Assembly (NCBI GenBank): GCA_017656255.1
Contig: JACDOE010000001.1
Coordinates: 497,205 to 561,204 of the forward strand
Length of the DNA stretch: 64,000 nucleotides
Direction: 5' to 3'
From: Bacillaceae bacterium
GTDB taxonomy: Bacteria; Bacillota; Bacilli; JACDOE01
The translations under genes and the position numbers were made by a program. Within the stretch, counting starts at the first letter, position 1, and the number at the start of each line of letters is the position of its first letter. This document shows, in pieces, positions 1 through 64,000 of the stretch. The notes under the pieces were generated by a model that ran no database searches, was not told the DNA's origin, and saw only the letters and a program-made list of their open reading frames with translations.

Positions 1-30
1 TCAAATAAAATAGACGGATACCCGATCCGG

Positions 31-1032
31 TTATGTCAGATATTTCTCTAGACATTTTGCTTTTTTTCTTTCCTGTTTAATAATGTGTTTCATTCGTTTC
101 ATGTCGGCTTTTAAATATTTCTTTTTTCGCAACATGTGTTCGATAATATGCGGAAAATAGAGATCAATGTATATGATGTGTTTCATATTGAGTGTGAGCG
201 GATGTTTCTTTTCATAGGTTCGAATCACATTGTTAAACAGTTTTTGTGAAAATGGGTTCGTTCGGGTATACATACTGAGAATACGCTGTATATCCCTGGA
301 AGGAAGATCATACCGAACATCTTCAAAGTCAAACAGAACATTCTTTTTGTTGTGCCTCATCACGTTGTTCTGATGATAGTCTCCATGGACCAGTGTCTGT
401 TCGTTGAATGGCTGTGACACGATATCGTCATAATCACTCTTGAGCAGATACTGATAAGCTTTTTCAGCAACCTTTATAAAATAGGAAAGGTGTTGCAAAA
501 TGTACTGTTTTTTCGGGTCTGTTGTTTGTTCGTAGTAATGCCGCCAGTTTTGCATATTGTGAATCCGCTGCCTGTATTCCTGCTTCCAGTCAAGGTGTGA
601 ATAAAGTGTTACATCGTCGGGATATTTCAATCCTTTTGATTTCTTGTGAAAACGGGCAACGGTTTTAATCATATTTAACAGATGTTTTTCTTTTTTTAAC
701 GGATGGCTGTTTCCGCTAGTCCAGTTATACAGCACGTAGGGAGATCCATCGTGAAAAAAATACAATCTACCGTCCTGTGTAGGTACAGGTTTTGCCAGTT
801 CAACTCCTTTCTGCTGCAGCAGTTTTTCGGTATATACGATAAATTTTTGCCTTTTTTCTGTAAGATAAAGTGTCTTTAAAGCAAACTTTTGCCCGTCTGA
901 AGTTTTGATACGGGCGACAAAGCTTGAGCCGGAGTTATCCTTTATGACGTTTGCACGTTTCACTTGAAATCCATAATGGTTTTCCAGCGTATGCCGCAGT
1001 TGTTTCATTACCATCACATCCTTGCCCCTCAC
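31..1032 (-). CDS. CotS-family spore coat protein (kinase-like, aminoglycoside phosphotransferase fold)
   Basis: 333-aa ORF with HGDYHQNN-type catalytic-loop motif and DFE motif typical of the CotS/YutH family. Divergent from glycosyltransferase genes, as in the B. subtilis cotSA-cotS context. Likely true start a few codons inside (MVMKQL). Confidence 0.65.
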   Translation of the reverse strand: MRGKDVMVMKQLRHTLENHYGFQVKRANVIKDNSGSSFVARIKTSDGQKFALKTLYLTEKRQKFIVYTEKLLQQKGVELAKPVPTQDGRLYFFHDGSPYVLYNWTSGNSHPLKKEKHLLNMIKTVARFHKKSKGLKYPDDVTLYSHLDWKQEYRQRIHNMQNWRHYYEQTTDPKKQYILQHLSYFIKVAEKAYQYLLKSDYDDIVSQPFNEQTLVHGDYHQNNVMRHNKKNVLFDFEDVRYDLPSRDIQRILSMYTRTNPFSQKLFNNVIRTYEKKHPLTLNMKHIIYIDLYFPHIIEHMLRKKKYLKADMKRMKHIIKQERKKAKCLEKYLT

Positions 1033-1193
1033 CAGTTTGCGATATTTTATGTAAACCGATGTTATTTTGCATGTGCATTTAACCTGAATTCCGAATATGA
1101 CGGCTTCCTAATTTATTACGGGTGGATGAGTGTCCAATCAAAGACCTCCTCTTGTTCATACCCTGACATTACAAGGAAAGGGGAGGGACAGTC

Positions 1194-3188
1194 ATGAAGA
1201 ACATAGGGGTTATTTGCTCAATCAATGATGCAATGGATTATGATCGTTTACATGAAGCATTGAAGAAGTTTCAAACGTATTCCCCTTATGTTTTTTTCAG
1301 GGATAAAAATAATAAGGACAGCGCCCCGTTTATTTTTGAAACCATTAAGGATCCCCGATTGAAAGAACTGGACAGATGGATCCGGCACGACAGAATTGAC
1401 CTCATATATGCTACCTCAGCCAGACTGGGTGTTAAAGCCCTGGCCGTCAAACACAAATGGCAGATACCGATGATTGTGCATATTCAGGATCGGGACTATT
1501 CCGGGAACTGGAAATTGAAAAGAAAACAATGGCGTCGATTGTTTCGTGTCGCAGATCACATGGTGGTTCCCAGTCGTTACCTGGAAAAAAAACTGAGAAA
1601 ACGGGGTTATTCCCGCAAGAAAATCACGGTTCTTCATCAGGGCGTAGACGTCAATGCTATTCCATTTAAAGAAAGAAGGTACCAGGAAGATGAACCGGTG
1701 CGGATCGTATTTGCCGGTGAATGGGAGCCGAAGAACGGTATTGAGTATCTATTAAAAGCGTTCTGTCAACTGCACCAAAAAAAACCCAACACACACCTGC
1801 ATCTGGTGGGGAAGGGATCACTCAAACGAAAAATTGATAAATTTGTACGAAAAAAGCAGCTTGAACACGCTGTCAAACTTTCTCCGACATCCTCGTCTCA
1901 TAAATCGATACGTGTATATGAGCAGGCACACATTTTTTGTCTGCCGGGGATCAAGGATAAAAAGGGGAATATAGACGCCATTCCGGTTACCCTTAAAGAA
2001 GCAATGGCCGCAGGTCTCCCGGTCGTGACCACCGACCATGCCGGTATCCCCGAACTGGTTACAGATGACATTCACGGCTATCTGGTCCCTCCAAAAGACA
2101 GTGGTTCTCTGGCGAAGACTCTGGAAAAAATGATTGATTCTCATGCATTATGGCCGGAAATGGGGAAAAAGGCGCGTGACAGAATCCGAAAATATTTTAA
2201 TCTTGACAGGCAAATGGAAAAACAGGAGAAGATCATGGATCAGGTTGTGCAAAGAACAGCCCGATATGTCAAAAAGCCCCCGTTTTTCAGTGTGATCATC
2301 CCCACTTATAACCGAAAAAAGCATGTCAAAAAGGCTGTTAAGAGTGTTTTGAAACAAAAGAAGTATGATGATTATGAAATCATCGTCGTCGATGACGGGT
2401 CCAAGGATGGAACGCGCAGGCGAATAGAAAAATTCGGTCCCAGAGTCCGTTACATTTATCAGAGAAACAAAGGACCTTCAAAAGCGAGGAATACCGGCAT
2501 TAAGTATGCCAGGGGCGAGTACATCGCGTTTCTCGACTCCGATGACCAGTTTGTACCTGAGAAATTGAGAAAAAATAAAAAGTATCTGGAGAAGCATCCG
2601 GATTGTATGTTTTTATACAGCTGGTATTACGACAAACGTAAAGGGAAACGAAAGAAAGTAAAAAAGCCCAAAAAATGCAAAAAGTTGAATGAATTTCGTT
2701 ACCGCTTGTATCGAAGAGAATTCACGATTCGTACATCGACCGTTGTTGTCCACCGTCGTTGTTTTGATGAAGTAGGGAAATTCAATACGAAATACCGCTA
2801 TTCCCAGGACTGGGATATGTGGCTCAGGCTGGCAACCCTATATCTCGGGCATTGCCAGAAAAAACCACTGGCTATATACCGTCGGAGGGATCGTAAGAAA
2901 AACGAAAAAAAAGTACATCAATATCATAAAGAAATTCGTCGAAGGGCTCGTAAGTTATACAAATGGAGCAACAAAAAAATCAACAAACTGGAAAAGAAGT
3001 ATAAATCAAAAGCAAAAAAGAAGAAACAGCGACAAAAGAAGAGTAAGAAAAAACAAAAACGCAAACAGCGTCGCAGAAAAAAGACAAATAAAAAAGTACG
3101 AAAATCTAAACGAAAAAAGCTGGTTAAGCAACGAGAAACCGGGAAAAGGAAGACAAATTCATCGAGGAGGAAGAAAAATGGGGGATAA
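1194..3188 (+). CDS. Bifunctional glycosyltransferase (N-terminal GT4 group-1 domain, C-terminal GT2 domain) with ~110-aa Lys/Arg-rich C-terminal tail
   Basis: N-terminal half has the EAMAAGLPVVTTDHAGIPELV GT4 signature. C-terminal half has FSVIIPTYNRK...IIVVDDGSKDGT and a DSDD motif (GT2). Tail is KKKKQRQKKSKKKQKRKQRRRKK-like. RBS GGAAAGGGGAGGG lies 6 nt upstream of the ATG. Confidence 0.8.
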   Translation: MKNIGVICSINDAMDYDRLHEALKKFQTYSPYVFFRDKNNKDSAPFIFETIKDPRLKELDRWIRHDRIDLIYATSARLGVKALAVKHKWQIPMIVHIQDRDYSGNWKLKRKQWRRLFRVADHMVVPSRYLEKKLRKRGYSRKKITVLHQGVDVNAIPFKERRYQEDEPVRIVFAGEWEPKNGIEYLLKAFCQLHQKKPNTHLHLVGKGSLKRKIDKFVRKKQLEHAVKLSPTSSSHKSIRVYEQAHIFCLPGIKDKKGNIDAIPVTLKEAMAAGLPVVTTDHAGIPELVTDDIHGYLVPPKDSGSLAKTLEKMIDSHALWPEMGKKARDRIRKYFNLDRQMEKQEKIMDQVVQRTARYVKKPPFFSVIIPTYNRKKHVKKAVKSVLKQKKYDDYEIIVVDDGSKDGTRRRIEKFGPRVRYIYQRNKGPSKARNTGIKYARGEYIAFLDSDDQFVPEKLRKNKKYLEKHPDCMFLYSWYYDKRKGKRKKVKKPKKCKKLNEFRYRLYRREFTIRTSTVVVHRRCFDEVGKFNTKYRYSQDWDMWLRLATLYLGHCQKKPLAIYRRRDRKKNEKKVHQYHKEIRRRARKLYKWSNKKINKLEKKYKSKAKKKKQRQKKSKKKQKRKQRRRKKTNKKVRKSKRKKLVKQRETGKRKTNSSRRKKNGG

Positions 3189-4248
3189 AAAACCTGCCAT
3201 TCTTCATATTAAATATTCACTTGATGATGGGCATGTCACCCCGCAAATTGTTAAAGTGAAAGGGTACCGTGGTATTATCATCAAAAACAAGTTTAATAGA
3301 GAATCCGCTTTTAAACACGTGACCACGGTCAAGAAGATCAAGAAGAACCCAAAAAAATTTATTAAAAAGAACAGAATAAAAGCACTCCATGTCCATCACG
3401 GTACGCTTGCCAGAAAGGTTATGTTTCTAAAAAAAGAGTACGGCCTTCCTCTGATTGTCAGTTTCCGGGGAAAAGACGCCACCGCTTATCCGAAGGATAA
3501 GAAAAACCTGCGTTTTCTGAAGAAAGTATTTAAAAAAGGGGATCTGTTTCTACCCGTCTGTCAGCATCTGAAAGAACGTCTGATTGAGCTTGGATGTCCT
3601 GAGAAAAAGATTAAGGTCCTTTACGGAGGCGTGGATATTAATCGGTTTGAATACCTCCCGCACCGTTTTTCACCGGATGAAAAAATACATTTTTTAGGTG
3701 TTGGCCGATTTGTTTCCAAGAAAGGGTTTGAAGATTTAATTCAGGCTTATGCCCGGATAAAAGAAAAGTATCCCCGCATTAAATTAACTTTGATCGGTGA
3801 AGGCGAACTGGCAGATTTGTATCGAAAATTAATTAAAAAGCATCAACTCGGGGGCGTCAAATTGAAATCCTGGGTGGATTACCGGAAGATTCAGCAATAT
3901 TACTATAAAGCACACGTTTTTTGCGCGCCCAGTTATACAGATAAACAGGGGAATCAGGAGGGTATTCCGAACACCTTAAAAGAGGCGATGGCGACAGGAA
4001 TGCCGGTCATTTCAACGTATCACTCCGGTATTCCGGAGCTGGTTGAGGATGGAAAATCAGGGCTGCTGGTACCGGAGCGTTCCGTTGAAGAACTTGCCCG
4101 GGCCATGGAATGGATCATTCTCAACCCGGACAAGTGGGAAGAATTCGGTCGTCACGGGCGTAAAAAAATTGAGACGGATTTCAACCAGAACAAACAACTT
4201 CAATTACAGAAAGACTATTACGATGAGTTGTTATCGAACAAGAAATAA
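3178..4248 (+). CDS. Glycosyltransferase family 4 (group 1)
   Basis: EAMATGMPVISTYHSGIPELVEDGKSGLLV motif. Start overlaps the stop of the upstream GT gene (translational coupling). Confidence 0.8.
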   Translation: MGDKKPAILHIKYSLDDGHVTPQIVKVKGYRGIIIKNKFNRESAFKHVTTVKKIKKNPKKFIKKNRIKALHVHHGTLARKVMFLKKEYGLPLIVSFRGKDATAYPKDKKNLRFLKKVFKKGDLFLPVCQHLKERLIELGCPEKKIKVLYGGVDINRFEYLPHRFSPDEKIHFLGVGRFVSKKGFEDLIQAYARIKEKYPRIKLTLIGEGELADLYRKLIKKHQLGGVKLKSWVDYRKIQQYYYKAHVFCAPSYTDKQGNQEGIPNTLKEAMATGMPVISTYHSGIPELVEDGKSGLLVPERSVEELARAMEWIILNPDKWEEFGRHGRKKIETDFNQNKQLQLQKDYYDELLSNKK

Positions 4249-5519
4249 ACATCAACTTTATCCGGGAATTCAACGTCTGGTAAAGTCTGTTCCGATTCGA
4301 CCGTATTCAGATAGAGACATCCTTTTTTACAGAGATGTTGAGAGGTTAGGACAGTTTGTTCTCCTTGATCCAGATGACACAAGTCGGTTATAACATAGTC
4401 TTCGTTGTTTGGACTGAGCATCAGTTTAACCTCAAGCCTCAGTTCCGATCGATTAAAGATATAGACAGAGACTTTGCGGCTGGATTCAAGTTCCTTTTCA
4501 ATTTTGACAGGCACGTCTTTTACATTTAAAACGTGATGTTGCTGGTTATATATCGCCGGTGAATCGACAGGGATTGAATCATGTTCAAATCTGTTTTGAC
4601 CCGTGTCTGTTACCGGTGATTCTTTGTGTTCGGAAATCAGCTCCGTTTGACCGGACTCCTCAATTTTGATATCTTCTGCCACTCTATCATTGATATTGTT
4701 TTGCTCAGTTGATTCCGCCTGCCGGTTTTCCGTTTCAGACGTGTCCGTTCCCGAATCGTCCTGATTATCGGGAACATCAAAGTAACGCTCCATATCTGTG
4801 TCATCATCATTTTGTTGATCCTGATCATTCGATTGGGGAGCAGAAGATTCGCCCAGATCATCGAACAAACCGTCCAGGCCGGCGTCATCGTCATGTTGTT
4901 GATCCTGATCGTTCGATTGGGGAGCAGAAGATTCGCCCAGATCATCGAACAAACCGTCCAGGCCGGCGTCATCGTCATGTTGTTGATCCTGATCGTTCGA
5001 TTGGGGAGCAGATGATTCACCCAGATCATCGAACAAATCATCCAGGTCAGTGTCATCGTCATGTTGTTGATCCTGATTGTTCGATTGCGGCTCTGATGGT
5101 TCCTCCAGGCCTTCAAAAATGTCATCAAGATCTGTATCGTGATCGGGTTGAATGGAATTGTCAGAACCATGGATACCCGTTGCGTGACCGGCTTTATCAT
5201 CAGATGCAGGTTCACGATTTTTTAGCAGGCTGTCCCAATCATGATGATGGTCTGCTTGATGAACATTTTCCCCGGGAAAATATACTTCAGGAAGACCGCG
5301 ATCAAGATCTGAAAACAAATCCCTGCCAGTTAAAACATTTCTATGACGCTGTTTTTTTCGCAGTGTTTTTTTCTTTTTCAGGGAATTCTTCCTCCTTTTT
5401 TCTTTTTTGCCGAACGGAAAAGTAAGATAGACAGATGTATAAACATTAACGGTCTGGTTGTTCTGATTTGAAGAGCGTAAGAAAGTGGACGATTTTGAAC
5501 ACCCGCGCCTCGGTTTCAT
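4218..5519 (-). CDS. Acidic tandem-repeat protein (basic N-terminus, four 28-aa D/Q/E-rich repeats); possible spore coat/crust component
   Basis: The ORF track extends to 5846, but that N-terminal extension overlaps the moaB-like gene. Internal ATG at 5519 is preceded by GAGGTGGTG and is the likely start (~433 aa). Four copies of xGLDxLFDDLGESSAPQSNDQDQQHDDD. No recognisable catalytic domain. Confidence 0.55.
   Translation of the reverse strand: MKPRRGCSKSSTFLRSSNQNNQTVNVYTSVYLTFPFGKKEKRRKNSLKKKKTLRKKQRHRNVLTGRDLFSDLDRGLPEVYFPGENVHQADHHHDWDSLLKNREPASDDKAGHATGIHGSDNSIQPDHDTDLDDIFEGLEEPSEPQSNNQDQQHDDDTDLDDLFDDLGESSAPQSNDQDQQHDDDAGLDGLFDDLGESSAPQSNDQDQQHDDDAGLDGLFDDLGESSAPQSNDQDQQNDDDTDMERYFDVPDNQDDSGTDTSETENRQAESTEQNNINDRVAEDIKIEESGQTELISEHKESPVTDTGQNRFEHDSIPVDSPAIYNQQHHVLNVKDVPVKIEKELESSRKVSVYIFNRSELRLEVKLMLSPNNEDYVITDLCHLDQGEQTVLTSQHLCKKGCLYLNTVESEQTLPDVEFPDKVDVYFLFDNNSS
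4801..5136. repeat. Four tandem copies of an 84-bp coding repeat inside the acidic protein gene
   Basis: Near-identical 84-85-nt units are visible directly in the nucleotide sequence (e.g. gtcatcgtcatgttgttgatcctgatcgttcgattggggagcagaagattcgcccagatcatcgaacaaaccgtccaggccggc repeated). They also generate spurious overlapping ORFs on both strands. Confidence 0.85.
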
Positions 5520-5691
5520 GGACACCACCTCATCAACTTGAGTAATCATAATTATATATATGGGGAAAAATCCGTGATGGGAATGTGCCCGGACGATTCT
5601 TTTTTTAAAAAAATGCCTGGAAACGTGATGAATTGACGGTGACATGGTAAAGTAGAAAATAAAGAAAAAACGGATGGGAAGGAGATATAAG

Positions 5692-6207
5692 ATGAGTGTA
5701 GAGGAACACAAAAAATACGCACCGAACCGTGTAAAATGTATGGTAATCACGGTCAGTGACACCAGGGATGAATCAACGGATAAAAGTGGGAAACTCATGA
5801 TCCGATTGCTGGAAGAACACGGGCATATGGTGACAAAGTATGACATTATCCGGGATGAATATGATGTGATTCAGCAGAAATTGAAAGAAGTTAAAGAAGA
5901 CCCCGATGTTCAAGCGATTCTGTTAAATGGCGGAACCGGCATTACGGCCCGGGACGTTACGTATGAAGCCGTTGAATCGCTGCTGGATAAAACTCTACCG
6001 GGATTCGGAGAAATTTTTCGTATGCTCAGTTATACGGAAGACATCGGATCAGCTGCCATTCTAAGCCGAGCGATTGCCGGCGTATATGGTAAAAAAGCCG
6101 TTTTTTCGACACCGGGAAGCAGTGGTGCAGTCAAACTGGCTATGAATAAACTCATTATTCCTGAACTGGGGCATATTATCAGGGAATTAAATCGACAGCA
6201 TACATAA
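5692..6207 (+). CDS. moaB: Molybdenum cofactor biosynthesis protein B (MoaB/MogA family)
   Basis: VITVSDTRDESTDKSG...LLNGGTGITARDVT...VFSTPGSSGA motifs of MogA/MoaB. RBS GGAAGGAG upstream of the ATG at 5692. The track's upstream ATG at 5674 lacks an RBS. Confidence 0.8.
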   Translation: MSVEEHKKYAPNRVKCMVITVSDTRDESTDKSGKLMIRLLEEHGHMVTKYDIIRDEYDVIQQKLKEVKEDPDVQAILLNGGTGITARDVTYEAVESLLDKTLPGFGEIFRMLSYTEDIGSAAILSRAIAGVYGKKAVFSTPGSSGAVKLAMNKLIIPELGHIIRELNRQHT

Positions 6208-6239
6208 CCTGGTGGGAGAGAGGAGAGAGGAGAGAGACG

Positions 6240-7082
6240 ATGGAACATATGAAGCTTGGCGAAATGGATATTTACTGGTTAAGCGGTGGGGAGATTCATC
6301 TGGATGGTGGTGCCATGTTCGGGGTTGTTCCCCGTGTTCTGTGGAGCAAAAAATACCCGGTCAACGATCAGAATCAGGTCCTGCTTCGTACAGATCCCAT
6401 CCTGATTCAGACTGCCGGGAAGAATATATTAATCGAATCAGGGATGGGGAACGATAAATTGTCGGACAAGCAGTTGAACATATTCGGCGTAACCGAACAG
6501 TCCGAAGTAGAAAAGGATCTAAATAAGCTGGGTCTATGTAAGAAAGACATTGATATGGTTCTGATGACTCATTTACATTTTGATCATGCCTGTGGACTGA
6601 CCAGGTGGGAAGGGGACAGGCTGGTCCCTGCTTTTCCTGATGCCGTACATGTCGTGAATCACATCGAATGGGAGGAAATGAAATCTCCCAATATCCGTTC
6701 CAGAAGTACTTACTGGGAAGAAAACTGGAAACCGATCACGGATCTTGTTCGTACTTATGATAAAGCGTATCGAGTGATAGATGGCATCGAACTGATTCAC
6801 ACAGGTGGTCACTCCAGGGGGCATGCGATCATCCGACTCGAATCGAAGGGGGAAAAGGCCTATCATCTGGCAGACATTCTTCCGACTCACGCCCATCAGA
6901 ACCCGCTCTGGGTGATGGCTTATGATGATTATCCCATGAATTCCATCTACGCCAAGCAAAAATGGATTCAACAGGCTGTGGAGGAAGATGCCTGGTTGTT
7001 ATTCTATCATGATCCTTATGTAAGAGCGTTAAAATGGGATCAGAAAGGAAATATCGTGGAACAACTGAAACGGACCGATTAA
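6240..7082 (+). CDS. MBL-fold metallo-hydrolase
   Basis: HLHFDHACG metal-binding motif. RBS GAGAGGAGAGAG precedes the ATG. Confidence 0.75.
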   Translation: MEHMKLGEMDIYWLSGGEIHLDGGAMFGVVPRVLWSKKYPVNDQNQVLLRTDPILIQTAGKNILIESGMGNDKLSDKQLNIFGVTEQSEVEKDLNKLGLCKKDIDMVLMTHLHFDHACGLTRWEGDRLVPAFPDAVHVVNHIEWEEMKSPNIRSRSTYWEENWKPITDLVRTYDKAYRVIDGIELIHTGGHSRGHAIIRLESKGEKAYHLADILPTHAHQNPLWVMAYDDYPMNSIYAKQKWIQQAVEEDAWLLFYHDPYVRALKWDQKGNIVEQLKRTD

Positions 7083-7091
7083 AGACAATAA

Positions 7092-7122
7092 ATCTCCCGA
7101 CCCAAAACCGGGAGATTTTTTA
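7092..7122. terminator. Bidirectional intrinsic terminator between convergent genes
   Basis: atctcccg-acccaaaa-cgggagat hairpin flanked by an A-run and a T-run. Confidence 0.7.
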
Positions 7123-7151
7123 TGATCAGTGGCTTGTTCAGCAGTTCGGAG

Positions 7152-8045
7152 TTAGGATATCCATTTTCTCAAACTGTTGAATTCCAGTTCCTCAAATTTT
7201 CCGAGTACCCGTTCATGGGTAAATTGAAAGAGACAGGAGTCAATATCACACGCGACATCAACATCTTTACGGATCTCGGCCAGCCGGCGCGAAGTCAGGA
7301 TCAGGTCTTTATTTTCCAGGAGTTTTGATTTCAAATTGCCTTTTACCCGATCAATCTCTTCAAACAGACGGTCAATATTTCCAAATTCGTTGAGTAGTCT
7401 CAGGGCTGTTTTGGGCCCGACACCCGGACAACCGGGAATATGATCGGAGGGGTCTCCCATCAACCCTTTATAATCAATGATTTGCGAAGGATGCTTCAGT
7501 CCGGTTATATCCGTAAAGTTATCAAGATGAATCAGTTCATAATTGGAAAATCCTTTTTTCATCATGATGACAGAGGTGTGTGCATCGATAAGTTGAAAAG
7601 TGTCCCGGTCACCGGTCAGAAGCAGGATGTCCAGGTCTTCACTGCCGAATCGGGATGCCAGTGTTCCCATGATATCATCCGCTTCGTAACCTTTGACACC
7701 GAAGATGGGAATATCAAATGATTTGACCAGTTCTTTAACCAGGTCAAACTGGGGAACCAGTTCCTCCGGTGGATCACTCCGATTCGCCTTATAATCGGGA
7801 TAGATTTCGTTACGAAAGGTATATTTCCCCATATCAAAGGCACAGGCTACATAAGTAGGATCAAACTTTCTGATTGCATCCAGCATATATTTTGTAAATT
7901 GATAGACGGCATTGGTATAGATGCCGGAACGTGTCTGCATCAGATTTCCATGAACCGCCGTGGCATAGAACCCCCGAAACAAAAGGGCCATACTGTCGAT
8001 AATCAATAGTCGGTTAAGGGAAGCCAGTGGTCGTTCGTTATTCAT
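7152..8045 (-). CDS. 5'-3' exonuclease (Pol I N-terminal domain family, YpcP/ExoR-like)
   Basis: LLIIDSMALLFRGFYA...GYEADDIMGTLA...HIPGCPGVGPKTA motifs (PIN-like 5'-nuclease plus H3TH). Confidence 0.8.
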   Translation of the reverse strand: MNNERPLASLNRLLIIDSMALLFRGFYATAVHGNLMQTRSGIYTNAVYQFTKYMLDAIRKFDPTYVACAFDMGKYTFRNEIYPDYKANRSDPPEELVPQFDLVKELVKSFDIPIFGVKGYEADDIMGTLASRFGSEDLDILLLTGDRDTFQLIDAHTSVIMMKKGFSNYELIHLDNFTDITGLKHPSQIIDYKGLMGDPSDHIPGCPGVGPKTALRLLNEFGNIDRLFEEIDRVKGNLKSKLLENKDLILTSRRLAEIRKDVDVACDIDSCLFQFTHERVLGKFEELEFNSLRKWIS

Positions 8046-8191
8046 TCAGTCCGATTCTCCTTTTTTAATTCTTCACCCATTGTACAATGAAGATCACAAA
8101 AACTCAAAAACAAAACGGGGAACGGCTGGCGAGACACAGGTTGAAAATGGTAAGATGTTCATACACGAACAGTACTTGGAGGGATGTAGCA

Positions 8192-10003
8192 GTGGAAGAG
8201 AATCAGCAAAAATTACCGGAGAGACAGGACATTTCTGAACAATATAAATGGAAACTGGAAGATCTTTATGCCAGTGATGACGAATGGGAAAAGGAATTTA
8301 AGCAGATTCAGCAATTAATTCCGCAAATTGAAGCTTATCAGGGGAAGCTGGCACAATCTGACGATCAACTGCTGACTTGCCTGAAATTACAGGATGATAT
8401 CTCCAAACTGATGGAGAGAGTCTTTGTTTATGCGAGAATGAGACGGGATGAGGATAACCGAAGGGGTGTTTATCAGGGCCTGACTGACAAGGCTGGTTCT
8501 TTAAGCACTGAAGTCAATCGCGCCACTTCATTTATTGTCCCTGAGATTCTTGCCATTCCGGAAGAAAAATTGAAAACATTTATCGATCAGAATAAAGATC
8601 TGCACGTGTACCGGCATTATATTGATGAAATTCTCAGAATGAAAGATCATATACTTCCACCGGAACAGGAACAGTTGCTGGCCCAGGTAGGAGAAGTGTC
8701 CCGTGCACCACAGACGATATATACCATGATTAACAATGCCGACATGACTTTTCCTGCGATTCAGGATGAAAACGGAAATGAAGTGGAAGTGACCCACGGG
8801 CGATATATCCAGTTGATGGAGAGTAAAAGCCGCCGTGTAAGAAAAGCGGCATTCGAAGCCCTGTACAGCAGTTATGAAAAACAGGTGAATACGATTGCTT
8901 CAACCCTGAACAGCAGCATCAAGAAAGATGTTTTCTACGCCCGTGTCCGCAAATATCCGTCAGCTCTGGAGGCATCTCTGGATGAGGACAATGTGCCAAT
9001 TGACGTCTATCATAACCTGATCAAGACGGTTCATGACAATCTTGACAGCATGTATGAATATGTGTCGCTCAGAAAGCAGATTCTGGGGCTGGATGAATTG
9101 CATATGTACGATTTGTACACGCCTCTTGTTTCCGATGTCGACATAAAATATCCGTATGAAGAAGCGAAGAATCTGGTCCTGAACGGCCTTAAGCCACTGG
9201 GAGAGGATTACCAGAATGTGCTTCAGGAAAGTTTTCAGAACGGATGGATTGATGTATTTGAAACGAAAGGGAAGACAAGTGGCGCCTATTCATGGGGAGC
9301 CTACGGCACCCATCCATATGTTTTGATGAATTATCAACCCAATATCGATAATGTGTTTACACTGGCTCACGAACTGGGGCATGCGCTTCATTCCTATTAT
9401 TCCGATAAGCACCAGCCCTATATTTACGCCCAGTATACCATATTTGTGGCCGAAGTAGCCTCGACGGTAAACGAATCTCTGTTAATGGCGCATCTATTGA
9501 AAAATATGACAGATAAAAAGAAACGGATGTATCTGCTTAATCATTATCTGGAACAGTTCCGGGGCACGGTATATCGGCAGACCATGTTCGCCGAATTTGA
9601 AAAAATGACGCATGAAAAAGTGGAGGCGGGTGAGGCGTTGACCCCTGATCTGTTAAAAGAGATGTATCGGGACCTGAATATCAAATATTATGGTCCGGAA
9701 ATGGTGATCGACAGTCAGATCGACGTGGAGTGGGCCAGAATTCCCCATTTCTATACGCCATTTTATGTGTACAAATATGCCACCGGATTCTCTGCCGCCA
9801 CAGCTCTGTCCAGAAAAATTCTTGAAGAAGGGGAAGAAGCGGTTAACCGGTATCTCACTTTCTTAAAAAGCGGAAGTTCGGATTATCCCATTGAATTATT
9901 GAAAACAGCCGGCGTGGATATGTCTTCACCTGAGCCGGTTCAGCAGGCCCTTGATGTATTCAGGGAAATGGTCGGAGAATTAAAGGCTTTGATTCAAGAA
10001 TAA
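8192..10003 (+). CDS. pepF: Oligoendopeptidase F (M3B family)
   Basis: HELGHALHSY zinc motif and an M3B-like length. GTG at 8192 has a GGAGGGA RBS 7 nt upstream. The ORF-track ATG at 8087 has no RBS and adds a non-homologous 35-aa extension. Confidence 0.8.
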   Translation: MEENQQKLPERQDISEQYKWKLEDLYASDDEWEKEFKQIQQLIPQIEAYQGKLAQSDDQLLTCLKLQDDISKLMERVFVYARMRRDEDNRRGVYQGLTDKAGSLSTEVNRATSFIVPEILAIPEEKLKTFIDQNKDLHVYRHYIDEILRMKDHILPPEQEQLLAQVGEVSRAPQTIYTMINNADMTFPAIQDENGNEVEVTHGRYIQLMESKSRRVRKAAFEALYSSYEKQVNTIASTLNSSIKKDVFYARVRKYPSALEASLDEDNVPIDVYHNLIKTVHDNLDSMYEYVSLRKQILGLDELHMYDLYTPLVSDVDIKYPYEEAKNLVLNGLKPLGEDYQNVLQESFQNGWIDVFETKGKTSGAYSWGAYGTHPYVLMNYQPNIDNVFTLAHELGHALHSYYSDKHQPYIYAQYTIFVAEVASTVNESLLMAHLLKNMTDKKKRMYLLNHYLEQFRGTVYRQTMFAEFEKMTHEKVEAGEALTPDLLKEMYRDLNIKYYGPEMVIDSQIDVEWARIPHFYTPFYVYKYATGFSAATALSRKILEEGEEAVNRYLTFLKSGSSDYPIELLKTAGVDMSSPEPVQQALDVFREMVGELKALIQE

Positions 10004-10023
10004 GTTAATCAGATAACCACGAG

Positions 10024-10060
10024 GAAAGCCCTTCTGTAATGAATAACAGAAGGGCTTTTT
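10024..10060. terminator. Bidirectional intrinsic terminator (pepF / metalloprotease convergent pair)
   Basis: aaagcccttctg-taatgaataa-cagaagggcttttt. Confidence 0.75.
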
Positions 10061-10077
10061 CTCATAGTCGGACTTGA

Positions 10078-12159
10078 TTATTTTTTCGGACCGGTCTGGT
10101 GTTCTACGACTTCATAGGAGTAGTCGGCATAGCTGTTATTTCCGTTTTTACCGGCATGGGTAACCATCATCACCACATAATCATAAGACGCATCGTTAAA
10201 CATTTCTTCAATCTCCTGAGCTTCTTCTTCTGTAAAGTTAAGCACATCATTCACGTGAACAACCTTATATTTATCGGCAGTACCTTTTTTCACACCCACA
10301 AAGGAAACCAGGTAATCCGTATATTCGCCGAGGACTTCCTGCAGACTCATAAATCCGTCGGTGGAATCTGCCGGATCGTGATAGTCTACGGCATCGACCC
10401 GGATATTATCGATATACCAGCCGGCTTCATTGTATGCCCAATCCGTCATATAACGGAAGGAGACCAGGACCTTTTGTCCGATATAATCAGACAGATCAAA
10501 GTGTTCCGTTGTCCAACCGCCTGAAGAACCGGTAAAGCCGGGCAGATTGGCTTTGATATTGGGATGACCGTTCGGGTCGAGTGACGTGGATGTATTTTCA
10601 TTGGACAGCGAGGTCCAGGTTTCGCCGTTATCGGTAGATACCTGTACAAAACCGTAATCCCAATCTAATTCGATTTCGTAATAGGTATCGAAGGAGAGGG
10701 TCGCCGTATCCGTTACAGCATCCAAACCGGTCAGATCAATCTCCGTAATCAGATGATTATCGATCAGGTTGCCATTATTGCCCCAAAGAACAGTACCGCG
10801 TTCTCCCATCGGATCGTCCACGGCCTTCCAGGGAGTCTTGAAGAAATCGATCCCGTTCATGTATAGCCGATCGACCTTAACATCGGATGTGATCTTGATA
10901 AAATCGGTTCCCCAGGCGGGAGCTCCCGGTGTGTCATAAGCCTGCTCCGTATCCAGGTTCGGATTTAAGTCAATGGAATCAAACTGATAGGTTGAATCGT
11001 CACCGAGATATTTTCCGTCAATCAAAATGGCGGTTACAAATTCCTGAAAAAGCTGTTTAAAATCCTTGTCGATACCGTGTTTGTTCATAATCGTTTCTAC
11101 GCCTGCAATACCGTTTTCAGTTTCATGGAACAAGTCTCTGATAAATTCGCTGCCGAAATGATCATACAGATACAACTGGAACAGATAGGCAAATCCATAG
11201 TCGGCAAGAACTTCTCGTCCGCCCTGATCTTCCCAGGCGGTCAGTGAGTTTTCCAGATGATTTAAAAAGAAATCCACATGAGAAGTAGAATGACCGTATC
11301 CGACTAGATACTGCGCATAATCGGACATGCCTTCGTTGATCCAGCTTTCTTCATCCGAGTCATAGTCATCATGCAACAGATGCTGGAATTCGTGTGCGAA
11401 TACACCTTCATAAAGGTAAGGACGCTCAGCGTCAGGGCCTGTACGATTTGCCCAGTCGTAGGCATCGATCGTCATCACATTACGATCGGTGTAGATTTCA
11501 ATGGTCGGTGAATAGAAACCGGCGATATAGCTGGGATAAGAAGGATCATAGTAACTTTCGTCCCGTATGTTATCAATCAGAATCATCACACGTCCGGCTT
11601 CATCCCGGTAGCTTTCAATGCCCCATTGCTCCAGCAGGGCATTCTCACCGGTATGTACGTCCGGTTCGCCAAAGAATTCCACTTCTTTGGGATACATATT
11701 CTTGTCAAACTCGGACAGCAAATAGTCAATATGCTCCTGAGTGATGTTGACACGATCATTACGCGGGTCGCCTTCCGGGAAAGACAGGTCATTGGCTACC
11801 CAGACTTCGCCGTATTGTCCGACACCACGTAATGTGAAGGACTTCAAGTAATAACTGCCATTATAATTATCAAGAGCGACCATCCATTTGGTTTCTCCAA
11901 CGTCATACTGAGCGGATGCTGTGCCATCACTGCCAGACGAATCCGAAGCAGCGTCTTCATCACCGGTTACCTGCTCATAAAGGGTGGTATCCAGTTTGAC
12001 CTCACTCAGTTCCTCAGAGCGAAGCTGTACACCCACATCTTGAACAGAAGGGTTAAAATTGACACTAGTTGCAGCGTTTCCCTGTGTGGTAGGCATAAAT
12101 AGCGTTCCCCACAGCAGAGCCATGCAGAAAAAAGTCATCAGTGCTCTACGTCTCATCAA
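10078..12159 (-). CDS. Secreted zinc metalloprotease, immune inhibitor A-like (M6 family)
   Basis: N-terminal signal peptide (MMRRRALMTFFCMALLWGTLFMPTTQGNA). HEFQHLLH (HExxH) zinc motif. ~690 aa, similar in size to InhA-family enzymes. Confidence 0.6.
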   Translation of the reverse strand: MMRRRALMTFFCMALLWGTLFMPTTQGNAATSVNFNPSVQDVGVQLRSEELSEVKLDTTLYEQVTGDEDAASDSSGSDGTASAQYDVGETKWMVALDNYNGSYYLKSFTLRGVGQYGEVWVANDLSFPEGDPRNDRVNITQEHIDYLLSEFDKNMYPKEVEFFGEPDVHTGENALLEQWGIESYRDEAGRVMILIDNIRDESYYDPSYPSYIAGFYSPTIEIYTDRNVMTIDAYDWANRTGPDAERPYLYEGVFAHEFQHLLHDDYDSDEESWINEGMSDYAQYLVGYGHSTSHVDFFLNHLENSLTAWEDQGGREVLADYGFAYLFQLYLYDHFGSEFIRDLFHETENGIAGVETIMNKHGIDKDFKQLFQEFVTAILIDGKYLGDDSTYQFDSIDLNPNLDTEQAYDTPGAPAWGTDFIKITSDVKVDRLYMNGIDFFKTPWKAVDDPMGERGTVLWGNNGNLIDNHLITEIDLTGLDAVTDTATLSFDTYYEIELDWDYGFVQVSTDNGETWTSLSNENTSTSLDPNGHPNIKANLPGFTGSSGGWTTEHFDLSDYIGQKVLVSFRYMTDWAYNEAGWYIDNIRVDAVDYHDPADSTDGFMSLQEVLGEYTDYLVSFVGVKKGTADKYKVVHVNDVLNFTEEEAQEIEEMFNDASYDYVVMMVTHAGKNGNNSYADYSYEVVEHQTGPKK

Positions 12160-12412
12160 ATAATCTACCTCCTGAATGTTTTTATGTGTGAAGGACAGGC
12201 CTTCAAACCCGATTATAAATGAATAATTGTGATAATTTTGTAAATTTATGTTTTAAATCCGCTTCTTTTTTTGCCATCTCATGTCGACAGAAAAGACTTA
12301 AAAAACACAAAAAGCCAAAAATTCGTACAATTCAGGTATATTTATGTGAAAATCGGGCGATGATTGAACCATAGAAAACAAAAAATTAGATATGGCAGGA
12401 GGTTTTCGTTAT

Positions 12413-13240
12413 ATGCAAAATGAGAAAAACACCCAATATAAATCTAAAATAGTTATGTTGTCAGTGGTTCTGCTTGCTTCCTTTATGATCTCCGGGTGGG
12501 GGAATGCTGCAGCGGTAAATCAGGTCTATGTGGTTCAGGCAGGTGATTCGCTCTGGAAGATTGCCAGCCAGTTCAATACGACGGTTGCTCAATTAAAAAA
12601 CGAAAACGGGCTGTCGTCTAACCTGATTCATCCCGGACAAAAGTTAAAAATACCTTCCAGAACCAAACGCAGTGATACACAGACTTATATCGTAAAAAAA
12701 GGAGATAGTCTGTGGCGTATTGCCAATCAGTTCGGCATGAGCGTGGCAGAATTGAAATCTCTCAACGGATTGACCCACAATCTGATTCATCCGGGACAAT
12801 CTTTAAACGTAAAAGGGGCAAAAGGTTTACAACAAAGCGAACAGGCTGACAGTAAGGCCACTGTTTCTTATACACAGGAAGATTATGAATGGCTGGCCAA
12901 GATCATCGAAGCAGAAGCGGAAGGGGAACCTTACCTGGGCAAGGTTGCTGTGGGAAGTGTCGTGATGAATCGCGTTGAGCATCGCTGGTTCCCGGACACG
13001 ATAAAAGGAGTCATATTCCAGCAATTGAATGGTCGTTATCAGTTTAGTCCTGTCGCCAGTGGCAAAATATACAGGGTTAAACCGTCACAGGAATCTTATA
13101 AGGCGGCCAGGGAAGCTTTAAACGGAAAAGACCCGACCGGGGGCGGCATCTACTTTTACAATCCGAAAATAGCCAGAAGCAAATGGATTTTTTCGCGGAA
13201 AGTTGTGCGAATCATTGGAAACCATCATTTTGCGATATAA
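12413..13240 (+). CDS. Cell wall hydrolase, SleB/CwlJ family, with two N-terminal LysM domains (spore cortex-lytic type)
   Basis: Two LysM repeats (YVVQAGDSLWKIASQF..., YIVKKGDSLWRIANQF...). C-terminal Hydrolase_2 region (LAKIIEAEAEGEPYLGKVAVGSVVMNRV...). AGGAGG RBS 10 nt upstream of the ATG at 12413. Confidence 0.75.
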   Translation: MQNEKNTQYKSKIVMLSVVLLASFMISGWGNAAAVNQVYVVQAGDSLWKIASQFNTTVAQLKNENGLSSNLIHPGQKLKIPSRTKRSDTQTYIVKKGDSLWRIANQFGMSVAELKSLNGLTHNLIHPGQSLNVKGAKGLQQSEQADSKATVSYTQEDYEWLAKIIEAEAEGEPYLGKVAVGSVVMNRVEHRWFPDTIKGVIFQQLNGRYQFSPVASGKIYRVKPSQESYKAAREALNGKDPTGGGIYFYNPKIARSKWIFSRKVVRIIGNHHFAI

Positions 13241-13246
13241 AAAGTT

Positions 13247-13276
13247 TTGCGAATCATGACGAATAGCCGATATAAT
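13247..13276 (+). promoter_or_regulatory. Putative sigma-A promoter (TTGCGA-N18-TATAAT)
   Basis: Read directly from sequence. Lies upstream of a hairpin and of the ytvI-like gene. Confidence 0.4.
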
Positions 13277-13302
13277 AGGAGTAACATTTTATTTGGCATT
13301 AT

Positions 13303-13340
13303 CCTTACCCCGTCCCGACGGGGTAAGGGACTTTTCATTT
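13303..13340 (+). terminator. Strong GC hairpin plus T-tract (terminator of the SleB-like gene and/or leader attenuator)
   Basis: CCTTACCCCGTC-CC-GACGGGGTAAGG perfect stem followed by gacTTTTcaTTT. Confidence 0.55.
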
Positions 13341-13359
13341 GATCACAGGAGGAAGCGGC

Positions 13360-14415
13360 ATGACATTACATAAGCTGGCATACATGGCATTATCTTTGCT
13401 TCTCATCAGTTTTGTCTTTTTTTTGATCCCACACGTTTTTTCTTATATGCTTCCTTTTATCATTGCTTTAATTCTGGCGGTTTTAATTGAACCGATCGTA
13501 GAAATGGCCCAGAAATGGTTGAAAATTGATCGTAAATGGGCTTCTCCCTTGATATTCAGCCTGTTTATGATTATTTTTCTGGGTCTGACTTATCTGTTAA
13601 CCGCCAAAATTATTGTAGAACTGGTGGCTTTGTTTGAACGTTTACCTGCTATGCTGGAAAGTATGGCGCCGTTAATTCAAAATTTCCTGAGGGATGTCGA
13701 ACAGTTATATCTGCTTGTTCCGGAAGAGGCGGTCTCTAGTATCGCGAGCGGACTGGAGCAGATGATCAACTGGTTGCAGCGCGCAGCACAGATAGTTGGT
13801 ACGGCGTTAATCAGTATTGCTGCCGGCCTGCCTGCTTTTTTGATCGTTTCATTGATCGTAGTTATTTCGTTTGCCCTGATGAGTTACCAATTGCCGATCT
13901 TAAAAGCTAATTTTCTGGGTCTGTTTGAAGAAAATACAGCTAAAAAAGTAGAAATCATGATGCAGGATTTAAACCAGGCTGTGGTCGGGTTTGTCAGGGC
14001 TCAAATTATCCTCAGTTTTCTTACATATATGCTGGCACTGGTGGGACTCTGGATTCTGGGAGTCAAATACGCACTCGCCATATCGTTTATTATTGTTCTG
14101 GTGGATATTTTACCCATACTGGGGACCGGTTCGGTCATTGTACCCTGGTCATTGTTCCAACTGTTCGTCAGAGGGGACGAATTTGTTGGGATCGGGCTTC
14201 TCGTATTATACGTCATCATCAATATTTTCAGAAGAATTGTAGAACCCAAGATCCTGGGGGACAATATCGGACTGGGGACACTGGCCGTCATCATCAGTAT
14301 GTGGGTCGGGCTGCAGGCTTTTGGTATTCTGGGACTATTTATCGGACCGCTTCTGTTTATTCTCATCAAAGCGATGAGAAAAGCAGGGATGCTGCAGAAA
14401 AAAATCGAGTTTTAA
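13360..14415 (+). CDS. AI-2E family transporter (sporulation integral membrane protein YtvI-like)
   Basis: ~350-aa polytopic membrane protein with the AI-2E/PerM fold pattern. AGGAGGAAG RBS 4-5 nt upstream of the ATG at 13360. Confidence 0.65.
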   Translation: MTLHKLAYMALSLLLISFVFFLIPHVFSYMLPFIIALILAVLIEPIVEMAQKWLKIDRKWASPLIFSLFMIIFLGLTYLLTAKIIVELVALFERLPAMLESMAPLIQNFLRDVEQLYLLVPEEAVSSIASGLEQMINWLQRAAQIVGTALISIAAGLPAFLIVSLIVVISFALMSYQLPILKANFLGLFEENTAKKVEIMMQDLNQAVVGFVRAQIILSFLTYMLALVGLWILGVKYALAISFIIVLVDILPILGTGSVIVPWSLFQLFVRGDEFVGIGLLVLYVIINIFRRIVEPKILGDNIGLGTLAVIISMWVGLQAFGILGLFIGPLLFILIKAMRKAGMLQKKIEF

Positions 14416-14425
14416 CAAAAAGGCA

Positions 14426-14464
14426 TAAAAAAAGACGTCTAGTGATAATAGACGTCTTTTTTTA
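14426..14464. terminator. Bidirectional intrinsic terminator
   Basis: aaaaaaagacgtct-agtgataat-agacgtcttttttt. Confidence 0.75.
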
Positions 14465-14627
14465 AACGTTCTATGCTGGCCTGGATAATCTCCAGAACAT
14501 CCTCATATTCAAGAGCCTTCATACCGGATTGAAGAACGATGGTTTGATCCATTTCTTCCCGGGTTAAAAAATGAACCAGTTCAGGTGTTACCGTTTTTAC
14601 GATTGTGGACAGCTTTACAGTCTCCAT
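14439..14627 (-). CDS. Small hypothetical protein (62 aa)
   Basis: Strong RBS (AAGAGGTGATAAG then ATG). Downstream of the YheC/YheD-like gene on the same strand. Stop lies inside the terminator stem. Confidence 0.4.
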   Translation of the reverse strand: METVKLSTIVKTVTPELVHFLTREEMDQTIVLQSGMKALEYEDVLEIIQASIERLKKDVYYH

Positions 14628-14729
14628 CTTATCACCTCTTTCTGATATTTGAAGAGATAAAACAAAGACTTGCCTGTCTTGCCTCTGGTTCCTTATTTAA
14701 TTGTAATTTTATTATAACACATTTCAAGA

Positions 14730-15506
14730 TTAAGTGTTGGATCTCCGGTAATATTTGTTCCGTATTCCTTTGACATAAAAATAGATCTTGTTGAACAATT
14801 TTTTGTTGTCATGGTGCCTGAACAGATTAAACATGGGACGGGTGTTGGCTTCCAGTACCCAGACATTTTTTTGCCGATCCAGGGCAATGTCGACTCCCAG
14901 TTCTCGCAGGTAACGGAAACGCCTGGTAAGGATTTCCGCCATTTGCAATCCCAGCGAATTAAGCCTTTCTTCCAGTTCTCTGATTTCTTCGATATTAAAA
15001 TCACCACTTTTGATTAGAGCATTGCGAAGGGTGATCGCTTTTCCTCCACGGCAGTGGTTGGTTACAATTTTATTAGGGGCTGCCCATTTTCCCATGATCC
15101 CCATCAGTTTCCATTCATTCTGGGGGCGTAACAGGAGAATGCGAAAATCGACGGGACGTCCTTGAATGGTGATCAAATCAATACCTTTTTGAATGATGTA
15201 ACGCTTGTTTTTGATCGATTTTTGCAGAGTACGGAACAGGACCTCCCTGTTTTTAAAGGTTTTGACCAGTGTGTCACGCTGTACCTTATAATGTCCGTTT
15301 TGACGTTCGATTTTGATGACCCCATACCCCCCGGTGCCGATGACCGGTTTCAAGAACACGACCGGGTACTGGTCCAGGTAATCGTAAAAACTTTGTTTAT
15401 TCAGAAGACTGGTTTCGGGTAGGTATTGTTTAATAAACGGATCGCCTGCGAGTGTCTGGTATTTTTCCCATTTGCTTGCTGCCAGCCAGTATTTTTTAGA
15501 CGCCAT
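14730..15506 (-). CDS. YheC/YheD-family ATP-grasp protein (endospore coat-associated type)
   Basis: ATP-grasp-like core (PVVFLKPVIGTGGYGVIKI..., WVLEANTRP). AAGGGG RBS upstream of the MASKKYW start. The track's longer N-terminus is unsupported. Confidence 0.65.
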   Translation of the reverse strand: MASKKYWLAASKWEKYQTLAGDPFIKQYLPETSLLNKQSFYDYLDQYPVVFLKPVIGTGGYGVIKIERQNGHYKVQRDTLVKTFKNREVLFRTLQKSIKNKRYIIQKGIDLITIQGRPVDFRILLLRPQNEWKLMGIMGKWAAPNKIVTNHCRGGKAITLRNALIKSGDFNIEEIRELEERLNSLGLQMAEILTRRFRYLRELGVDIALDRQKNVWVLEANTRPMFNLFRHHDNKKLFNKIYFYVKGIRNKYYRRSNT

Positions 15507-15629
15507 AAAATCGCCCCTTAGGTGTGTATATTCCTTGGATATACTATTCACGCCATTTTTAAAATGATTGGGCACTGTGAATAAAGATAAAAAGAGGCGT
15601 TTGGCTGATGAGGACGTTTTGACAGCTCA

Positions 15630-15660
15630 CAAAAAAAGCCTGATGCGTAAACATCAGGCT
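15630..15660 (-). terminator. Intrinsic terminator downstream of leuD
   Basis: agcctgatg-cgtaaa-catcaggct with a T-run on the minus strand. Confidence 0.7.
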
Positions 15661-15666
15661 CATGAG

Positions 15667-16278
15667 TTATTTAATGTGATAATAGGCTGGAAATCGTTTT
15701 TCGTAATCTGCAATTTTGTCTTCATGTTGCAGGGTAACGCCAATATCATCCAGTCCTTTTAACAGACATTCCCGTTTGTATTCGTCGATAGTAAACGGTA
15801 CGGACAGACCATCCTGATCCTGGATGAGACGATTTTCCAGGTCGACGGTTATTTGATAACCAGGTTGCTCAACCGTCTTTTGAAACAGGGAATCGACGAC
15901 ATCTTCCGGCAATGTGATGGGCAACAACCCGTTTTTAAAGCAATTGTTGTAAAAAATGTCGGCAAAAGAGGGGGCGATGATAGCCCGGAATCCGAAATCC
16001 ATCAGCGCCCAGGGGGCATGCTCACGCGATGATCCGCATCCGAAATTGTGACGTGCCAGCAGAACGGAGGCTTGATCATAGGGCTTTTGATTCAGGATAA
16101 AACCCTGTCTGGGTTGATTGTTATCGTCAAAGCGCCAGTCATAAAACAAAAACTGGCCGAATCCGGTTCTCTCAATTCTTTTCAGAAATTGTTTGGGGAT
16201 GATCTGATCCGTGTCCACATTGGCACGATCGAGAGGGGCCACAATCCCCGTATGTTTGATAAATGGTTGCATTTTCAT
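15667..16278 (-). CDS. leuD: 3-isopropylmalate dehydratase small subunit
   Basis: [36 protein letters not shown] is a near-canonical LeuD N-terminus. Confidence 0.85.
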
Positions 16279-16285
16279 CTCCTCC

Positions 16286-17692
16286 TTACGCTTTCATCCA
16301 GTTTCGAACATCAACGAATCGTCCTTCAATCGCAGCAGCGGCTGCCATAACGGGACTGACCAGGTGGGTTCTTCCGCCACGGCCCTGTCTGCCTTCAAAG
16401 TTTCGATTAGAAGTAGAAGCACAACGTTCACCGGGGCTGAGAATATCCGGGTTCATACCGAGACACATACTGCAACCGGCTTCCCGCCATTCAAACCCGG
16501 CGTCCTTAAATATCTGGTCGAGTCCTTCCTGTTCAGCCTGTTTTTTTACATGGCTGGATCCGGGAACCACCATGGCTCTGACAGCGGGGGAGACTTTCTT
16601 TCCTTTTACCACCTGAGCGGCAGCGCGCAGATCTTCAATTCTGGAATTGGTGCAGGAACCGATAAACACGCGGTCCACCGTGACATCTGTTATCGGGGTT
16701 CCCGGTTTTAAGTCCATATAGGCAAGCGCCCGTTCGATTGATTTCTTTTCAACATCGGTCCGGGCATCATCAGGATTGGGAATCGTGTCCGTCACACTCA
16801 TCCCCATTCCCGGACTGGTTCCCCAGGTAACCTGAGGTGCAAGATCAGACACATCGACAACAATCTGCCTGTCGTAAGAGGCACCGTCGTCCGTTTTTAA
16901 CTGTTCCCATTCCTCGATCGCCTGTTCAAATGCTTCTCCTTTCGGGGCAAACGGCTTATCTTTCAAATACGCATAAGTAACGTCGTCCGGAGCGATCAGA
17001 CCGGCCCGTGCACCAGCCTCGATGGACATATTGCAGACGGTCATCCGTTCTTCCATGGACATGGAACGAATGGCTTCCCCCGTATATTCGATAACATAAC
17101 CCGTACCGAAATCCGTGCCGTAAGTAGCAATGAGGGAGAGGATGACATCCTTTGCGGAAACACCGGGCTGCAATTTTCCTTCAACACGCACTTCCATTGT
17201 TTTAGACTTTGACTGCTGCAGACACTGTGTCGCAAACACATGTTCCACTTCACTGGTACCGATTCCGAAGGCCAGGGCACCGAATGCACCGTGTGTGGAC
17301 GTGTGGCTGTCGCCACAGACGATGGTTTTACCGGGAAGTGTCAGTCCCAGTTCCGGTCCGATGACGTGTACAATTCCCTGATATTCATCCTGAATATCGT
17401 AGAGACGGATACCAAACTCTTCGCAATTTTTTCTCAAGGTATCCATTTGTTTAGCCGCAATCGGATCTTCGACGGGAAGCGAGCGATCGGTTGTCGGGAC
17501 ATTATGATCGACCGTGGCAATTGTAAGTTCCGGTTTCCGAACCTTTCGTCCGGCCAGCCTCAGTCCTTCAAAGGCCTGGGGGGATGTGACTTCATGAATC
17601 AGATGGAGATCAATATAGATAATGGCCGGCTTATCTTTTTCTTGATGGATCAGATGGCTATCCCAGATTTTCTCGTACATGGTTTTGGCCAT
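16286..17692 (-). CDS. leuC: 3-isopropylmalate dehydratase large subunit
   Basis: [16 protein letters not shown]...[19 protein letters not shown] is a canonical LeuC N-terminus. Aconitase-family Cys ligands present. Confidence 0.85.
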
Positions 17693-17818
17693 GTGCGCTC
17701 ATTCCTTTCATTTAGATATTGTTATATTGGTTTTACCATGTTTTCGTTTAATGTTCAAAGATATAATATCTATAGATATAATAGGTATTACCTATAAAAG
17801 ACGAATCGAGGTGCAATT

Positions 17819-18727
17819 GTGATGGAAATACGTCAACTGGAATATGTGGTAAAAGTGGCAGAAGAAATGAATTTCTCGCGAGCCGCTAAAAAACTTCATA
17901 TTGCGCAACCCTCCTTGAGCCAGCAGATTGCCAAACTGGAGAAAGAACTGGAAGTGGTTCTGTTTAATCGGAGTACCAGTACCGTCAAATTAACCAGTGC
18001 AGGAGAAGCATTTGTGGAGCAGGCCGTTCAGATTCTGGACAGGGTGGAGCAGTTAAAAAAAGAAATGTCTGATGTGGCCCAACTGAAAAAAGGAAAGCTG
18101 ACGATGGGAAGTATGTCGATGACCGGTGCCCATCTGCTTCCCGTTGCGATTCCGGCTTTTAAAAAACAATATCCGGGTATTGAGGTGCATCTGGTTGAGG
18201 ATACGACAGAGAATCTCGAAAAAATGACCGCGAGGGGACAACTGGATATCAGTCTGCTTTCTCTGCCGCTTCATGACACGTCCCTGCAATATGAGACAAT
18301 CCTGGAAGAGGAGATTATGCTGGCGGTTCCACCGGAACATCCGCTACAGAAAAAGCAATCCATTTCACTTCGTGATGTGAAAGATGAGACATTTATTTTT
18401 AGCAAACAGGGGCAGGGATTTCATGATACCTGTATGCATTTTTGCCAGGAGGCGGGGTTTGAACCGGACATTGTTTTTGAGAGCAGTAATATTGAGACGA
18501 TTCAATCCCTGGTAAGTGCGGGTATGGGGGTTGCACTGGTCCCCAGAATGGTTGTCCGGGAGGAGTCTTCAGGTTTTTCACCGGTCTATGTGAGACTGGT
18601 TGATCCCGTTCCCACCCGGACGATCGTTTTTGCATATCAGAGCGGACGTTATATTTCGAGAGCAGCAACGGCATTTATGAGTGTCATGAAACACCAGATT
18701 ACGAAACTTTATAAAAAGGAGGAGTAG
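17819..18727 (+). CDS. LysR-family transcriptional regulator
   Basis: N-terminal HTH (MNFSRAAKKLHIAQPSLSQQIAKLEKEL) plus LysR substrate-binding domain. Divergent from leuCD. Confidence 0.8.
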   Translation: MMEIRQLEYVVKVAEEMNFSRAAKKLHIAQPSLSQQIAKLEKELEVVLFNRSTSTVKLTSAGEAFVEQAVQILDRVEQLKKEMSDVAQLKKGKLTMGSMSMTGAHLLPVAIPAFKKQYPGIEVHLVEDTTENLEKMTARGQLDISLLSLPLHDTSLQYETILEEEIMLAVPPEHPLQKKQSISLRDVKDETFIFSKQGQGFHDTCMHFCQEAGFEPDIVFESSNIETIQSLVSAGMGVALVPRMVVREESSGFSPVYVRLVDPVPTRTIVFAYQSGRYISRAATAFMSVMKHQITKLYKKEE

Positions 18728-19505
18728 GCGTAATCGGATTGTGAAATGATTCAAGGTACGTCAGGATTTTTTGATGAATGGGAATGTTTAATTCTTTCAG
18801 TGCTGTTTCACCAAACCATAAATTAAATTCCAGCAGGTAAGGATGGTCCTGAACCAGAGCGACATCGAAACCGGCGTAATCAATACCCAGCGTTCGGGCG
18901 GTTTCTTCCACCAGTTGAATCACGCTGCGGGGTACCGGCTCAAATGACACGTGAGCCCCCTGGGCAACATTATTACGGAAATTACCCAGCTGGCTTCCGA
19001 TCCGCCAGTAAGCGGCGATTACTTCATGGCCAACCCAGACCACGCGGATATCCCGGTCCATTTCAAGGAATTCCTGTACATACAGGACGTCATGTTGTTT
19101 TGCATAAGCCTTAAGATCCTTCTCGGATTCAATTAAGAAAACGCCTTTTCCCATGGAATTGCGAATATCTTTGGCTACAAAGGGAAAGGTGAATTCTTCC
19201 AGTATCTGCTGCTGATTCGCGGATGTTGAAGCACAGATACGAGTGTAGGGAACGTGATCCGGACAAACAGCCTCGAAGGCACGCGTCATCTCCACTTTGC
19301 TGTATCCGAGATGATAGGAGGAGATGCTGGGAAAAATCCGTTTGTTCCATCCATAAGAAAGAAAGTTAACCATCCAGGTTTCGGGAAATAAAATCCAATC
19401 AGCCTGTCTGACGGTTTCACGTTCACGAAATACCATCTCAGGCTTTACATAGGTCATCCCTTTGATTCCCCGGGATCTCAGTGGATTAAAAGAAACCAGT
19501 TTCAT
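18699..19505 (-). CDS. YheC/YheD-family ATP-grasp protein (second copy)
   Basis: ATP-grasp-like motifs (FPFVAKDIRNSMGKGVFLI..., YLLEFNLWFGE). 3' end overlaps the convergent LysR gene by ~29 nt. Start chosen at MKLVSF (RBS GGGGG 9 nt upstream). Confidence 0.6.
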   Translation of the reverse strand: MKLVSFNPLRSRGIKGMTYVKPEMVFRERETVRQADWILFPETWMVNFLSYGWNKRIFPSISSYHLGYSKVEMTRAFEAVCPDHVPYTRICASTSANQQQILEEFTFPFVAKDIRNSMGKGVFLIESEKDLKAYAKQHDVLYVQEFLEMDRDIRVVWVGHEVIAAYWRIGSQLGNFRNNVAQGAHVSFEPVPRSVIQLVEETARTLGIDYAGFDVALVQDHPYLLEFNLWFGETALKELNIPIHQKILTYLESFHNPITPTPPFYKVS

Positions 19506-19670
19506 TCCCGGCATCCCCCTTTCACAGGCTCCGTTTTAAAAATATATATCCTATTTCATTATAGTCAGATTTTCAAATGTGTCACGTCTTTTTTTACCCT
19601 GTATTCAGGATGTATGAATCGGTTCGAACAGGCATAGTTTGTAAGAAGAAAGGAGGGGGAAAAGCATAGG

Positions 19671-20051
19671 ATGTCAAGCAGGGAAGACAGAGCCGGAATC
19701 GTATCCGCCGTGCTTTTTCTGACCATCACAGTCAACCTGATCCTGATCGCCATGATTTTAGCGCCTCGTGGCCATTATGATCCGGCCAACGTGATGAGAT
19801 CGATTACTGTAACGTATGATTCTAACACCATCAACCAGGAGAAACGGGTACGGTTAACACTGCCGGAGAGAGAGGAATCGGAACGGATGGAATTGACCTG
19901 GCGCTTAATTGAGACATCTGTGAAAGGGGATTACCAGATTGAAACATATCGGGAATATGAAATCTATAAAAATAGTGAGGGAGACGTTATAAGAACAGTT
20001 CCCACTGAACATTTTGAATATCTGCGTTACTGGCGCTATCATCGGCCTTAA
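19671..20051 (+). CDS. Hypothetical membrane-anchored protein
   Basis: RBS AAGGAGGGGG. Single N-terminal TM helix. Confidence 0.5.
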   Translation: MSSREDRAGIVSAVLFLTITVNLILIAMILAPRGHYDPANVMRSITVTYDSNTINQEKRVRLTLPEREESERMELTWRLIETSVKGDYQIETYREYEIYKNSEGDVIRTVPTEHFEYLRYWRYHRP

Positions 20052-20107
20052 TGACCATCCATGTCAAATAAACCGCCGTTTATGGTAAGATAGGGAGAAA
20101 AGGTGGG

Positions 20108-20854
20108 ATGGTCATGGCCTTTTTTTCTGTCACAATTGAAGGGGATCATTTCCGTGCCTTTACGGCCCCTCATCTCGTGGTGTTAATGATAACGGTCATT
20201 CTCATGCTGATACTTTATCGCTTTCGACTGCTGCTTCGTAAAAAGTCTCTATATAAAAACGGGCTTAGATATGGCATTGCCGCCGTTTTACTCGGAAGCG
20301 AACTTTCCTTATATATCTGGTACACTTATACCGGAAGCTGGAACCCGGCCAATACTTTGCCTCTTCAACTCTGTAGCATCAGTCTTTATTTATCTGTATT
20401 CATGCTTTTGACCGGCAGTTACCGTGTGTATGAAATAACTTATTTCATCGGGCTGGCCGGAGCCACACAGGCCATGTTGACGCCGGATCTGGCATATCCT
20501 TATCCTCACTACCGATTTTTTCATTTTTTCATTGGACATATAGCCATTATCCTGGCGAGTCTTTTCATGACCTGGGTGGAAGGTTATAAACCGCAACTGA
20601 TATCTATCGTCAAAACCCTAATCTTTTTAAATTTTGCTGCCTTTGTGGTGATTATTGCCAATCATCTGACCGGCGGCAACTATATGTTTCTGACTGAAAA
20701 ACCGGCCAATCCCAGCCTGCTTGATTTTCTGGGACCACACCCCTGGTATATTGTGAGTCTGGAGGGTCTGGCGCTGATCATCTGCCTGTTGTTATATCTT
20801 CCTTTTTATTTGCAAAAAGAAAGGCAGGAAATTCGGTACTGCATCAATAAATGA
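20108..20854 (+). CDS. Polytopic integral membrane protein (YwaF/TIGR02206-like family)
   Basis: LPLQLCSI motif and 7-8 predicted TM helices. Confidence 0.5.
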   Translation: MVMAFFSVTIEGDHFRAFTAPHLVVLMITVILMLILYRFRLLLRKKSLYKNGLRYGIAAVLLGSELSLYIWYTYTGSWNPANTLPLQLCSISLYLSVFMLLTGSYRVYEITYFIGLAGATQAMLTPDLAYPYPHYRFFHFFIGHIAIILASLFMTWVEGYKPQLISIVKTLIFLNFAAFVVIIANHLTGGNYMFLTEKPANPSLLDFLGPHPWYIVSLEGLALIICLLLYLPFYLQKERQEIRYCINK

Positions 20855-20885
20855 TATAAGAACGATGAAACAGGAGGATTCATAC

Positions 20886-21845
20886 ATGCTTGAAAATCAT
20901 ACACCGATACATAAATTAAGTGAAGGAGACGAAATCATTCAGTTTTTTATGGTCAAAAAATCTGAAACCAAGCAGGCACGTAACGGAAGCTGGTTCCTCG
21001 ACCTTGTGCTGGCCGATAAAACGGGAGAAATCAATGCCAAACTCTGGGATCAACAACCGGATGCCCATCTTCAGTATCAGGTGGGCACTATTATCAAGGT
21101 CAAGGCAAGAGTGGACAAGTTTCAGGATAATCTGCAACTGCAGATTCAGAAAATCCGGCCTGCAGCCCCGGATGATGGAGTGGAAGCTCACGATCTTGTG
21201 AAGACATCTCCGGTTCCGACGGAAGAACTGTGGGAAACACTGCATCACTATATCCAGTCCATTGAATCTCCAGGGGTCAGAAATATTGTGAACCACCTGG
21301 TCCAGGAAAAAGGGGAAGCGATGAAAACATGGCCGGCTGCTAAAAATTTTCACCACAATTATTTTTCCGGATTGCTCTATCATACCTGCAATATGTTGAA
21401 ACTGGCGGAACAGTGCCTGCGTGTCTATCCTTTCCTCAATCAGGATCTGTTAATCGGCGGTGTTATTCTGCATGATCTGGGTAAAATCTCCGAGATGGAA
21501 GCGGAGATGGGGATGGTGAAAGACTACAGTACACGTGGTAAAATGATCGGTCATATTACGGAAGCCATCCTCTGGGTAGAAAGGGCGGCATCCGAACTGG
21601 GCATAGACGGGGAGGAAGTGATGCTCCTGCAGCATATGATTGCATCCCATCACGGGAAAATGGAATACGGATCGCCGGTCACACCGAAAATTCCGGAAGC
21701 GGAAGTTTTGCACTGGCTGGACATGATGGACAGCCGGATGGGAGCGGTGGAAGATGCGATTCTGACACGAAAACCGGGAGAAAGCTGGACGGAGCGAATC
21801 CGTATCCTGGGAACGGAAATGTACAAGTCCGACCACGCTGGCTAA
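20886..21845 (+). CDS. yhaM: 3'-5' exoribonuclease YhaM (OB-fold plus HD domain)
   Basis: N-terminal OB-fold (GEINAKLWD). HD-domain motifs (ILHDLGK, HMIASHHG). AGGAGG RBS 8 nt upstream of the ATG at 20886. Confidence 0.75.
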   Translation: MLENHTPIHKLSEGDEIIQFFMVKKSETKQARNGSWFLDLVLADKTGEINAKLWDQQPDAHLQYQVGTIIKVKARVDKFQDNLQLQIQKIRPAAPDDGVEAHDLVKTSPVPTEELWETLHHYIQSIESPGVRNIVNHLVQEKGEAMKTWPAAKNFHHNYFSGLLYHTCNMLKLAEQCLRVYPFLNQDLLIGGVILHDLGKISEMEAEMGMVKDYSTRGKMIGHITEAILWVERAASELGIDGEEVMLLQHMIASHHGKMEYGSPVTPKIPEAEVLHWLDMMDSRMGAVEDAILTRKPGESWTERIRILGTEMYKSDHAG

Positions 21846-21863
21846 AATTAGTCAATAGGGGTT

Positions 21864-21896
21864 AAGCCTGCTGTTTTAAACGGCAGGCTTTTTTTA
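21864..21896 (+). terminator. Intrinsic terminator after yhaM
   Basis: aagcctgctg-ttttaaa-cggcaggcttttttt. Confidence 0.75.
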
Positions 21897-21968
21897 GTGG
21901 ACAAATCGTGACACATTTTTTAAAAGTATTTGACAAATTTATGTTAAATGACAGGATCCGGGTTGCTT

Positions 21969-21984
21969 TGTGATAAAAATCACA
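21969..21984 (+). promoter_or_regulatory. TGTGA-N6-TCACA palindrome (Fnr/Crp-family or Rex-type operator) upstream of the ba3 oxidase operon
   Basis: ttTGTGAtaaaaaTCACAtt. Matches the B. subtilis Fnr consensus TGTGA-N6-TCACA and resembles the Rex box TTGTGAA-N4-TTCACAA. A TAGAAT -10-like hexamer lies ~20 nt downstream. Confidence 0.5.
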
Positions 21985-22037
21985 TTTATTCGGAGCGCCC
22001 TTCTATAGAATGAGTCATGAAAAGGAGGGAGGAACAC

Positions 22038-22202
22038 ATGGCTCAAACAGGTCTGGAACAAAAAAAGTTGGTGCAGGACCAGCAGGAAAAGACTGAGCAA
22101 CAGATGGCTCTCAAAGGTACTCTGGCATCGGTCATGATCCTGGGTGCTCTGATCGTCATTTCCTGGTTCGCGATGTTTGCCCTGTTTATGTCAAGACAAT
22201 AA
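22038..22202 (+). CDS. Small single-TM subunit of ba3-type cytochrome c oxidase (subunit IIa/CbaD-like)
   Basis: 54-aa protein with one TM helix. AGGAGGGAGG RBS. Immediately upstream of the oxidase subunit II and I genes. Confidence 0.5.
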   Translation: MAQTGLEQKKLVQDQQEKTEQQMALKGTLASVMILGALIVISWFAMFALFMSRQ

Positions 22203-22226
22203 AAAGCGTAAAGGGGAGCATGTCTT

Positions 22227-22721
22227 ATGCATTTACACAAGTATGAACGAATCTGGCTCATGTTTGGTGGTGCAAGTCTGGTTGTATTTCTTGCTGTCAT
22301 CGGGATAACAGCTTTTTTCATGGGAGATCAACCTCCCAGTGGCGCTTTTTGTGCACCGGTATTCGCCAATGCCGACACGGTTGACCCGGAAAAAGTGACC
22401 GAAACACCACCATTTAATGAACCGGGTATAAAGAAAGTCGGGGAAAACCAGTACGTGGTGACTATGGTTGCTTATTCATTTGGTTTTCAGCCCAGCAATA
22501 TTGAGATTCCTGCCGGTGCAGAAGTTTATTTTCAGGTCACCAGTAAAGACGTGGTTCACGGATTCGAAATACCGGGAACCAATGTCAACATGATGATTAC
22601 ACCCGGTTATGTCAACACGATCCGATATACATTTGACGAACCCGGAAATTATCTAATTCTTTGTAACGAGTACTGTGGTGTGGGACACCAGTTTATGAGT
22701 ACAACGGTGGAGGTGAAATAG
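22227..22721 (+). CDS. cbaB: ba3-type cytochrome c oxidase subunit II (CuA cupredoxin)
   Basis: CuA ligands HGF...CNEYCGVGHQFM. Single N-terminal TM helix. ~160 aa, typical of ba3-type subunit II. Confidence 0.8.
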   Translation: MHLHKYERIWLMFGGASLVVFLAVIGITAFFMGDQPPSGAFCAPVFANADTVDPEKVTETPPFNEPGIKKVGENQYVVTMVAYSFGFQPSNIEIPAGAEVYFQVTSKDVVHGFEIPGTNVNMMITPGYVNTIRYTFDEPGNYLILCNEYCGVGHQFMSTTVEVK

Positions 22722-22722
22722 G

Positions 22723-24372
22723 ATGAATACAAGAAAATCTGTACTGGACGTTCGTGATGCAAATTTGAGTATGGCGCATATGTATGCCGGTTATGCGGCG
22801 GTGTTTATCGGGGCTATCGCTGGATTGCTCCAGGGACTGGTTCGCGGCGGATTGATTGAGTTGCCGGCCGGCATCGGCTATTATCAACTGTTGACGGCCC
22901 ACGGTATTTTGCTGGCACTGGTATTTACTACATATTTTATCATCGGTTTCTTCTTCTCGGGCATGAGTAAGAACATGGGGTCCCTCTATGATGGTCCGAG
23001 AAAGGCCGGATGGGCCGGTTTCTACATTATGACGGCAGGTGTTATCCTGACCACGATTATGGTGCTACTAAATGAAGGTACCGTTCTATACACCTTCTAC
23101 GCTCCGTTACAGGCGTCTCCGTATTTTTATATCGGCCTGACGCTTGTGGTAGTAGGAAGCTGGATTAGCGGTTATGCCATGTTCGGCCAGTTGTATAAGT
23201 GGAAGAAAGAGAACAGGGGCAAAGTTTCTCCTTTGTTCAGTTACCTTGCTGTGGTGACTATGCTGTTATGGCAGATTGCCACGCTCGGTGTCGCGGCTAC
23301 TGTATTGTTCCAGTTTATCCCGTGGTCATTCGGTTGGGTAGAGAAAATTGATGTGTTGCTCAGCCGTACGCTGTTCTGGTATTTCGGTCACCCGCTGGTT
23401 TATTTCTGGTTGTTGCCTGCCTATGTCGGCTGGTATGTGATTATACCCAAAATCATCGGCGGCAAAATTTTCAGCGATTCCCTGGCACGGCTTGCCTTTA
23501 TTCTGTTCCTGATCTTTTCCATGCCGGTCGGCTTTCACCATCAATTGCTGGAGCCCGGTATTTCACCCTTCTGGAAGTACCTGCAGGTTGTGCTGACGTT
23601 TATGGTTATTATTCCGTCATTGATGACGGCATTCGCCATGTTCGCCACATTTGAAACAGCAGGGCGGATGAAAGGGTCAACCGGATTATTCGGCTGGTTT
23701 AAAAAATTGCCCTGGAGTGATGTGAGATTTTTCGCGCCGATGATGGGAATGTTGATCTTCATCCCCGGTGGAATCGGCGGGATTGTCAATGCGAGTCACC
23801 AGATCAACCAGATGGTGCATAACACCCTGTTCATTACCGGGCATTTTCACCTGACCGTAGCGACCACGGTTGTTGTCAGTTTCTTTGGATTCACCTACTG
23901 GCTGGTGCCGGTTCTGACCGGTCGCAAATTAACTGCTAAAATGAACAAACTGGGCATTGTTCAAACCCTTTTGTGGATCGTCGGTATGTTAATTATGTCT
24001 ACAGCAATGCATACGGTTGGTCTTCTGGGATCACCGAGAAGAACAGCGTTTACGACCTATCAGGATCATCCGGATGCGGTGATGTGGATGCCGTATCACG
24101 TTGTGATGGCCATCGGTGGAGTCATCCTGTTCATCGCAGCCATGTTGATGATTTACAACTTCATCTATCTGGCATTCTTTGCACCGCGTGGTGTGGAAGA
24201 ATATCCGATGGGTGAAGTGGCCAATGAGGCTGAAAAAACACCGATGATTCTGGAAAACTGGAAAATCTGGATTGGTGTTTCGGCAGCCCTGATTCTGATC
24301 GCTTACACCGTCCCTTTGATCGGAATTATCGAGAATTCACCGCCTGGTTCACCGCCGTATCGATTCTGGTAA
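22723..24372 (+). CDS. cbaA: ba3-type cytochrome c oxidase subunit I
   Basis: 549-aa heme-copper oxidase subunit I with 12+ TM helices and conserved His ligands (HHQ, HFH). Coupled 1 nt after the subunit II stop. Confidence 0.8.
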   Translation: MNTRKSVLDVRDANLSMAHMYAGYAAVFIGAIAGLLQGLVRGGLIELPAGIGYYQLLTAHGILLALVFTTYFIIGFFFSGMSKNMGSLYDGPRKAGWAGFYIMTAGVILTTIMVLLNEGTVLYTFYAPLQASPYFYIGLTLVVVGSWISGYAMFGQLYKWKKENRGKVSPLFSYLAVVTMLLWQIATLGVAATVLFQFIPWSFGWVEKIDVLLSRTLFWYFGHPLVYFWLLPAYVGWYVIIPKIIGGKIFSDSLARLAFILFLIFSMPVGFHHQLLEPGISPFWKYLQVVLTFMVIIPSLMTAFAMFATFETAGRMKGSTGLFGWFKKLPWSDVRFFAPMMGMLIFIPGGIGGIVNASHQINQMVHNTLFITGHFHLTVATTVVVSFFGFTYWLVPVLTGRKLTAKMNKLGIVQTLLWIVGMLIMSTAMHTVGLLGSPRRTAFTTYQDHPDAVMWMPYHVVMAIGGVILFIAAMLMIYNFIYLAFFAPRGVEEYPMGEVANEAEKTPMILENWKIWIGVSAALILIAYTVPLIGIIENSPPGSPPYRFW

Positions 24373-24378
24373 TCCCCC

Positions 24379-24420
24379 CAAACTCCCTTTTGCCGGATTA
24401 AACCGGCAGGAGGGAGTATT
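24379..24420 (+). terminator. Probable intrinsic terminator after the oxidase operon
   Basis: ctccct-tttgccggattaaaccggcagg-agggag then tatttt. Confidence 0.5.
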
Positions 24421-24455
24421 TTAATGCGCGAATACAGAAAGGATAAACATAAAGC

Positions 24456-24731
24456 GTGAAGGGAGCAAATGAGGTGGATAAAAAGAAATTCAGACTGGAA
24501 GCGAAATTCGCCGAATATCTGGATAATCAGAAATTGAAGGAAAAAGACCTGAAAAAGAAGGCTTTGAAACATTTATCTCCCCGCTGGGAAATCCGGACGA
24601 TGACCGAACGGGATCCCATTGTGGAAGAGACGCATGAAGTCCGCAAATATGTAAAAGAAGTGGATGATCGTTATGATACATATTTGAAACAGGCAAAATC
24701 TAAACCAGATCGGGACCAGGATGACAAATGA
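24456..24731 (+). CDS. Hypothetical Lys/Glu-rich protein
   Basis: Start ambiguous (ATG 24456 or GTG 24474 after AAGGGAG). No recognisable domain. Confidence 0.4.
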   Translation: MKGANEVDKKKFRLEAKFAEYLDNQKLKEKDLKKKALKHLSPRWEIRTMTERDPIVEETHEVRKYVKEVDDRYDTYLKQAKSKPDRDQDDK

Positions 24732-24825
24732 AGACGTCTGCGGCACCTTATTTTTTGCGTAATCATGGAAATAGAGGGTAAAATATGTTGTAACGAAAAC
24801 ATCGTAATTAAAGGAGTTTTCACCT

Positions 24826-26907
24826 ATGACACATGAGAAAAATGAAGAACAAAAAAGGGCGAATCGGCTGATTGACGAAAAAAGCCCTTACCTGTTGCAA
24901 CATGCCTACAACCCCGTCAACTGGTACCCCTGGGATGAAGAAGCCTTTGAAAAAGCCAAAAAAGAACATAAACCGATCTTTCTGAGTATCGGATATTCCA
25001 CCTGTCACTGGTGCCACGTGATGGAGAGGGAATCCTTTGAAGATGAAGACGTGGCGAAGGTGTTAAACGACGGATTTGTATCGATTAAAGTAGACCGGGA
25101 AGAGAGACCGGATATCGACACCCTTTATATGTCGGTGTGCCAGGCCATGACCGGTCAGGGAGGGTGGCCGCTCACCATCATCATGACTCCGGACAAGAAA
25201 CCGTTTTTTGCCGGCACGTACTTTCCGAAGGAAGATAAATGGGGAAGACCCGGTTTGATTTCAGTCCTCAATCAAGCTCTGGAAAAATGGGAAAATGAAC
25301 ATGACAAAATTCAGCGAATCAGCGATAAAATTACCACCATTCTGGAGCCCCGTCTCTCGGCTTCTTCGAGGGGAGAACTGGATAAATCCAGCCTGAATCA
25401 GGCTTACGAACGTTATCTGCAAACCTTCGACGCCACTTATGGTGGATTCGGGCAGGCGCCTAAATTTCCCACACCTCACAACCTGATGTTTTTATTGCGC
25501 CACTGGAAGTTAACCGGAGAAGAAAAAGCGCTGGCCATGGTGGAAAAAACATTGGACGCCATGTACCGAGGAGGCATTTACGACCATATCGGTTACGGAT
25601 TTGCCCGATATTCCACAGATGAAAAATGGCTGGTGCCCCATTTTGAAAAAATGTTATATGATAATGCCCTGCTTGCTATCACCTATATCGAAGCCTATCA
25701 GGCTACCGGCAAGACTTTTTACGCCAGGGTTGCAGAAGAAATCTTTACCTATATTCTGCGGGATATGACCGACCCGGAAGGGGCGTTTTATTCGGCAGAA
25801 GATGCCGATTCAGAAGGAGTAGAGGGAAAATTCTATGTCTGGACACCGGATGAAGTAAAGCGTATTCTCGGTGAAACGGATGGCGAATTGTTCTGTGACT
25901 ATTACAACATCTCACCCGGCGGTAATTTTGAGGGTAAAAACATTCCCAATCTGATTCAACAGGATCTGGATACGTTTCATAAAAAAGCGGGAATAAACCG
26001 GGAAGAATGGGAAAACAAACTCTCCATACTGAGGCAGAAAATATTTGAACAGCGTGAAAAACGGGTTCATCCCCATAAGGACGATAAAATCTTGACTTCA
26101 TGGAATGGATTAATGATCGCAGCCCTGGCACGGGGAGGAAAAGTACTTGACCGCCCCGAATGGATTGATGCAGCTGCGAGGGCAAAAGATTTTATACTTG
26201 AACATTTGATTCGTGAAGATGGAAGACTATTGGCCCGTTACCGGGATGGAGAGGCTGCTTTTCCCGGCTACATTGACGACTATGCTTTTTTCATCTGGGG
26301 GCTTATCGAACTATATGAAGCCGGTTATCAGATTCGTGATTTACAGAATGCTGCTGAGTTGCAACGCAGGATGATCGATATATTCTGGGATTCAGAAAAT
26401 GGCGGTTTCTTCTTTTATGGCCGAGACAGTGAACAATTGTTTGCAAGACCAAAAGAGATCTATGACGGTGCCACACCATCCGGAAATTCCGTAGCCGCTC
26501 TCAATCTTCTCAAAATGTCCAGATTGACTGGTGATTCTGATTTTGAAAAGACGGCCGAAGAACAGATGAAGGCTTTTGCCGGTGATATCCAGGAACACCC
26601 TCCTGCCCATTCCTATTTTTTGATGGCTCTTCAATTTGCGTTATATCCGACACGAGAGATTGTGATCGCAGGTGAACGAAACCATCAAGATACACGGGAT
26701 ATGATCAGAGCCATTCATAAAATGTTTTTGCCCCAGGCGGTTACACTGCTGAATCCTGCGGGTGAGACGACAGATCTGACCGAGCTGGTTCCGTTTGTCA
26801 AGGACCAGACGCAGCGGGATGGAAAGGCGACAGCCTATGTATGTGAAAACTTTGCCTGTCAGTCTCCGGTCACTGAACTGGAACGTTTAAAAAAACAGTT
26901 AACCTGA
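24826..26907 (+). CDS. Thioredoxin-domain protein YyaL-like (DUF255 plus six-hairpin glycosidase-like/N-acylglucosamine 2-epimerase-like domain)
   Basis: Thioredoxin-like CHWCHVME motif in the first 70 aa, then a ~550-aa alpha/alpha-toroid region. Size and order match the YyaL/SPATA20 family. Confidence 0.75.
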
Positions 26908-26967
26908 TTTCCCATTTCCCGGGCAAGCGCAGAATCCGATAAAATACGGCAGTTTCGTCGATTTATG

Positions 26968-27005
26968 AAAAACCAGCTGTGTTCATGCTGGTTTTTCTTT
27001 TTTTA
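26968..27005 (+). terminator. Intrinsic terminator after the yyaL-like gene
   Basis: aaaccagc-tgtgttcat-gctggttt then ttcttttttt. Confidence 0.75.
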
Positions 27006-27252
27006 AAAAAGGATTTTTAACGAAAATGTCAAACTTTTAGTTATAGCCGGTATAAAGGGAGTGATGCTGTGGCTTTTTGCAGTCCAAAAGCTTGGATTTA
27101 CCCTATTGTCGGAACGTTATACATATATTTTAAACAGTTGTTTAAATCAGATGGTTTAAACAGAGAGCTGATACAGCACTGGATTCCATCCCGTTAAATA
27201 AGGCTCCTTTAAATGTAGCAGTTCATCACGAACCAAGGATGGAGGATATCAA

Positions 27253-27441
27253 ATGTTGTTGATGGGATTCATCAGTAACGAAGGGCTGATACTCCAGTTT
27301 TTCATTTTTGGAATCATTGGCCGTGCATTTTTAAAGGATTCTTCTATTGCTTTTGTATTTTGGACGGATCTCTTTTTTGTGGCATCCTTCATTTTACTAG
27401 TGGTCTGGATTTTTAAAAAAATTGCCGGTGGCAAAGATTAG
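27253..27441 (+). CDS. Small two-TM membrane protein (62 aa)
   Basis: GGAGG RBS 7 nt upstream. Strongly hydrophobic. Confidence 0.45.
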   Translation: MLLMGFISNEGLILQFFIFGIIGRAFLKDSSIAFVFWTDLFFVASFILLVVWIFKKIAGGKD

Positions 27442-27557
27442 CCGGGCTGGTTTTAAACGTTCTGTTAAAAGAAATCTTTACACCTTGATTATGATCACAT
27501 GGAACAGTACAATAATGAAGGACTTTTTTAACAACAGACTGAAATGAGGGATACCAG

Positions 27558-28004
27558 ATGAAGATATCCGCAAAAAAAAAGACATGGGGGTCTGTGTTAT
27601 TAATACTCACAGTTATCATCAGCGGGTGTTCCGGTGAACAAACTCCTGATGCAGTTCATAAGCCGTTGCCGGATTATCTGAGGGTTTCAACACAGGTGGA
27701 AGACATGTATCTTGCTGCAGCGAACCATGCTCAAGTGCTTGAATACATGCCCTGTTACTGCGGTTGTGAAGATGTTGGACATACATCCAATTATGACTGC
27801 TTTGTACGGCAAGCGGGTGCAGATGGTACCGTGACAGAATGGGATCCCATGGGAGCAGGCTGAGGGATCTGTCAGAATATAGCGCGTGACGCTATTCAGA
27901 TGTATGAAGACGGAGAAGATTTATCGGAAATAAGACGTTATATCGAAAAAACCTATGCCGTTCCGGGAAAGGGAACGCCTACACCGGAACCGCCAACCTC
28001 TTAA
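27558..28004 (+). CDS. PCYCGC-motif lipoprotein with an in-frame TGA (27861-27863): candidate selenoprotein (UGIC motif) or disrupted gene
   Basis: Lipobox LTVIISGC. MPCYCGCEDVGH motif. The reading frame continues uninterrupted for 46 codons beyond the TGA (GICQNIARDAIQMYEDGEDLSEIRRYIEKTY...) to a TAA at 28002-28004. An intrinsic terminator follows only after that second stop. The ORF track stops at 27863. Confidence 0.45.
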
Positions 28005-28010
28005 TCACCG

Positions 28011-28046
28011 AAAGGCGACGGAACTTTGATTTCCGTTGCCTTTTTA
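28011..28046 (+). terminator. Intrinsic terminator after the extended PCYCGC ORF
   Basis: ggcgacggaa-ctttgat-ttccgttgcc then ttttt. Confidence 0.7.
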
Positions 28047-28102
28047 ATGTAGTGCCAGTCCGGATATACTAAGGTTGCAATTTAAATGAAAAGGAGTATG
28101 AC

Positions 28103-28690
28103 ATGGACTGGACACTGGAACGTTCCATTACAATCACAGCAGTCGCTGCAAGTCTCGTGGGAAGTTATTTTATCCTAAGACTGGACTGGAAACGTTATGG
28201 ATTGTTGTTCGTATTAAGCGGAATTGTTGGCAATATCCTCTGTTATCTATTCGTTATTTTTGGTTTTTACTCCTATCCTTATCGGATGTTTCCGCAGTTT
28301 GTCAACATGCCGATAATGGCTGTATTGACCGTGTTTCCATTTTATGTTTTGTTGGGAGTCAGATACAGCCCGCGTGAGTGGGCCTGGAAAATTCCTTTTT
28401 ACTGGGTGTTTGTACATGTGGGGATGCTCCTGGAAACCATTGCTCAGCATTTTACCGGATTGATTCGTTACGAGTTTGCGTGGGACGTCTGGGATTCCTA
28501 TACCTGGTGGTGGATATATTTGCTTGCTTTTGAATGGATCGGAGGACTAATCATACCGGATAGGGTGAGGAAGCCATTAAAGGTGGAATCATTTCGATAC
28601 GGCAGAGGTCTATGGGCGACCCTCCATTTTATTCTCATCATCACCATCTTTCTTGCTGGATTTTATCTGGGATGGCTAATCAGGGGGTAA
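28103..28690 (+). CDS. CBO0543-family-like integral membrane protein
   Basis: ~195-aa Trp-rich polytopic membrane protein. No catalytic motif. Confidence 0.45.
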   Translation: MDWTLERSITITAVAASLVGSYFILRLDWKRYGLLFVLSGIVGNILCYLFVIFGFYSYPYRMFPQFVNMPIMAVLTVFPFYVLLGVRYSPREWAWKIPFYWVFVHVGMLLETIAQHFTGLIRYEFAWDVWDSYTWWWIYLLAFEWIGGLIIPDRVRKPLKVESFRYGRGLWATLHFILIITIFLAGFYLGWLIRG

Positions 28691-28752
28691 TGAGATTTTT
28701 TCTTGATATTCCCTGCTTTATTAAATGCATCAAGTCAAATACTTAAAGTATC

Positions 28753-29595
28753 ATGAGCGAAACGAATGTCACCCTTCATAAATTTTCCAGTATCAATGGT
28801 GTACGCCTACACTATGTTGAAAAAGGAGAACCTTATCAGGATCCGCTACTGTTTATCCATGGTCTGGGAGCCTATTCTTATACCTGGCGTAAAAACCTGG
28901 GTCCTCTCAGTCGGCAATTTCATGTGATTGCTTTGGACCTGAAGGGATTCGGGTTTTCGGATAAACCGAGGGAACAGGGGTATTCTCTCTCTTCTCATAC
29001 GGAGTTGGTTCGGTCATTCATTGACAATCTGGGTGTGGCCCCGGTAAATATTGCAGGCAATTCCATGGGAGGTGAAATTGCTTTACGCCTGGCCGGGAGG
29101 TATCCGGATCGTGTCAATAAACTGGTTCTGATCGCACCGTCCTGTTTTATCACGCGGTTGCCGTATCATGCCTATGCCCTTCGTTATCTTCCTTACAAAC
29201 GATTTATCCGAACATGGTTGCGACATAAATACCTGAACAGCCGCCGCTTGTTTGAAGCTGTGAAAAATGCTTTTTATGACCGGAAAAGGATCAGTGAACA
29301 AGAAATCAAAAACTTTCTGCTACCCGTATTTCTGGATGGTTTTGACGAGGCTTTTATCCGGGTGGTTCGAGAGTTTGATTTTGGCAGGGACAAACATTTG
29401 TATCAAAAGATCAAGCATCCGTCTTTGATTATCGCGGGAGAGAAAGATCATGTGATTCCGTTATCACATCTGGAACGTCTCTGCCGTGAACTGGCAAACT
29501 CAAAGATTATTCGGATGAGAGAAACCGGTCATTTTCCGCACGAGGAAAGACATGAACAGGTGAATCAACTCATTTCAGATTTTATTGGTAAATAG
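28753..29595 (+). CDS. Alpha/beta-fold hydrolase
   Basis: HGLGAYSYTW ... GNSMGG nucleophile elbow, with a C-terminal His. Confidence 0.75.
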   Translation: MSETNVTLHKFSSINGVRLHYVEKGEPYQDPLLFIHGLGAYSYTWRKNLGPLSRQFHVIALDLKGFGFSDKPREQGYSLSSHTELVRSFIDNLGVAPVNIAGNSMGGEIALRLAGRYPDRVNKLVLIAPSCFITRLPYHAYALRYLPYKRFIRTWLRHKYLNSRRLFEAVKNAFYDRKRISEQEIKNFLLPVFLDGFDEAFIRVVREFDFGRDKHLYQKIKHPSLIIAGEKDHVIPLSHLERLCRELANSKIIRMRETGHFPHEERHEQVNQLISDFIGK

Positions 29596-29613
29596 GACAA
29601 AATGGTGAGCCGT

Positions 29614-29643
29614 AAACGCTCACTCTTTTTTAGTGTTGTTTAT
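29614..29643 (+). terminator. Intrinsic terminator
   Basis: ggtgagc-cgtaaac-gctcac then tcttttttt. Confidence 0.65.
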
Positions 29644-29722
29644 CTGTCACCATCGAATAAAAACTTTGACTTAAAACACATTAATATATACCGGCAGCGA
29701 GTATCTATTAAAGAGGGAATGA

Positions 29723-30409
29723 ATGTTTATGTATATGAAAGTGACGACGGAATTGATTCTGGGATTTATAGCCTTATTTCTCATCACCAAAATACTGGGA
29801 AAAACTCAGGTAAGTCAAGTAACGCCGTTTGATTTTATATCCGCCATCGTTTTAGGAGAAATTCTCGGTAACGCTCTGTATGATGATAGCGCGACCGGTC
29901 TACTTCTGTTATATTCACTTTTTATCTGGGGCTGTTTAATGTTACTCGTCAAGTTGATCTCTCAAAAATCAAATAAGATGAGAAAATGGATTGAAGGGAA
30001 TCCTTCCATTTTAATCCGACAGGGCAAAATAGACCGGGAACAGTTAAAGAAAAATCGGTTGAATTTGCATCACCTGCTTTACATGTTGCGCCAGGCGAAT
30101 GTGTTTTCTGTTCGAGAAGTAGAATATGCTATTATAGAGCCTGATGGACGTCTCAGCGTGATGAAAAAACCGGATTATGATTCAGTCAAGGCAAAAGATA
30201 TGTATTTACCGGTTCAATCATCGCCGCTTCCGACCACATTAATAGCCGACGGGAGATTAATTGAGGAGAATCTGCATGCGCTTGGCTATGATCATCACTG
30301 GTTGAAGCAACAACTTGAGACAAAAGGGGTGACACGTGTTGAAGATGTTTTTTATGCTGAATGGAAAGCGGATGAAGGCATTTTTGTGGTGGAACAAAAC
30401 GAACGATGA
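29723..30409 (+). CDS. DUF421-domain membrane protein (YetF/YrbG-like)
   Basis: N-terminal TM segments plus the conserved C-terminal soluble domain pattern of DUF421. Confidence 0.6.
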   Translation: MFMYMKVTTELILGFIALFLITKILGKTQVSQVTPFDFISAIVLGEILGNALYDDSATGLLLLYSLFIWGCLMLLVKLISQKSNKMRKWIEGNPSILIRQGKIDREQLKKNRLNLHHLLYMLRQANVFSVREVEYAIIEPDGRLSVMKKPDYDSVKAKDMYLPVQSSPLPTTLIADGRLIEENLHALGYDHHWLKQQLETKGVTRVEDVFYAEWKADEGIFVVEQNER

Positions 30410-30453
30410 AACTTTCTCCCGTGATCATTCGTAAGGTATAATAAGGAAATCAC

Positions 30454-30987
30454 ATGGGGGTTTTTACAATGATGTTGATAACAGGCAAACGTGTCTTGTG
30501 GACAGTCCTGTTTTTTTTAATGATTTCCGGTTTCTATCCATTCGCTCTAAGTGCTGAAGACGTCGAAATTGAATTGCCAGACGGGGAAAAGGTGCAAGTA
30601 TCCCGGGAACCGGTTGGAAATGGATATAAATATCGGGTTAAATTCGCGGATGGTGAAACTTATACATACACACGGACCGGTGTGGTGGAGACCAGTGGAG
30701 GATCTCAAGGATTGACACGTGAGCAAATGGATAAAGCTGAAACGGCTATCAATATATACAGAAAAATGTTCGGACAAGAACCCGTAAAGGAGGAACCTTC
30801 AGGAAATCCCTTCGCTTTTCTTTTCTTTGTCATGGGGATTCTGGGGGTTTTCAGTCCGAGAACGATGTGGTTTCTTGAAATCGGCTGGAAGTTGAAAGAT
30901 ACTGAGCCAAGTGACCTGGCGTTAATGGCCAATCGTGTCGTCGGCGTGTTTCTCATACTGATGGGATTAGCTTTAACGTTCTCATAA
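30454..30987 (+). CDS. Hypothetical secreted/membrane protein
   Basis: Signal peptide then soluble domain, with two C-terminal TM helices. Confidence 0.45.
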   Translation: MGVFTMMLITGKRVLWTVLFFLMISGFYPFALSAEDVEIELPDGEKVQVSREPVGNGYKYRVKFADGETYTYTRTGVVETSGGSQGLTREQMDKAETAINIYRKMFGQEPVKEEPSGNPFAFLFFVMGILGVFSPRTMWFLEIGWKLKDTEPSDLALMANRVVGVFLILMGLALTFS

Positions 30988-31017
30988 GCCATTTTTATCC
31001 GAAGAGGGGAGAAGATT

Positions 31018-31629
31018 GTGATCGTTCGTTTTATTTATTTCATTTTCTTGTTGATTATAAGCGGTTGTAGTCTTACCAGTTCTTATGATTTGGAACGGTA
31101 TTCGCTGTCAACGGAAGAACACCAGTTAATTCGTGCGACAGGAACCGAAAGTATTGGAGTTTATGATGTGACGATTCAGGATAAAAATATCAATGCTGTT
31201 TCCTGCCGGATTAAATTTTATCAGGATGGGGATCAAATAGATACCCTGGACTTTAAATTTTTCGACACATCTTTAATATATGATGAAAACGTTAGGTTAA
31301 GTCTGATGCGTCGGGAGATACCGGATACAGATAATCTATTGTATCTGGTTTCTCTCAACTCGGATGGCATTCAGTCTGTTGCCAGACAGGTAACCCGGGA
31401 TATACCGGGAAATCGGGCACATGGAGAAATAAAGTTACGAGAAAAGTTGAATATCATACCGGACCAGCCTCTAATTCTGGCTGTTGAACGTTACTTTCAC
31501 GATCCACCTCAGGTCCATCTGAACAATGAAATGTTTACAGACCCACAGACGTTAGAGCAGATCATAGAAGAGGGCGACGCCGTCATCTACACCTGTACAT
31601 TTAAAAATCAGGAAAGGGGTGGAGACTGA
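31018..31629 (+). CDS. Hypothetical lipoprotein
   Basis: Lipobox LIISGC. Confidence 0.45.
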   Translation: MIVRFIYFIFLLIISGCSLTSSYDLERYSLSTEEHQLIRATGTESIGVYDVTIQDKNINAVSCRIKFYQDGDQIDTLDFKFFDTSLIYDENVRLSLMRREIPDTDNLLYLVSLNSDGIQSVARQVTRDIPGNRAHGEIKLREKLNIIPDQPLILAVERYFHDPPQVHLNNEMFTDPQTLEQIIEEGDAVIYTCTFKNQERGGD

Positions 31630-31631
31630 CG

Positions 31632-31859
31632 ATGCTTTTTTTGTATGCCATGATGTTAGTTATCTCCTTTATTTTTATCTATACCCTGATGAAAACAATG
31701 GAACTTCTGGTAAAAAGCAAAAATCAGGCTACATACATGCAATTCAGAAACGGGACGATTATCAGTTTTCTTTTGCTGGTTACTTTTTTTTCATCTTGTT
31801 CAATAATTAAAAGAAATACATGGGGGTTATTGTCTGCCGGAAATATCATTTTCAGGTGA
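31632..31859 (+). CDS. Small hypothetical membrane protein
   Basis: ATG 3 nt after the upstream stop. Hydrophobic. Confidence 0.35.
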   Translation: MLFLYAMMLVISFIFIYTLMKTMELLVKSKNQATYMQFRNGTIISFLLLVTFFSSCSIIKRNTWGLLSAGNIIFR

Positions 31860-32017
31860 AAGCAAGTCAACCGTCATGGAGGAAGAAGGGAAACATTATG
31901 CAGTTTCCCCATTTTTTATATGAGAGGGATTTATCCGATTATGTCGAATAAAGAATATGGATCACCATAGCATGGCAAAAAACAACCAGACATGAAATGC
32001 GATTTGAGGGGGACGCG

Positions 32018-33646
32018 ATGTTTTATGCCCGTTTGCTGATGTTACTGATATGGCTATCAACGCCCCTCTTAACATCAATGCCGGTTGCAGCATCTGATTC
32101 CGGTGTTTACACCATTGCCTATCTGGAACAGTTTTATCCGTTTCAACAGAAGGGGGAAAAGGGGCAGGCTGAAGGATTTGTGATTGATCTGTTGAACGCG
32201 ATCGCAACAACAGAAAACATCAAATTTCAATATCAACCGATGACGCTTGATGAAGCTGTAAACGCTTTAAATAACGGCGAAATTGACGGAATCGCCGGGT
32301 TAAAATACACCTCTGAAAAAGACCGGTTTTTTGATTTTTCACAGCCCTTTACAACGGTATCACATACCCTGCTCGTGCCGGAAAACAATACGTCGATCCA
32401 GACTCTTCCTGATCTGGGGGGTAAAGTGGTGGCCATCGAGAGAGGAGATGTGGCCTTAGACATTCTGAGAGACGTCAGAAGAGTCGAGGTACTGGTCGCA
32501 AAAAATCAGACAAACGCGTTAAAATATCTCGAATCAGGCCGGGCCGATGCTTTTCTGGGCAACTCCATGTTGATTGAAACCTATCTGGAAAAACGGGGAC
32601 TCACCAATGAGTACCGGCGAACAGACGATCTCCTGCTCCCAAGTGATTATGCTTTTGCCACCACCGAAGGTAACCAGGACTTAATCCGAACCATCAACCG
32701 GGGTTTGATCAAAGTTAAAGCGAATCAGGAATACCAAAAGATCTACAATCAATGGTTCGGCTGGGAGGATAAAAGACTGGCCCAAAAGATGCGACAGGTC
32801 ATCCTCATGCTGGTCCTGGCTCTTATGGCAGGTGTCCTGTATGTGATTTTCTCCATCCGCTGGAACCGGAAGTTAAAAGAAGAAGTGGCTAAACGAACGG
32901 TTGAACTGGAACGTACCAACCGTATGCTGGAACAAAAAATAGAAGAAGAAAAAAACCTGCGCCAGAAACTGATTCACAAAGAAAAAATGCAGGCGCTTGG
33001 ACAACTTGTGGCAAGTATCGCCCATGAACTCCGCAATCCGTTGACCTCGATCAAGGCTTTTGTTGAGTTGATACCGGAAAAATTCGAAAGCCCGCGTTTT
33101 CGCCAGGAAGTAAGCCGATATGTACCGGCGGAAATCAACCGTCTGAACAAATTGCTGACCAATTTGCTCGATTATGCCAAACCGGGGGATCCGCAAAAAC
33201 AAACGTTTGCAGTACGTGAATGGCTGGATTCGGTGTATCCTTTTTTTCAGATACAGTTTGACAAAAAGCATATTCGATTCAGCACTGATATCCCGGAATC
33301 GCTTTATGTTTGGGCCGATTACGGGCAGATGAAACAGGTGCTGGTCAACATTCTGCTGAATGCAATGGACGCCGTGGGACAAAACGGTGACATTCACATG
33401 ACCGCCTGTTCGGAACAGGATAATGTGGTGATTAAGATTCGCGATTCCGGGAAAGGCATCCCGCAGGATAAAATGGCCCTGATTTTTGAGCCCTTTTACA
33501 CCGATAAGACACACGGAACAGGACTCGGACTGTCTTTGTGCCGGCAGTATATGAAAGACAATAACGGCGAGATCCAGATTGAAAGCGTACCGGGAAAAGG
33601 GACGACGGTTGTACTGAGGCTGCCGACAGGAAAAGGGGGAGTATGA
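32018..33646 (+). CDS. Sensor histidine kinase with periplasmic solute-binding (SBP_bac_3-like) domain, TM helix, HisKA and HATPase_c
   Basis: Signal/TM region, then amino-acid-binding-protein-like domain (GIAGLKYTSEKDRFFDFSQPF). A second TM helix follows, then H-box IAHELRNPL and N/G boxes (DSGKGIP, GTGLGLSL). The ATG at 32018 has a GAGGGGGA RBS. The track ATG at 31997 has none. Confidence 0.75.
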   Translation: MFYARLLMLLIWLSTPLLTSMPVAASDSGVYTIAYLEQFYPFQQKGEKGQAEGFVIDLLNAIATTENIKFQYQPMTLDEAVNALNNGEIDGIAGLKYTSEKDRFFDFSQPFTTVSHTLLVPENNTSIQTLPDLGGKVVAIERGDVALDILRDVRRVEVLVAKNQTNALKYLESGRADAFLGNSMLIETYLEKRGLTNEYRRTDDLLLPSDYAFATTEGNQDLIRTINRGLIKVKANQEYQKIYNQWFGWEDKRLAQKMRQVILMLVLALMAGVLYVIFSIRWNRKLKEEVAKRTVELERTNRMLEQKIEEEKNLRQKLIHKEKMQALGQLVASIAHELRNPLTSIKAFVELIPEKFESPRFRQEVSRYVPAEINRLNKLLTNLLDYAKPGDPQKQTFAVREWLDSVYPFFQIQFDKKHIRFSTDIPESLYVWADYGQMKQVLVNILLNAMDAVGQNGDIHMTACSEQDNVVIKIRDSGKGIPQDKMALIFEPFYTDKTHGTGLGLSLCRQYMKDNNGEIQIESVPGKGTTVVLRLPTGKGGV

Positions 33647-35028
33647 TGAATCATCGCCTGCTTATTGTTGATGATGAAGAAGCGATCTGCGCTTCTCTCA
33701 GATATACCTTTGAAGATGACTTTAACGTCTACACCGCCACAGATGGCAAATCGGCGCTGGAATACGCCGAGAAACATTCACCTGACATTGTCCTGCTGGA
33801 CCTGAAAATCGGACAAGAATCCGGTCTAGAATTGCTCGAACCGATTCTCAAACTCTGTCCCCAGTCCAGGGTAATCATGATGACAGCATACGGTGACATT
33901 GAATCCTCCGTACAGGCGATGCGAAAAGGTGCCTACGCCTATATTGAAAAACCGCTTCATATGGAAGAATTGAAACTTTTGATCCAGAAGTGCCTCGATC
34001 ATCAGCAACTGACGGAAAAGGTAAATGAACTGCAGCAGGAGATGGAGGGTAAATACAGCCATCACGGCATTATCGGCCGGAGTAAAGCGATTAAGGATAT
34101 TTATGTCATGATCGATAAAGTAAAGGATATTGACTCAACGGTTCTGGTCAGCGGGGAAAGCGGAACGGGGAAAGAACTGGTGGCCCGGGCCATTCATTAC
34201 AGCGGCAACCGTCGCCAACATCCGTTTGTAGACGTCAATTGTGCCGCAATTCCTTCGGAACTTCTGGAAAGTGAACTGTTTGGCTATGAAAAAGGGGCAT
34301 TTACCGGAGCTCACCAGGACAAGCCCGGGAAATTTGTTCAGGCAGACGGCGGCACCCTGTTTCTGGATGAAGTGGGGGAACTGCCGCTTTCACTTCAGTC
34401 CAAGCTGCTTCGGACCATTCAGGAAAAAGAAGTAACACCACTTGGGTCCACAAAGAAAGTCTCAGTTGATACCCGGATTATTGCAGCGACCAACCGTGAC
34501 TTAAAGGAAGAGGTAAAAAACGGACGTTTCCGTGAAGATCTCTATTTCCGTCTGAATGTGATTCCCATTCACATTCCCTCTCTCAAGGACCGTAAAGAAG
34601 ATATACCACCGCTGGTGGATCATTTTATGCAGCAATACAACCGGTCCATGGGCCGGGACATTCAGGGCATCGAACCGACTGCGATGGAAGTTCTGATGAA
34701 ATACGCCTATCCGGGAAATGTACGTGAATTATCCAATGTGATCGAACGAGCGGTTGCCCTGAGTGAAGGTTTTAATATAAAAGTATCAGATTTGCCCCGG
34801 CAGGTGGTGGAAGCCAGTATCGAAGCGGAATTTTATTCCTCTGAAGATCCGTCACGGATTACCTTCCGGTTTGGAACAAGTTTAAGAGAGGTTGAAAAAA
34901 GGTTTATCCTCTTTACGCTGGATAAATTGGACGGACATCGTAAAAAGACGGCTGAAGTTCTCGGCATCAGTGAAAGAGGCCTCCGGCAAAAGTTAAAAAT
35001 GTACCACGAGGAAGCCAAACAGATATAA
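33643..35028 (+). CDS. Sigma-54-dependent response regulator (NtrC family: REC, AAA+ sigma-54 activator, Fis-type HTH)
   Basis: REC domain (LLIVDDEE...DLKIG). Walker A GESGTGKE and GAFTGA motifs. C-terminal HTH. ATGA overlap with the kinase gene. Confidence 0.85.
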   Translation: MMNHRLLIVDDEEAICASLRYTFEDDFNVYTATDGKSALEYAEKHSPDIVLLDLKIGQESGLELLEPILKLCPQSRVIMMTAYGDIESSVQAMRKGAYAYIEKPLHMEELKLLIQKCLDHQQLTEKVNELQQEMEGKYSHHGIIGRSKAIKDIYVMIDKVKDIDSTVLVSGESGTGKELVARAIHYSGNRRQHPFVDVNCAAIPSELLESELFGYEKGAFTGAHQDKPGKFVQADGGTLFLDEVGELPLSLQSKLLRTIQEKEVTPLGSTKKVSVDTRIIAATNRDLKEEVKNGRFREDLYFRLNVIPIHIPSLKDRKEDIPPLVDHFMQQYNRSMGRDIQGIEPTAMEVLMKYAYPGNVRELSNVIERAVALSEGFNIKVSDLPRQVVEASIEAEFYSSEDPSRITFRFGTSLREVEKRFILFTLDKLDGHRKKTAEVLGISERGLRQKLKMYHEEAKQI

Positions 35029-35152
35029 CGGCATAAAATTCCGTAAGGCGGCAAAAAATGCCGTCATCTTTATCCGTCGGCTGGATGACACGTTGAAAGA
35101 GGAGCATGTGACAATAGAGGCAAATCAACTTATTAGCCGTTTTAATAAATAA

Positions 35153-35168
35153 TGGCACAGTTTTTGCA
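35153..35168 (+). promoter_or_regulatory. Sigma-54 (-24/-12) promoter: TGGCAC-N5-TTGCA
   Basis: aaTGGCACagtttTTGCAtg is a perfect match to consensus. It lies ~80 nt upstream of the first TAXI receptor gene and immediately downstream of the NtrC-type activator gene. Confidence 0.8.
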
Positions 35169-35246
35169 TGTATTTAACTGATGCAGGAACTTGTTAAGCT
35201 CCTCTTTCTTATATCAGAAATTTATTCTATTGAAGGAGGAGACCCG

Positions 35247-36278
35247 GTGTTCTATCTCCTGAAATCACCGAAAAATACCGTCGCCATATTGCTTTTACTG
35301 GTTTATGCAATCGTTTTCAGCGGTTGTCAAGCCAATCAAAACCCATCATCCGATCCTTTTTCAAAACAGGATGCCAGGTTGTTGACCATTGCCACCGGCG
35401 GGACGACCGGGCCCTATTTTGCCATTGGGAACGGTCTCGCAAGATCGCTGGACCGGCATCTGGTGGGGACGATTGCATCGGTTCGGTCAACAGGCGGAGG
35501 GGTTGAAAATATCAGGTTGCTAACCGAAAAGAAAGCTGAAGTCGCTTTTGTCATGGCGGATATTGCCTCTTTTGCCTATGAGGGCAACCAGGAGGTCAAG
35601 GGTCTGAAAAACGGTGAGGAATTGAGAGCGATTACATCCCTGTACCCCAATTTTGTCCATTTGATCACACTCGAAGGACAGCCGATCAACAGTGTGCAGG
35701 ATCTGGTCGGAAAACGAGTGGGTGTAGGCGATGTTGGTTCCGGTACGGAAGTGAATGCCAGAACGATTTTAAAATCTTACGGCATCACTTATGACGACAT
35801 CGAGGAACATTTTCTCTCCTATAAAGAATCCGTGCTGGAATTAAAGCAGGGGAATGTGGATGCCGCTTTTCTCACTTCCGGCCTGCCCAATCCCGCTATT
35901 CAGGATTTGATGCAGACCCACCCGGTCAAATTCATCAACATATCCAGAGAAAATATCGATAAAATCGCAGCTCACTATCCGTATTATTCGTACAACGTGA
36001 TCCCGAAAGGAACCTATAACAATACCGCTGATATTTCAACTGCCGCGATCACGAATCTGTTGCTGACCCGCCGGGACATGCCGGAGCAAATAGTCTACGA
36101 CATGACATCCATCCTGTTTGAAGAACTGGATGAATTGCAGGATGCCCATACAGCAGCCAGAGATATTAATCTGCAAAACAGTCAGGACGGTGTTTCGGTG
36201 CCATTTCATCCGGGAGCGCAAAAGTTTTTTGAAGAACACGGGATTAATGTAAGGTTTCTGCCACACACAAATCATTAA
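35247..36278 (+). CDS. TRAP transporter solute receptor, TAXI family (copy 1, lipoprotein)
   Basis: GTG start with GAAGGAGGAG RBS. Lipobox VFSGC. TAXI signature TGGTTGPYFAIG...HPGAQKFFEE. The track ATG at 35181 would start before the sigma-54 transcription start. Confidence 0.75.
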   Translation: MFYLLKSPKNTVAILLLLVYAIVFSGCQANQNPSSDPFSKQDARLLTIATGGTTGPYFAIGNGLARSLDRHLVGTIASVRSTGGGVENIRLLTEKKAEVAFVMADIASFAYEGNQEVKGLKNGEELRAITSLYPNFVHLITLEGQPINSVQDLVGKRVGVGDVGSGTEVNARTILKSYGITYDDIEEHFLSYKESVLELKQGNVDAAFLTSGLPNPAIQDLMQTHPVKFINISRENIDKIAAHYPYYSYNVIPKGTYNNTADISTAAITNLLLTRRDMPEQIVYDMTSILFEELDELQDAHTAARDINLQNSQDGVSVPFHPGAQKFFEEHGINVRFLPHTNH

Positions 36279-36292
36279 GGGGGTTTTTAAGA

Positions 36293-37324
36293 GTGAAAAA
36301 GTTTTTTACTTTGATGCTGGTATTTGTGTTAACGCTTTCTCTGGCTGCCTGCGGAGGCGGACAGGAAGCAGCAGAACAGAACAATGGAACAGAAGGTGAA
36401 ACTGGAGGAGAACAGGCTGAAAGTAATGCGGCTGAACCGGCCAAGCTGGTGTTTGGTACAGGTGGAACTTCTGGAACTTACTATCCGATTGGTGGCGCAT
36501 TGAAAACCGTTTTTGAAGAAAGTGATTTAATTGATAGTGTAACGGTTGAATCAACAGGTGCATCCGTTAAAAACATCCAGAATATTCGTGACGGACTGAA
36601 CCAGATCGCCATTATCATGAGTGATGTTGGTTACGATGCTGTCAATGGTGTTGGAAAATTTGAAGGAGAAAAGGTGGATATCCAGGCTGTAGCTGGTCTG
36701 TACCCGAATGTGGTGCAGGTTGTCGCAACGGCAGATAGCGGTATTAAAACCGTTGCCGACCTCAAAGGGAAGCGGGTTGGTGTCGGAAAAGTAGGTTCCG
36801 GTGTGGAACAGAGTGCCAAGAAAGTTCTGGCAGCTGCCGGCCTGACCTATGATGATCTGGATAAAGTCACACATACCGGATATGCCGACAGTGTTAAAGC
36901 TATGAAAGATGGTAACCTGGATGCCGCATTCTTCACGTCTGGTGTCCCGAACAGCAATATCACCGATTTACAGCAGACGATGGACATTCAATTCGTCGAA
37001 ATTGATGGTGACGTTGCTTCCAAGTTGCTTGATTCTTATCCGTTCTATCAGACTTACACCATCCCGGCAGGAGATGAAGCGAAGTACAACCTGGAGGAAG
37101 AGGTTAATACCGTGGCCATTAAGAACATGTTGATTGTCAGCCCTGACCTCAATGAAGATGTGGTCTATGAATTGACTAAACTGTTCTATGAGTATCTCGG
37201 AACGGAAAATGTAGCGGTCGGAGCGCTAAAACAGTTTGACCGTGATGATATGGGTAATAATCTGGTTGCTCCGCTTCATCCAGGAGCCCAAAAATTCTAT
37301 GAAGAAAATGGTTTGTTGAAATAA
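36293..37324 (+). CDS. TRAP transporter solute receptor, TAXI family (copy 2, lipoprotein)
   Basis: Lipobox LAACGG. TGGTSGTYYPIG...HPGAQKFYEE. Paralogous to copy 1. Confidence 0.8.
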   Translation: MKKFFTLMLVFVLTLSLAACGGGQEAAEQNNGTEGETGGEQAESNAAEPAKLVFGTGGTSGTYYPIGGALKTVFEESDLIDSVTVESTGASVKNIQNIRDGLNQIAIIMSDVGYDAVNGVGKFEGEKVDIQAVAGLYPNVVQVVATADSGIKTVADLKGKRVGVGKVGSGVEQSAKKVLAAAGLTYDDLDKVTHTGYADSVKAMKDGNLDAAFFTSGVPNSNITDLQQTMDIQFVEIDGDVASKLLDSYPFYQTYTIPAGDEAKYNLEEEVNTVAIKNMLIVSPDLNEDVVYELTKLFYEYLGTENVAVGALKQFDRDDMGNNLVAPLHPGAQKFYEENGLLK

Positions 37325-37330
37325 GCCAAT

Positions 37331-37366
37331 CGCGGGGCATCCCTCGGGATGTCCCGTCATTTTTAA
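37331..37366 (+). terminator. Intra-operon hairpin/terminator between receptor and permease genes
   Basis: gcggggcatccc-tc-gggatgtcccg then tcattttt. Confidence 0.5.
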
Positions 37367-37370
37367 AAAG

Positions 37371-37868
37371 ATGCTCATGAACAAGAAAATCTTTATCCTG
37401 CTAATCACACTCATAACCATCACGGCTTCATTTTACCCGATTCAGGTATTTAGCGTTACAACCGATAACGAACCGGTTTATATTTTTCCGGCCGGGGAGG
37501 GGTTTTCCTTTTCCGTTCGCTGGATTCACTCCGTCGAGGAAGAAGAATGGGAAGAATTTTTTGTGGTTAAAGACGGATCGATCATACTGGATGCCACACG
37601 CTTCAAAACATTCGGAGCAGGCGTTCCGCACAATGCCGGTAAAGACGCCTTTCTCAAAGACGGCTGGTTATATATGATTGATATTGATCGTTTGATCGGC
37701 GGTGAGCTCTATGTGCGAACAGGGCCTGAAACCAATCACCGTTTGTTTATTAACGGAAAGGCAAATCCGTTGTCTAAACCCGGTGAGAATGTCGCTTATC
37801 TCATGAAAGTGGACAGGCAACCGTTCCTCATCTATTTTAAAAGCTGGTTGATTTCGAAACGGAGGTAG
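37371..37868 (+). CDS. DUF1850-domain protein (TAXI-TRAP-associated)
   Basis: Conserved position between the TAXI receptor and fused permease. Single N-terminal TM helix. Confidence 0.6.
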   Translation: MLMNKKIFILLITLITITASFYPIQVFSVTTDNEPVYIFPAGEGFSFSVRWIHSVEEEEWEEFFVVKDGSIILDATRFKTFGAGVPHNAGKDAFLKDGWLYMIDIDRLIGGELYVRTGPETNHRLFINGKANPLSKPGENVAYLMKVDRQPFLIYFKSWLISKRR

Positions 37869-37878
37869 GGGGGAGTCT

Positions 37879-40035
37879 ATGAGCCAGAAAGATTCGATTC
37901 TAGAAAAATATGACCGGGAATCGGTCACCCGTACCAATATCATAAAACCGATTGCGATTATCCTGACCCTTTTTGCTGTAGGATTATCGCTATTTCATCT
38001 TTATACATCATTTGCCGGACCGCTGGTAGATATTAAACAGCGGAGCATTCATCTGTTTATCCTGCTGATGATCGCCTATTTGCTGTATCCGATAAGTAAA
38101 AGGGCGAGAAGGGACCGTGTTCCAGTTTACGATATCATCATGGCCGTGCTATCTCTGTTTGCCGGGATTTATATGCTGGCAACAGCGGAAAGGATTATTA
38201 ACGACGGGGGACAGATTAACACGCTGGATTTTTATATCGGCATCCTGATCATTCTGCTGGTGATTGATGCGACAAGGCGTGTCACCGGATGGGGACTTCC
38301 GATACTTGCCATCATTTTTATCATTTACGGGTTATATACGAAATTGACGGTCTATCCGGAATTAAAAATGCCGATCGTCATGAATATCTCAAAATCGATT
38401 GTCTCCCATCTCGTCTTTATCACCGAAGGGATTCTGGGAACGGCAATCGGGGTATCAGCCAGTTATATCATTCTGTTTATCCTGTTCGGCGCGTTTCTGG
38501 AGAAGTCGGGCATGGGAAAACTGTTTAATGATCTCGCCCTGGCCATCGCTGGAGGTGCAAAGGGTGGTCCGGCCAAGGTGGCCGTTATTGCCAGCGGATT
38601 TCTCGGATCTATCAACGGATCAGCGATAGCCAACGTGGTGACCACAGGTGCCTTTACCATTCCTTTGATGAAAAAGATCGGTTATCATAAAAATTTCGCA
38701 GGAGCAGTGGAGTCCGCATCCAGTGTGGGCGGGCAAATTTTGCCGCCGATTATGGGGGCTGCCGCATTTATTATGGCGGAAAACCTGTCTATTCCCTACA
38801 CAACTATCATTCTGGCAGGTATTATTCCCGCGCTCTTGTTCTATCTGGGGGTTCTTTTACAGGTGCATTTTCGGGCATCGAGGCAAAACCTGGAGGGGAT
38901 TCCCAGAAGCGAACTTCCTTCTGTAAAAAAGGTTTTGCTGGAAAGAGGACATCTGCTAATCCCGATGATTATTCTGTTATACCTTTTGTTTACGGGTAAA
39001 ACGCCTTTTTATGCGGCTTTCTGGTCAATCGTGGCCACGATTCTGATTTCGGGTACGCGCAAACTACTTTCCATTATGTTGCCGGTGCTGTTATTCCTTA
39101 TTTTCCAGGATCAGATCACCGCATTCATAACCGGTGAAACGGTACCGAATCCCGATCAGAATCTGATGCTGCTCATGGCCATTATTCTAATTCCGTTGAT
39201 TATTAATTTTGTACGAACCTGGTTTCAGATTCCATCCGATCAGATGGGTGTCAAGGACTTTAAAGAAGCCCTTGAAAAAGGGGCGAAAACGTCTATTTCT
39301 GTGGCGATGGCCTGTGCTGCAGTCGGGATTATCGTCGGGATTGCCACGTTAACAGGTATTGCACTGGATGTAGCCAACAGCATTGTGGCCCTTGGTGACC
39401 ATTTTTCATCACCTTTGATCCAGTTGTTGATTACGCTATTCTTTACGATGATCGCTTCGATTTTACTGGGAATGGGACTTCCAAGTATTCCGACCTATAT
39501 TATTACGAGTACGATGGCGGCTCCGATTCTGCTGCAAACGCCGTTATTTAAGGAACTGGCAGGAACCACAGAGAACGCCGTCTTCATCGCTCATATGTTT
39601 GTGTTTTACTTCGGTATTTTCGCTAATATTACACCACCCGTGGCCCTGGCGGCTTTCGCCGGAGCAGGGATAAGCGGGGGAGATCCGACCAAAACCGGTC
39701 TTCAGGCTATGAAACTGGCTGTTGCCGGATTTATCGTACCCTTTATGTTTGTATTTGCACCGGAAATGTTGATTATTGATGCCGGTACAGGCGAAATCGT
39801 GCTAATCGCTTTAACATCGATTCTGGGCGTGACCATGCTGTCCATCGCGGTGGAAGGCTATTTCCTGAAATCGGTGCCTGACTGGATGCGTCTTCTGGCC
39901 GGCGTCAGTGCGATCCTCTTGATTTATCCGGGTCTGGTAACCGATGTCATCGGGCTGGTTGTGTTTGCCCTTCTTCTGTTTACGAACTTTAGAAATCGTA
40001 CACCGGTGGATCCGAATTACCAGCAAAATGTATAA
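37879..40035 (+). CDS. TRAP transporter fused permease (4TM/12TM, TAXI-type)
   Basis: 718-aa polytopic membrane protein, the typical fused DctQM-like permease of TAXI systems. Confidence 0.8.
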   Translation: MSQKDSILEKYDRESVTRTNIIKPIAIILTLFAVGLSLFHLYTSFAGPLVDIKQRSIHLFILLMIAYLLYPISKRARRDRVPVYDIIMAVLSLFAGIYMLATAERIINDGGQINTLDFYIGILIILLVIDATRRVTGWGLPILAIIFIIYGLYTKLTVYPELKMPIVMNISKSIVSHLVFITEGILGTAIGVSASYIILFILFGAFLEKSGMGKLFNDLALAIAGGAKGGPAKVAVIASGFLGSINGSAIANVVTTGAFTIPLMKKIGYHKNFAGAVESASSVGGQILPPIMGAAAFIMAENLSIPYTTIILAGIIPALLFYLGVLLQVHFRASRQNLEGIPRSELPSVKKVLLERGHLLIPMIILLYLLFTGKTPFYAAFWSIVATILISGTRKLLSIMLPVLLFLIFQDQITAFITGETVPNPDQNLMLLMAIILIPLIINFVRTWFQIPSDQMGVKDFKEALEKGAKTSISVAMACAAVGIIVGIATLTGIALDVANSIVALGDHFSSPLIQLLITLFFTMIASILLGMGLPSIPTYIITSTMAAPILLQTPLFKELAGTTENAVFIAHMFVFYFGIFANITPPVALAAFAGAGISGGDPTKTGLQAMKLAVAGFIVPFMFVFAPEMLIIDAGTGEIVLIALTSILGVTMLSIAVEGYFLKSVPDWMRLLAGVSAILLIYPGLVTDVIGLVVFALLLFTNFRNRTPVDPNYQQNV

Positions 40036-40044
40036 AGGTGTGAG

Positions 40045-40078
40045 TGACCGCAAAAAATTTTGCGGTCCTTTTTTTTGT
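40045..40078 (+). terminator. Intrinsic terminator after the TRAP permease
   Basis: gaccgcaaaa-aa-ttttgcggtc then cttttttttt. Confidence 0.8.
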
Positions 40079-40171
40079 TAAACACGAAACGATCCAATCC
40101 CACAGAATATAAAAATCAAAATCAGACAATAATTCAATAGTAGTATCCCTTTAAAAGGTGGTGTAAACAGG

Positions 40172-41554
40172 GTGAACTTTTGGTCAGGTTTAGGCATCGG
40201 TGTCTTCGTAACGATGTTAACAGGATTTATATTCATTCGTCCCATTATAAAAGGAGTCTTAGCAAATTTTATAAAGCGGATCATGAAAGAACGCTACGAT
40301 AAAAATATCTGGGAGATGATTACTGCGTCAAAACGTTACACCCCAATTTATAACATCGAAAATAGTTTAAGGGCTGAAACAGGAAAAGTCATTAACAGGC
40401 CCTTCGGTAGTCCAAGAAAGTTTGTAAATTTTGACGGACTCATTTTTTCACCTGCTCAACTTGCGGTGATGGCAACCCCGCAGGGGACTTCGATTGATAC
40501 CAAAATTCAAATCGGTCCCCGTGCTAGCAGGCCGTTAAAACTTGATATGCCTATTTTATTGGGAGGGATGGGATATGGAGTAGCCGTCAGTGAAAAGGTA
40601 AGAATTGCGATGGCTAAAGCAACGGCTGCAGTTGGCACGGCAACCAATGCAGGGGAAGGGGGGTTTTTGCCGGAAGATCGTAAATATGCACGCCATTTGA
40701 TTCTTCAATTTGCCAAAGCAGACTGGTCACAAAAAGAGGAGAATTTGAAACAGGCTGATGCAATAGAAATTTATATCGGTCAGGGTTCACATGCTGCAGC
40801 TTCAGCAAAAATATACCCTGAAAATTTACAGGGACGAGCACGAGAAATCATGGATCTTGATCCGGAGGAAGTGGCGATTCTACCGTCCCGCCATAAAGAG
40901 ATGAATCAAAAAGAAGATTTAAAGCAACTTGTCAACTATTTACGAAACATAACCGGAGGAGTGCCGATTGGCATTAAGCTGAGCCCAGGACATCTGATAG
41001 AAAAAGATTTAGAGGCATGTATTAAAGCAAAGGTGGATTTTATATCCATTGATGGAGGACAGGCTGGAACAAAAGGCTCTCCTCCAATCCTGGAAGATGA
41101 TTTCGGGCTCCCGACTATTTATGCATTATCACGTGCTATCCATTACCTGGAAAAAAGAAATGTGAAAGATCAAATCAGCCTGCTGGTGGGAGGTGGGTTT
41201 TTCACTCCGGGAGATTGTCTAAAAGCACTAGCCATGGGAGCTGATGCGGTGTACATGGGTACAGCCCCGTTATGGGCGATGACTCATACGCAAGTGGTTA
41301 AATCTGTTCCTTTTGAACCGCCAACACAACTCACGTTTTATGCCGGTACCCAGACCCATCAATTTAATGAAGAAGAAGCGGCTTACTATCTCAAAAATTT
41401 TTTTCTTTCATTTGTAGAAGAGATGAAGGTTGCGGTTGAAGCTCTGGGTAAAACATCCATTCGAATGGTGAATAGAGAAGACCTGGTGGCCCTTGATGAG
41501 CTAACCAGCCAGATAACAGGTATTCCACTAGCTTATAAAAAAGCCAAAAGCTAA
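40172..41554 (+). CDS. FMN-binding glutamate synthase family protein (GltS FMN domain-like, YerD-type)
   Basis: N-terminal TM helix, then a GltB-like FMN/Fe-S TIM-barrel region (GGMGYGVAVSEK...IDGGQAGTKGSP). GTG start with AAAGGTGGTG RBS. Confidence 0.7.
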   Translation: MNFWSGLGIGVFVTMLTGFIFIRPIIKGVLANFIKRIMKERYDKNIWEMITASKRYTPIYNIENSLRAETGKVINRPFGSPRKFVNFDGLIFSPAQLAVMATPQGTSIDTKIQIGPRASRPLKLDMPILLGGMGYGVAVSEKVRIAMAKATAAVGTATNAGEGGFLPEDRKYARHLILQFAKADWSQKEENLKQADAIEIYIGQGSHAAASAKIYPENLQGRAREIMDLDPEEVAILPSRHKEMNQKEDLKQLVNYLRNITGGVPIGIKLSPGHLIEKDLEACIKAKVDFISIDGGQAGTKGSPPILEDDFGLPTIYALSRAIHYLEKRNVKDQISLLVGGGFFTPGDCLKALAMGADAVYMGTAPLWAMTHTQVVKSVPFEPPTQLTFYAGTQTHQFNEEEAAYYLKNFFLSFVEEMKVAVEALGKTSIRMVNREDLVALDELTSQITGIPLAYKKAKS

Positions 41555-41578
41555 TGTAACTATGGAGGGCTTTCTGTT

Positions 41579-42337
41579 ATGAATTATCTGAGTGAGACAC
41601 AACATCGGCCTTATGCGCCGCCTTCCCATCCCTGGATTATGAGGCAGACGTGGAGAAACTTCATTTTCGCTCACTGGCCGGTTTCGCCCGCATCGTTGCG
41701 ACCACTGGTTCCTTCTTGTTTGGATATTGATATGTTCAACGGACATGCCTGGGTCGGCATTTACACATTTTGTACAAAAGCTCTTTACCTGAGAGGCATT
41801 CCTTTTTCGATCTTTTCTCCATTTTACGGAATAAATTTGAGAACGTATGTTCGTTATCAGAACAAACCCGGTGTTTATTTTATTCAACTTTATTCAACTC
41901 ATCGTACCGCCCTCCGAATTGCTCGTGCCTGGTACCATTTAAATTATCATCCGGCACACATTAGTTATAATGAGAAGGGGGGAACCAGGATATATCAAGG
42001 GGCATTACAACCATCTGAGAGAAAGAAAAAAACAGTTTATTCCATTCAATTTAATGCGAATCAAGGCAATATTTATTATCCACAAAGAGGTACCCTAGAT
42101 TATTTTCTTACGGAACGATACCGGTTGTATAGTAAGGATTCAAAAGGACAGCTTTATTGTGGTGAAATTCACCATCCGGCCTGGCCTTTGCAAAAAGTGA
42201 ATGACGTTATCATTAACCATTCGCTGTTGACCTCTTCCAATTTGAAGGTAATGAATGACAACCCTGTTTTTCATTATTCCAGGGGATTCGATGTTTTGAT
42301 TTGGAATATAAAAAAATTAGACATGACATCCATTTGA
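41579..42337 (+). CDS. DUF2071-family protein (YqjF-like)
   Basis: FAHWPV motif and ~250-aa length. Confidence 0.5.
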   Translation: MNYLSETQHRPYAPPSHPWIMRQTWRNFIFAHWPVSPASLRPLVPSCLDIDMFNGHAWVGIYTFCTKALYLRGIPFSIFSPFYGINLRTYVRYQNKPGVYFIQLYSTHRTALRIARAWYHLNYHPAHISYNEKGGTRIYQGALQPSERKKKTVYSIQFNANQGNIYYPQRGTLDYFLTERYRLYSKDSKGQLYCGEIHHPAWPLQKVNDVIINHSLLTSSNLKVMNDNPVFHYSRGFDVLIWNIKKLDMTSI

Positions 42338-42402
42338 ACTCTATCAGACGCTTCAGGAATAAAAAAGACAGCTCTAGCATACAGGCTTTTTCGCCTATCA
42401 CA

Positions 42403-42872
42403 ATGAAAGAGTTGGAACAAATCATCTTTCGAGCTCTGCAAAGAAGTTTCTCCCAGGTCATTTCCCGGATCCTGACGGAATGGGATGAAAAGATTGCTGA
42501 AGGACGGAACAAGCAAGGTTTTATCTCAAAGACAAACGAACGTTAAGGTTCCAGTCGGTCTTTGGCGAAGTAGAACTCAAGAGGAATTATTATCACGATC
42601 GGCAGACCGGAAAATACGTCTATCTTCTGGATCAGTATCTCGCGTTCGATGGAGCAAAAGGTATGAGCCCCATGGTGGAGGATTGGGGGATCGAGTTAGC
42701 GGTTAAGGCAGGATCATTTCGACTGGCGCAGGAGGCTTTGACAAAACTGTTAGGTTACCAGGTGGTCGATCATCTTGAGATCAAAACTCAGCGTGGAAAA
42801 CTCAAGCAAACCCTGGAAATAGTAGAAGACAAAAAGCAAAGGCAGAAGGAAAAGCCACAAAATATTTTGTAG
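42403..42872 (+). pseudogene. Frameshifted/truncated N-terminal remnant of an ISLre2-family (UPF0236) transposase
   Basis: Three overlapping ORFs in different frames together read like the N-terminal region of a UPF0236/ISLre2-family transposase (...YHDRQTGKYVYLLDQYLAFDGAKGMSPMVEDWGIELAVKAGSFRLAQEALTKLLGYQV...). No intact DDE domain. Confidence 0.5.
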
Positions 42873-43195
42873 AAAAACTGAAAGACAGTGCAGCTGAGGC
42901 GACACAAAACAATATAGCCTATTTACAACAGTCGATCAGTCAACCGGTAGTCGCAGCGCTTAAGAAAGCTCTACCAATGTTAAATTGAAAAAGTAATACA
43001 TAAGAGGAGTTCTTAAGTATTCAAAAAGAGCACCCACAAATACTTGACGCAGACTTATGCGAATAAACGTTTGAATAATAATTGAGTTGGATTTATGATG
43101 GAGGATGGAACTTTTATCCTGTAAATGACGTTATTAGAGGTTAAAGGATAGATGACTCCGAAACGTGGTTTATAAGGAAAAGGGGAGAATAAACG

Positions 43196-43486
43196 ATGCA
43201 GGTTTTTTGGCATGACAGAATCACATCAGAGGAACAATTGCGAACCATCCTAGGCTATCCCGGAAAAGTGGTACAGCGAAAAGTTGTAAATGCCCTGGAT
43301 CACCACTGTCGTTATTTTATCAGTCAATCTCCGTATGTATTATTGTCTACATCAGATAGTTCCGGAAACTGTGATATATCACCGCGCGGTGATACACCGG
43401 GGTTTGTCCGCGTGCTGGACGATCGGCATCTTTTTATACCGGAACGTCCAGGAAACAGAAGACTGGATTCACTGACCAACCTATAG
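43196..43486 (+). pseudogene. Truncated pyridoxamine 5'-phosphate oxidase-family (FMN-binding split barrel) gene
   Basis: 96-aa N-terminal fragment (GNCDISPRGDTPGFVRVLDDRHLFIPERPGNRRLDSL) ends prematurely. Family members are ~200 aa. Confidence 0.45.
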
Positions 43487-43789
43487 TATCAGTTACGACC
43501 CGGAGTCAGATGACATCCGGTTTCCAAGGGATTCGAATGCAGTGAGTTTTCATTCGTCGGAATTTTTGAAATCGTTCATAAAACAGAGGGGATAGTGGAC
43601 TTGAATATTATTATGGTAAGATTAAACTTATGGAGGTGCAATCAATCATGAGATTGTATTTAAATATTTTTGAAAATGATCAGCCCGTTATTCATCCCTG
43701 AGGCGAGGGATGAATAACGAACAATAGGGTTCATACCTCGTCCTGGGGGATTTCAGATTAAAAATCCCTTTAGAAGACGGAGGTATGTC

Positions 43790-44689
43790 ATGATAAAACA
43801 AAATGTGATCGGAGCTTTATGTCTGGCTTCAGCCGCCAGTATCTGGGGCGGCATGTATGTTGTGAGCAAATATGTTCTAGAATATATCCCGCCATTTACA
43901 CTGGTTTGGCTTCGCTATTTAACTGCATATGCTGTTCTGCTTGTTATTTTGAAGTCTCTGAAATCAAAGAAACAGGAACGAACACCTGCCACTAAAGCGG
44001 ACTGGTTGCTGATCGGATGGATTGGGTTTATCGGGTATTTCGTTTCAATTTCGCTGCAATTTATCGGAACAAAATTGTCTGATGCCCATACAGGGGCGTT
44101 GATCACATCAGCAACACCGGCTTTTATTGTGATTTTTGCAAGGATTGTACTAAAAGAACCGTTAACTTTTCGTAAGATCGTGTCGCTGATCCTTGCCACA
44201 ACCGTTGTTGTGACGGTTATCGGATGGGATATGAGTGTCGCAACTCATGTGACAGGTAGTGTTATTTTAATTGTAGCGGCACTAACATGGGCGTTGTTGT
44301 CGGTTTATGTGAAAGTGGCTTCAAAGCGTTTTTCTTCTATAAGTATTACAACTTACGCCATATTATTTGCGCTTATATTCACAACGCCATTGATGTTGTG
44401 GGAGCTTCAGACACATGATATATATTTGCAGAACAATCTTGTCCTTCCGGGGATCCTGTATCTCGGGATTGTGTCAACAGCCGGCGCCTTCTTTCTATGG
44501 AATAAAGGTCTGGAACTGATGGATGCCGGATCAGGTTCTTTGTTTTTCTTTTTTCAGCCCGTCACCGGTTCCTTTTTGGGATGGCTTTTATTAAATGAAG
44601 CGTTAGATGTCAACTTCTTTGTGGGTGGATTCTTAGTTCTGGCGGGGGTCCTGGCTGTTACGTTTGACAAAGAAATAGATTCTAACTGA
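43790..44689 (+). CDS. DMT-superfamily transporter (EamA family)
   Basis: Ten TM helices with two EamA-like repeats. GACGGAGG RBS. Confidence 0.75.
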   Translation: MIKQNVIGALCLASAASIWGGMYVVSKYVLEYIPPFTLVWLRYLTAYAVLLVILKSLKSKKQERTPATKADWLLIGWIGFIGYFVSISLQFIGTKLSDAHTGALITSATPAFIVIFARIVLKEPLTFRKIVSLILATTVVVTVIGWDMSVATHVTGSVILIVAALTWALLSVYVKVASKRFSSISITTYAILFALIFTTPLMLWELQTHDIYLQNNLVLPGILYLGIVSTAGAFFLWNKGLELMDAGSGSLFFFFQPVTGSFLGWLLLNEALDVNFFVGGFLVLAGVLAVTFDKEIDSN

Positions 44690-44812
44690 TTTAAGATGAT
44701 GGCCCCGTTACTATCGGGGTCATATCTTTTGATTAAAATATAATAAATTGCAAAAAAACGCCAAGTGGGAACGAATTTAATATTTCCTGCGTGATATAAA
44801 CGAGTAACAAAA

Positions 44813-45025
44813 TTGTTAAATGTGAAAGGAATGTCGGATATGTTAATAAGTATTACCTTGTTCAAGTATATGATAATTACCTTTATAATTGTATTTCTCG
44901 TATATTTCCTTCTCAGCATCCTGAATATTATGAGAGAACACCTGGCTATTAAAAGAGAATTATTAAATAATATACAAGAGTTAAAAGATGAAGTTAAGAA
45001 TTCTATACAACATATAAAAAACTGA
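44813..45025 (+). CDS. Small hypothetical membrane protein in an AT-rich segment
   Basis: ORF only. Low local GC. Confidence 0.25.
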   Translation: MLNVKGMSDMLISITLFKYMIITFIIVFLVYFLLSILNIMREHLAIKRELLNNIQELKDEVKNSIQHIKN

Positions 45026-45297
45026 AATTCGGTTTCGACAGTAAAAAACTGAGTAACTTATTTAGTTAGTTGGCTGGATAATAATACAAATAACATTAAG
45101 CGAGATAACATTAGAGGATATAAATGAAGACATGATCTTTAATGTAATTACTAATTGTCATGAAAGAAAATCAACAAGCATGCACATATAAATATCAAAA
45201 CGAAAAGCTACTTGAGGAATTAAAAACATTAAGGGATTCAGAACGAGGGTTTTAAAACAGAGGTTTTAAGGGGAGGAGTATTTTTTGGGGTTTATCG

Positions 45298-45345
45298 TTT
45301 TTTAAATACTTCGCATAATATATGTTATGCGAAGTATTAATTAAA
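45298..45345. terminator. Perfect 14-bp inverted repeat flanked by A/T runs (bidirectional terminator)
   Basis: AATACTTCGCATAA-tatatg-TTATGCGAAGTATT. Confidence 0.6.
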
Positions 45346-45411
45346 AAATAAAAAAATCAGAGATTTGTAACGTTTTTAGATTATGTGAGTTAATCCCATT
45401 ATACGCAATCC

Positions 45412-45885
45412 TTAAATGTCGTTTTCTAATAAGTGTTCTTCAATTATATCTATATTTCTTTTATTTTCAATGTAGTTAACGATATGCTCACTAATATCTG
45501 GGTACAGAATAACACGATTTAAGTCAGATAGTTTGATCCATTTTACATCATTCTGATTTGGGTCTGGATTATTCGGGAATCCAGGTTTAAATCCCTCTTT
45601 AATTTTACATTCAAATATTAGATATAAAGTGTGCGTTTCGCCATATTTATTAGCATTTAGACAGGGTACATACTCGTAAACAAACGCTAATGAACCAACC
45701 TTTACTTCAATAGAAGCTTCTTCTTTTGCTTCTCTTTGAACAGCTTCAATAATTGATTCGTTTGGCTTAACTCCGCCTCCAGGTAGATTATAGTGCAAAC
45801 CGTTTGTATCTTTAAATTCAATTAATAAAATTGAATGGTTATCTATTATAAGTGTACCGACTTTAACTCTAATGTGATAAGACAA
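45412..45885 (-). CDS. NUDIX hydrolase
   Basis: Nudix box GGGVKPNESIIEAVQREAKEE. Confidence 0.75.
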   Translation of the reverse strand: MSYHIRVKVGTLIIDNHSILLIEFKDTNGLHYNLPGGGVKPNESIIEAVQREAKEEASIEVKVGSLAFVYEYVPCLNANKYGETHTLYLIFECKIKEGFKPGFPNNPDPNQNDVKWIKLSDLNRVILYPDISEHIVNYIENKRNIDIIEEHLLENDI

Positions 45886-45991
45886 TGTTTATGTCCGCCT
45901 TTCGTCTCTTTAATCGAGATGTCCGAAACTAATCCTCATTCATACTAAGCTGGATTCACAGCATGACAAACTGGTTTCATACCAAAAATTC

Positions 45992-46549
45992 TTAATTATG
46001 CTTCTCACGCCACTCGAAATCTAAAATGCTCATCTCCCACAAACTCCAGTATTTATCTCCAATCTTCCTGCAATCCCGAAGCAATCCTTCTTTCTTGAAT
46101 CCGACTCTTTCATAACACGTAATGGCTGATTGATTAAAATCAAAAACCCCGAGACTGACCCGGTGTACATCCAATTTATCAAAAGCCATTTTTAATATTT
46201 CTTCCATCATAAGCCGGCAAATACCCTGACCTCTTAAATTTTTATCTCCGACCAGGACTTTGCCTATTCGTGCCGATTTGTTTTTTCTGTCCACTTGCCC
46301 CAGCGAAATATGACCAATTACACGACCGGTAACTTGATGTATGACTTTATACACATAGTGATCTGAATGATCCTGATTGGCATGCTCAATATATTGTCCC
46401 AGCTGGCGTTCGTCCAGCGGATAATTAAATTGCGGTCCGCCCCACTGCATGAGCATTTGAGGTGAGTCTATCCAGTGAATCAACTGTTTGAAGTCAGAAC
46501 GATCAAAATATTGAAGTTCAATCACGTGATCTGATTCCCCTTTTATCAA
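45992..46549 (-). CDS. GNAT-family N-acetyltransferase
   Basis: Acetyl-CoA binding motif (RGQGICRLMMEEILKMAF). TTG start 8 nt after the stop of a small upstream ORF. Confidence 0.7.
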   Translation of the reverse strand: MIKGESDHVIELQYFDRSDFKQLIHWIDSPQMLMQWGGPQFNYPLDERQLGQYIEHANQDHSDHYVYKVIHQVTGRVIGHISLGQVDRKNKSARIGKVLVGDKNLRGQGICRLMMEEILKMAFDKLDVHRVSLGVFDFNQSAITCYERVGFKKEGLLRDCRKIGDKYWSLWEMSILDFEWREKHN

Positions 46550-46557
46550 TCTGATGT

Positions 46558-46664
46558 TATACGGAATTTTTCAAACGGGACAATATAACAACACCCAACC
46601 CGCCTATAAATAACAGACTAACGCATGCCCCTGCAACGGTGATGATTTCTTGAGCATCCAACAT
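46558..46664 (-). CDS. 35-aa hydrophobic leader-type peptide upstream of the GNAT gene
   Basis: MLDAQEIITVAGACVSLLFIGGLGVVILSRLKNSV. GGGAGG RBS 9 nt upstream. Not in the ORF track because it is under 60 aa. Confidence 0.35.
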
Positions 46665-46749
46665 TTTCGGATACCTCCCAAATAAGTTCTTTATTTATAA
46701 TACGTATCCGGTGTATAAACAGTTTCATTACCGTAATAAAAAAGCGCCG

Positions 46750-47571
46750 TTAAACCAGCGCCTTTATCGTTTTATTATTTTTTAATTTTCTCCCTTTCCC
46801 ATGCGGAATACACATCGGAGTACCGAATATCGGGTCAGCCGTGATTTCACATTCCATCCCAAAAACCGTCCGTATCATGTCCCGGCTGATGATCTCCTCC
46901 GGTTTCCCCTGTTTGTAGACGGTCCCCTCATGAATCGCCACCATATGATGGGCGTAACGGCTTGCCAGATTCACATCATGCAGTACCATCACAATGGTTC
47001 GCTGTTCCTTTTGGTTTAATTCATAAAGCAGATCCAGCACTTCAACCTGGTGACTGACATCGAGATAGGTCGTCGGTTCATCAAGCAAAATAATATTCGT
47101 ATCCTGCGCCAGAACCATGGCGATCCAGGCACGTTGACGCTGACCGCCTGAAAGGGAATCAACCGGACGTTCCGCAAAGGGTTTCATTTGGGTTTCTTCC
47201 AGCGCTTTATTAACGATCTGTTCATCTTCTTCCGACCATTGTTGCAACCAGTTTTGATGCGGATACCTTCCCTGTTTTACCAGTTGAAAGACTGTTAACC
47301 CTTCGGGCGCGATCGGCCCCTGCGGCAAAATGGCCATTTTTTTCGCCACTTCTTTTGTAGGCAACTTAATAATATCCTGGCCGTCCAACAACACTGAACC
47401 ATCCCGGGGTTTAAGCAAACGGGCCAGAGAACGAAGTAATGTCGATTTACCGCATCCGTTCCTTCCGACGAAAACCGTAATTTTTCCCTGGGGTATTTGC
47501 AGATTCAGATTTCGCACAATTAAATGGTCACCGTACGACAGATTTAACGACTGTGTTTGAAGAGCATGCAT
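46750..47571 (-). CDS. Iron(III)-siderophore ABC transporter ATP-binding protein (FecE/FhuC type)
   Basis: Walker [10 protein letters not shown], signature LSGGQRQR, Walker B ILLDEPT. Start at MHALQT with GGGAGG RBS. The track's N-terminal extension is unsupported. Confidence 0.8.
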
Positions 47572-47590
47572 GAAGTATCGCCTCCCAGTA

Positions 47591-48631
47591 TTATTGATGC
47601 CGGTTTCGATAAAGCAGATAGATAAAGAAAGGTGCGCCGATTCCAGAGACAAAGATGCCGGCTGGAAGATCAAGCGGCAAAAAAGCTGTTCGCGCGACTA
47701 CATCAGCTAAAAGAACAATCATACCGCCAATCATGGCTGACACGGGAACCAGGCTTCCAAACGATCTGCCGATTAGTTTGCGTGCGATATGAGGGGCCAT
47801 TAACCCCACAAATCCAATACCGCCTGCAAAAGCTACGGCAGCCCCTGCCAGCGCAACACTGACAAACAATAATAAGAAACGATGCAGGGGAACGTTGACT
47901 CCCAGACCTGTTGCCACGTGATCTCCGAGCTGCTGGGCGTTAGCCGTTCGAACGAAAAGCAGGGTCAGCGGAATAAAAATAAGCACCCATGGCAACAACC
48001 CATAAACATCATCCCAGGTCGCCCCGTATACACTTCCGGTTAACCAGAGGTACGCCTGGGGAGTTGAATAACTGTTACCCAGCACAATCATCATGGTCGT
48101 GACGGCATTTAACGCCGCTGTTAAACCAATCCCCACCAGGACAAGCCGAATCGGCGTCACCCCTTTTTTCCAGGCCAAAAAATAGAGAAAGATCGATACA
48201 GTACCTGCGCCGGCAATGGCAACCGGCGGCAACCATTTGATACCGAATGAATCTGCAAAATACGTAATAAACATCACCGCTGCCACCGACGCCCCGCTTG
48301 TAATCCCAATGATGTCCGGTGAACCGAGGGGATTTCGGATTATCCCCTGCAGAATCAGACCTGAAACCCCCAGTGCGGCACCGGCAAGCCATGCAAGAGT
48401 CATACGCGGTAGCCTTAATGAATCTATGATAAATGTGTACTCACCGCTGCCTATTCCCAGTAGGTGTTTGATTACAGTGAACGGATGCAACATGGTACTT
48501 CCGATGGATAAACCGGCCAGAAATATAAAGGTGGATATAAATACCAGTACCGTAAAAACGGTTAACGTTTTCTTTTCAAACTGAAAAGAGACTGACCCCG
48601 ACCGGCTGCGATATACCGACATTTTGTTCAT
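47591..48631 (-). CDS. FecCD-family iron-siderophore ABC permease (second permease)
   Basis: The FecCD-type membrane domain begins at MNKMSVYRS. The 128-aa Arg-rich N-terminal extension in the ORF track overlaps the upstream permease and is not credible. 4-nt ATGA overlap with the upstream gene. Confidence 0.75.
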
Positions 48632-49641
48632 TCTCTGTTGAACCCCCTGCGCGCTATATAAATAAAGAACGGTGTTCCGATTATTGCGGTCATAACCCCG
48701 ATGGGAACCTCCTGTGGCATGATGACGAAGCGGGCTGCCACATCTGCGAGCAACAATAGACTGGCTCCGGTGAAGGCGCAAAAAGGGATAATCCAGCGGT
48801 AATCCATCCCGACAAGGCCTCGCACGATATGCGGAACCACTAAACCGATAAATCCGATCGATCCTCCGATCGCCACCGATCCACCGGCCAAAAACACAAT
48901 CACCACCGCCATCGATGTTTTGACCAGGATAATGCGCTGTCCCAGCCCTTTTGCGATGTCTTCGCCTGACGTGAGAATGTTGACCGGATGCGCCAGAATA
49001 AAAGCTGCAAGCCATCCCCCTGCCGTGAAAGGCAGAATCGGTTTGAGCATATCCATCGTTCTGCCTGCCACCGATCCGGCTAACCAGAACAGAGCCCCTT
49101 CCAGGTTTTGCTCACTGATCACCAAAAGCGCCTGGGTTAAAGAAACAAACAAAGCCGTTATGGCCGCCCCCGCTAAAACAATTTTAATCGGAGACAGCCC
49201 GTCTCTGCCGAGTGAACCCAAAAAATAAACCATGACTGCCGCAATCGCAGCTCCCAGAAAGGCGATCCACATATAATGCGTTAAAGATGTGACGGAAAAA
49301 AAGGCCATGGCTAAAACCACAAAAAACACAGCCCCGGCATTGACTCCGAAAATACTGGGAGATGCCAGCGGGTTTCGTGTTAACGCCTGCATTAAAGCGC
49401 CGGCGATAGCCAGGCTGGCTCCGATCACAGACGCAATGACCGCCCGGGAAAATCGGGTTGTTGTAACAATAAGATGCTCGGTTGAATCCGGATCAAAATG
49501 AATAAAGGCTTCTATAACGGTATGAAAAGCGATCGGCGTCTGGCCGAAGGCAATACTCAAAATAAAAGAAATGACAAAAAGACAGATAACCAGTATGATG
49601 CCGATCATTTTAGCAGGTGTACGAGATAAAAGATGTCTCAT
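48628..49641 (-). CDS. FecCD-family iron-siderophore ABC permease (first permease)
   Basis: 337 aa with 9-10 TM helices and a FecCD signature region. Confidence 0.8.
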   Translation of the reverse strand: MRHLLSRTPAKMIGIILVICLFVISFILSIAFGQTPIAFHTVIEAFIHFDPDSTEHLIVTTTRFSRAVIASVIGASLAIAGALMQALTRNPLASPSIFGVNAGAVFFVVLAMAFFSVTSLTHYMWIAFLGAAIAAVMVYFLGSLGRDGLSPIKIVLAGAAITALFVSLTQALLVISEQNLEGALFWLAGSVAGRTMDMLKPILPFTAGGWLAAFILAHPVNILTSGEDIAKGLGQRIILVKTSMAVVIVFLAGGSVAIGGSIGFIGLVVPHIVRGLVGMDYRWIIPFCAFTGASLLLLADVAARFVIMPQEVPIGVMTAIIGTPFFIYIARRGFNRE

Positions 49642-49772
49642 TTGTTCTCTCTCACTTTACAGATTTGGATAAACAACAAGAATAGAGGAATTGATCAACA
49701 TCCCTCTATTCTTGTTGTTTCTATTGAATATGGCTGAAAAGTGTTTATGACCTTATATATTAAAAGGAGGGT

Positions 49773-50789
49773 TTATTTTTCCAAACCGAAGTGCTCATAA
49801 AGTTGATCCAGCATGTTGTGTGCTGAAATGATGCCGCCGGCCATGTTCCAGGCGACTTCATCAATTTCATAGACCTGGTTCGCTTTGACAGCGTCGAGAT
49901 TCTTCCACAACGGATGACCGGTCCATTCCTCATACGTTTTTTGAACCGCTTCGTTTTGGCCAGGATCTGAAAGGAACAGGAAGAAAACGTCCGCGTTCAT
50001 CTTAGGAATGCTTTCTTTATCGGTCAGTTTGACCACTACCGTTCCTTTTTCCGCTTCCTCTTGTTGATACTGGGAGCGGACAAAACCCAGCTCATTTAAG
50101 ATATCGCCGGCATAACCCGTGACATAAATGCGGGCGTGATCAGCTCTGAAGTTCAGGACAGAAGCTTCAATCGGCCACTGGTCTCCCATTTTTGCCGATA
50201 TTTTATCTTTGAAATCCTGGACGCGCTGATTCCAGTCAGCCAGGAGTTCATTTGCTTTTTCCTCTTTATTCAGGGCTTTACCCATCAGTTCTACAGTATC
50301 TTTAAATTTAAAAACCGTTTCGTGCGTTACTGTCGGTGCAATTTGAGAGAGCTGGTCGTAGATTTTTTCATGGCGTAACTTGGAAGCCACAATCAGATCC
50401 GGTTTCAGTTTTGCAATCTCTTCCAGGTTCGGCTGCGTTTCCAGCCCTACAATCGGTACACCTTCAAGATCATCCCGCAAATATTTATAAATAGGTTTTT
50501 CGACCCAGGATTCCACAATCCCGACCGGCTTCACTCCCAGCGCAATAGCAACGTCTGCGGCCCCTTGATATAACGTGACCACACGTTCCGGGGTTCCTTT
50601 AATTTCGGTGGTTCCCATTGCATGTTCAATTACTCTGACTTCTTGATCGGCCTGTTCTTCATGCGATTGATCCCCTGAAGCAGTTTGACTTACTTGAGAT
50701 TCTTTAGCGTCTGTTCCACAACCGGCGATCATGATCGCCATCAGTAAAATCACAGACACAGTTAGTAGAATGTTTTTTGATCTTAACAT
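49773..50789 (-). CDS. Iron-siderophore ABC transporter substrate-binding lipoprotein
   Basis: Signal plus lipobox (MIAGCG). Periplasmic binding protein type 2 (FhuD/FeuA-like). Start at MLRSKN with GGAGAGGAG RBS. Confidence 0.75.
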   Translation of the reverse strand: MLRSKNILLTVSVILLMAIMIAGCGTDAKESQVSQTASGDQSHEEQADQEVRVIEHAMGTTEIKGTPERVVTLYQGAADVAIALGVKPVGIVESWVEKPIYKYLRDDLEGVPIVGLETQPNLEEIAKLKPDLIVASKLRHEKIYDQLSQIAPTVTHETVFKFKDTVELMGKALNKEEKANELLADWNQRVQDFKDKISAKMGDQWPIEASVLNFRADHARIYVTGYAGDILNELGFVRSQYQQEEAEKGTVVVKLTDKESIPKMNADVFFLFLSDPGQNEAVQKTYEEWTGHPLWKNLDAVKANQVYEIDEVAWNMAGGIISAHNMLDQLYEHFGLEK

Positions 50790-50910
50790 TGTCGGCTCCT
50801 CTCCCCTTCTTTTTCTTTTGTCTAACTGGTTATTGTCAGCGTGTGCGGGATAGTTCAACGTTTTGTTGATATATGTAACATGGACTTCTACCCCCTCAAC
50901 CACGAATAAC

Positions 50911-50940
50911 AATAATGATAATCATTATCACTGATAATCG
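50911..50940. promoter_or_regulatory. Fur box upstream of the siderophore ABC operon
   Basis: aATAATGATAATCATTATCactgataatcg matches the 19-bp B. subtilis Fur consensus GATAATGATAATCATTATC 18/19, plus an extra half-site. Confidence 0.8.
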
Positions 50941-51054
50941 TTTTCAATTATAGAGATGATTGAGGTGTATGTCAAGAAAAAATATTTTTATTTGTTTATC
51001 ATACTTGAAGAAGCCTATAAAAAAAGAGAGGGTTTCCCCTCCCTACGACGATCG

Positions 51055-51648
51055 TTAACAACAGGAAGCTCTGGTATCACAACATGAACTCGGCTCTTTC
51101 TGTTGATGTTTTCGTCCCGCATTAAAAAATTGTCTTAAATTATCCGGAAGTACATAGGTATTTTGAGACGTTTTGGCATAATCCGGTGCCGGGTTATAAA
51201 TCTCTCTTAGAATAGCGTCCTTGATTAAAGCTTTTGGTGCCTCAGTATATTCCGACCCTTCAAATATCCAGACCCGGCAATCAACCTCAGTCCCTGTTAT
51301 AGTACCGCATGATTCACATTTGCTTTCCTTTGTTGTAAGAGCCAGGTCCCTGCCGTTGATGCGAATGGTAGGTGAACTTATGAAATGATATTGCTCAGCC
51401 TCTTCCTCATTTTCAATACGGACTTTATTCAGTAACACGTGGTAACCGATGGAATTTAAAAGATCAGAAACTTCCTCAATCGCTTCGTGAAGATTATGTT
51501 CGGTTCCTTTACACCTCGTACACACATCAAGATCAATATACAGGAAATCAATGTGCAGATCTTTGCTTTGCTCAACAGGCTGTTGATCCTTTCGGGAACT
51601 GCAACCGCAAGATGACGTTTGATTTTGATTCACTTTACAATTTGTCAT
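51055..51648 (-). CDS. DUF2703-domain protein with Cys-rich termini
   Basis: SSPTIRINGRDL motif characteristic of DUF2703. N- and C-terminal Cys clusters (SSCGCSS, SSCCDTRASCC). GGAGG RBS before MTNCKV. Confidence 0.5.
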   Translation of the reverse strand: MTNCKVNQNQTSSCGCSSRKDQQPVEQSKDLHIDFLYIDLDVCTRCKGTEHNLHEAIEEVSDLLNSIGYHVLLNKVRIENEEEAEQYHFISSPTIRINGRDLALTTKESKCESCGTITGTEVDCRVWIFEGSEYTEAPKALIKDAILREIYNPAPDYAKTSQNTYVLPDNLRQFFNAGRKHQQKEPSSCCDTRASCC

Positions 51649-51714
51649 GATAAAAACCTCCGCCTTTAATATTTTCACTAATACAGACGAAGGTTTTATC
51701 AAAAGGACGCAAAT

Positions 51715-52308
51715 TTACTCCGATTTATTTAAAATTTCCTGACAGGAACAGTTGCCCTTGTTGATATGGTAATCCAGTACATTCCCCAACAGATCCATTT
51801 CTAAATGACAACAGTCCAGCAATAACTGTTTTAATTTTTTTCTGGCGCGTTGCACCCTTGATTTTGCACCGGATATCGATATACCCAGTTTATTTGCCAT
51901 TTCTTTCTGTGTCAGATTTTTAAACTCTGTCAGTATGAGCGCTTCTCTATAAATCTCAGGGAGTTGTTGCATCAACTCTCTCAACCATCCTGCCACGATG
52001 GCATTCAAGTTGTCATCATCCACTTGATCGCATTTCTTAAAAACAGTGTGATCTTGTGATATGTCAACAGGATCCTCTTTTCTTTTATCCCGTTTGCGGT
52101 AATAATCTACGATTGTGTGACGTGTAATTTGATAGATCCAGGCTATTAATTTTTCTTCATCCTTTAATCCCGGTAAATAATGATGGATTTTTATAAACAC
52201 TTCTTGCAGAATATCGTCTGCTTCATGTTCGTTAGAAATTCTGGTATGAATAAACTGGCGAAGTGAATTTCGGTAAGCTTCCCATATGGCGTTCGTATCA
52301 AGCGTCAT
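51715..52308 (-). CDS. Sigma-70-family RNA polymerase sigma factor, SigZ-like, with Cys-rich C-terminal extension
   Basis: Region 2 (ILQEVFIKIHH, WIYQITRHTIVDYYRK) and region 4 (LTQKEMANKLGISISGAKSRVQRARKKL). C-terminus carries CCHLEMD...CSC. Confidence 0.65.
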   Translation of the reverse strand: MTLDTNAIWEAYRNSLRQFIHTRISNEHEADDILQEVFIKIHHYLPGLKDEEKLIAWIYQITRHTIVDYYRKRDKRKEDPVDISQDHTVFKKCDQVDDDNLNAIVAGWLRELMQQLPEIYREALILTEFKNLTQKEMANKLGISISGAKSRVQRARKKLKQLLLDCCHLEMDLLGNVLDYHINKGNCSCQEILNKSE

Positions 52309-53011
52309 TTTTTAACCACCACATTCCGGCGCATTCCGGCACACGAATAAGATTTTCCTCAATCACCCGGTCCGCCAGTTCATCACCAAAGAAAAAACGA
52401 GTTAAATCTTCGGCTTCGTTCATGCTATTAAACGTATAATCAAGACGGAACCAGGTATGATGAAATCCATATTTTTGTTCTAACAGACCATAATACCCTT
52501 TAAGAAAATCAGGAGGATCAGGCGTTTCCGTTCCGGTTCCCACTGTTTCAAAGATAATAACCGTTCCGCCCGGTCGAAGGACACGTTTGATTTCTGATAT
52601 AACCTGTTCAATATTGTGTTCCCATCCCTCAACATTGGAACTGGCCACGTAACAAATACTCCACCCGGATACGAGCAGGTCAGCGCTGTTAGTTTCCAGG
52701 GGGAGCTCGCGATGGTCAGCGACCGCTGTGCGCCAGTTTATGATACCGAGTTGTTTTAATTTTTGTTCATTGATTTGCAACATGGCCCGGGAAGCGTCCA
52801 CAGCTGTAATTGATTTTGCATAAGGAGCCAGTTGTACGGTCAGGCGTCCGGAACCTGCTCCCAGATCCACAATATCCAGATTGTCGACACGGATTATCTG
52901 ACGGATCCGGTCGATCACGTCCGGCTGCCTCGAAATTAATTGATCATATCGATCCGTTTCATTTTGATAGACACGGGTATGATCCGGCAAAACGCCTCTC
53001 CCCTTCCCCAT
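52298..53011 (-). CDS. Class I SAM-dependent methyltransferase
   Basis: Motif I (IVDLGAGSGRLT). Overlaps the sigma factor start by 11 nt (operon). Confidence 0.75.
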   Translation of the reverse strand: MGKGRGVLPDHTRVYQNETDRYDQLISRQPDVIDRIRQIIRVDNLDIVDLGAGSGRLTVQLAPYAKSITAVDASRAMLQINEQKLKQLGIINWRTAVADHRELPLETNSADLLVSGWSICYVASSNVEGWEHNIEQVISEIKRVLRPGGTVIIFETVGTGTETPDPPDFLKGYYGLLEQKYGFHHTWFRLDYTFNSMNEAEDLTRFFFGDELADRVIEENLIRVPECAGMWWLKNDA

Positions 53012-53020
53012 TTTGATAGT

Positions 53021-53509
53021 TTATGGACGATTCAGATTGATGACCCAGTCCTCAAGAAAACGCGTGATCTGTGAAAAATGGTGTTCATCGTGTTTAACAA
53101 GATTCTCAAAATAGTCACAGAGCTTTAATTGACGAGATTCTATGGAGATATCCTTCAACCAGTAATCATCGCGGATGTTTCTTATCGTCTGTTGCAACCT
53201 GACACGGGTTGAGATAAATTTTTCAATGGTGTCTGCCTGACTTGCGTTACGGGCTTCGCAGGCAGCCTGCCAGTTCAATTCATCGACGTTCGGAGCCACC
53301 GGCAACGGTTCGGCTTTTAAAAAATAAGGAATCCGATTATGCATGAGAAATTCATCCCAGGGAATAAAATGGCCGATAACTTCCGCAATGCTCCATTTAT
53401 CTTCTGCGACGGGGGTTCTCCAGAGTTCTTCCGATAAATGTATGAATGAATCAACAAAATGAATGGCGTTTGTGTGGTGAAGTATGATGTCTTCCTTCGA
53501 CCGAACCAA
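53021..53509 (-). CDS. DinB/YfiT-like (DinB_2) family protein
   Basis: Four-helix-bundle family pattern with conserved His residues (HHTNAIHF, VIGHFIPWDE, HDEHH). Confidence 0.6.
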   Translation of the reverse strand: MVRSKEDIILHHTNAIHFVDSFIHLSEELWRTPVAEDKWSIAEVIGHFIPWDEFLMHNRIPYFLKAEPLPVAPNVDELNWQAACEARNASQADTIEKFISTRVRLQQTIRNIRDDYWLKDISIESRQLKLCDYFENLVKHDEHHFSQITRFLEDWVINLNRP

Positions 53510-53646
53510 ATAAACATCCCCTTTAAAATCGAATCAGAACACCTATTCCTTATTTTATCATCTTTTTGCCGAATTCAGGAATTTTTTTCTAAACACACCG
53601 CGAGACAGGGATCTGGACACCCAACGCATAACCGCTGTCACGCCAG

Positions 53647-54117
53647 TCACGATTCTTTGCCTTCCCGCTTTCGAATGGCCAGGGCAAGATTCCGGATAAA
53701 TGACCAGCCATCAGATTCAAGCTGTGCCATTTTAACCGGAAGCAAATTTGCCAGTCCCAGCCATAAATGAAATAGGGCGAAATAATACATAAGCGGATCA
53801 GGCTCAAGGCTATCAAAGGATAACAGAGTGACCAGCAACCCGTAACAGAAAAGATTGAAAGCAGGTCCTCCCAGGGAAACCACTGCAGCTCTCATGTAAC
53901 TGTTTTGGTTAACGTTGAAATGATACCGGGTCCCGCCCCCGATAAAATAACCCAGATGAATCCGGATTCGGTTATGATCAAACAATACGGGACCCGCACC
54001 GATATAAATTTTGTAATCTTCCGCTTTCAACCATTTGGCTGCAAACAAATGACCGGCTTCATGAATCAGGATCGCCACCGGTGCCAGTCCAAAAATCAAA
54101 ATCAACAAATTTAACAT
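53647..54117 (-). CDS. Site-2 protease-family (M50) intramembrane zinc metallopeptidase, short form
   Basis: HExxH within a TM helix (ILIHEAGHLFAA). Downstream LDG-like region and a multi-TM topology. Confidence 0.6.
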   Translation of the reverse strand: MLNLLILIFGLAPVAILIHEAGHLFAAKWLKAEDYKIYIGAGPVLFDHNRIRIHLGYFIGGGTRYHFNVNQNSYMRAAVVSLGGPAFNLFCYGLLVTLLSFDSLEPDPLMYYFALFHLWLGLANLLPVKMAQLESDGWSFIRNLALAIRKREGKES

Positions 54118-54163
54118 GCGTTTTCCCCGTTTCCTTCAGTTCCTACTCCACGCGTTGATCATA

Positions 54164-54772
54164 TCAATAGATAATCGGCCTTTTCAACGATTTTCCCGTC
54201 ATATAGGCAAAAGCAAAACCGGACACAAAACCGCCAAAATGACCGGCAAAACTGACATTCGGAAATAAAAACGTAATGGCCCACCCGATCACAATGAATA
54301 ACAAGATAACCGTTCTTGAATGATAATCAAGAAAGTTTGGCCTCAACAAAATAAGATACAGGTAGAACCCGAATAACCCGTATCCGAATCCGGAAGCGCC
54401 GACACTTACACCTTTGCCGACCATCATGATCATTAAGGCGGAAAATAAAACCGTAACGACAAAAAACAAAATGAATTTTACTTTACCCAGCATTTTTTCC
54501 ACCGGAGGTGCGATCAGATAAATGAAAAACACATTAAAAATAAAATGTTCGAAACCGCTATGTAAAAAGGCATAACTCCACAACCGGTATATCTGTCCAT
54601 CCAAAACATCCTCTTTCACCATGCCACCCAGTTCATAGATCAGGCGAGAGCCAATAAAAAAACTGATCAGGCTGCTCAAGATCATACTGATGGTGATCGC
54701 GATAATCAGAACACTGGTAATCGGATATGCGTGCAGATACTGTCGCCATGATTCCCTTCTCAGAAATAGCAT
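54164..54772 (-). CDS. Rhomboid-family intramembrane serine protease
   Basis: Catalytic GASG(F)GYG serine motif and a downstream HFGGF histidine. Six TM helices. Confidence 0.75.
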   Translation of the reverse strand: MLFLRRESWRQYLHAYPITSVLIIAITISMILSSLISFFIGSRLIYELGGMVKEDVLDGQIYRLWSYAFLHSGFEHFIFNVFFIYLIAPPVEKMLGKVKFILFFVVTVLFSALMIMMVGKGVSVGASGFGYGLFGFYLYLILLRPNFLDYHSRTVILLFIVIGWAITFLFPNVSFAGHFGGFVSGFAFAYMTGKSLKRPIIY

Positions 54773-54823
54773 GGGACCTCCTCCTTATTGATTTAAAAGC
54801 GGATTAAAATCATGTTCTTAAGA

Positions 54824-55588
54824 TCACTGAATGTGAAAGACGTATGACGATTCTCTCCAATCGTCTTTTTCAGGCAAATAAGTACGTTCCATCATGGTGA
54901 CCCGATTCTGTTCATCAATGGTCAGGACCGTCGATGATCTTGTTCCGTAGTCAGAGCTGGTTATAAAAATCGGGGACAGCATGCGTTCTTTTTGAAGTCC
55001 GACACCCGTATCAGGAAGATCCTCATCTTTTGCTCTTTGCCGATCCTGAAGTAAATCAAACAAACATTCCACTGACCAGTCCGGTTGAGCAAGACATTGT
55101 TCAAGTTTTGCCTTTCCCCGTGTGACTTTCGGCCAGGGCGTATTTAACTCGGCATTACTGATCCCGTGTATTCCCGGCTTTAATTCCTCAATGCGGTCAC
55201 TGTACCAGGCGTAATAATACAGGTTATCCGGGTCCCCGACCAGCAGGTTAAATCCATTGTACAGGTGACGTTTCGCTTTTACCTGCTGCAAATAGGTTTC
55301 CGGCCTTTGCTGACCGATCAGAAAACCACTGACCAGATTGCCCCGGGATTCAACGTTTTGCCTGATCAGACGTGGATCGCGGTAGTTGGTCAGAGCAGCG
55401 AAACGGCCGGTACGGGTCATTCCCATCCAGGTCCCCTTTTGTTCCAGGTCTCGACCTGCGAGGATGTCAGGGTGATCCTCCCAGAATGAGACGGGTGCCG
55501 TCGGCCTCCGGTAAAATTCATCCCGGTTGGCCGCCACGATCAGGCGATAACCCGGTTGATGATGATATGAAAACAATATTAGACACAT
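54824..55588 (-). CDS. NRDE-family protein (DUF833/TANGO2-like)
   Basis: N-terminal MCLILF...NRDE motif. Confidence 0.7.
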   Translation of the reverse strand: MCLILFSYHHQPGYRLIVAANRDEFYRRPTAPVSFWEDHPDILAGRDLEQKGTWMGMTRTGRFAALTNYRDPRLIRQNVESRGNLVSGFLIGQQRPETYLQQVKAKRHLYNGFNLLVGDPDNLYYYAWYSDRIEELKPGIHGISNAELNTPWPKVTRGKAKLEQCLAQPDWSVECLFDLLQDRQRAKDEDLPDTGVGLQKERMLSPIFITSSDYGTRSSTVLTIDEQNRVTMMERTYLPEKDDWRESSYVFHIQ

Positions 55589-55664
55589 ACCGTTTCCCCC
55601 CTCTTCTCTCCCCTACATCATAACAAATTAAAAAGACACCTGCATGGGCAAGGTGCCTTCACTT

Positions 55665-57131
55665 CTAAGGGTCTTCAGAGGATCGGTGCGGCATTCTGTT
55701 TTCAAACAACTCCCTCGAAAATTCCATCCGTGATTCCCCCAGTCCGGGTTTAACCTGAAACACGGGACGGGTAAACGTGACGGGTTCCGGTCTGCGACCC
55801 CTTATACGAAAACGGGCAAAAGCCCCCCAGTACAGGATGGCAAAAAAGATCACCAGCGTTAAACCGGCTATCAAACCGGCTCCCTGGTCCGGTATCAGCG
55901 GCATACTGCCGATAATGGCCACGATACCTGCCAGGCTCAACCATGATGCGAACGGATAACCCGGCATCCGGCACTTTCCCTTCGGAGGACATCCTTTTTC
56001 CCTGCGAAATCGATAGTGCGTCGCAAGGATGACGGCATAGGCGAACAACAACGAAAACCCTCCGGAACTGACCAGAAACAGATAGACCTGTTGCGGAAGC
56101 AGGAATCCGAGGGCTAGCCCAGCAAGCATGGCTGCACCTGAAAACAGGATGCCCCGATAAGGGATGTTTGTTTTGTCTTTTAACCAGGCAGGTGCGTGCC
56201 GATCCTCAGCCAGAGAACGCAACATCCGCCCCAGGCCGAACATGGCGGCAAGCATTGTAGACAGGATGGCAATGACCAGCACCATATTCATGACGTTTCC
56301 TGCCCATCCCAAGCCCCACCTGTTTAATGTCGCTACCAGCGGACTGACTTCTTCGGTTAAAACAGCCGTCGGAATTAACGGAAGCATGACCACAATAGTA
56401 GCGAGGTAAAAACCGACTAGCCCGAGCACCGTAAATCGAATGGCCCGTGGAACGGTCCGATGGGGATATCGCGTTTCCGATGCGGCGAGCCCAATGATCT
56501 CAAAGCCGGCATAGGTAAACATGACAATCAACATACTGCCGGCAATACCGGAGAATCCGGCCGGAAACCAGGTTTCCCTCGCCAGTTCCCCGGCTCCTAC
56601 CCGGGGCAATTCCGGAAGTAGCCCGGCGATCAAAGCCAGACCGAGAAAAACAAAGCCGGCTATGGCCAGAAGTTTAATCGCAGCCAGCCCGCTCTCCAGA
56701 CGGCTCAACTGTTCGGCTCCCAGAAGATTGACCAGTGTCACTCCCATGACAATAAGAGACCCCAGTACAGGGAGTGACAGAGCAGGAAACCATTCCCGCA
56801 GAAAAACCGATACAGCAATCGCTTCGCTCGACATCGCCAGTACCAGTCCGGTCCAGTACACCCATCCCACAACAAAACCGGTCCCTGGCCCGAACATCCT
56901 GGATGCAAAGGTTCGAAATGAACCAGGCGCCGGATCAGCAACCGTCATTTCAGAAAGTGCCGAAAGGATAAAATAGACCAGGATACCCCCAAGTATATAA
57001 GAGATTATCACGGCAGGTCCGGCAGAGCGAATGGCGACTGCGGAACCGAGAAAAAATGAACCTCCGATGACTGTTCCCAGGGCCAGCATGGTCAACTGCC
57101 AGGTTTTAAGTCCTTGTCCGGTTGATTCCAA
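55665..57131 (-). CDS. APC-family amino acid permease
   Basis: 12-TM APC fold (GTVIGGSFFLGSAVAIRSAGPAVIISYILGG). Likely TTG start with GAGGGAGG RBS 7 nt upstream. The track ATG at 57167 lacks an RBS. Confidence 0.7.
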   Translation of the reverse strand: MESTGQGLKTWQLTMLALGTVIGGSFFLGSAVAIRSAGPAVIISYILGGILVYFILSALSEMTVADPAPGSFRTFASRMFGPGTGFVVGWVYWTGLVLAMSSEAIAVSVFLREWFPALSLPVLGSLIVMGVTLVNLLGAEQLSRLESGLAAIKLLAIAGFVFLGLALIAGLLPELPRVGAGELARETWFPAGFSGIAGSMLIVMFTYAGFEIIGLAASETRYPHRTVPRAIRFTVLGLVGFYLATIVVMLPLIPTAVLTEEVSPLVATLNRWGLGWAGNVMNMVLVIAILSTMLAAMFGLGRMLRSLAEDRHAPAWLKDKTNIPYRGILFSGAAMLAGLALGFLLPQQVYLFLVSSGGFSLLFAYAVILATHYRFRREKGCPPKGKCRMPGYPFASWLSLAGIVAIIGSMPLIPDQGAGLIAGLTLVIFFAILYWGAFARFRIRGRRPEPVTFTRPVFQVKPGLGESRMEFSRELFENRMPHRSSEDP

Positions 57132-57224
57132 CGGTTGGCCTCCCTCATAATGCGTGTATTTACACATAATATGTTCACAATCACAGCGAGTTATGAGAGA
57201 GGCATTCTCAAGTTTAGACCGGTC

Positions 57225-58112
57225 TTACTTTTTCCCGACCGTTACCTTTCCTTTTTTCTCATAGGGCAGGACAATGGCTGAAATGTCTTCATCAGCGTGC
57301 CCGTCCTGACTTGTTTCTTCAATCTTCTGTTCCGCAAGCGCTGTAAAATCATAATCCACTTCCAGTTTATTTGCCATATCAAGCGCCAGCCGGATATCTT
57401 TATGCAGCAACTTTACGCTGAAACGCTGCTTAAAATCCCGGTCTTCAATCAGCGGCAGGCAGCGATCCATCATCGTGTTGTAACCAGTACTGTGACGGAT
57501 AATATCAAATAGTACATCGGATGTAATACCTGCTTTTGCACCCATCACAAACGCTTCAGAGAGAGCGGCTGTATGGATGCCGACCAGCAGATTGTTAATC
57601 AATTTGGCAACACTTCCACTACCGGTTTCACCAACTCGCACGATATGTTTTCCCATTGCTTCAAAGGCCGGAGTTGCTTTCTGGAAAGGTTCTTCTTCCC
57701 CTCCTACCATGATGGTCAATGTACCGGCCTCTGCTCCCATCGGCCCACCACTGATTGGGGCGTCCAGAAAATGTACCCCTTTCTCACCGGCTGCCCGGGC
57801 GATTTTTTTGTTTAGATCAGGGCTTACCGTACTGTGATCGGCCAGTATCAGGCCCGGCCGGGCGCCTTCAAGAAGGCCTTTTTCTCCCAGATAAACCGAT
57901 TCCACGGTGTCCGGCATCGGAAGACAGGTACAAACCAGATCAACCTGTTCCGCCAGTTCCCGATAGGTGGAAGCTTCCTTCGCACCCCAGGACAGGGCTT
58001 TTTCCACGGGAGGACGACTCCGGCTGATTACGGTAACATCAAAACCCTTTTCAATCAAATTCCTTGTCATGGGAAGTCCCATGGTTCCCAGTCCTACAAA
58101 ACCTACTTTCAT
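57225..58112 (-). CDS. NAD(P)-dependent oxidoreductase, 3-hydroxyisobutyrate/tartronate-semialdehyde dehydrogenase family
   Basis: N-terminal Rossmann GFVGLGTMGLPM and the 6-PGDH-like NAD-binding domain. Confidence 0.75.
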   Translation of the reverse strand: MKVGFVGLGTMGLPMTRNLIEKGFDVTVISRSRPPVEKALSWGAKEASTYRELAEQVDLVCTCLPMPDTVESVYLGEKGLLEGARPGLILADHSTVSPDLNKKIARAAGEKGVHFLDAPISGGPMGAEAGTLTIMVGGEEEPFQKATPAFEAMGKHIVRVGETGSGSVAKLINNLLVGIHTAALSEAFVMGAKAGITSDVLFDIIRHSTGYNTMMDRCLPLIEDRDFKQRFSVKLLHKDIRLALDMANKLEVDYDFTALAEQKIEETSQDGHADEDISAIVLPYEKKGKVTVGKK

Positions 58113-58242
58113 AACAAATCCTCCTGACAGATAATTTTTAGAATAATTTCAGTAAAAATATTTGTCATATTAAAAAATGAGTGTCCAGATTGCTTGTCTT
58201 TCATAAATTCTTCATGAAACGCAAAAACTCCTTGTATAGGAG

Positions 58243-59631
58243 GTGTTGAATTTGCCGGTAAAGTTCCGATTGATTGCCTTTATCTGTATATGTATGGTCA
58301 TATCTTTTACCCTCAGCCCAACTGTCGTTTACGGGGAAAGAACCATTCAATCCAACCCCTCGATCGCATCTTTTGTGATCCATGAGGTTCGTTATGGCGA
58401 TACACTGTGGGAACTGGCCGACCGCTATCAAACATCAATCAAACTGATCAAGACCCTTAATGGTCTTCATCAGGATAATCTGATCCCCGGCCAGGCACTT
58501 CTGATTCCTGGACTCCATTATTATGCCGCAAAAGGGGAATCCCTGTTTGATATCGCCAATCGGCACGGCCTCTCAACACAACAACTGATACAGGCAAACA
58601 AACTGAAATCAACCGACATTTATCCGGGACAGAAATTATATATTCCATCCATCTATCAAAGAACCATCATGACCGGAGGGTATGTCGTCCCTCAAAATAA
58701 AGAACAGGATCAGGCGTTAATCAAGCGATACCAGAGGGTTGTCAGTCAAATCGGCGTTTTCGAATATCACCCGGACCGAAACGGCAATTTGAGCCGTCTG
58801 TCAGATACCACTGTGATCAGGGAAGCCTGGCGTAAACATATTTATCCGGTAGCCGTTGTGACCAATCTAACCAAAAAGGGATTTGATCCGGAACTGGCCC
58901 ATATAATTTTACATGATCCCGTCACCCGGGACAGGCTGATTCAAAATATTCGTGATCTTCTTCGCAGTAAGGATTACAAAGGCGTCAATATTGATTTTGA
59001 AGGATTAAAACCCGATGATCGCAAAGCGTTTAACCGTTTTATGCGGAAACTCTCAGAAACGCTAAAGCCGATTGGTTTTACCCTGTCCATTGCCGTTCCG
59101 CCCAAACAGGGTGATGCCTATCCGTCCTATCATGGAGCCTATGATTACCGAACGCTGGGGCAAATCGTGGACTATATGTTTCTGATGACTTATGACTGGC
59201 ACTGGCCGGGTACCGGTCCAGGCCCTATCGCCCCCTTCGGTCAGGTCAGGGAAACTGTAAAATATGCGGTTAAGGTTGTTCCCCGCCACAAATTATTTAT
59301 TGGAATTCCCATTTATGCTTATGACTGGACTTACGGACCTAATGGCAAAACGACTGCCCGAGCGTATTCACAACTGAAAGCACAGCGACTGGCACTCAAA
59401 CATCAGTCAACCATCCTTTATCATGAACGGGACAAATCCCCCTACTTTTCATATCGCGACGAGAAAGGTAACCGGCATGTGGTCTGGTTTGAAGATGCCC
59501 GCAGCATCATGGCGAAGTATAGATTAATGAACCAATATGGATTGCGGGGAATGGGAGGCTGGAGACTGGGACTACAGTTTCCCCAGGCCGAATACATGCT
59601 GGCCCATTTTTTTCAAATTCAGAAACCCTAA
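58243..59631 (+). CDS. LysM-LysM-GH18 spore peptidoglycan hydrolase (SleL/YaaH/YdhD-like)
   Basis: Two LysM domains, then a GH18 catalytic region (DIDFEGL...LMTYDWHW). Start ambiguous: GTG 58243 or TTG 58252, with AGGAGG at 58238-58243. Confidence 0.75.
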   Translation: MLNLPVKFRLIAFICICMVISFTLSPTVVYGERTIQSNPSIASFVIHEVRYGDTLWELADRYQTSIKLIKTLNGLHQDNLIPGQALLIPGLHYYAAKGESLFDIANRHGLSTQQLIQANKLKSTDIYPGQKLYIPSIYQRTIMTGGYVVPQNKEQDQALIKRYQRVVSQIGVFEYHPDRNGNLSRLSDTTVIREAWRKHIYPVAVVTNLTKKGFDPELAHIILHDPVTRDRLIQNIRDLLRSKDYKGVNIDFEGLKPDDRKAFNRFMRKLSETLKPIGFTLSIAVPPKQGDAYPSYHGAYDYRTLGQIVDYMFLMTYDWHWPGTGPGPIAPFGQVRETVKYAVKVVPRHKLFIGIPIYAYDWTYGPNGKTTARAYSQLKAQRLALKHQSTILYHERDKSPYFSYRDEKGNRHVVWFEDARSIMAKYRLMNQYGLRGMGGWRLGLQFPQAEYMLAHFFQIQKP

Positions 59632-59663
59632 AAGAAAAAGCCACAGCAAATGTGGCTTTATTC

Positions 59664-59948
59664 TTAAACAGCATAAATGGAAAAATTTCCTCTTCCAAAC
59701 AGCGATTTATAATATTCAATGTTGATCGTATTCAGTTGTCCGGCGATGGATTCATCGATCAGTAAGGTGATCCCTTCCACTTCTTCGACAACATCTCGAT
59801 CCCGTTTTGACTCTTCCAGAGCCATGACAAAATTGGGACCTCCTCAGCCAAAGCCCTGGACATCGATTCGAATGTAGTAATCTGTTTTACCGTGTTCCTG
59901 CAGGATATTTCTTAATTCTTTCGCTGCATCTCTGGATATGTTAACCAT
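59664..59948 (-). CDS. HesB/IscA-like protein with in-frame TGA at the conserved first Cys position (candidate selenoprotein)
   Basis: Minus-strand translation gives MVNISRDAAKELRNILQEHGKTDYYIRIDVQGFG-[TGA]-GGPNFVMALEESKRDRDVVEEVEGITLLIDESIAGQLNTINIEYYKSLFGRGNFSIYAV. It aligns with IscA (RLGVRTSGCSGMAY...[18 protein letters not shown]), with the TGA (59844-59846) exactly at the GCSG cysteine. Absent from the ORF track because the TGA splits it into two sub-60-aa pieces. Confidence 0.55.
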
Positions 59949-59969
59949 TGTTTTTCAGCCCTGTCTCCT

Positions 59970-60353
59970 TTATTTTGCTGCATCGATTGCCTGCATCAAA
60001 TTTTGCTCAACGCGCTCTGCGGTTTCACGCAGTGACGAATCATCCACCATGTTGATCAGTTGAGTAGGTTTCGGCATGCCGATGTAGTTTTGTCCGTCTT
60101 TTTCATAGACGACAATCTTACACGGAAGAAAATATCCCACCATGGAATTAGTCGTCAACACCTTGTTCGCTTCCCCCGGACTGCACACTTCAAGAACCCG
60201 GTAAGGTTGTTGAAAATCGAAACCTTTGTTTTGCAGAGTTGCCGTAATGTCAAAATCCCAGAGGATCCCGAACTTTCGCTCCTTCAATGTGGCTTCCAGT
60301 GCTTTGACCGCTTCATCCAGACTCTTGTCGGTCGTAACGGTATAATGAAACAT
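59970..60353 (-). CDS. DUF302-domain protein
   Basis: 127 aa with a DUF302-like fold pattern. Sits between the HesB-like ORF and the TusA gene. Confidence 0.55.
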   Translation of the reverse strand: MFHYTVTTDKSLDEAVKALEATLKERKFGILWDFDITATLQNKGFDFQQPYRVLEVCSPGEANKVLTTNSMVGYFLPCKIVVYEKDGQNYIGMPKPTQLINMVDDSSLRETAERVEQNLMQAIDAAK

Positions 60354-60477
60354 GTGATGACCTCCTATCTGAATCCGGCATAAGACTATAAGACAGTATT
60401 ATGAGTCAAACACCGGTTTTCGTTGTATAATGTAGAAAAGAAAGGACACCGGTTAAGATGCCCTTTCTTTTAACCTC

Positions 60478-60705
60478 TTAATTTTTGCGTACATAGAACT
60501 TGTATACGCCATCTTCTTCTTCGTGTTTAATCAATTCATGATTCGTTTGCTTGACCCAGCTTTGAAAATCTTTTACAGAACCTTTGTCCGTAGACAAAAG
60601 CTCCATTACCTGGCCGGGCTCCATGGAATCGATGGCTTTTTTAGCCTTCACAACAGGCATCGGACAGGAAAGTCCTTTTGCATCTACCGTTTGATCCACT
60701 TTCAT
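60478..60705 (-). CDS. TusA-like sulfurtransferase
   Basis: CPxP motif (GLSCPMPVVKAKKAI). 75 aa. Confidence 0.8.
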   Translation of the reverse strand: MKVDQTVDAKGLSCPMPVVKAKKAIDSMEPGQVMELLSTDKGSVKDFQSWVKQTNHELIKHEEEDGVYKFYVRKN

Positions 60706-60736
60706 CTAGATTCCCTCCCTGGATATGTTATTTATG

Positions 60737-61870
60737 TTATGCGGTGTGATGAACCGCGCAACGATTAGGTCCGATTTCCAGCTCAACCGCTTCTTCGCTG
60801 GAAGGAGTCAATTCACCACGGTTAATGCCAACGATTTTTTCAAAGTTCGGCGGTTTAACCGAAGATGCAGATTTTTCAACTTCTGCCAGGAAAGCATCTT
60901 TATCCGTGGTTTGCATAATTTCATTGTTTTTACGGATGTTACCCAGTGTTTCCCCAACGATACCGTTGTCTGCCATCTCAGACTTGATGTCCGCAAAGTG
61001 AGCCGGCAATACCAGTACATCATCGGCAATTTCAGCAATTTTTTCAAATACGGTGTTGTACAGATCCTGAGCCCACTCCTTAACTTTACCACCGAGGTCC
61101 GGACGTCCCAGTCCGCCTACGAAAATGGTGTCTCCGGAAAGCAGGTACTTGTCATTGATGAAGAAAGATACACTACCCGGCGTGTGTCCCGGTGTTTTCA
61201 CAGCGAGCACTTCTACTTTGACATTGTTAAACTTGATTTCATCGTAATCTTCAAGTGCTTCGTGATCATAGTTGGCCCCTTCACTCTTCATCAGGTAGTA
61301 TTTAGCTCCGGTTTTTTCTACCAGGTCACGGGCACCGGAAATGTGGTCGGCATGAAGGTGAGAGTCCAAAATGTGTGTAATTTTGGCTCCGTCTTTTTCA
61401 GCAAGTTGAATGTATTCATCAACGTGACGAGCAGGGTCTAAGACAAGTGCTTCCCCATCGGATACAACCACATAGGACAGGCACCCTTTGGAAACACGGT
61501 TGACCTGATACAGTTTGAAGTTATCTTCTTCAACAACCGGAGTGGCATAATAGTACTGGGACCATTCTTTCATGCCGCCTTGCAGGTAGGAAGCATCAAG
61601 CCCCGCTTCTACCAGCTGATCAGCGACGAATTTGGAAGATCCTTCCTTGGCACAGACCACCAGAATCGGTTTATCTTTCGGCAGTTTATCGAGATGTGCC
61701 TCAGTTCCGTCAAGGAAATCGAAATAAGGGATATTAAGGCTTGTTACCGTTTTCCCTTCAATTTTCCAGTCATTGTACTCCTCTTCATTCCGAACATCGA
61801 GAATGAAGACGTCTTTTTTGGCCAGGATGTCCTTAAACACCTGATCGGAAGTCACCATTTTTGCACTCAT
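60737..61870 (-). CDS. Rhodanese-like domain fused to MBL-fold persulfide dioxygenase-type hydrolase (YrkH/CstB-like)
   Basis: N-terminal rhodanese-like fold (FILDVRNEEEY). C-terminal MBL motifs (HLHADHISG, TPGHTPGS). Gene order matches B. subtilis yrkEFHI and S. aureus cst clusters. Confidence 0.7.
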   Translation of the reverse strand: MSAKMVTSDQVFKDILAKKDVFILDVRNEEEYNDWKIEGKTVTSLNIPYFDFLDGTEAHLDKLPKDKPILVVCAKEGSSKFVADQLVEAGLDASYLQGGMKEWSQYYYATPVVEEDNFKLYQVNRVSKGCLSYVVVSDGEALVLDPARHVDEYIQLAEKDGAKITHILDSHLHADHISGARDLVEKTGAKYYLMKSEGANYDHEALEDYDEIKFNNVKVEVLAVKTPGHTPGSVSFFINDKYLLSGDTIFVGGLGRPDLGGKVKEWAQDLYNTVFEKIAEIADDVLVLPAHFADIKSEMADNGIVGETLGNIRKNNEIMQTTDKDAFLAEVEKSASSVKPPNFEKIVGINRGELTPSSEEAVELEIGPNRCAVHHTA

Positions 61871-61956
61871 TTGAACCTCTCCTTTTCTCTATAAAGATTT
61901 AACCTTTTTATCCACGATTCTTTTGTTCTATTCTTTTATTCCATGACATCAGACTT

Positions 61957-62352
61957 TTAGAAAGTAACGGTTACGTCGGCATCATAGGCAAAATCAAGGA
62001 AAGTAGCGGCTCCGCCGACTTCAATACCGTCTACAAAATCTTCCTTCTCCAGTCCCATAACATCCATGGTCATCTGGCAGGCGATGAATTTCACGCCGGA
62101 TTCTTTTGCAACTTCAAGAAGTTCACTGATGCTGGGCACCCCTGCATTTTTAAATCCTTCCATGAAGTGTTCTTTACCAGGTCCCATGCTTAACTGCTTA
62201 TGTGCTTCTTTATGAATGATATTCAGTCCTTCGAAAGTGAAGAAGATCTCTACTTCTGCATCGGTTGCTGCCGCAGCAGTTCCGATATTCAATGCTTTAT
62301 AAGCGTCATCCAATCCACCAGAGCTTGCAATAATTGCTACTTTTTTTGCCAT
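61957..62352 (-). CDS. DsrE/DsrF-like sulfur-relay family protein (YrkE-like)
   Basis: KVAIIASSGGLD...FIACQMTMD pattern of DsrE-like proteins. AAGGAGAGG RBS before MAKKV. Confidence 0.65.
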   Translation of the reverse strand: MAKKVAIIASSGGLDDAYKALNIGTAAAATDAEVEIFFTFEGLNIIHKEAHKQLSMGPGKEHFMEGFKNAGVPSISELLEVAKESGVKFIACQMTMDVMGLEKEDFVDGIEVGGAATFLDFAYDADVTVTF

Positions 62353-62435
62353 TTCTTTACCTCTCCTTTTTATTTTAATCATTTTTTTAAAATACGTAAA
62401 CAGGTTAGGGTATAAAATTGTTAAAAAATTTTCAT

Positions 62436-63014
62436 TTATTTTTCAATTGGCCCATTCCACTGGCTCATTCCGGGCAACACATTTTTCAAGTTCTTAAACC
62501 CTTTATCGGACAGTAACTGGCAGGCCATATCACTGCGGTTCCCGGTACGGCAAACCACATAGATTTCTTTATCTTTATCCAGTTCATCTATATGCTGTTC
62601 AAGTTCGCCGAATGAATAGTTAACGGCTCCGGGAATGTGACCGAAGGCATATTCTGCTTCTTCTCTGACATCAAGGATAATCGCATTCGGATCATCAATT
62701 TTGGCTTGTAGTTCATCATTGGAAATGGTGTGCGGATATTTCTTTTCTTCTTTCACTTCATCCGGGTTTGACTTGCGGATGTAGTGCTTCAGCACACCCT
62801 CTTCATCCAGGCTGCCCAGGTAATCATGCCCGGTGCTGTTTGCCCAGCCTTTGATATCAGCCAGTGACCCTTTATCAGTCGCGATAACCTCCAGAACCTG
62901 ACCCGGTTCCAGGTTTTCCATCGCCTTTTTGGTTTTTACGACAGGCATCGGGCAGGACAATCCCTGGCAATCCAATGTTTCGTCAGCTTTAATCTGGTTG
63001 GTAATGTTGGACAT
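62436..63014 (-). CDS. TusA-rhodanese fusion sulfurtransferase (YrkF-like)
   Basis: N-terminal CPxP (GLSCPMPVVKTKKAM). C-terminal rhodanese with active-site loop CRTGNRS. Confidence 0.8.
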   Translation of the reverse strand: MSNITNQIKADETLDCQGLSCPMPVVKTKKAMENLEPGQVLEVIATDKGSLADIKGWANSTGHDYLGSLDEEGVLKHYIRKSNPDEVKEEKKYPHTISNDELQAKIDDPNAIILDVREEAEYAFGHIPGAVNYSFGELEQHIDELDKDKEIYVVCRTGNRSDMACQLLSDKGFKNLKNVLPGMSQWNGPIEK

Positions 63015-63040
63015 TCGTTTCCATCCTCCTTATACGATCC

Positions 63041-63358
63041 TTATTCTACATCTCCGGTCCAGGCCATCATGCCACCGACCATGTTTTTCAAATTTTTAAA
63101 GCCCTGTTGTGACAGGAATTCACAGGCCATTCCACTGCGGTTTCCACTCCGGCAGATCATAATTGTCTCTTGATTCGGATCAATCTCAGAGGCTCTTGCT
63201 GCGATTTCTGAGAGCGAAATCAGTTTCGCACCGGGTATATGGCCGCTTGCATATTCATCCGGTTCACGAACATCAATCAGCTGAACCGGTTTTCCACTTT
63301 CAATCATCTGTTTGACTTCGTCAGGAGTGATGTTTTCCCATTTCTGATCTACAAACAT
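63041..63358 (-). CDS. Single-domain rhodanese (thiosulfate sulfurtransferase-like)
   Basis: Active-site loop CRSGNRSGMA. GGAGGAGG RBS. Confidence 0.8.
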   Translation of the reverse strand: MFVDQKWENITPDEVKQMIESGKPVQLIDVREPDEYASGHIPGAKLISLSEIAARASEIDPNQETIMICRSGNRSGMACEFLSQQGFKNLKNMVGGMMAWTGDVE

Positions 63359-63400
63359 CTGTTGTCACCTCCTCCTATCCCGTTACCTTTAAAATACTAT

Positions 63401-63416
63401 TACCCCTATGGGTACA
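63401..63416. promoter_or_regulatory. CsoR/CstR-type operator-like palindrome (site 2)
   Basis: + strand TTACCCCTATGGGTAC (minus strand GTACCCATAGGGGTAA): a G/C-tract pseudo-palindrome of the ATACC...GGGGTAT type. It lies ~45 nt upstream of the rhodanese start. Confidence 0.4.
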
Positions 63417-63475
63417 TGGTAAAGTATAATGAATGAGTGTCAAGTTTAGAAGTTTTTTGGTTTCTCTCTATACAT

Positions 63476-63493
63476 ATACCCCCATAGGTATCT
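63476..63493. promoter_or_regulatory. CsoR/CstR-type operator-like palindrome (site 1), overlapping the predicted transcription start
   Basis: Minus strand ATACCTATGGGGGTATAT, immediately downstream of the -10 hexamer. Confidence 0.45.
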
Positions 63494-63503
63494 TCAAGAA
63501 TTA

Positions 63504-63532
63504 TTATAGGTGTGATTAATGTCATTGTCAAT
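63504..63532 (-). promoter_or_regulatory. Sigma-A promoter for the rhodanese/TusA/DsrE/PDO operon (TTGACA-N17-TATAAT)
   Basis: Minus strand TTGACAatgacattaatcacaccTATAAT, perfect consensus hexamers. Confidence 0.7.
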
Positions 63533-63571
63533 ACGTAAAAAACATTTTTTTAACTATTCCGATGTGTCCCG

Positions 63572-63610
63572 TAAAAAAAGGAAAAGCAACATCATCGAAG
63601 ATGTTGCTTC
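63572..63610 (-). terminator. Intrinsic terminator (minus strand) upstream of the sulfur-cluster promoter
   Basis: aagcaacat-cttcgatg-atgttgctt then ttccttttttt on the minus strand. Confidence 0.7.
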
Positions 63611-63845
63611 GTTAATTAAGGGGTGGAATCCTGCGGCGGCAAAAACCTCTTACTTCATAAACGATTGAATCAACAGGTAGGCTCCTGCCAGGAGCCAGAC
63701 GATCGTACCCGGTCAGAGAGGAATTGATTTCAACCCTTTCTTTCGGGAAGGATCGGGAACACCTCAGGTTGAACCGCTGCAGTGTTGATTTGAAGTTGTA
63801 TCCGTGACAATCTGTTCATCCGTTAAGTTCTTATCATGATGATTC

Positions 63846-64000
63846 ATTGTTTCTCAACCTGTATCATATAAAATTGATCGTGAATACTTCTGGATGCCGT
63901 CACGTGAAACCCTTCACTGGATAGAACCGGGATGAGCTCCTCTTTATCAATCCGTTCATGGTACGGAGGGCCCTGTTCCATCTCTTTTTTCTCCCAGTCT
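63846..64000 (-). CDS. C-terminal fragment of an unidentified protein (gene continues beyond window end)
   Basis: Open minus-strand frame ...DWEKKEMEQGPPYHERIDKEELIPVLSSEGFHVTASRSIHDQFYMIQVEKQ ends at the TGA at 63846. No start inside the window. Confidence 0.35.

What the first reader, a model, noticed from the sequence alone, without database searches (positions are those of the whole stretch)
27558..28004. PCYCGC-motif lipoprotein interrupted by a single UGA followed by Gly-Ile-Cys (a UxxC redox motif), with 46 further in-frame codons and the terminator only after the second stop
The annotated ORF ends at the TGA at 27861-27863 (...TEWDPMGAG*). The same frame stays open for 46 more codons (GICQNIARDAIQMYEDGEDLSEIRRYIEKTYAVPGKGTPTPEPPTS) to a TAA at 28002. 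A strong intrinsic terminator (28011-28046) follows that second stop, not the first. Read through as Sec, the protein carries U-G-I-C, the selenium analogue of a CxxC redox/metal site, directly after the Cys/His-rich PCYCGC region. A 6-bp hairpin (atagcg-cgtga-cgctat) lies ~18 nt downstream of the UGA. A PCYCGC-family selenoprotein would be novel if real. The gene lies downstream of the ba3 oxidase and a thioredoxin-domain protein, fitting a redox or copper-handling role.
Basis: partly seen in the sequence, partly recalled or inferred. Interest (0 to 1): 0.72.

Follow-up and report, generated by a model that had tools for sequence, protein, structure and literature searches.

The report
Known-family selenoprotein gene, annotated as truncated
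The UGA inside this small lipoprotein gene is very probably read as selenocysteine, but selenium-containing members of this protein family (PF13798, UxxC motif) are already catalogued, so this is a mis-annotated new member and not a new kind of selenoprotein.

Summary
The ORF 27558-27863 ends at TGA, and the frame stays open for 46 more codons to TAA at 28002-28004. The only terminator follows that second stop.

The TGA aligns with the invariant first Cys of a CxxC motif in the PCYCGC family (PF13798). About 100 independent homologues carry TGA at exactly this codon, with a conserved reading frame after it. These include a second Bacillaceae-like genome, Gemmatimonadota MAGs and many soil and marine contigs. 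Among the 149 best cluster representatives, 81 stop right before this column.

A hairpin 15 nt after the UGA (6-bp stem, loop CGUGA) fits the published bacterial SECIS model. It shows compensatory changes at codon wobble positions in Sec forms but not in Cys forms that encode the same peptide.

Selenocysteine decoding is therefore strongly supported (about 0.85). I could not check for selA, selB, selC or selD in the source genome.

The novelty claim fails. Two reviews list a PF13798 UxxC selenoprotein (OS_HP4), and NCBIfam has NF041379 "CYCXC family (seleno)protein". This protein scores below that model's cut-off, so it belongs to a sister subfamily. Its function is still unknown, and the link to oxidase or copper genes is not family-wide.

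The parts
27485..27513 (+). Sigma-70-like promoter candidate (TTGATT, 17 nt spacer, TACAAT)
   Evidence: It is the only promoter-like site in 26800-28800. This is a consensus match only.
27546..27550 (+). Shine-Dalgarno sequence GAGGG, 7 nt before the ATG
   Evidence: Read directly from the sequence.
27558..27629 (+). Lipoprotein signal peptide ending in the lipobox I-S-G-C (Cys24)
   Evidence: Translation MKISAKKKTWGSVLLILTVIISGC. Homologues share the G-C-S lipobox consensus. No dedicated predictor was run.
27558..27860 (+). First part of the coding sequence (residues 1-101), with the PCYCGC motif at 27750-27767
   Evidence: PF13798 match. C66, C68, G69, C70, H75 and C81 are invariant in alignments A1 and A2.
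27861..27863 (+). In-frame UGA, predicted selenocysteine codon (residue 102, first position of U-G-I-C)
   Evidence: It aligns with a Cys that is invariant in all 65 full-length Cys homologues of A2. The same codon is TGA in 96 distinct related sequences.
27864..28004 (+). Second part of the coding sequence (46 codons) plus the TAA stop
   Evidence: It matches PF13798 profile positions 107-151. Against the orthologue L003, 36 of 46 residues are identical, and differences by codon position are 10/6/23.
27867..27901 (+). SECIS-like element: lower stem 27867-27871 with 27897-27901, upper stem 27879-27884 with 27890-27895, apical loop CGUGA at 27885-27889
   Evidence: Fold of -8.7 kcal/mol. It fits the published bSECIS constraints. 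Covariation is seen across 96 Sec forms and is absent from Cys forms.
28010..28049 (+). Intrinsic terminator after the second stop
   Evidence: 14-bp stem, dG -20.1 kcal/mol, z = -3.98.

Best explanation
The gene 27558-28004 encodes one 148-residue, membrane-anchored, extracytoplasmic lipoprotein of the PCYCGC family (PF13798). The UGA at 27861-27863 is recoded to selenocysteine by SelB bound to Sec-tRNA(Sec), directed by a SECIS hairpin that lies inside the coding sequence 15 nt downstream. The selenocysteine replaces the first, nucleophilic Cys of a CxxC motif. In a high-confidence model of a Cys homologue, that motif sits at the N-terminus of an alpha-helix. What is shown: the Sec/Cys pairing, conservation of the downstream frame, and covariation in the hairpin. 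What is inferred: that the protein is a selenol/thiol redox or soft-metal-binding protein on the outer face of the membrane. Its substrate is unknown.
For: (1) The UGA column is an invariant Cys in 65 full-length homologues, G-C-G-I-C.
(2) The TGA recurs independently. Of the 149 best 50%-identity cluster representatives, 81 end exactly two residues after [HM][GA], that is, right before this column, and 50 carry CxxC there. At the DNA level, TGA followed by xxC and a conserved open frame is seen in L001, L003, six MAG contigs (five labelled Gemmatimonadota, one an unclassified bacterium) and about 90 metagenome contigs.
(3) Against the orthologue in GCA_041686735.1 (L003), the post-UGA peptide is 78% identical while the pre-UGA part is 43% identical. 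There are 15 synonymous and 10 non-synonymous codon differences and an excess of third-position changes. Synteny with the DsbH-like thioredoxin gene is kept.
(4) SECIS: 6-bp upper stem, 5-nt loop CGUGA with G at position 2, 21 nt between UGA and loop, MFE -8.7 kcal/mol. All published bSECIS constraints are met.
(5) Among sequences encoding the same [IV]AR[DE]A peptide, the wobble-position pair 24-30 is Watson-Crick in 94 of 95 Sec forms against 1 of 17 Cys forms (p = 9e-13). Pair 21-33 is Watson-Crick in 95 of 95 against 7 of 17 (p = 5e-8). Pair 24-30 switches G-C to C-G in 25 sequences. The covariation score is 0.202 against 0.133 +/- 0.006 in shuffles (0 of 500 reach it) and at most 0.075 for slid partners. 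The Kyrpidia Cys form with the identical IARDAV peptide breaks both wobble pairs.
(6) The family is already recognised as containing UxxC selenoproteins.
(7) The only terminator follows the second stop.
Against: Sec machinery was not demonstrated for the source genome. The window has no tRNA and no SelA, SelB or SelD homologue, and neither does the further 10 kb to the right. A SelA search of the protein collection did not reach this MAG. The cultured Bacillaceae, Exiguobacterium and Sporosarcina homologues retrieved are all Cys forms. The hairpin is no more stable than shuffled sequence (z = -0.13; z = 0.74), so stability alone proves nothing. The metagenome sequences are not phylogenetically independent, and the scan pattern pre-selected the [IV]AR[DE]A motif. 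There is no protein-level evidence of selenium.
Confidence: 0.85

Rival explanations
1. Genuine termination. The organism lacks, or does not use, Sec machinery for this gene. It makes a 101-residue truncated lipoprotein from a gene that was acquired from, or descends from, a Sec-using lineage.
For: Sec machinery could not be found or excluded. GenBank annotates the gene as an 89-residue hypothetical protein ending at this TGA. TGA is a normal stop in this genome.
Against: Two Bacillaceae-like genomes that have diverged to 43% identity upstream both keep the TGA. They also keep a post-TGA frame that is 78% identical with mostly synonymous changes, and 37 of 38 identical bases across the hairpin. 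Untranslated DNA would not keep that pattern. The truncated product would lose two of the invariant Cys residues and a third of the domain.
Confidence: 0.08
2. Recent nonsense mutation (TGY to TGA) that produced a pseudogene.
For: One transversion converts a Cys codon to TGA. This is a single MAG.
Against: The same codon is TGA in 96 distinct sequences from very different lineages and in 81 of 149 cluster representatives. The adjacent hairpin is co-adapted. There are no other disruptions, and the downstream frame is intact through to a terminator.
Confidence: 0.04
3. Sequencing or assembly error at one base.
For: The source is a metagenome-assembled genome.
Against: An independent Logan assembly of SRR13776092 is identical over 20.3 kb, although it may rest on the same reads. 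The orthologue in GCA_041686735.1 has the same TGA.
Confidence: 0.02

Closest known systems
CYCXC family (seleno)protein, OS_HP4 (NCBIfam NF041379; listed under PF13798 with a UxxC motif in PMC13188914 and as OS_HP4 in PMC9312934)
   Same: Same Pfam family. The match to the model spans both the C-Y-C-x-C motif and the UxxC region (residues 43-133 on profile positions 10-89 of 90). The only CxxC in the conserved core is the column that holds the UGA here, so the Sec position is inferred to be the same.
   Different: It scores 65.1 bits against a curated cut-off of 90, so it is not a member of that equivalog. The same holds for nine other forms tested, eight Sec and one Cys, at 60-79 bits. The match puts 91 residues of this protein onto 80 positions of a 90-position model, so this protein is longer in the core. 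It also carries an N-terminal lipoprotein signal and a C-terminal TPTPEPP tail. GenBank annotates it as a truncated hypothetical protein.
Cys-containing PCYCGC motif-containing (lipo)proteins of Bacillales, for example the Parageobacillus thermoglucosidasius AOT13_14730 family (PMC13068155), Exiguobacterium, Sporosarcina and Kyrpidia
   Same: Same domain, same lipobox and same set of conserved Cys and His residues, at 33-56% identity.
   Different: These have TGY (Cys) at the site. They lack the co-adapted hairpin, and mostly carry IAAES or IAVKS where the Sec forms have IAR[DE]A. Nearly all have His where this protein has Met98.
CcmH, periplasmic thiol:disulfide oxidoreductase of cytochrome c maturation (PDB 2hl7, 2kw0)
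   Different: The scores are marginal and Foldseek finds nothing. In the profile alignment the matched CcmH segment begins at chain residue 41, right at the second Cys of this family's CxxC. From memory, CcmH's own CxxC lies about 13-16 residues before that segment, so the active sites would not superpose; I did not check this. The N-terminal half with CYCGC has no counterpart. This is a lead, not membership.

Membership tests
Bacterial selenoprotein gene (SelB/SECIS-dependent UGA recoding) | In-frame UGA aligned with a conserved Cys in homologues | tested here: met
   The column is an invariant Cys in 65 full-length homologues.
Bacterial selenoprotein gene (SelB/SECIS-dependent UGA recoding) | Reading frame continues after the UGA and is conserved as protein | tested here: met
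   46 codons match PF13798 profile positions 107-151. Identity to L003 is 78%, with an excess of third-position changes.
Bacterial selenoprotein gene (SelB/SECIS-dependent UGA recoding) | bSECIS: 3-9 nt loop, 4-16 bp upper stem, G in the first two loop positions, 16-37 nt from UGA to loop, MFE <= -7.5 kcal/mol (PMC13188914) | tested here: met
   Loop CGUGA (5 nt), 6-bp stem, 21-nt spacing, -8.7 kcal/mol. Covariation is specific to Sec forms.
Bacterial selenoprotein gene (SelB/SECIS-dependent UGA recoding) | selA, selB, selC (tRNA-Sec) and selD in the same genome | not testable with these tools
   They are absent from the 64-kb window and from 10 kb beyond it. The rest of the 1.2-Mb contig and the MAG could not be reached. 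The SelA search listed only Lactobacillales and Clostridia.
Bacterial selenoprotein gene (SelB/SECIS-dependent UGA recoding) | Selenium in the protein (75Se labelling or mass spectrometry) | not testable with these tools
   This needs an experiment.
Pfam PF13798 (PCYCGC) | Score above the gathering threshold (25 bits) with the conserved Cys/His pattern | tested here: met
   111 bits read through and 65.1 bits truncated. C66, C68, G69, C70, H75, C81 and C105 are present.
NCBIfam NF041379 OS_HP4_CYCXC (equivalog) | Whole-protein score at or above the curated cut-off of 90 bits | tested here: not met
   65.1 bits. Relatives score 60.6-78.9 bits.
Bacterial lipoprotein | Signal peptide with lipobox [LVI][ASTVI][GAS]C | tested here: met
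   MKISAKKK-TWGSVLLILTVI-ISGC by inspection. The consensus G-C-S is found in homologues. No SignalP or LipoP was run.
CcmH-like thiol:disulfide oxidoreductase | Shared fold and a superposable CxxC active site | tested here: inconclusive

The most novel reading that the evidence does not exclude
The Sec102/Met98 pair, where the Cys forms have Cys/His, forms a selenolate-thioether site for a soft metal, most plausibly Cu(I). The lipoprotein would then be a selenium-based extracytoplasmic metallochaperone or reductase serving respiratory oxidase maturation in this lineage. The His-to-Met switch is almost confined to Sec forms: 31 of 102 Sec forms against 1 of 62 Cys forms. The gene sits beside a ba3 oxidase here, and beside COX, CopCD, YcnI and CtaM in Kyrpidia.
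Probability: 0.1. Interest if true: 0.7.

Novelty: new member of a known kind. Interest (0 to 1): 0.3.

Why it matters
In practice this is an annotation correction. H0Z33_02785 (MBO8170798.1) and many PF13798 entries in public databases are cut off at a selenocysteine codon, and the curated NCBIfam selenoprotein model does not capture these longer forms. The case also shows clearly how a SECIS element inside a coding region fixes both codon choice (GCS-CGK-GAS-GCG) and the peptide motif ([IV]AR[DE]A). It suggests that some aerobic Bacillaceae-like bacteria export a selenoprotein to the outer face of the membrane. It does not reveal a new selenoprotein family or a new mechanism.

Tried and rejected
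- Rfam gave no hit at gathering thresholds over the whole window, and only noise at E <= 10 around the site. No curated family covers this SECIS.
- Hairpin stability against shuffles was not significant, so I relied on covariation instead.
- Foldseek against the PDB found nothing, and the afdb50 library was unavailable.
- Sec machinery:
  - tblastn with E. coli and Ligilactobacillus SelA, SelB and SelD against the window and all loci was negative.
  - The protein-collection search with Ligilactobacillus SelA returned 8000 candidates. The 120 listed are Lactobacillales and Clostridia, none from this MAG.
  - Walking 10 kb beyond the right end showed only sulfur-transfer genes, and the left-end look-up failed.
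- The genome-collection scan did not contain the source genome.
- Look-ups of the truncated homologues from Neobacillus piezotolerans and Paludifilum halophilum found no record.
- Neighbour enrichment over 84 dereplicated loci showed no dominant partner family. BLAST for oxidase, copper and DsbH neighbours found them in only 1 of 174 loci each, so I rejected the oxidase/copper context as a family-wide trait.
- No other split-by-TGA coding candidate was found in the window.
- OS_HP4 is not described in the main text of either cited primary paper, PMC1976440 or PMC2398784. It appears only in the review tables and in NCBIfam.

Full report
**Observation.** The ORF starting at ATG 27558 is preceded by a GAGGG Shine-Dalgarno sequence 7 nt upstream. 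It runs to TGA at 27861-27863, and the same frame continues for 46 codons to TAA at 28002-28004. A 14-bp terminator stem at 28010-28044 (dG -20.1 kcal/mol, z = -3.98) follows the second stop. No terminator-like site lies between the two stops. With the TGA read through, Pfam PF13798 (PCYCGC) matches profile positions 40-151 of 153 at 111 bits. The truncated ORF matches only positions 40-106 at 65 bits. The stop therefore cuts a domain in two. TGA is an ordinary stop elsewhere in the window, ending 11 of 53 long ORFs, so this is not a genome with a reassigned UGA. GenBank annotates the gene as MBO8170798.1, hypothetical protein H0Z33_02785, 89 residues, from a 'Bacillaceae bacterium' MAG on a 1.2-Mb contig. 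An independent Logan assembly of run SRR13776092 is identical to the window over 20,306 bp, TGA included.

**Sec/Cys pairing.** In an alignment with 50 homologues, the TGA falls on the first Cys of a G-C-G-I-C motif. That Cys is invariant in all 65 full-length Cys homologues aligned later. One homologue, P0031 at 51% identity, stops at exactly this column. Its DNA (L001) reads ...DAMGIS-TGA-GAC-ATC-TGC..., followed by a conserved frame down to a TAA.

An exhaustive HMMER search of 1.84 billion cluster representatives, using only the first 101 residues as query, showed that this is widespread. Of the 149 best hits retrieved, 81 end exactly two residues after the conserved [HM][GA], that is, immediately before the Cys column. 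Another 50 carry CxxC there.

DNA confirms TGA-xx-TGY with a conserved continuation in several places:
- a second genome, GCA_041686735.1 (L003);
- six MAG contigs, five labelled Gemmatimonadota and one an unclassified bacterium;
- about 90 soil, sediment and marine metagenome contigs.

Truncated versions also occur in the cultured isolates Neobacillus piezotolerans and Paludifilum halophilum. I could not fetch their DNA.

**Is the downstream part translated in this lineage?** L003 is the closest relative. It keeps the local gene order: a DsbH-like thioredoxin protein, a small ORF, then the PCYCGC gene, with the same histidine kinase and sigma-54 regulator pair downstream (directly adjacent in L003, about 4 kb further on in the window). 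Upstream of the UGA the two proteins are 43% identical. Downstream they are 78% identical (36 of 46 residues). Codon differences downstream are 15 synonymous and 10 non-synonymous, and differences by codon position are 10/6/23. That is the signature of purifying selection on a translated sequence. The 38 nt starting at the UGA differ at a single synonymous site.

**SECIS.** Positions are counted with the U of UGA as 1. The window has an upper stem at 19-24 paired with 30-35 (AUAGCG/CGCUAU), an apical loop CGUGA at 25-29, and a 5-bp lower stem at 7-11 paired with 37-41. The MFE is -8.7 kcal/mol. This meets every constraint of the published bacterial SECIS model: a 3-9 nt loop, a 4-16 bp stem, G in the first two loop positions, 16-37 nt between UGA and loop, and MFE <= -7.5 kcal/mol (PMC13188914). 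The fold is no more stable than shuffled sequence, so the case rests on comparison.

The two central pairs (22-32 and 23-31) are forced by the Ala-x-x-Ala codons and carry no information. The informative pairs lie at codon wobble positions. I compared distinct sequences that all encode [IV]AR[DE]A:

| Feature | Sec forms | Cys forms | Fisher p |
|---|---|---|---|
| Pair 24-30 Watson-Crick | 94 of 95 | 1 of 17 | 9e-13 |
| Pair 21-33 Watson-Crick | 95 of 95 | 7 of 17 | 5e-8 |
| Loop sequence | CGUGA 84, CGGGA 11 | all four CGN Arg codons used | not tested |

On the 96-sequence alignment, pair 24-30 is G-C in 70 sequences and C-G in 25. Pair 21-33 is C-G in 90, A-U in 5 and U-A in 1. The upper helix is 97.6% paired. 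The covariation score is 0.202 against 0.133 +/- 0.006 in shuffles (0 of 500 reach it) and at most 0.075 when partners are slid. The Kyrpidia Cys form encodes the identical IARDAV peptide yet breaks both wobble pairs.

Two caveats apply. The metagenome sequences are related to each other, and the scan pattern required the peptide motif. The pattern did not constrain the tested positions.

**What could not be shown.** The window contains no tRNA gene and no SelA, SelB or SelD homologue. Pfam annotation of essentially all its ORFs shows none either. The 10 kb beyond the right end also has none. The source genome is not in the genome collection, and a SelA search of the protein collection did not reach it. 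The conserved TGA, frame and hairpin in two diverged Bacillaceae-like genomes make absence unlikely.

The protein has a lipobox (ISGC, Cys24) and no twin-arginine motif, so it is probably anchored on the outer face of the membrane. Six Cys/Sec positions plus His75 and His/Met98 are conserved. That pattern fits either a redox relay or a metal site.

**Context.** In this genome the gene follows a ba3 oxidase operon and a DsbH-like thioredoxin protein. In Kyrpidia it lies next to COX1, COX2, CopCD, YcnI and CtaM. This does not generalise. Among 174 related loci, homologues of COX1, COX2 and DsbH each occur near the gene in just one locus. The commonest immediate neighbours are histidine kinases, response regulators and short-chain dehydrogenases.

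**Comparison with what is known.** The family is already on record as a selenoprotein family. [quoted passage not shown] The 2022 review lists OS_HP4 with UxxC (PMC9312934). NCBIfam has the equivalog NF041379, 'CYCXC family (seleno)protein'. The conserved core holds only one CxxC, so the catalogued UxxC must be this column. That step is an inference. The window protein scores 65.1 bits against NF041379's cut-off of 90. L001, L003, Kyrpidia and seven further metagenome forms score 60-79 bits. These longer, often lipoprotein, forms therefore make up sister subfamilies that the curated selenoprotein model does not capture, which explains the truncated annotations in GenBank.

**Verdict.** Selenocysteine decoding is the best explanation, at about 0.85. 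The claim of novelty is not upheld: this is a new, mis-annotated member of a known selenoprotein family, and its biochemical function is unknown. Interest is modest, at 0.3.

Noticed in passing
window 27849-27851 (Met98); related loci L001-L176: The nearly invariant His four residues before the Cys/Sec column is Met in 31 of 102 DNA-verified Sec forms but in only 1 of 62 Cys forms (p = 1e-6). Among cluster representatives the counts are 23 of 81 against 2 of 50. There is no phylogenetic correction. The pattern suggests the two residues act together, perhaps as ligands for a soft metal.
   Followed up: partly
window 27879-27893; alignment A4: The peptide motif [IV]AR[DE]A after UxxC is present in 95 of 96 Sec forms, although most of these came from a scan that required the motif. 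All nine Sec forms found without that requirement also carry IAR[DE]A or VARVA, whereas the cultured Bacillales Cys forms mostly have IAAES or IAVKS. The SECIS hairpin (GCS-CGK-GAS-GCG) appears to dictate the protein sequence.
   Followed up: partly
window 59970-63014 (- strand) and L179 4951-9974: There are two tandem copies of a sulfur-transfer cluster: TusA-rhodanese, DsrE-like, rhodanese-metallo-beta-lactamase fusion and TusA. The window copy also has DUF302. The second copy lies just beyond the window's right end and adds a thioredoxin, two further rhodanese genes and a CsoR-type repressor, next to an integrase.
   Followed up: no
protein P0124: A 1379-residue protein matches the region around the PCYCGC motif (query residues 50-79) in nine separate stretches. 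It looks like a large repeat protein built from CYCGC-like units.
   Followed up: no
RDU37656.1 and OYD07445.1: Cultured isolates Neobacillus piezotolerans and Paludifilum halophilum carry PCYCGC proteins of 107 and 100 residues that end exactly before the Cys/Sec column. They are candidate culturable hosts for testing Sec insertion. Their DNA was not retrieved.
   Followed up: partly
window 51058-52308 (- strand): A DUF2703 protein is encoded next to an ECF sigma factor, downstream of a FecCD permease (47591-49015, with an N-terminal extension of about 160 residues) and a periplasmic binding protein.
   Followed up: no
window 27253-27441 and 28103-28690: Two hydrophobic ORFs without any Pfam match flank the selenoprotein gene, one of 62 residues and one of 195 residues. 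L003 also has a small ORF (76 residues) between the DsbH-like gene and the PCYCGC gene. Homology between the two small ORFs was not established (no tblastn hit).
   Followed up: partly

What the first reader, a model, noticed from the sequence alone, without database searches (positions are those of the whole stretch)
31997..40035. Solute-binding-domain histidine kinase plus NtrC-type sigma-54 response regulator driving a TAXI-TRAP transporter with two tandem receptors
A perfect sigma-54 promoter (TGGCAC-N5-TTGCA at 35153-35168) sits between the regulator gene and the first TAXI receptor gene. REC-containing NtrC-type activators are uncommon in Bacillaceae, where sigma-54 activators are mostly non-REC types. 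The kinase senses through an amino-acid-binding-protein-like periplasmic domain. The transporter has two paralogous lipoprotein receptors, a DUF1850 protein and a fused permease. A hairpin/terminator after the second receptor gene (37331-37366) suggests receptor over-expression relative to the permease. A glutamate-synthase-like FMN protein follows. The substrate (likely an amino acid or dicarboxylate) is unknown.
Basis: partly seen in the sequence, partly recalled or inferred. Interest (0 to 1): 0.55.

Follow-up and report, generated by a model that had tools for sequence, protein, structure and literature searches.

The report
Sigma-54 two-component switch driving TAXI transporter
A Bacillaceae genome carries a self-contained six-gene unit in which a membrane sensor kinase and its partner activator switch on, through the alternative sigma-54 promoter type, an uptake system with two different binding proteins; the unit is real and conserved, no described example was found, and it most likely imports a dicarboxylic or 2-oxo acid rather than an amino acid.

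Summary
Window 32018-40035 (+) encodes a histidine kinase with an SBP_bac_3 sensor, a REC-AAA+(GAFTGA)-HTH_8 response regulator, two TAXI lipoproteins (34% identical), DUF1850 and a fused TRAP permease. The exact TGGCAC-N5-TTGCA lies at 35153-35168.

The same six genes, between different flanks, occur in eight other loci. All keep a -24/-12 element at the same place. Ten more distant cassettes (33-68% GC) keep it too.

The stem-loop after TAXI-2 is conserved in 7 of 8 loci; its T-tract in only 3.

The two receptors are not recent duplicates. TAXI-1 belongs to the lineage that travels with this kinase/regulator pair. TAXI-2, with DUF1850 and the permease, matches a Pseudalkalibacillus system controlled by a DcuS/DcuR-type pair.

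Both receptors lack the Gln and Glu that bind glutamate's amino group in VcGluP. A Neobacillus paralogue of the switch drives a KgtP-like permease. I therefore favour a C4/C5 dicarboxylate or 2-oxo acid.

The glutamate-synthase-like gene is not part of the unit. sigL in this genome could not be checked. This is a new variant of a known kind, of moderate interest.

The parts
32018..33646 (+). Sensor histidine kinase. It has an N-terminal signal/TM segment, an extracytoplasmic SBP_bac_3 (Venus-flytrap) domain, a second TM segment, and HisKA plus HATPase_c with no HAMP or PAS. The mechanical ORF begins at 31997.
   Evidence: Pfam and NCBIfam, translation, RBS and start. The kinase core resembles AtoS/ZraS but scores below their cutoffs.
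33643..35028 (+). NtrC-type response regulator and sigma-54 enhancer-binding protein: REC, AAA+ with GAFTGA, and a Fis-type HTH. Its start overlaps the kinase stop by 4 nt.
   Evidence: The best solved relatives are entries named 'Transcriptional regulator (NtrC family)', 4L4U and 1NY5 (E 2e-103).
35029..35043 (.). Dyad 1 of the candidate upstream activator sequence, CGGCATAAAATTCCG. It starts right after the regulator's stop codon, about 142 bp upstream of the predicted transcription start.
   Evidence: The same motif recurs in orthologous and distant cassettes.
35049..35063 (.). Dyad 2 of the candidate upstream activator sequence, CGGCAAAAAATGCCG (perfect). It lies 20 bp centre-to-centre from dyad 1. 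It also forms a weak terminator-like hairpin at 35047-35065.
35153..35168 (+). Sigma-54 promoter TGGCAC-N5-TTGCA. The transcription start is predicted near 35177-35180.
   Evidence: Conserved in 8 of 8 orthologous loci and 10 of 10 distant cassettes.
35199..35241 (+). Leader element. The anti-SD box CTCCTCTTTC (35199-35208) is predicted to pair with the TAXI-1 Shine-Dalgarno GAAGGAGGAG (35232-35241).
   Evidence: MFE folds of six orthologous leaders all pair these boxes. The CCTCTTT box is visible in six of the eight leaders aligned. No Rfam family matches.
35247..36278 (+). TAXI-1 lipoprotein receptor (GTG start, lipobox VFSGC). Pocket signature G-P-Y-F-G-M-Y-N-G-T-L-T-G.
36293..37324 (+). 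TAXI-2 lipoprotein receptor (lipobox SLAAC). Pocket signature G-T-Y-Y-S-M-Y-N-G-V-F-T-G. It is an orthologue of the sole receptor of a Pseudalkalibacillus TAXI-TRAP.
37332..37366 (+). Intercistronic stem-loop (GCGGGGCATCCC-TCGG-GGGATGTCCCGT) followed by CATTTTTAA. It is read as a partial terminator and/or a 3' stabiliser of the receptor mRNA.
   Evidence: The GGCATCC/GGATGCC stem is conserved in 7 of 8 loci.
37371..37868 (+). [quoted passage not shown] It is an accessory component of TAXI-TRAP loci.
   Evidence: AF2 model with pLDDT 94; no PDB fold neighbour; present in 70 of 80 TAXI loci.
37879..40035 (+). Fused (Q-M) TRAP permease of 718 aa.
   Evidence: TIGR02123, 694 bits. It is 66% identical to the Pseudalkalibacillus permease.
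40046..40076 (+). Intrinsic terminator that ends the operon: GACCGCAAAA-AATT-TTTTGCGGTC followed by a T-rich tail.

Best explanation
This is a self-contained, substrate-inducible uptake cassette. I propose it works as follows; the evidence field separates what is shown from what is inferred.

1. An extracellular ligand closes the Venus-flytrap (SBP_bac_3) domain of the membrane kinase, and the kinase autophosphorylates.
2. The phosphate passes to the REC domain of the NtrC-type regulator.
3. The regulator assembles on two tandem CGGCA-N5-TGCCG dyads (35029-35063), about 120-140 bp upstream of the start site. Using ATP, it opens the sigma-54 holoenzyme complex at TGGCAC-N5-TTGCA (35153-35168).
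4. The resulting mRNA encodes TAXI-1, TAXI-2, DUF1850 and the fused permease.
5. A stem-loop after TAXI-2 ends or protects part of the transcripts, so the two lipoprotein receptors outnumber the membrane parts.
6. The TAXI-1 ribosome-binding site is additionally masked by a leader hairpin.
7. Both receptors deliver substrate to one permease.

The substrate is most likely a C4/C5 dicarboxylate or 2-oxo acid, such as 2-oxoglutarate, glutarate or 2-hydroxyglutarate. It is not glutamate or glutamine.
For: Shown:
- All domains are present, with intact catalytic motifs.
- The six-gene order recurs between unrelated flanks in eight further loci.
- The -24/-12 element is conserved in all of them, with 0-2 mismatches. 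It is also present in nine metagenomic kinase-regulator-TAXI-DUF1850-permease cassettes and two kinase-regulator-TAXI + MFS loci, across 33-68% GC.
- Dyads: two of the nine matches with at most 1 mismatch in the 64 kb lie 20 bp apart in this 125-bp interval. Seven perfect dyads occur in five of the ten distant upstream regions.
- In Neobacillus soli the dyads sit in front of the promoter but after the TAXI gene, not after the regulator gene. They track the promoter.
- The stem-loop after TAXI-2 is conserved in 7 of 8 loci, with one compensatory variant.
- No convincing sigma-70 promoter lies before DUF1850 or the permease.

Inferred, on the substrate:
- VcGluP positions Q93 and E125 are Met and Asn in both receptors in all eight loci compared (the window and seven orthologous loci). 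Q93A costs 990-fold in glutamate affinity (PMC11574862).
- In the kinase sensor, the alpha-amino-binding Asp of GlnBP (D157) is Asn in all orthologues.
- The Neobacillus paralogue of the switch (regulator 52% identical, same dyads) drives a PRK10406/KgtP-like permease (513 bits). That family is linked to alpha-ketoglutarate uptake in PMC4482717.
- The TAXI-2 orthologue (67%) in Pseudalkalibacillus hwajinpoensis sits behind a DcuS/DcuR-type pair, 4-7 kb from glaH and lhgO.
- According to PMC12344293, a Proteus TAXI system is specific for 2-oxoglutarate and 2-hydroxyglutarate.
Against: - sigL/rpoN was not found in the window and could not be looked up in the rest of the genome.
- No experiment exists for any member of this cassette.
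- In several low-GC loci the two dyads are mutually complementary and followed by a T run. They could therefore be the terminator of the regulator operon.
- The T-tract after the TAXI-2 hairpin is present in only 3 of 7 loci that keep the stem.
- The sensor's Gly-Asn at GlnBP positions 156-157 is also found in a Tissierellaceae homologue that sits next to a branched-chain-type ABC system. It is a family trait, not a ligand marker.
- E125A barely affects glutamate binding in VcGluP.
- The gene-context clues for C5 dicarboxylates come from paralogous systems in other genomes. The genes flanking this cassette differ from genome to genome.
Confidence: 0.7

Rival explanations
1. Division of labour between the receptors. 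TAXI-2, DUF1850 and the permease form the transporter. TAXI-1 is mainly a signalling partner of the kinase, a ligand-loaded co-sensor comparable to DctB with DctS in B. subtilis. It may be unable to dock on this permease.
For: - In an NJ tree, TAXI-1 falls in the clade holding all TAXIs found beside this kinase/regulator type. TAXI-2 forms a separate clade with the Pseudalkalibacillus receptor.
- In Neobacillus soli and in L053 a TAXI-1-lineage protein is co-transcribed with the kinase and regulator. The sigma-54 target there is an MFS permease, and no TRAP permease lies within the flanks.
- TAXI-1 evolves at the rate of the sensor (56% against 52% mean identity) and tracks it (r 0.93). TAXI-2 resembles the permease (75% against 72%).
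- The permease is 66% identical to the Pseudalkalibacillus one but about 45-54% identical to those of single-receptor sigma-54 cassettes.
Against: - In nine sigma-54 cassettes and dozens of other loci, a TAXI-1-lineage protein is the only receptor next to DUF1850 and the permease. The lineage is therefore a competent transport receptor.
- Here TAXI-1 lies downstream of the inducible promoter, not with the regulators.
- The kinase already has its own ligand-binding domain.
- Mirror-tree correlations from eight taxa are weak evidence.
Confidence: 0.15
2. It is a glutamate/glutamine or other polar amino-acid uptake system. This is suggested by the 'amino-acid-binding' sensor domain and by the best solved TAXI relatives.
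For: - The best PDB matches of both receptors are the Thermus Glu/Gln-binding protein 1US4/1US5 (E about 1e-55) and VcGluP 8S4J.
- The sensor matches GlnH-type proteins.
- Y45 of VcGluP is conserved.
Against: - Q93 is Met and E125 is Asn in both receptors in every locus. Q93A lowers glutamate affinity 990-fold.
- The sensor lacks the alpha-amino Asp, and the Thr and Arg of the alpha-carboxylate clamp are changed or variable.
- Related switches drive KgtP-like permeases.
Confidence: 0.1
3. The hairpin after TAXI-2 is a full terminator. DUF1850 and the permease would then be expressed from their own promoter, so the sigma-54 switch controls only the receptors.
For: - In the window the stem (11 pairs) is followed by five T.
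- Weak sigma-70-like matches exist inside DUF1850.
Against: - The T-tract is missing in L008, L011, L012 and L013.
- In L013 the TAXI-2 and DUF1850 genes abut.
- The gap is only 46 nt, and the sigma-70 matches are 9 of 12 and fewer than in shuffles.
- Single-receptor cassettes run TAXI-DUF1850-permease without such a break.
Confidence: 0.08
4. The -24/-12 match is fortuitous and the operon is read by the housekeeping sigma factor.
For: One exact match in 64 kb arises in 11% of shuffles. sigL is unverified.
Against: - The element is conserved at the same place in 8 of 8 orthologues while the surrounding leader is only 46% identical, and in 10 of 10 distant cassettes.
- It lies directly downstream of a GAFTGA activator gene.
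- No sigma-70-like site was found in the interval.
Confidence: 0.02

Closest known systems
DctB/DctD (Rhizobium, Pseudomonas aeruginosa) and MifS/MifR-RpoN controlling PA5530 (PMC4482717)
   Same: A membrane kinase, an NtrC-type REC-AAA+-HTH regulator and a sigma-54 promoter switch on an organic-acid transporter in response to its substrate. The MifSR target is a PRK10406/KgtP-type permease, like the target of the Neobacillus paralogue of this switch.
   Different: The sensor here is a single SBP_bac_3 Venus-flytrap domain, not the DctB-type periplasmic domain (the latter from my own knowledge). The host is a Bacillaceae member. The target is a TAXI-type TRAP with two receptors plus DUF1850. 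The enhancer motif is CGGCA-N5-TGCCG. No sequence orthology was shown.
VcGluP-VcGluQM (Vibrio cholerae) and TtGluBP (Thermus), the structurally characterised TAXI receptors
   Same: Same TAXI fold family (E 1e-39 to 1e-55), the conserved Tyr45, and a fused Q-M permease.
   Different: The key glutamate determinant Gln93 is Met and Glu125 is Asn in both receptors here. Both are lipoproteins. There are two receptors per permease, and a DUF1850 gene is present.
TAXI-TRAP of Proteus mirabilis (2-oxoglutarate/2-hydroxyglutarate, proton-driven; cited in PMC11574862 and PMC12344293)
   Same: A non-amino-acid TAXI system with a membrane-anchored receptor. It is the closest functional precedent for the substrate class proposed here.
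   Different: I could not retrieve its sequence or paper. Neither the pocket nor the regulation could be compared.
Pseudalkalibacillus hwajinpoensis TAXI-DUF1850-permease locus (L017)
   Same: TAXI-2 is 67% identical with a near-identical pocket, the permease 66% and DUF1850 48%.
   Different: It has a single receptor. It is controlled by a DcuS/MalK-type kinase and a DcuR-like regulator with a divergent DctP-type binding protein, not by sigma-54.
Venus-flytrap sensor kinases BvgS and EvgS, and the sensor protein of PDB 3H7M
   Same: An SBP_bac_3-type extracytoplasmic domain fused to a histidine kinase. These proteins appear among the PDB matches of the sensor.
   Different: Those are hybrid or multi-domain kinases with other partners. 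Here one flytrap domain joins directly, through a TM helix, to HisKA and pairs with a sigma-54 activator.
AtoS/AtoC (E. coli)
   Same: These are the best NCBIfam hits for the kinase core (223 bits) and the regulator (487 bits).
   Different: Both scores are far below the equivalog cutoffs (646 and 714). The sensor domain and target genes are different.

Membership tests
NtrC-type sigma-54 enhancer-binding response regulator | REC domain with acidic pocket, phospho-acceptor Asp and conserved Thr/Lys | tested here: met
   PF00072, 89 bits. DD at 10-11, D at 'VLLDLK', T in 'MMTAYG' and K in 'IEKP'. Aligns over its full length with the NtrC-family entry 4L4U.
NtrC-type sigma-54 enhancer-binding response regulator | AAA+ domain with Walker A, Walker B and the GAFTGA sigma-54 contact loop | tested here: met
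   PF00158, 247 bits. GESGTGKE, GAFTGA and LFLDEVGE are present.
NtrC-type sigma-54 enhancer-binding response regulator | C-terminal Fis-type HTH and a cognate upstream activator site | tested here: inconclusive
   HTH_8 is present. Tandem CGGCA-N5-TGCCG dyads are conserved upstream of the promoter. Binding is not shown, and some copies also form terminator hairpins.
Sigma-54-dependent promoter | GG at -24 and GC at -12 with the TGGCAC-N5-TTGCW spacing, in an intergenic region upstream of the regulated gene, conserved in orthologues | tested here: met
   Exact match at 35153-35168. 0-2 mismatches in 8 of 8 orthologues and 10 of 10 distant cassettes.
Sigma-54-dependent promoter | rpoN/sigL encoded in the same genome | not testable with these tools
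   No RpoN box in the window or the fetched loci.
TAXI-type TRAP transporter | TAXI-family solute-binding protein next to a fused Q-M permease | tested here: met
   TIGR02122, 341 and 336 bits (cutoff 84). TIGR02123, 694 bits (cutoff 321). The adjacency is conserved.
Glutamate-specific TAXI receptors (VcGluP/TtGluBP type) | Tyr45 and Gln93 as key binding determinants, with Glu125 contacting the amino group | tested here: not met
   Tyr45 is kept. Gln93 is Met and Glu125 is Asn in TAXI-1 and TAXI-2 of all eight loci. Residue roles are taken from PMC11574862.
Polar amino-acid-binding SBP_bac_3 proteins (GlnH/HisJ type pocket) | Thr and Arg clamping the alpha-carboxylate, and Asp binding the alpha-ammonium (GlnBP T70, R75, D157) | tested here: not met
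   The domain itself matches (PF00497, 104 bits). However T70 is Lys, R75 is Lys/Arg/Leu and D157 is Asn in all orthologues. The GlnBP sequence and residue roles come from memory, and the alignment is at about 25% identity.
AtoS/AtoC two-component system | Score above the NCBIfam equivalog cutoffs | tested here: not met
   223 against 646 bits for the kinase, and 487 against 714 bits for the regulator.
Intrinsic (factor-independent) terminator after TAXI-2 | G+C-rich stem-loop immediately followed by a U-tract, conserved | tested here: inconclusive
   The stem is conserved in 7 of 8 loci. The T-tract is present only in the window, L005 and L010.

The most novel reading that the evidence does not exclude
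The cassette is a composite of two modules: a sensing module (flytrap kinase, sigma-54 regulator and a TAXI-1-lineage binding protein) and a transport module (TAXI-2, DUF1850 and the permease). In this reading TAXI-1 acts chiefly as a ligand-presenting co-sensor for the kinase. TAXI proteins would then have a signalling role beyond transport, as the orphan TAXI co-transcribed with the kinase and regulator in Neobacillus (whose target is a KgtP-like MFS) would also suggest.
Probability: 0.15. Interest if true: 0.6.

Novelty: new variant of a known kind. Interest (0 to 1): 0.4.

Why it matters
[quoted passage not shown] This locus and its relatives give four testable things.

1. A regulatory unit found in loci from 33% to 68% GC: a flytrap kinase, an NtrC-type regulator, a defined candidate enhancer (tandem CGGCA-N5-TGCCG) and a sigma-54 promoter.
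2. A TAXI subfamily marked by Met and Asn where glutamate binders have Gln and Glu. This points to non-amino-acid ligands.
3. An arrangement of two receptors from different lineages on one permease, not seen in 80 other TAXI loci.
4. DUF1850 as a near-constant fourth gene of these systems, with a confident predicted fold and no paper on it in the library searched.

It also adds a REC-type sigma-54 activator to the Bacillaceae, where the well-studied activators are of other types. It does not overturn anything: two-component sigma-54 control of organic-acid uptake is well established in Proteobacteria.

Tried and rejected
- The genome-collection scan with the kinase returned only four distant kinase-core matches and no orthologue.
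- The exact-sequence look-up of the regulator with its ORF start failed, because the public gene call starts one codon later.
- The second near-consensus -24/-12 site at 13385 lies inside the AI-2E transporter coding sequence and is a chance match.
- There is no other GAFTGA activator and no RpoN box in the window.
- Rfam gave no hit at E up to 1 over 31500-42500, so the leader and the hairpin belong to no described RNA family.
- DUF1850 has no PDB sequence match and no fold match (best E 0.018, TM 0.26). No paper in the library mentions it.
- The Proteus TAXI paper is not held, and further literature searches found no TAXI regulation study.
- A link to the downstream glutamate-synthase-like and DUF2071 genes was rejected. 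A terminator separates them from the operon and they are not conserved.
- There is no sign of a mobile element: no flanking repeats and no composition break.
- A cre box is absent from the window's leader, although it is present in relatives.
- I ran no further search on SigL. Only the best 120 hits are listed, so the copy from this genome would almost certainly not have been visible.

Full report
**What is there**

Window 31997-40035 (+) holds six co-oriented genes. Their domains are as follows.
- The kinase has SBP_bac_3, HisKA and HATPase_c.
- The regulator has REC, the sigma-54 interaction AAA+ domain, its lid, and HTH_8.
- The two TAXI binding proteins score 341 and 336 bits on TIGR02122 (cutoff 84).
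- The fifth gene encodes a DUF1850 protein.
- The sixth encodes a fused TRAP permease (TIGR02123, 694 bits).

The regulator carries ESGTGKE and GAFTGA. It aligns over its full length with the NtrC-family entry 4L4U (E 2e-103). The acidic pocket, phospho-acceptor Asp, Thr and Lys of a working receiver are all present.

The kinase translation shows a signal/TM segment, the flytrap domain, a second TM segment, and then the H-box directly, with no HAMP or PAS.

Two starts need correcting. TAXI-1 begins at GTG 35247 behind AAGGAGGAG, which gives a lipobox (VFSGC) and agrees with the public gene call. The kinase probably begins at ATG 32018. Both TAXI proteins are lipoproteins and are only 34% identical.

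**The promoter**

TGGCACagtttTTGCA lies at 35153-35168, 79 nt upstream of the TAXI-1 start. It is the only exact match in the window, against 0.11 expected.

Kinase homologues at 51-64% identity led to eight further loci with the same six-gene order: L005, L006/L007, L008/L009, L010, L011, L012 and L013. The flanking genes differ between them, apart from the closely related L005 and L010. In every one the regulator-TAXI spacer contains TGGCAY-N5-TTGCW with 0-2 mismatches. The rest of the spacer averages 46% column identity. The cassette is thus a self-contained unit, and the promoter is under selection.

**The enhancer**

Right after the regulator's stop codon lie CGGCATAAAATTCCG (35029-35043) and CGGCAAAAAATGCCG (35049-35063), 20 bp apart. 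These are roughly 142 and 122 bp upstream of the predicted start. Only nine sites with at most 1 mismatch exist in the 64 kb.

All eight orthologous spacers carry one to three such dyads, allowing up to 2 mismatches and in three loci an 8-nt spacer, 48-155 bp upstream of -24.

The motif reaches much further.
- A scan of metagenome contigs with a TAXI-1 alignment gave 80 loci.
- Nine of them have flytrap kinase, sigma-54 regulator, TAXI, DUF1850 and permease. One has kinase, regulator, TAXI and an MFS permease.
- All ten have a -24/-12 element with at most 2 mismatches. Eight have dyads, and five of those carry perfect copies in tandem 18-23 bp apart.
- These loci span 45-68% GC, and the close orthologues span 33-50%.
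- In Neobacillus soli (kinase 37% identical, regulator 52%) the dyads CGGCAAAAAATTCCG and CGGAATTTTTTGCCG and a TGGCAT-N5-TTGCA precede an MFS gene. They follow the TAXI gene rather than the regulator gene.

There is a caveat. In several low-GC loci the two dyads are complementary to each other and followed by a T run, so they would also form a terminator for the upstream operon. The window's second dyad is a weak terminator-like hairpin. The high-GC loci keep the same half-site sequence without any T run. That argues for a protein-binding site, possibly doubling as a terminator.

**The transcript**

- *Leader.* A CCTCTTT box (window 35199-35208) pairs with the TAXI-1 Shine-Dalgarno sequence in the minimum-energy folds of all six leaders tested. 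No Rfam family matches.
- *After TAXI-2.* A stem-loop lies at 37332-37357 (11 pairs). Its GGCATCC/GGATGCC core recurs in 7 of 8 loci, once with a compensatory change. A T-tract follows it only in the window, L005 and L010.
- *Downstream genes.* DUF1850 follows 46 nt after TAXI-2, without a convincing promoter of its own.
- *End of the operon.* A strong terminator closes the operon at 40046-40067.

I read the internal stem-loop as a partial terminator or 3' stabiliser that raises receptor output relative to the permease.

The glutamate-synthase-like gene (40172-41554) and its DUF2071 neighbour lie beyond the terminator. They are absent downstream of the cassette elsewhere, so they are not part of the system.

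**Two receptors from two lineages**

Among orthologues TAXI-2 is 70-80% identical and TAXI-1 is 50-59%. None of the 80 metagenomic TAXI loci has two TAXI genes. The usual unit is TAXI-DUF1850-permease, and a DUF1850 gene was detected in 70 of the 80.

A neighbour-joining tree separates the two receptors. TAXI-1 falls inside the clade that contains every TAXI found beside this kinase/regulator type, including the Neobacillus orphan (41% identical). TAXI-2 forms a separate clade with the single receptor of a Pseudalkalibacillus hwajinpoensis system.

In that Pseudalkalibacillus system TAXI-2 is 67% identical, the permease 66% and DUF1850 48%. By contrast, the permeases of single-receptor sigma-54 cassettes are about 45-54% identical.

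The window's cassette therefore looks composite. The sensing unit with its own receptor lineage is joined to a receptor-DUF1850-permease unit of another lineage.

Evolutionary rates fit this loosely. TAXI-1 resembles the sensor domain and TAXI-2 resembles the permease.

Since TAXI-1-lineage proteins are the sole receptor in many loci, the default reading is two transport receptors with different pockets (5 of 13 pocket positions differ). A mainly signalling role for TAXI-1 is the more novel alternative.

**Substrate**

The best solved relatives bind glutamate or glutamine (1US4/1US5; VcGluP 8S4J). VcGluP residue numbers map onto 8S4J with an offset of 28. With that mapping, Tyr45 is kept, but Gln93 is Met and Glu125 is Asn in both receptors of all eight loci. 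Gln93Ala lowers glutamate affinity 990-fold, while Glu125Ala has little effect.

The Met/Asn signature is the majority state in this TAXI subfamily.

In the kinase sensor, the positions equivalent to GlnBP Thr70, Arg75 and Asp157 are Lys, variable (Lys, Arg or Leu) and Asn. The reference sequence and residue roles come from memory. The Gly-Asn pair at positions 156-157 is a family trait shared with a homologue that sits next to a branched-chain-type ABC system.

Context from relatives points the same way.
- The Neobacillus switch drives a PRK10406-like permease (513 bits, cutoff 550). This is the family of the alpha-ketoglutarate permease controlled by MifS/MifR and RpoN in P. aeruginosa.
- The Pseudalkalibacillus TAXI-2 orthologue sits behind a DcuS/MalK-type kinase and a DcuR-like regulator. 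It lies 4-7 kb from glutarate dioxygenase GlaH and L-2-hydroxyglutarate oxidase, both of which score above their equivalog cutoffs.

I therefore favour a C4/C5 dicarboxylate or 2-oxo acid. I put about 0.7-0.75 on a non-amino organic acid and about 0.4 on the C5 group specifically.

**DUF1850**

With a 52-sequence alignment, AlphaFold gives a confident model (pLDDT 94). [quoted passage not shown] Nothing in the PDB resembles it, and no paper in the library names it. Its near-constant presence between the TAXI and permease genes suggests a fourth component or an assembly factor. I cannot say more.

**What is not settled**

- sigL in this genome could not be checked. The evidence for it is indirect: an intact GAFTGA activator and a promoter conserved across eighteen loci.
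- No ligand, transcription start or protein-DNA contact has been measured for any member.
- An invariant TGCA(G) at about +5 to +12 in the eight close orthologues is unexplained.

**Comparison and verdict**

The logic matches DctB/DctD and MifS/MifR: a two-component system plus sigma-54 switching on an organic-acid transporter.

It differs in four ways: the sensor type, the host (REC-type activators are about 10% of activators in Clostridiales; PMC6615313), the enhancer motif, and the target (a TAXI-TRAP with two receptors of different lineages plus DUF1850).

It fails the membership tests for glutamate-type TAXI receptors, for canonical amino-acid-binding pockets, and for AtoS/AtoC.

It is a new variant of a known kind. 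The interest is moderate.

Noticed in passing
window 35199-35241; also L005, L008, L010, L011, L013 leaders: A conserved CCTCTTT box in the 5' leader is predicted to pair with the Shine-Dalgarno sequence of TAXI-1 in all six leaders folded. The loops vary from 4 to more than 40 nt. This may be a translational mask or an mRNA stabiliser. No Rfam family matches.
   Followed up: partly
L008 13245, L011 13213, L013 4033, L034 4008, L038 9958, L040 5066, L053 11230: Perfect catabolite-responsive elements (TGWAANCGNTNWCA) lie between the sigma-54 promoter and the TAXI (or MFS) start codon in seven related loci. The window's own leader has none, and the whole 64 kb has no perfect match. Many relatives therefore appear to be under CcpA-type catabolite repression.
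   Followed up: partly
window 37371-37868; 70 of 80 loci L018-L097: DUF1850 is an almost constant gene between TAXI and permease genes. Its AlphaFold model is confident (pLDDT 94) but has no structural neighbour in the PDB. No paper in the searched library mentions the family.
   Followed up: partly
L014 8001-13538 (Neobacillus soli) and L053: A flytrap kinase, a sigma-54 regulator and a TAXI binding protein form one operon. The same dyads and a sigma-54 promoter then drive a KgtP-like MFS permease, with no TRAP permease nearby. The TAXI protein there is an orphan, so it may be a co-sensor or a partner of a non-TRAP transporter.
   Followed up: partly
L017 965-11674 (Pseudalkalibacillus hwajinpoensis): The orthologue of TAXI-2 with DUF1850 and the permease lies behind a DcuS/MalK-type kinase, a DcuR-like regulator and a divergent DctP-type binding protein. 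Glutarate dioxygenase (glaH) and L-2-hydroxyglutarate oxidase genes lie 4-7 kb upstream.
   Followed up: partly
window 35182-35186 and alignment A1: An invariant TGCA(G) lies 17-23 nt downstream of the -12 element in all eight close orthologues, with variable spacing. It is absent from the distant cassettes. Its function is unknown.
   Followed up: no
L015 7740-8010 (Tissierellaceae contig): A more distant flytrap kinase and sigma-54 regulator pair sits divergently from a branched-chain-type ABC operon. A TGGCAT-N5-TTGCA on the opposite strand faces that operon, so this kinase/regulator family serves several transporter classes.
   Followed up: no
window 40172-42337: A stand-alone glutamate-synthase-domain FMN protein (460 aa) is followed by a DUF2071 (acetoacetate-decarboxylase-like) protein. 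They lie behind the operon terminator and are not conserved next to the cassette elsewhere.
   Followed up: partly
window 22227-26907: A COX2/COX1 oxidase gene pair and a DsbH-like thioredoxin-domain gene lie upstream (in the Logan copy of this locus, L016, a small gene with a weak CoxIIa hit precedes the pair). They are syntenic with L005 and partly with L010, which marks those genomes as the closest relatives of the window's organism.
   Followed up: no
window 13385-13400 and 25793-25807: A one-mismatch sigma-54-like site lies inside the AI-2E transporter coding sequence, and a perfect CGGCA-N5-TGCCG dyad lies inside the DsbH-like gene. Both are most likely chance matches.
   Followed up: yes

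Follow-up and report, generated by a model that had tools for sequence, protein, structure and literature searches.

Organization of the locus

The window, that is, the whole 64-kb stretch of DNA analyzed here, contains a run of seven co-directional genes on the minus strand, the seventh and last of which is a HesB/IscA-like reading frame interrupted by an in-frame UGA (59664–59948). The first gene of this operon codes for a single-domain rhodanese (63041–63358) and is followed by a gene for a TusA-rhodanese fusion similar to YrkF/CstA (62436–63014), both assigned by domain annotation, and by those for a DsrE2-like sulfur carrier similar to YrkE (61957–62382; PF13686, 134.6 bits), a protein joining a rhodanese to a persulfide dioxygenase of metallo-beta-lactamase fold, similar to YrkH/CstB (60737–61870; cluster naming after PMC9918477), a TusA-like sulfur carrier similar to YrkI (60478–60705; PF01206, 96.7 bits) and a DUF302 protein (59970–60353; PF03625, 70 bits), whose gene lies directly upstream of the interrupted frame in the same operon. 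The DUF302, TusA, rhodanese and DsrE neighbors named in the initial annotation were thus recovered by domain annotation, which added the rhodanese-metallo-beta-lactamase and TusA-rhodanese proteins. An intrinsic terminator (59637–59659, minus strand), with a 9-bp stem followed by a T run, begins 5 nt past the last stop codon and marks the end of the operon.

The control region of the operon (63401–63531, minus strand) contains a 12/12 match to a sigma-70 promoter (63531–63503) and a second promoter-like site (63443–63416), each followed by a predicted inverted repeat of the CsoR/CstR type, ATACCTATGGGGGTAT (63491–63476) and TACCCATAGGGGTA (63414–63401), respectively. These two repeats are putative operators that resemble, by pattern only, the cst operator of S. 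mitis, ATACCCTTATGGGGTAT, a binding site of the persulfide sensor CstR (PMC8643695). Transcription would run from the strong promoter with its putative CstR-type operators through to the intrinsic terminator, an arrangement suggesting that expression of the operon is probably induced by sulfane sulfur. No yrkD/cstR repressor gene was seen within the window; a CsoR-family gene adjoins the homologous operon in Aquibacillus albus.

The interrupted reading frame

The last gene of the operon starts at an ATG (59948–59946) and consists of 34 codons, a TGA (59846–59844) and a further 59 codons before a TAA (59666–59664). Rereading the window in frame bore out the initial description of a 94-codon minus-strand frame with a single internal TGA at 59844–59846, and translation reproduced the flanking peptides quoted with it. 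The read-through product has 94 residues, MVNISRDAAKELRNILQEHGKTDYYIRIDVQGFG-U-GGPNFVMALEES...SIYAV, or, with its complete downstream half, MVNISRDAAKELRNILQEHGKTDYYIRIDVQGFG-[TGA]-GGPNFVMALEESKRDRDVVEEVEGITLLIDESIAGQLNTINIEYYKSLFGRGNFSIYAV, and the peptide spanning the putative selenocysteine (Sec) is IDVQGFG-U-GGPNFVMALEESK, with the motif G-U-G-G-P. This product contains no Cys, so that the predicted Sec is its only chalcogen residue. The Shine-Dalgarno sequence AAGGAG is situated 16 nt 5′ of the ATG, a long spacing, and a GGAGG occurs 13 nt 5′ of an internal ATG at 59825. The sole database entry found for the gene, MBO8170831.1 (H0Z33_02955, "MAG: hypothetical protein", Bacillaceae bacterium), comprises the C-terminal 53 aa from this internal ATG.

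TGA closes 11 of the 46 longest ORFs of the window, where it acts as an ordinary stop, and the genetic code is therefore standard. A mechanical search of the window for other ORFs split by TGA produced 90 candidates, nearly all of them shadows of longer ORFs.

Fold and family of the product

When Cys is written at the TGA, the product matches the Pfam family Fe-S_biosyn (PF01521) with 30.4 bits, above the cutoff of 26.3. In phmmer alignments, the TGA column coincides with the ligand Cys of the solved IscA-family chains 2APN, 1NWB, 1S98, 1R94 and 1X0G, facing TSG-C-SGMAY of Escherichia coli IscA and GGG-C-SGFQY of HI1723, and the same column receives the ligand Cys of the PDB chains of IscA, SufA and ErpA. 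The Pfam match and these alignments sustain the earlier proposal that both halves of the frame are IscA-like and that the TGA occupies the position of the first conserved Cys. The AlphaFold model of P0007, a member of the same clade (pLDDT 84.6), superimposes on IscA and SufA with TM scores of 0.7–0.84, as well as on DsrR (2K4Z) with a TM score of 0.78. The product thus shares with IscA, SufA and ErpA (PF01521; PDB 1S98, 1R94, 1X0G, 2D2A, 2APN) the fold and the column of the first ligand Cys, here Sec, but its gene is not beside isc or suf genes and the chain stops short of the C-terminal CxC segment of the PDB homologs; consequently, it does not present the Cys-X(n)-Cys-X-Cys arrangement of A-type carriers, with three ligands including the C-terminal CxC.

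The HesB-like selenoprotein family was reportedly described by Kryukov and Gladyshev in 2004. The family had 11 members in 2006 (Zhang et al., 2006, PMC1794560), among them one from Bacillus sp. (PMC1794560, supplement 4), was present in 86 organisms by 2016, ranking sixth in frequency among bacterial selenoprotein families (PMC5029168), and is listed with the model TIGR01911 and the motif UxGP (PMC13188914). Its members share with the window protein an IscA/HesB fold of ca. 90–105 aa in which Sec takes the place of the first conserved Cys, with a bacterial SECIS element following directly; additionally, the window motif G-U-G-G-P fits UxGP, the U of 10 founders falls on the TGA column, and the window protein shares 45.7 % identity over 81 aa with the HesB-like selenoprotein of A. 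metalliredigenes. Because every feature of the literature family checked here is present, the window protein was filed in the HesB-like selenoprotein family. It differs, nevertheless, from the founding members: all ten of the complete founders carry one to five Cys in a C-terminal tail that follows the last strand, whereas the window protein, its counterpart in a second Bacillaceae genome (locus L003) and two large Bacillaceae subgroups end at the last strand and have no Cys. Also distinctive is the location of the window gene in a putative CstR-type sulfur operon.

Curated models do not recognize these proteins. The best NCBIfam match of the window protein is TIGR01911, with 56.5 bits, below the curated cutoff of 66.35; on NF038090 (IscA_HesB_Se) it reaches 48 bits against a cutoff of 85, and its scores on the equivalog models for IscA (30.9 vs. 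150.6) and ErpA (40.9 vs. 117) are far under the cutoffs. All the clade members tested likewise fall under the cutoffs of TIGR01911 and NF038090, with 41–60 bits on the latter. Calibration with six founding HesB-like members showed that only one passes TIGR01911 and that four, with 30–55 bits, score under the window protein on this model; the one founder passing NF038090 is that of D. vulgaris (113.9 bits). Two of the six therefore pass either model and four are below both, which indicates that the models describe narrow subfamilies, narrower than the literature family. Both models miss the clade and most founders; a model based on the sequences gathered for the clade would recover a sizeable, hitherto hidden portion of the selenoproteome of the Bacillaceae.

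Conservation of the UGA among relatives

A word-indexed search using the Cys-substituted protein as query matched solely the 53-aa fragment from the window. An exhaustive phmmer search with the 59-aa stretch after the TGA returned eight cluster representatives, four being fragments of 53–55 aa that start just past the TGA column and the other four full-length proteins with G-W-GGP. Extended upstream in frame, the fragments pass a TGA and continue into the conserved N-terminal half. The DNA behind the entries with W also has TGA, and translation table 11 does not yield those entries, which are gene-caller artefacts from short metagenome contigs translated with genetic code 4. A profile search gave 101 matches, comprising 71 W forms, 15 fragments and two true Cys forms, together with more distant ErpA proteins.

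The loci themselves were then examined in JGI metagenomes using alignment A3, alignment A2 having been dropped as too diverse. TGA was found at the expected codon in 32 of 33 loci, and the remaining one (L041) has a TGA in the variant motif G-U-C-P. Likewise, TGA occupies the column in 32/32 distinct homologous sequences and is also present in two loci from cultured strains, L045 and L046, the latter being A. albus. In the cultured A. albus (GCA_016908325.1) and Bacillus sp. T3 (CP137761.1), the TGA gene is intact and annotated in pieces of 35/40 aa and 53 aa. GenBank and RefSeq consequently hold the gene and its relatives, these cultured strains included, as hypothetical proteins of 35/40 and 53 aa, and metagenome pipelines file the relatives as Trp-containing proteins under code 4. 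Residues on both flanks of the TGA are invariant, including R27, G34, G36, G37, P38, L44 and E46. The protein from L003 is 56 % identical to that of the window and retains both the TGA and the downstream hairpin, which indicates that selection has acted along both lineages. Small ORFs located after a second DUF302 gene in A. albus were considered as a second HesB-like copy, although they code for unrelated membrane proteins.

The initial annotation had proposed aligning homologs in search of a Sec/Cys pair. Opposite the 32 sequences with TGA, Cys occurs in two rare forms, P0076 and P0088, each of which also has a Cys-rich tail. No close Cys form of the window protein was found among 5.8 billion proteins, and a scan of genome contigs detected, as the nearest, two archaeal genes for Cys-type IscA with 34 % identity.

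These data bear on two explanations that dispense with selenium. The TGA is a single substitution away from TGT or TGC and the sequence comes from a metagenome-assembled genome, so that it might be a mutated or misread Cys codon in a gene for a Cys-type IscA-like protein. This would, however, require the identical TGA to have arisen in each of the independent relatives, taken from assemblies of NCBI, JGI, ENA and Logan, with no close Cys form among the proteins searched and with a conserved, covarying hairpin downstream. The TGA in all of the distinct sequences, flanked by invariant residues, rules out a sequencing error or a pseudogene confined to this genome, and we consider this explanation hardly credible. 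Only marginally less improbable is decoding of the UGA without selenium, either by near-cognate read-through with Trp or Cys or by a reassigned code (4 or 25). The 71 database homologs with Trp at the column could be taken in its favor, but these entries fail translation with table 11 and their underlying DNA is TGA. Moreover, TGA is a functional stop for long ORFs of the window, as noted above, the column is Cys in homologs and solved structures, and the gene is linked in relatives to those for tRNA-Sec, selA, selB and selD (see below). We conclude that the internal UGA almost certainly encodes Sec.

A conserved hairpin downstream of the UGA

The RNA past the UGA contains a conserved SECIS-like core (59808–59824, minus strand) with a 7-bp stem, UGGCUCU/AGAGUCA, and a GGA loop (59817–59815) that starts 26 nt past the UGA. 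The window sequence alone adds a lower stem (AUUUUGU/ACGGGAU) flanking this core, which extends the hairpin to 59799–59833. Conservation among relatives does not reach this lower stem, and the outer stem singled out in the initial annotation was thus rejected as belonging to the functional core. Published criteria for bacterial SECIS elements are a loop of 3–9 nt, a stem of 4–16 bp, G in the first two loop positions, a spacing of 16–37 nt and an MFE ≤ -7.5 (PMC13188914). The window hairpin falls within them with its GGA loop, stem of 7 bp, spacing of 26 nt and energy of -15.6 kcal/mol over the 48 nt past the UGA, the core alone folding at -7.1. Folded on its own, the window sequence had an MFE of -20.8 and a z-score of -1.67, and 19 of 200 shuffled sequences folded as well, which is not significant. 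An Rfam scan of the window at gathering thresholds returned no match. The case for this candidate SECIS thus rests on comparison with relatives, and not on the fold of a single sequence.

Nearly all relatives have a stem of 6–8 bp and a GGA loop starting 26 nt past the UGA; the exceptions are one GGU loop and one UGGAU loop with a 25-nt spacing. Among the 32 distinct sequences, 96.1 % of the stem cells are paired, versus 33–55 % when the 3′ partners are shifted by 1–3 columns, and none of 500 shuffles reached the observed pairing or covariation score. Two-sided changes were found at three pairs: columns 37–49 appear as G.U, A-U, U-A and U.G, columns 34–52 as C-G and U-A, and columns 36–50 change in locus L044 from G-C to A-U via a replacement of Ser by Leu. 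The swaps are made through residue changes, involving Ala, Ser or Thr on the 5′ arm and Ser, Thr, Ala or Leu on the 3′ arm, from which it follows that the RNA constrains the protein. Synonymous sites in the stem are also frozen: the third base of codon +8, which is fourfold degenerate, is T in 32/32 sequences, Leu+9 is encoded by CTG in 31/32, against five different codons for Leu+5, and Glu+11 is GAG in all 32, whereas Glu+21 is mostly GAA. All four codons are used freely for Gly+1, Gly+2 and Pro+3. Some of this conservation may nonetheless reflect constraint on the protein, because the stem is invariant at most of its positions and coincides with the conserved peptide L-E-E. A small helix at alignment columns 10–13/19–22 (window 59856–59836), flagged by RNAalifold and by a terminator scan, corresponds to Gly codons and was not accepted.

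The suggestion that a hairpin past the UGA is compatible with a SECIS therefore holds for the core, which is conserved, covaries and has the published bacterial SECIS features, and fails for the outer pairs, which are specific to one sequence. In the same way, the proposed folding of the region 3′ of the UGA gave a hairpin within the published bacterial SECIS limits whose fold, taken alone, is not significant.

Linkage to the selenocysteine machinery in relatives

No selA, selB, selD or tRNA-Sec gene was found within the 64-kb window, including by a tRNA scan. In relatives, by contrast with this, the gene is linked to the machinery: selB, tRNA-Sec, selA, a selD that is itself Sec-encoded and the HesB-like gene are contiguous in five loci (L026, L035, L036, L037 and L038), with tRNA-Sec (anticodon TCA) ca. 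3 kb upstream of the homolog. In L035 and L026 the order is selB, tRNA-Sec, selA and selD, with the HesB-like TGA gene directly downstream, and the products were identified by TIGR00475 (SelB, 361–370 bits), TIGR00474 (SelA, 551–575 bits) and TIGR00476 (SelD, 376 bits). The coordinates in L035 are 4937–6817 for selB and 7022–8431 for selA, both on the minus strand, and 8617–9576 on the plus strand for selD. A tblastn map showed selD adjoining the HesB-like gene in 11 loci, and selD has KAG-TGA-GCK in 7/7. The best named relatives of SelA from L035 are all from the Bacillaceae (Virgibacillus, Pueribacillus, Siminovitchia, Lentibacillus, Halobacillus, Aquibacillus and Bacillus suaedaesalsae), so these loci are Bacillaceae-like, and SelA genes are present in many genera of this family among the matches listed, the Sec trait not being rare in it. 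The initial annotation was right in treating HesB-like selenoproteins as established, but overstated that they are not usual in Bacillaceae, given this distribution of SelA and the Bacillus sp. member from 2006.

The gene thus occurs in two contexts, either beside selD and the Sec cluster or in sulfur-relay operons; the latter were also found in L003, in A. albus and in ca. 15 metagenomic loci, and a DUF302 gene also neighbors the homolog in L007. The Sec trait is observed in relatives; the window gene itself implies, short of proof, that its organism decodes UGA as Sec.

A further possibility is that the gene is a relic, a member of a true selenoprotein family in a lineage that has lost the Sec machinery, in which case it would produce a 34-residue peptide and perhaps a 53-residue restart product from the ATG at 59825. 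The lack of Sec genes in the window and of any H0Z33 SelA among the best 120 of ca. 8000 SelA matches would agree with this, as would the GGAGG preceding the internal ATG and the documented cases of sister genomes that have lost selenoproteins and the Sec trait (PMC1794560). Against it, the ORF is intact on either side of the TGA, the hairpin has every conserved feature, both TGA and hairpin persist in L003 despite the divergence of the protein, and the GGAGG merely reflects Gly-Gly codons, which vary freely in relatives. We therefore regard a relic as improbable, albeit less so than the two explanations without selenium.

Probable recoding and possible role of the product

Taken together, the sequence from 59948 to 59664 very probably constitutes one gene for a 94-residue selenoprotein of HesB/IscA fold, the last cistron of a sulfur operon, with Sec inserted through SelB and the hairpin. 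The proposal of a HesB/IscA-like selenoprotein carrying Sec in place of the first conserved Cys, made from the sequence of the window, is supported by the invariant TGA, the covarying hairpin and the Sec cluster of the sister subclade. Upon arrival of the ribosome at the UGA (59846–59844), the GGA-loop hairpin would recruit SelB with Sec-tRNA(Sec), Sec would be inserted in G-U-G-G-P, where A-type Fe-S carriers have their first cluster-ligand Cys, and translation would run on to the TAA (59666–59664). This recoding step by SelB at the GGA-loop hairpin is well supported. The HesB-like family is already known, and what is unannotated is its Cys-free form in a sulfur-detoxification operon, which is common in relatives of Bacillus.

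The selenoprotein could still be an Fe-S carrier in which Sec is a cluster ligand, either in an oligomer or with a partner supplying other ligands. This would suit the IscA/SufA fold, the placement of Sec at the ligand position and the retention of Cys-rich tails in P0076 and P0088, the first of which passes TIGR00049. The absence of any Cys and of the CxC ligands, before which the chain stops, makes however a classical role in Fe-S carriage unlikely, and the genomic contexts are those of sulfur relay or of Sec machinery, never of isc, suf or nif genes. There is, besides, an IscA-fold precedent in a sulfur-oxidation cluster, DsrR from Allochromatium vinosum (2K4Z), which is encoded with relay proteins of the DsrE/TusA type, although its sequence identity is only ca. 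20 %. To our knowledge, Sec is absent from DsrR, as is the ligand Cys. Overall, we judge an Fe-S carrier unlikely, though clearly less so than a relic.

For the Cys-free selenoprotein, gene context points instead to a role as a chalcogen carrier or resolver exchanging with TusA, DsrE, rhodanese or SelD, which we propose tentatively as a possibility with somewhat less than even chances. Its lone, strongly nucleophilic selenol might accept and pass on, or reductively resolve, sulfane sulfur (Se-S-S(H)) or selenium (Se-Se), with the TusA, DsrE and rhodanese proteins encoded alongside as partners. More speculative, and rather doubtful at present, is that the tail-less, Cys-free, Sec-only proteins form a distinct clade throughout the Bacillaceae, acting as dedicated chalcogen shuttles that join persulfide detoxification to the delivery of selenium to selenophosphate synthetase. 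We know of no established physiological selenium donor to this synthetase in Gram-positive bacteria.

The clade represents a minimal version of the HesB-like family, with one Sec and zero Cys, in aerobic, culturable spore-formers, and its two sharply defined contexts, one being the selD operon and the other a sulfur operon of putative CstR type, make the carrier and resolver hypotheses directly testable. Its size, its invisibility to annotation and the tightness of both contexts are what make it useful and open to test; the family as such is known and would hold little surprise for specialists.

Sulfur operons of this type have been characterized in other Gram-positive bacteria. The cst operon of Staphylococcus aureus is a CstR-regulated sulfane-sulfur cluster. 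In B. licheniformis, the yrkDEFHIJ-ydfQ cluster is controlled by YrkD/CstR and protects against sulfane sulfur (PMC9918477). The window operon resembles the latter in having homologs of YrkE, YrkF, YrkH and YrkI, and its promoter carries the predicted CstR-type repeats, whereas the yrk and cst clusters, as described, include neither a HesB-like gene nor a selenoprotein. The Sec gene of L003 and A. albus comes after the gene for TauE (YrkJ), in the slot that is occupied in B. licheniformis by the thioredoxin-like gene ydfQ.

Selenoprotein genes in tandem and a variant active site

In the Bacillaceae-like loci L026, L029, L030, L034, L035, L037 and L043, SelD is itself Sec-encoded (KAG-TGA-GCKIGP; for example, selD at about 8590–9576 in L035), so two selenoprotein genes, selD and the HesB-like one, stand in tandem next to selA, tRNA-Sec and selB. 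The active-site motif of the HesB-like product of one relative (L041, 9995–9997) is G-U-C-P, one residue shorter than G-U-G-G-P and with a Cys immediately after Sec.

Annotation of the Sec codon

In around 71 stored homologues (P0003, P0004 and P0007–P0075; loci L004, L007, L008 and L009, plus the JGI loci), the Sec column is occupied by Trp because, on short contigs, metagenome gene callers used genetic code 4 for TGA. This translation is a systematic artefact that masks selenoproteins as Trp proteins. The Gly-Gly codons directly 3′ of the UGA (window 59825–59843, minus strand), which vary freely among relatives, form a GGAGG that resembles a ribosome-binding site and lies 13 nt upstream of an internal ATG (59825); this mimicry is probably the origin of the 53-aa gene call MBO8170831.1, which covers the C-terminal piece of the Sec gene.

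Both a terminator scan and RNAalifold flagged a small helix (GGCU...GGUC; window 59836–59856, minus strand) with the UGA in its loop. Since it is composed of the Gly codons flanking the UGA and shows no two-sided covariation, the helix is probably coincidental.

Operon control and gene neighbourhoods

The operon control region (63401–63531, minus strand) contains two promoter-like sites, and downstream of each lies an inverted repeat of the CsoR/CstR type: ATACCTATGGGGGTAT (63491–63476, minus strand) and TACCCATAGGGGTA (63414–63401, minus strand). These putative operators suggest that a persulfide sensor controls the operon; as far as position 64000, no gene of the CsoR family can be seen in the window.

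In the cultured Aquibacillus albus (L046, 5436–15035), two yrk-like sulfur operons occur in succession, the first ending with the Sec gene and the second with a DUF302 gene, and between them lie genes for a DUF202 protein and a CsoR-family repressor. COX1 and COX2 follow these operons; the window likewise has cytochrome oxidase genes (22227–24372). In L004–L006 (Logan SRR16379917/18/21), the HesB-like Sec gene comes immediately after sequence that encodes the C-terminus of a family 1 encapsulin shell protein (NF041155, 88.5 bits), and this setting is a third kind of neighbourhood for the Sec gene.

Other ORFs in the window

The 542-aa ORF at 4218–5846 (minus strand) had no Pfam match. A 96-aa ORF (43196–43486, plus strand) matches a PNPOx domain over its N-terminal half alone and is possibly truncated. 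Two FecCD permease ORFs (47591–49015 and 48628–49641, both minus strand) overlap by ca. 390 nt, and the true start of the longer one is thus probably later than listed.
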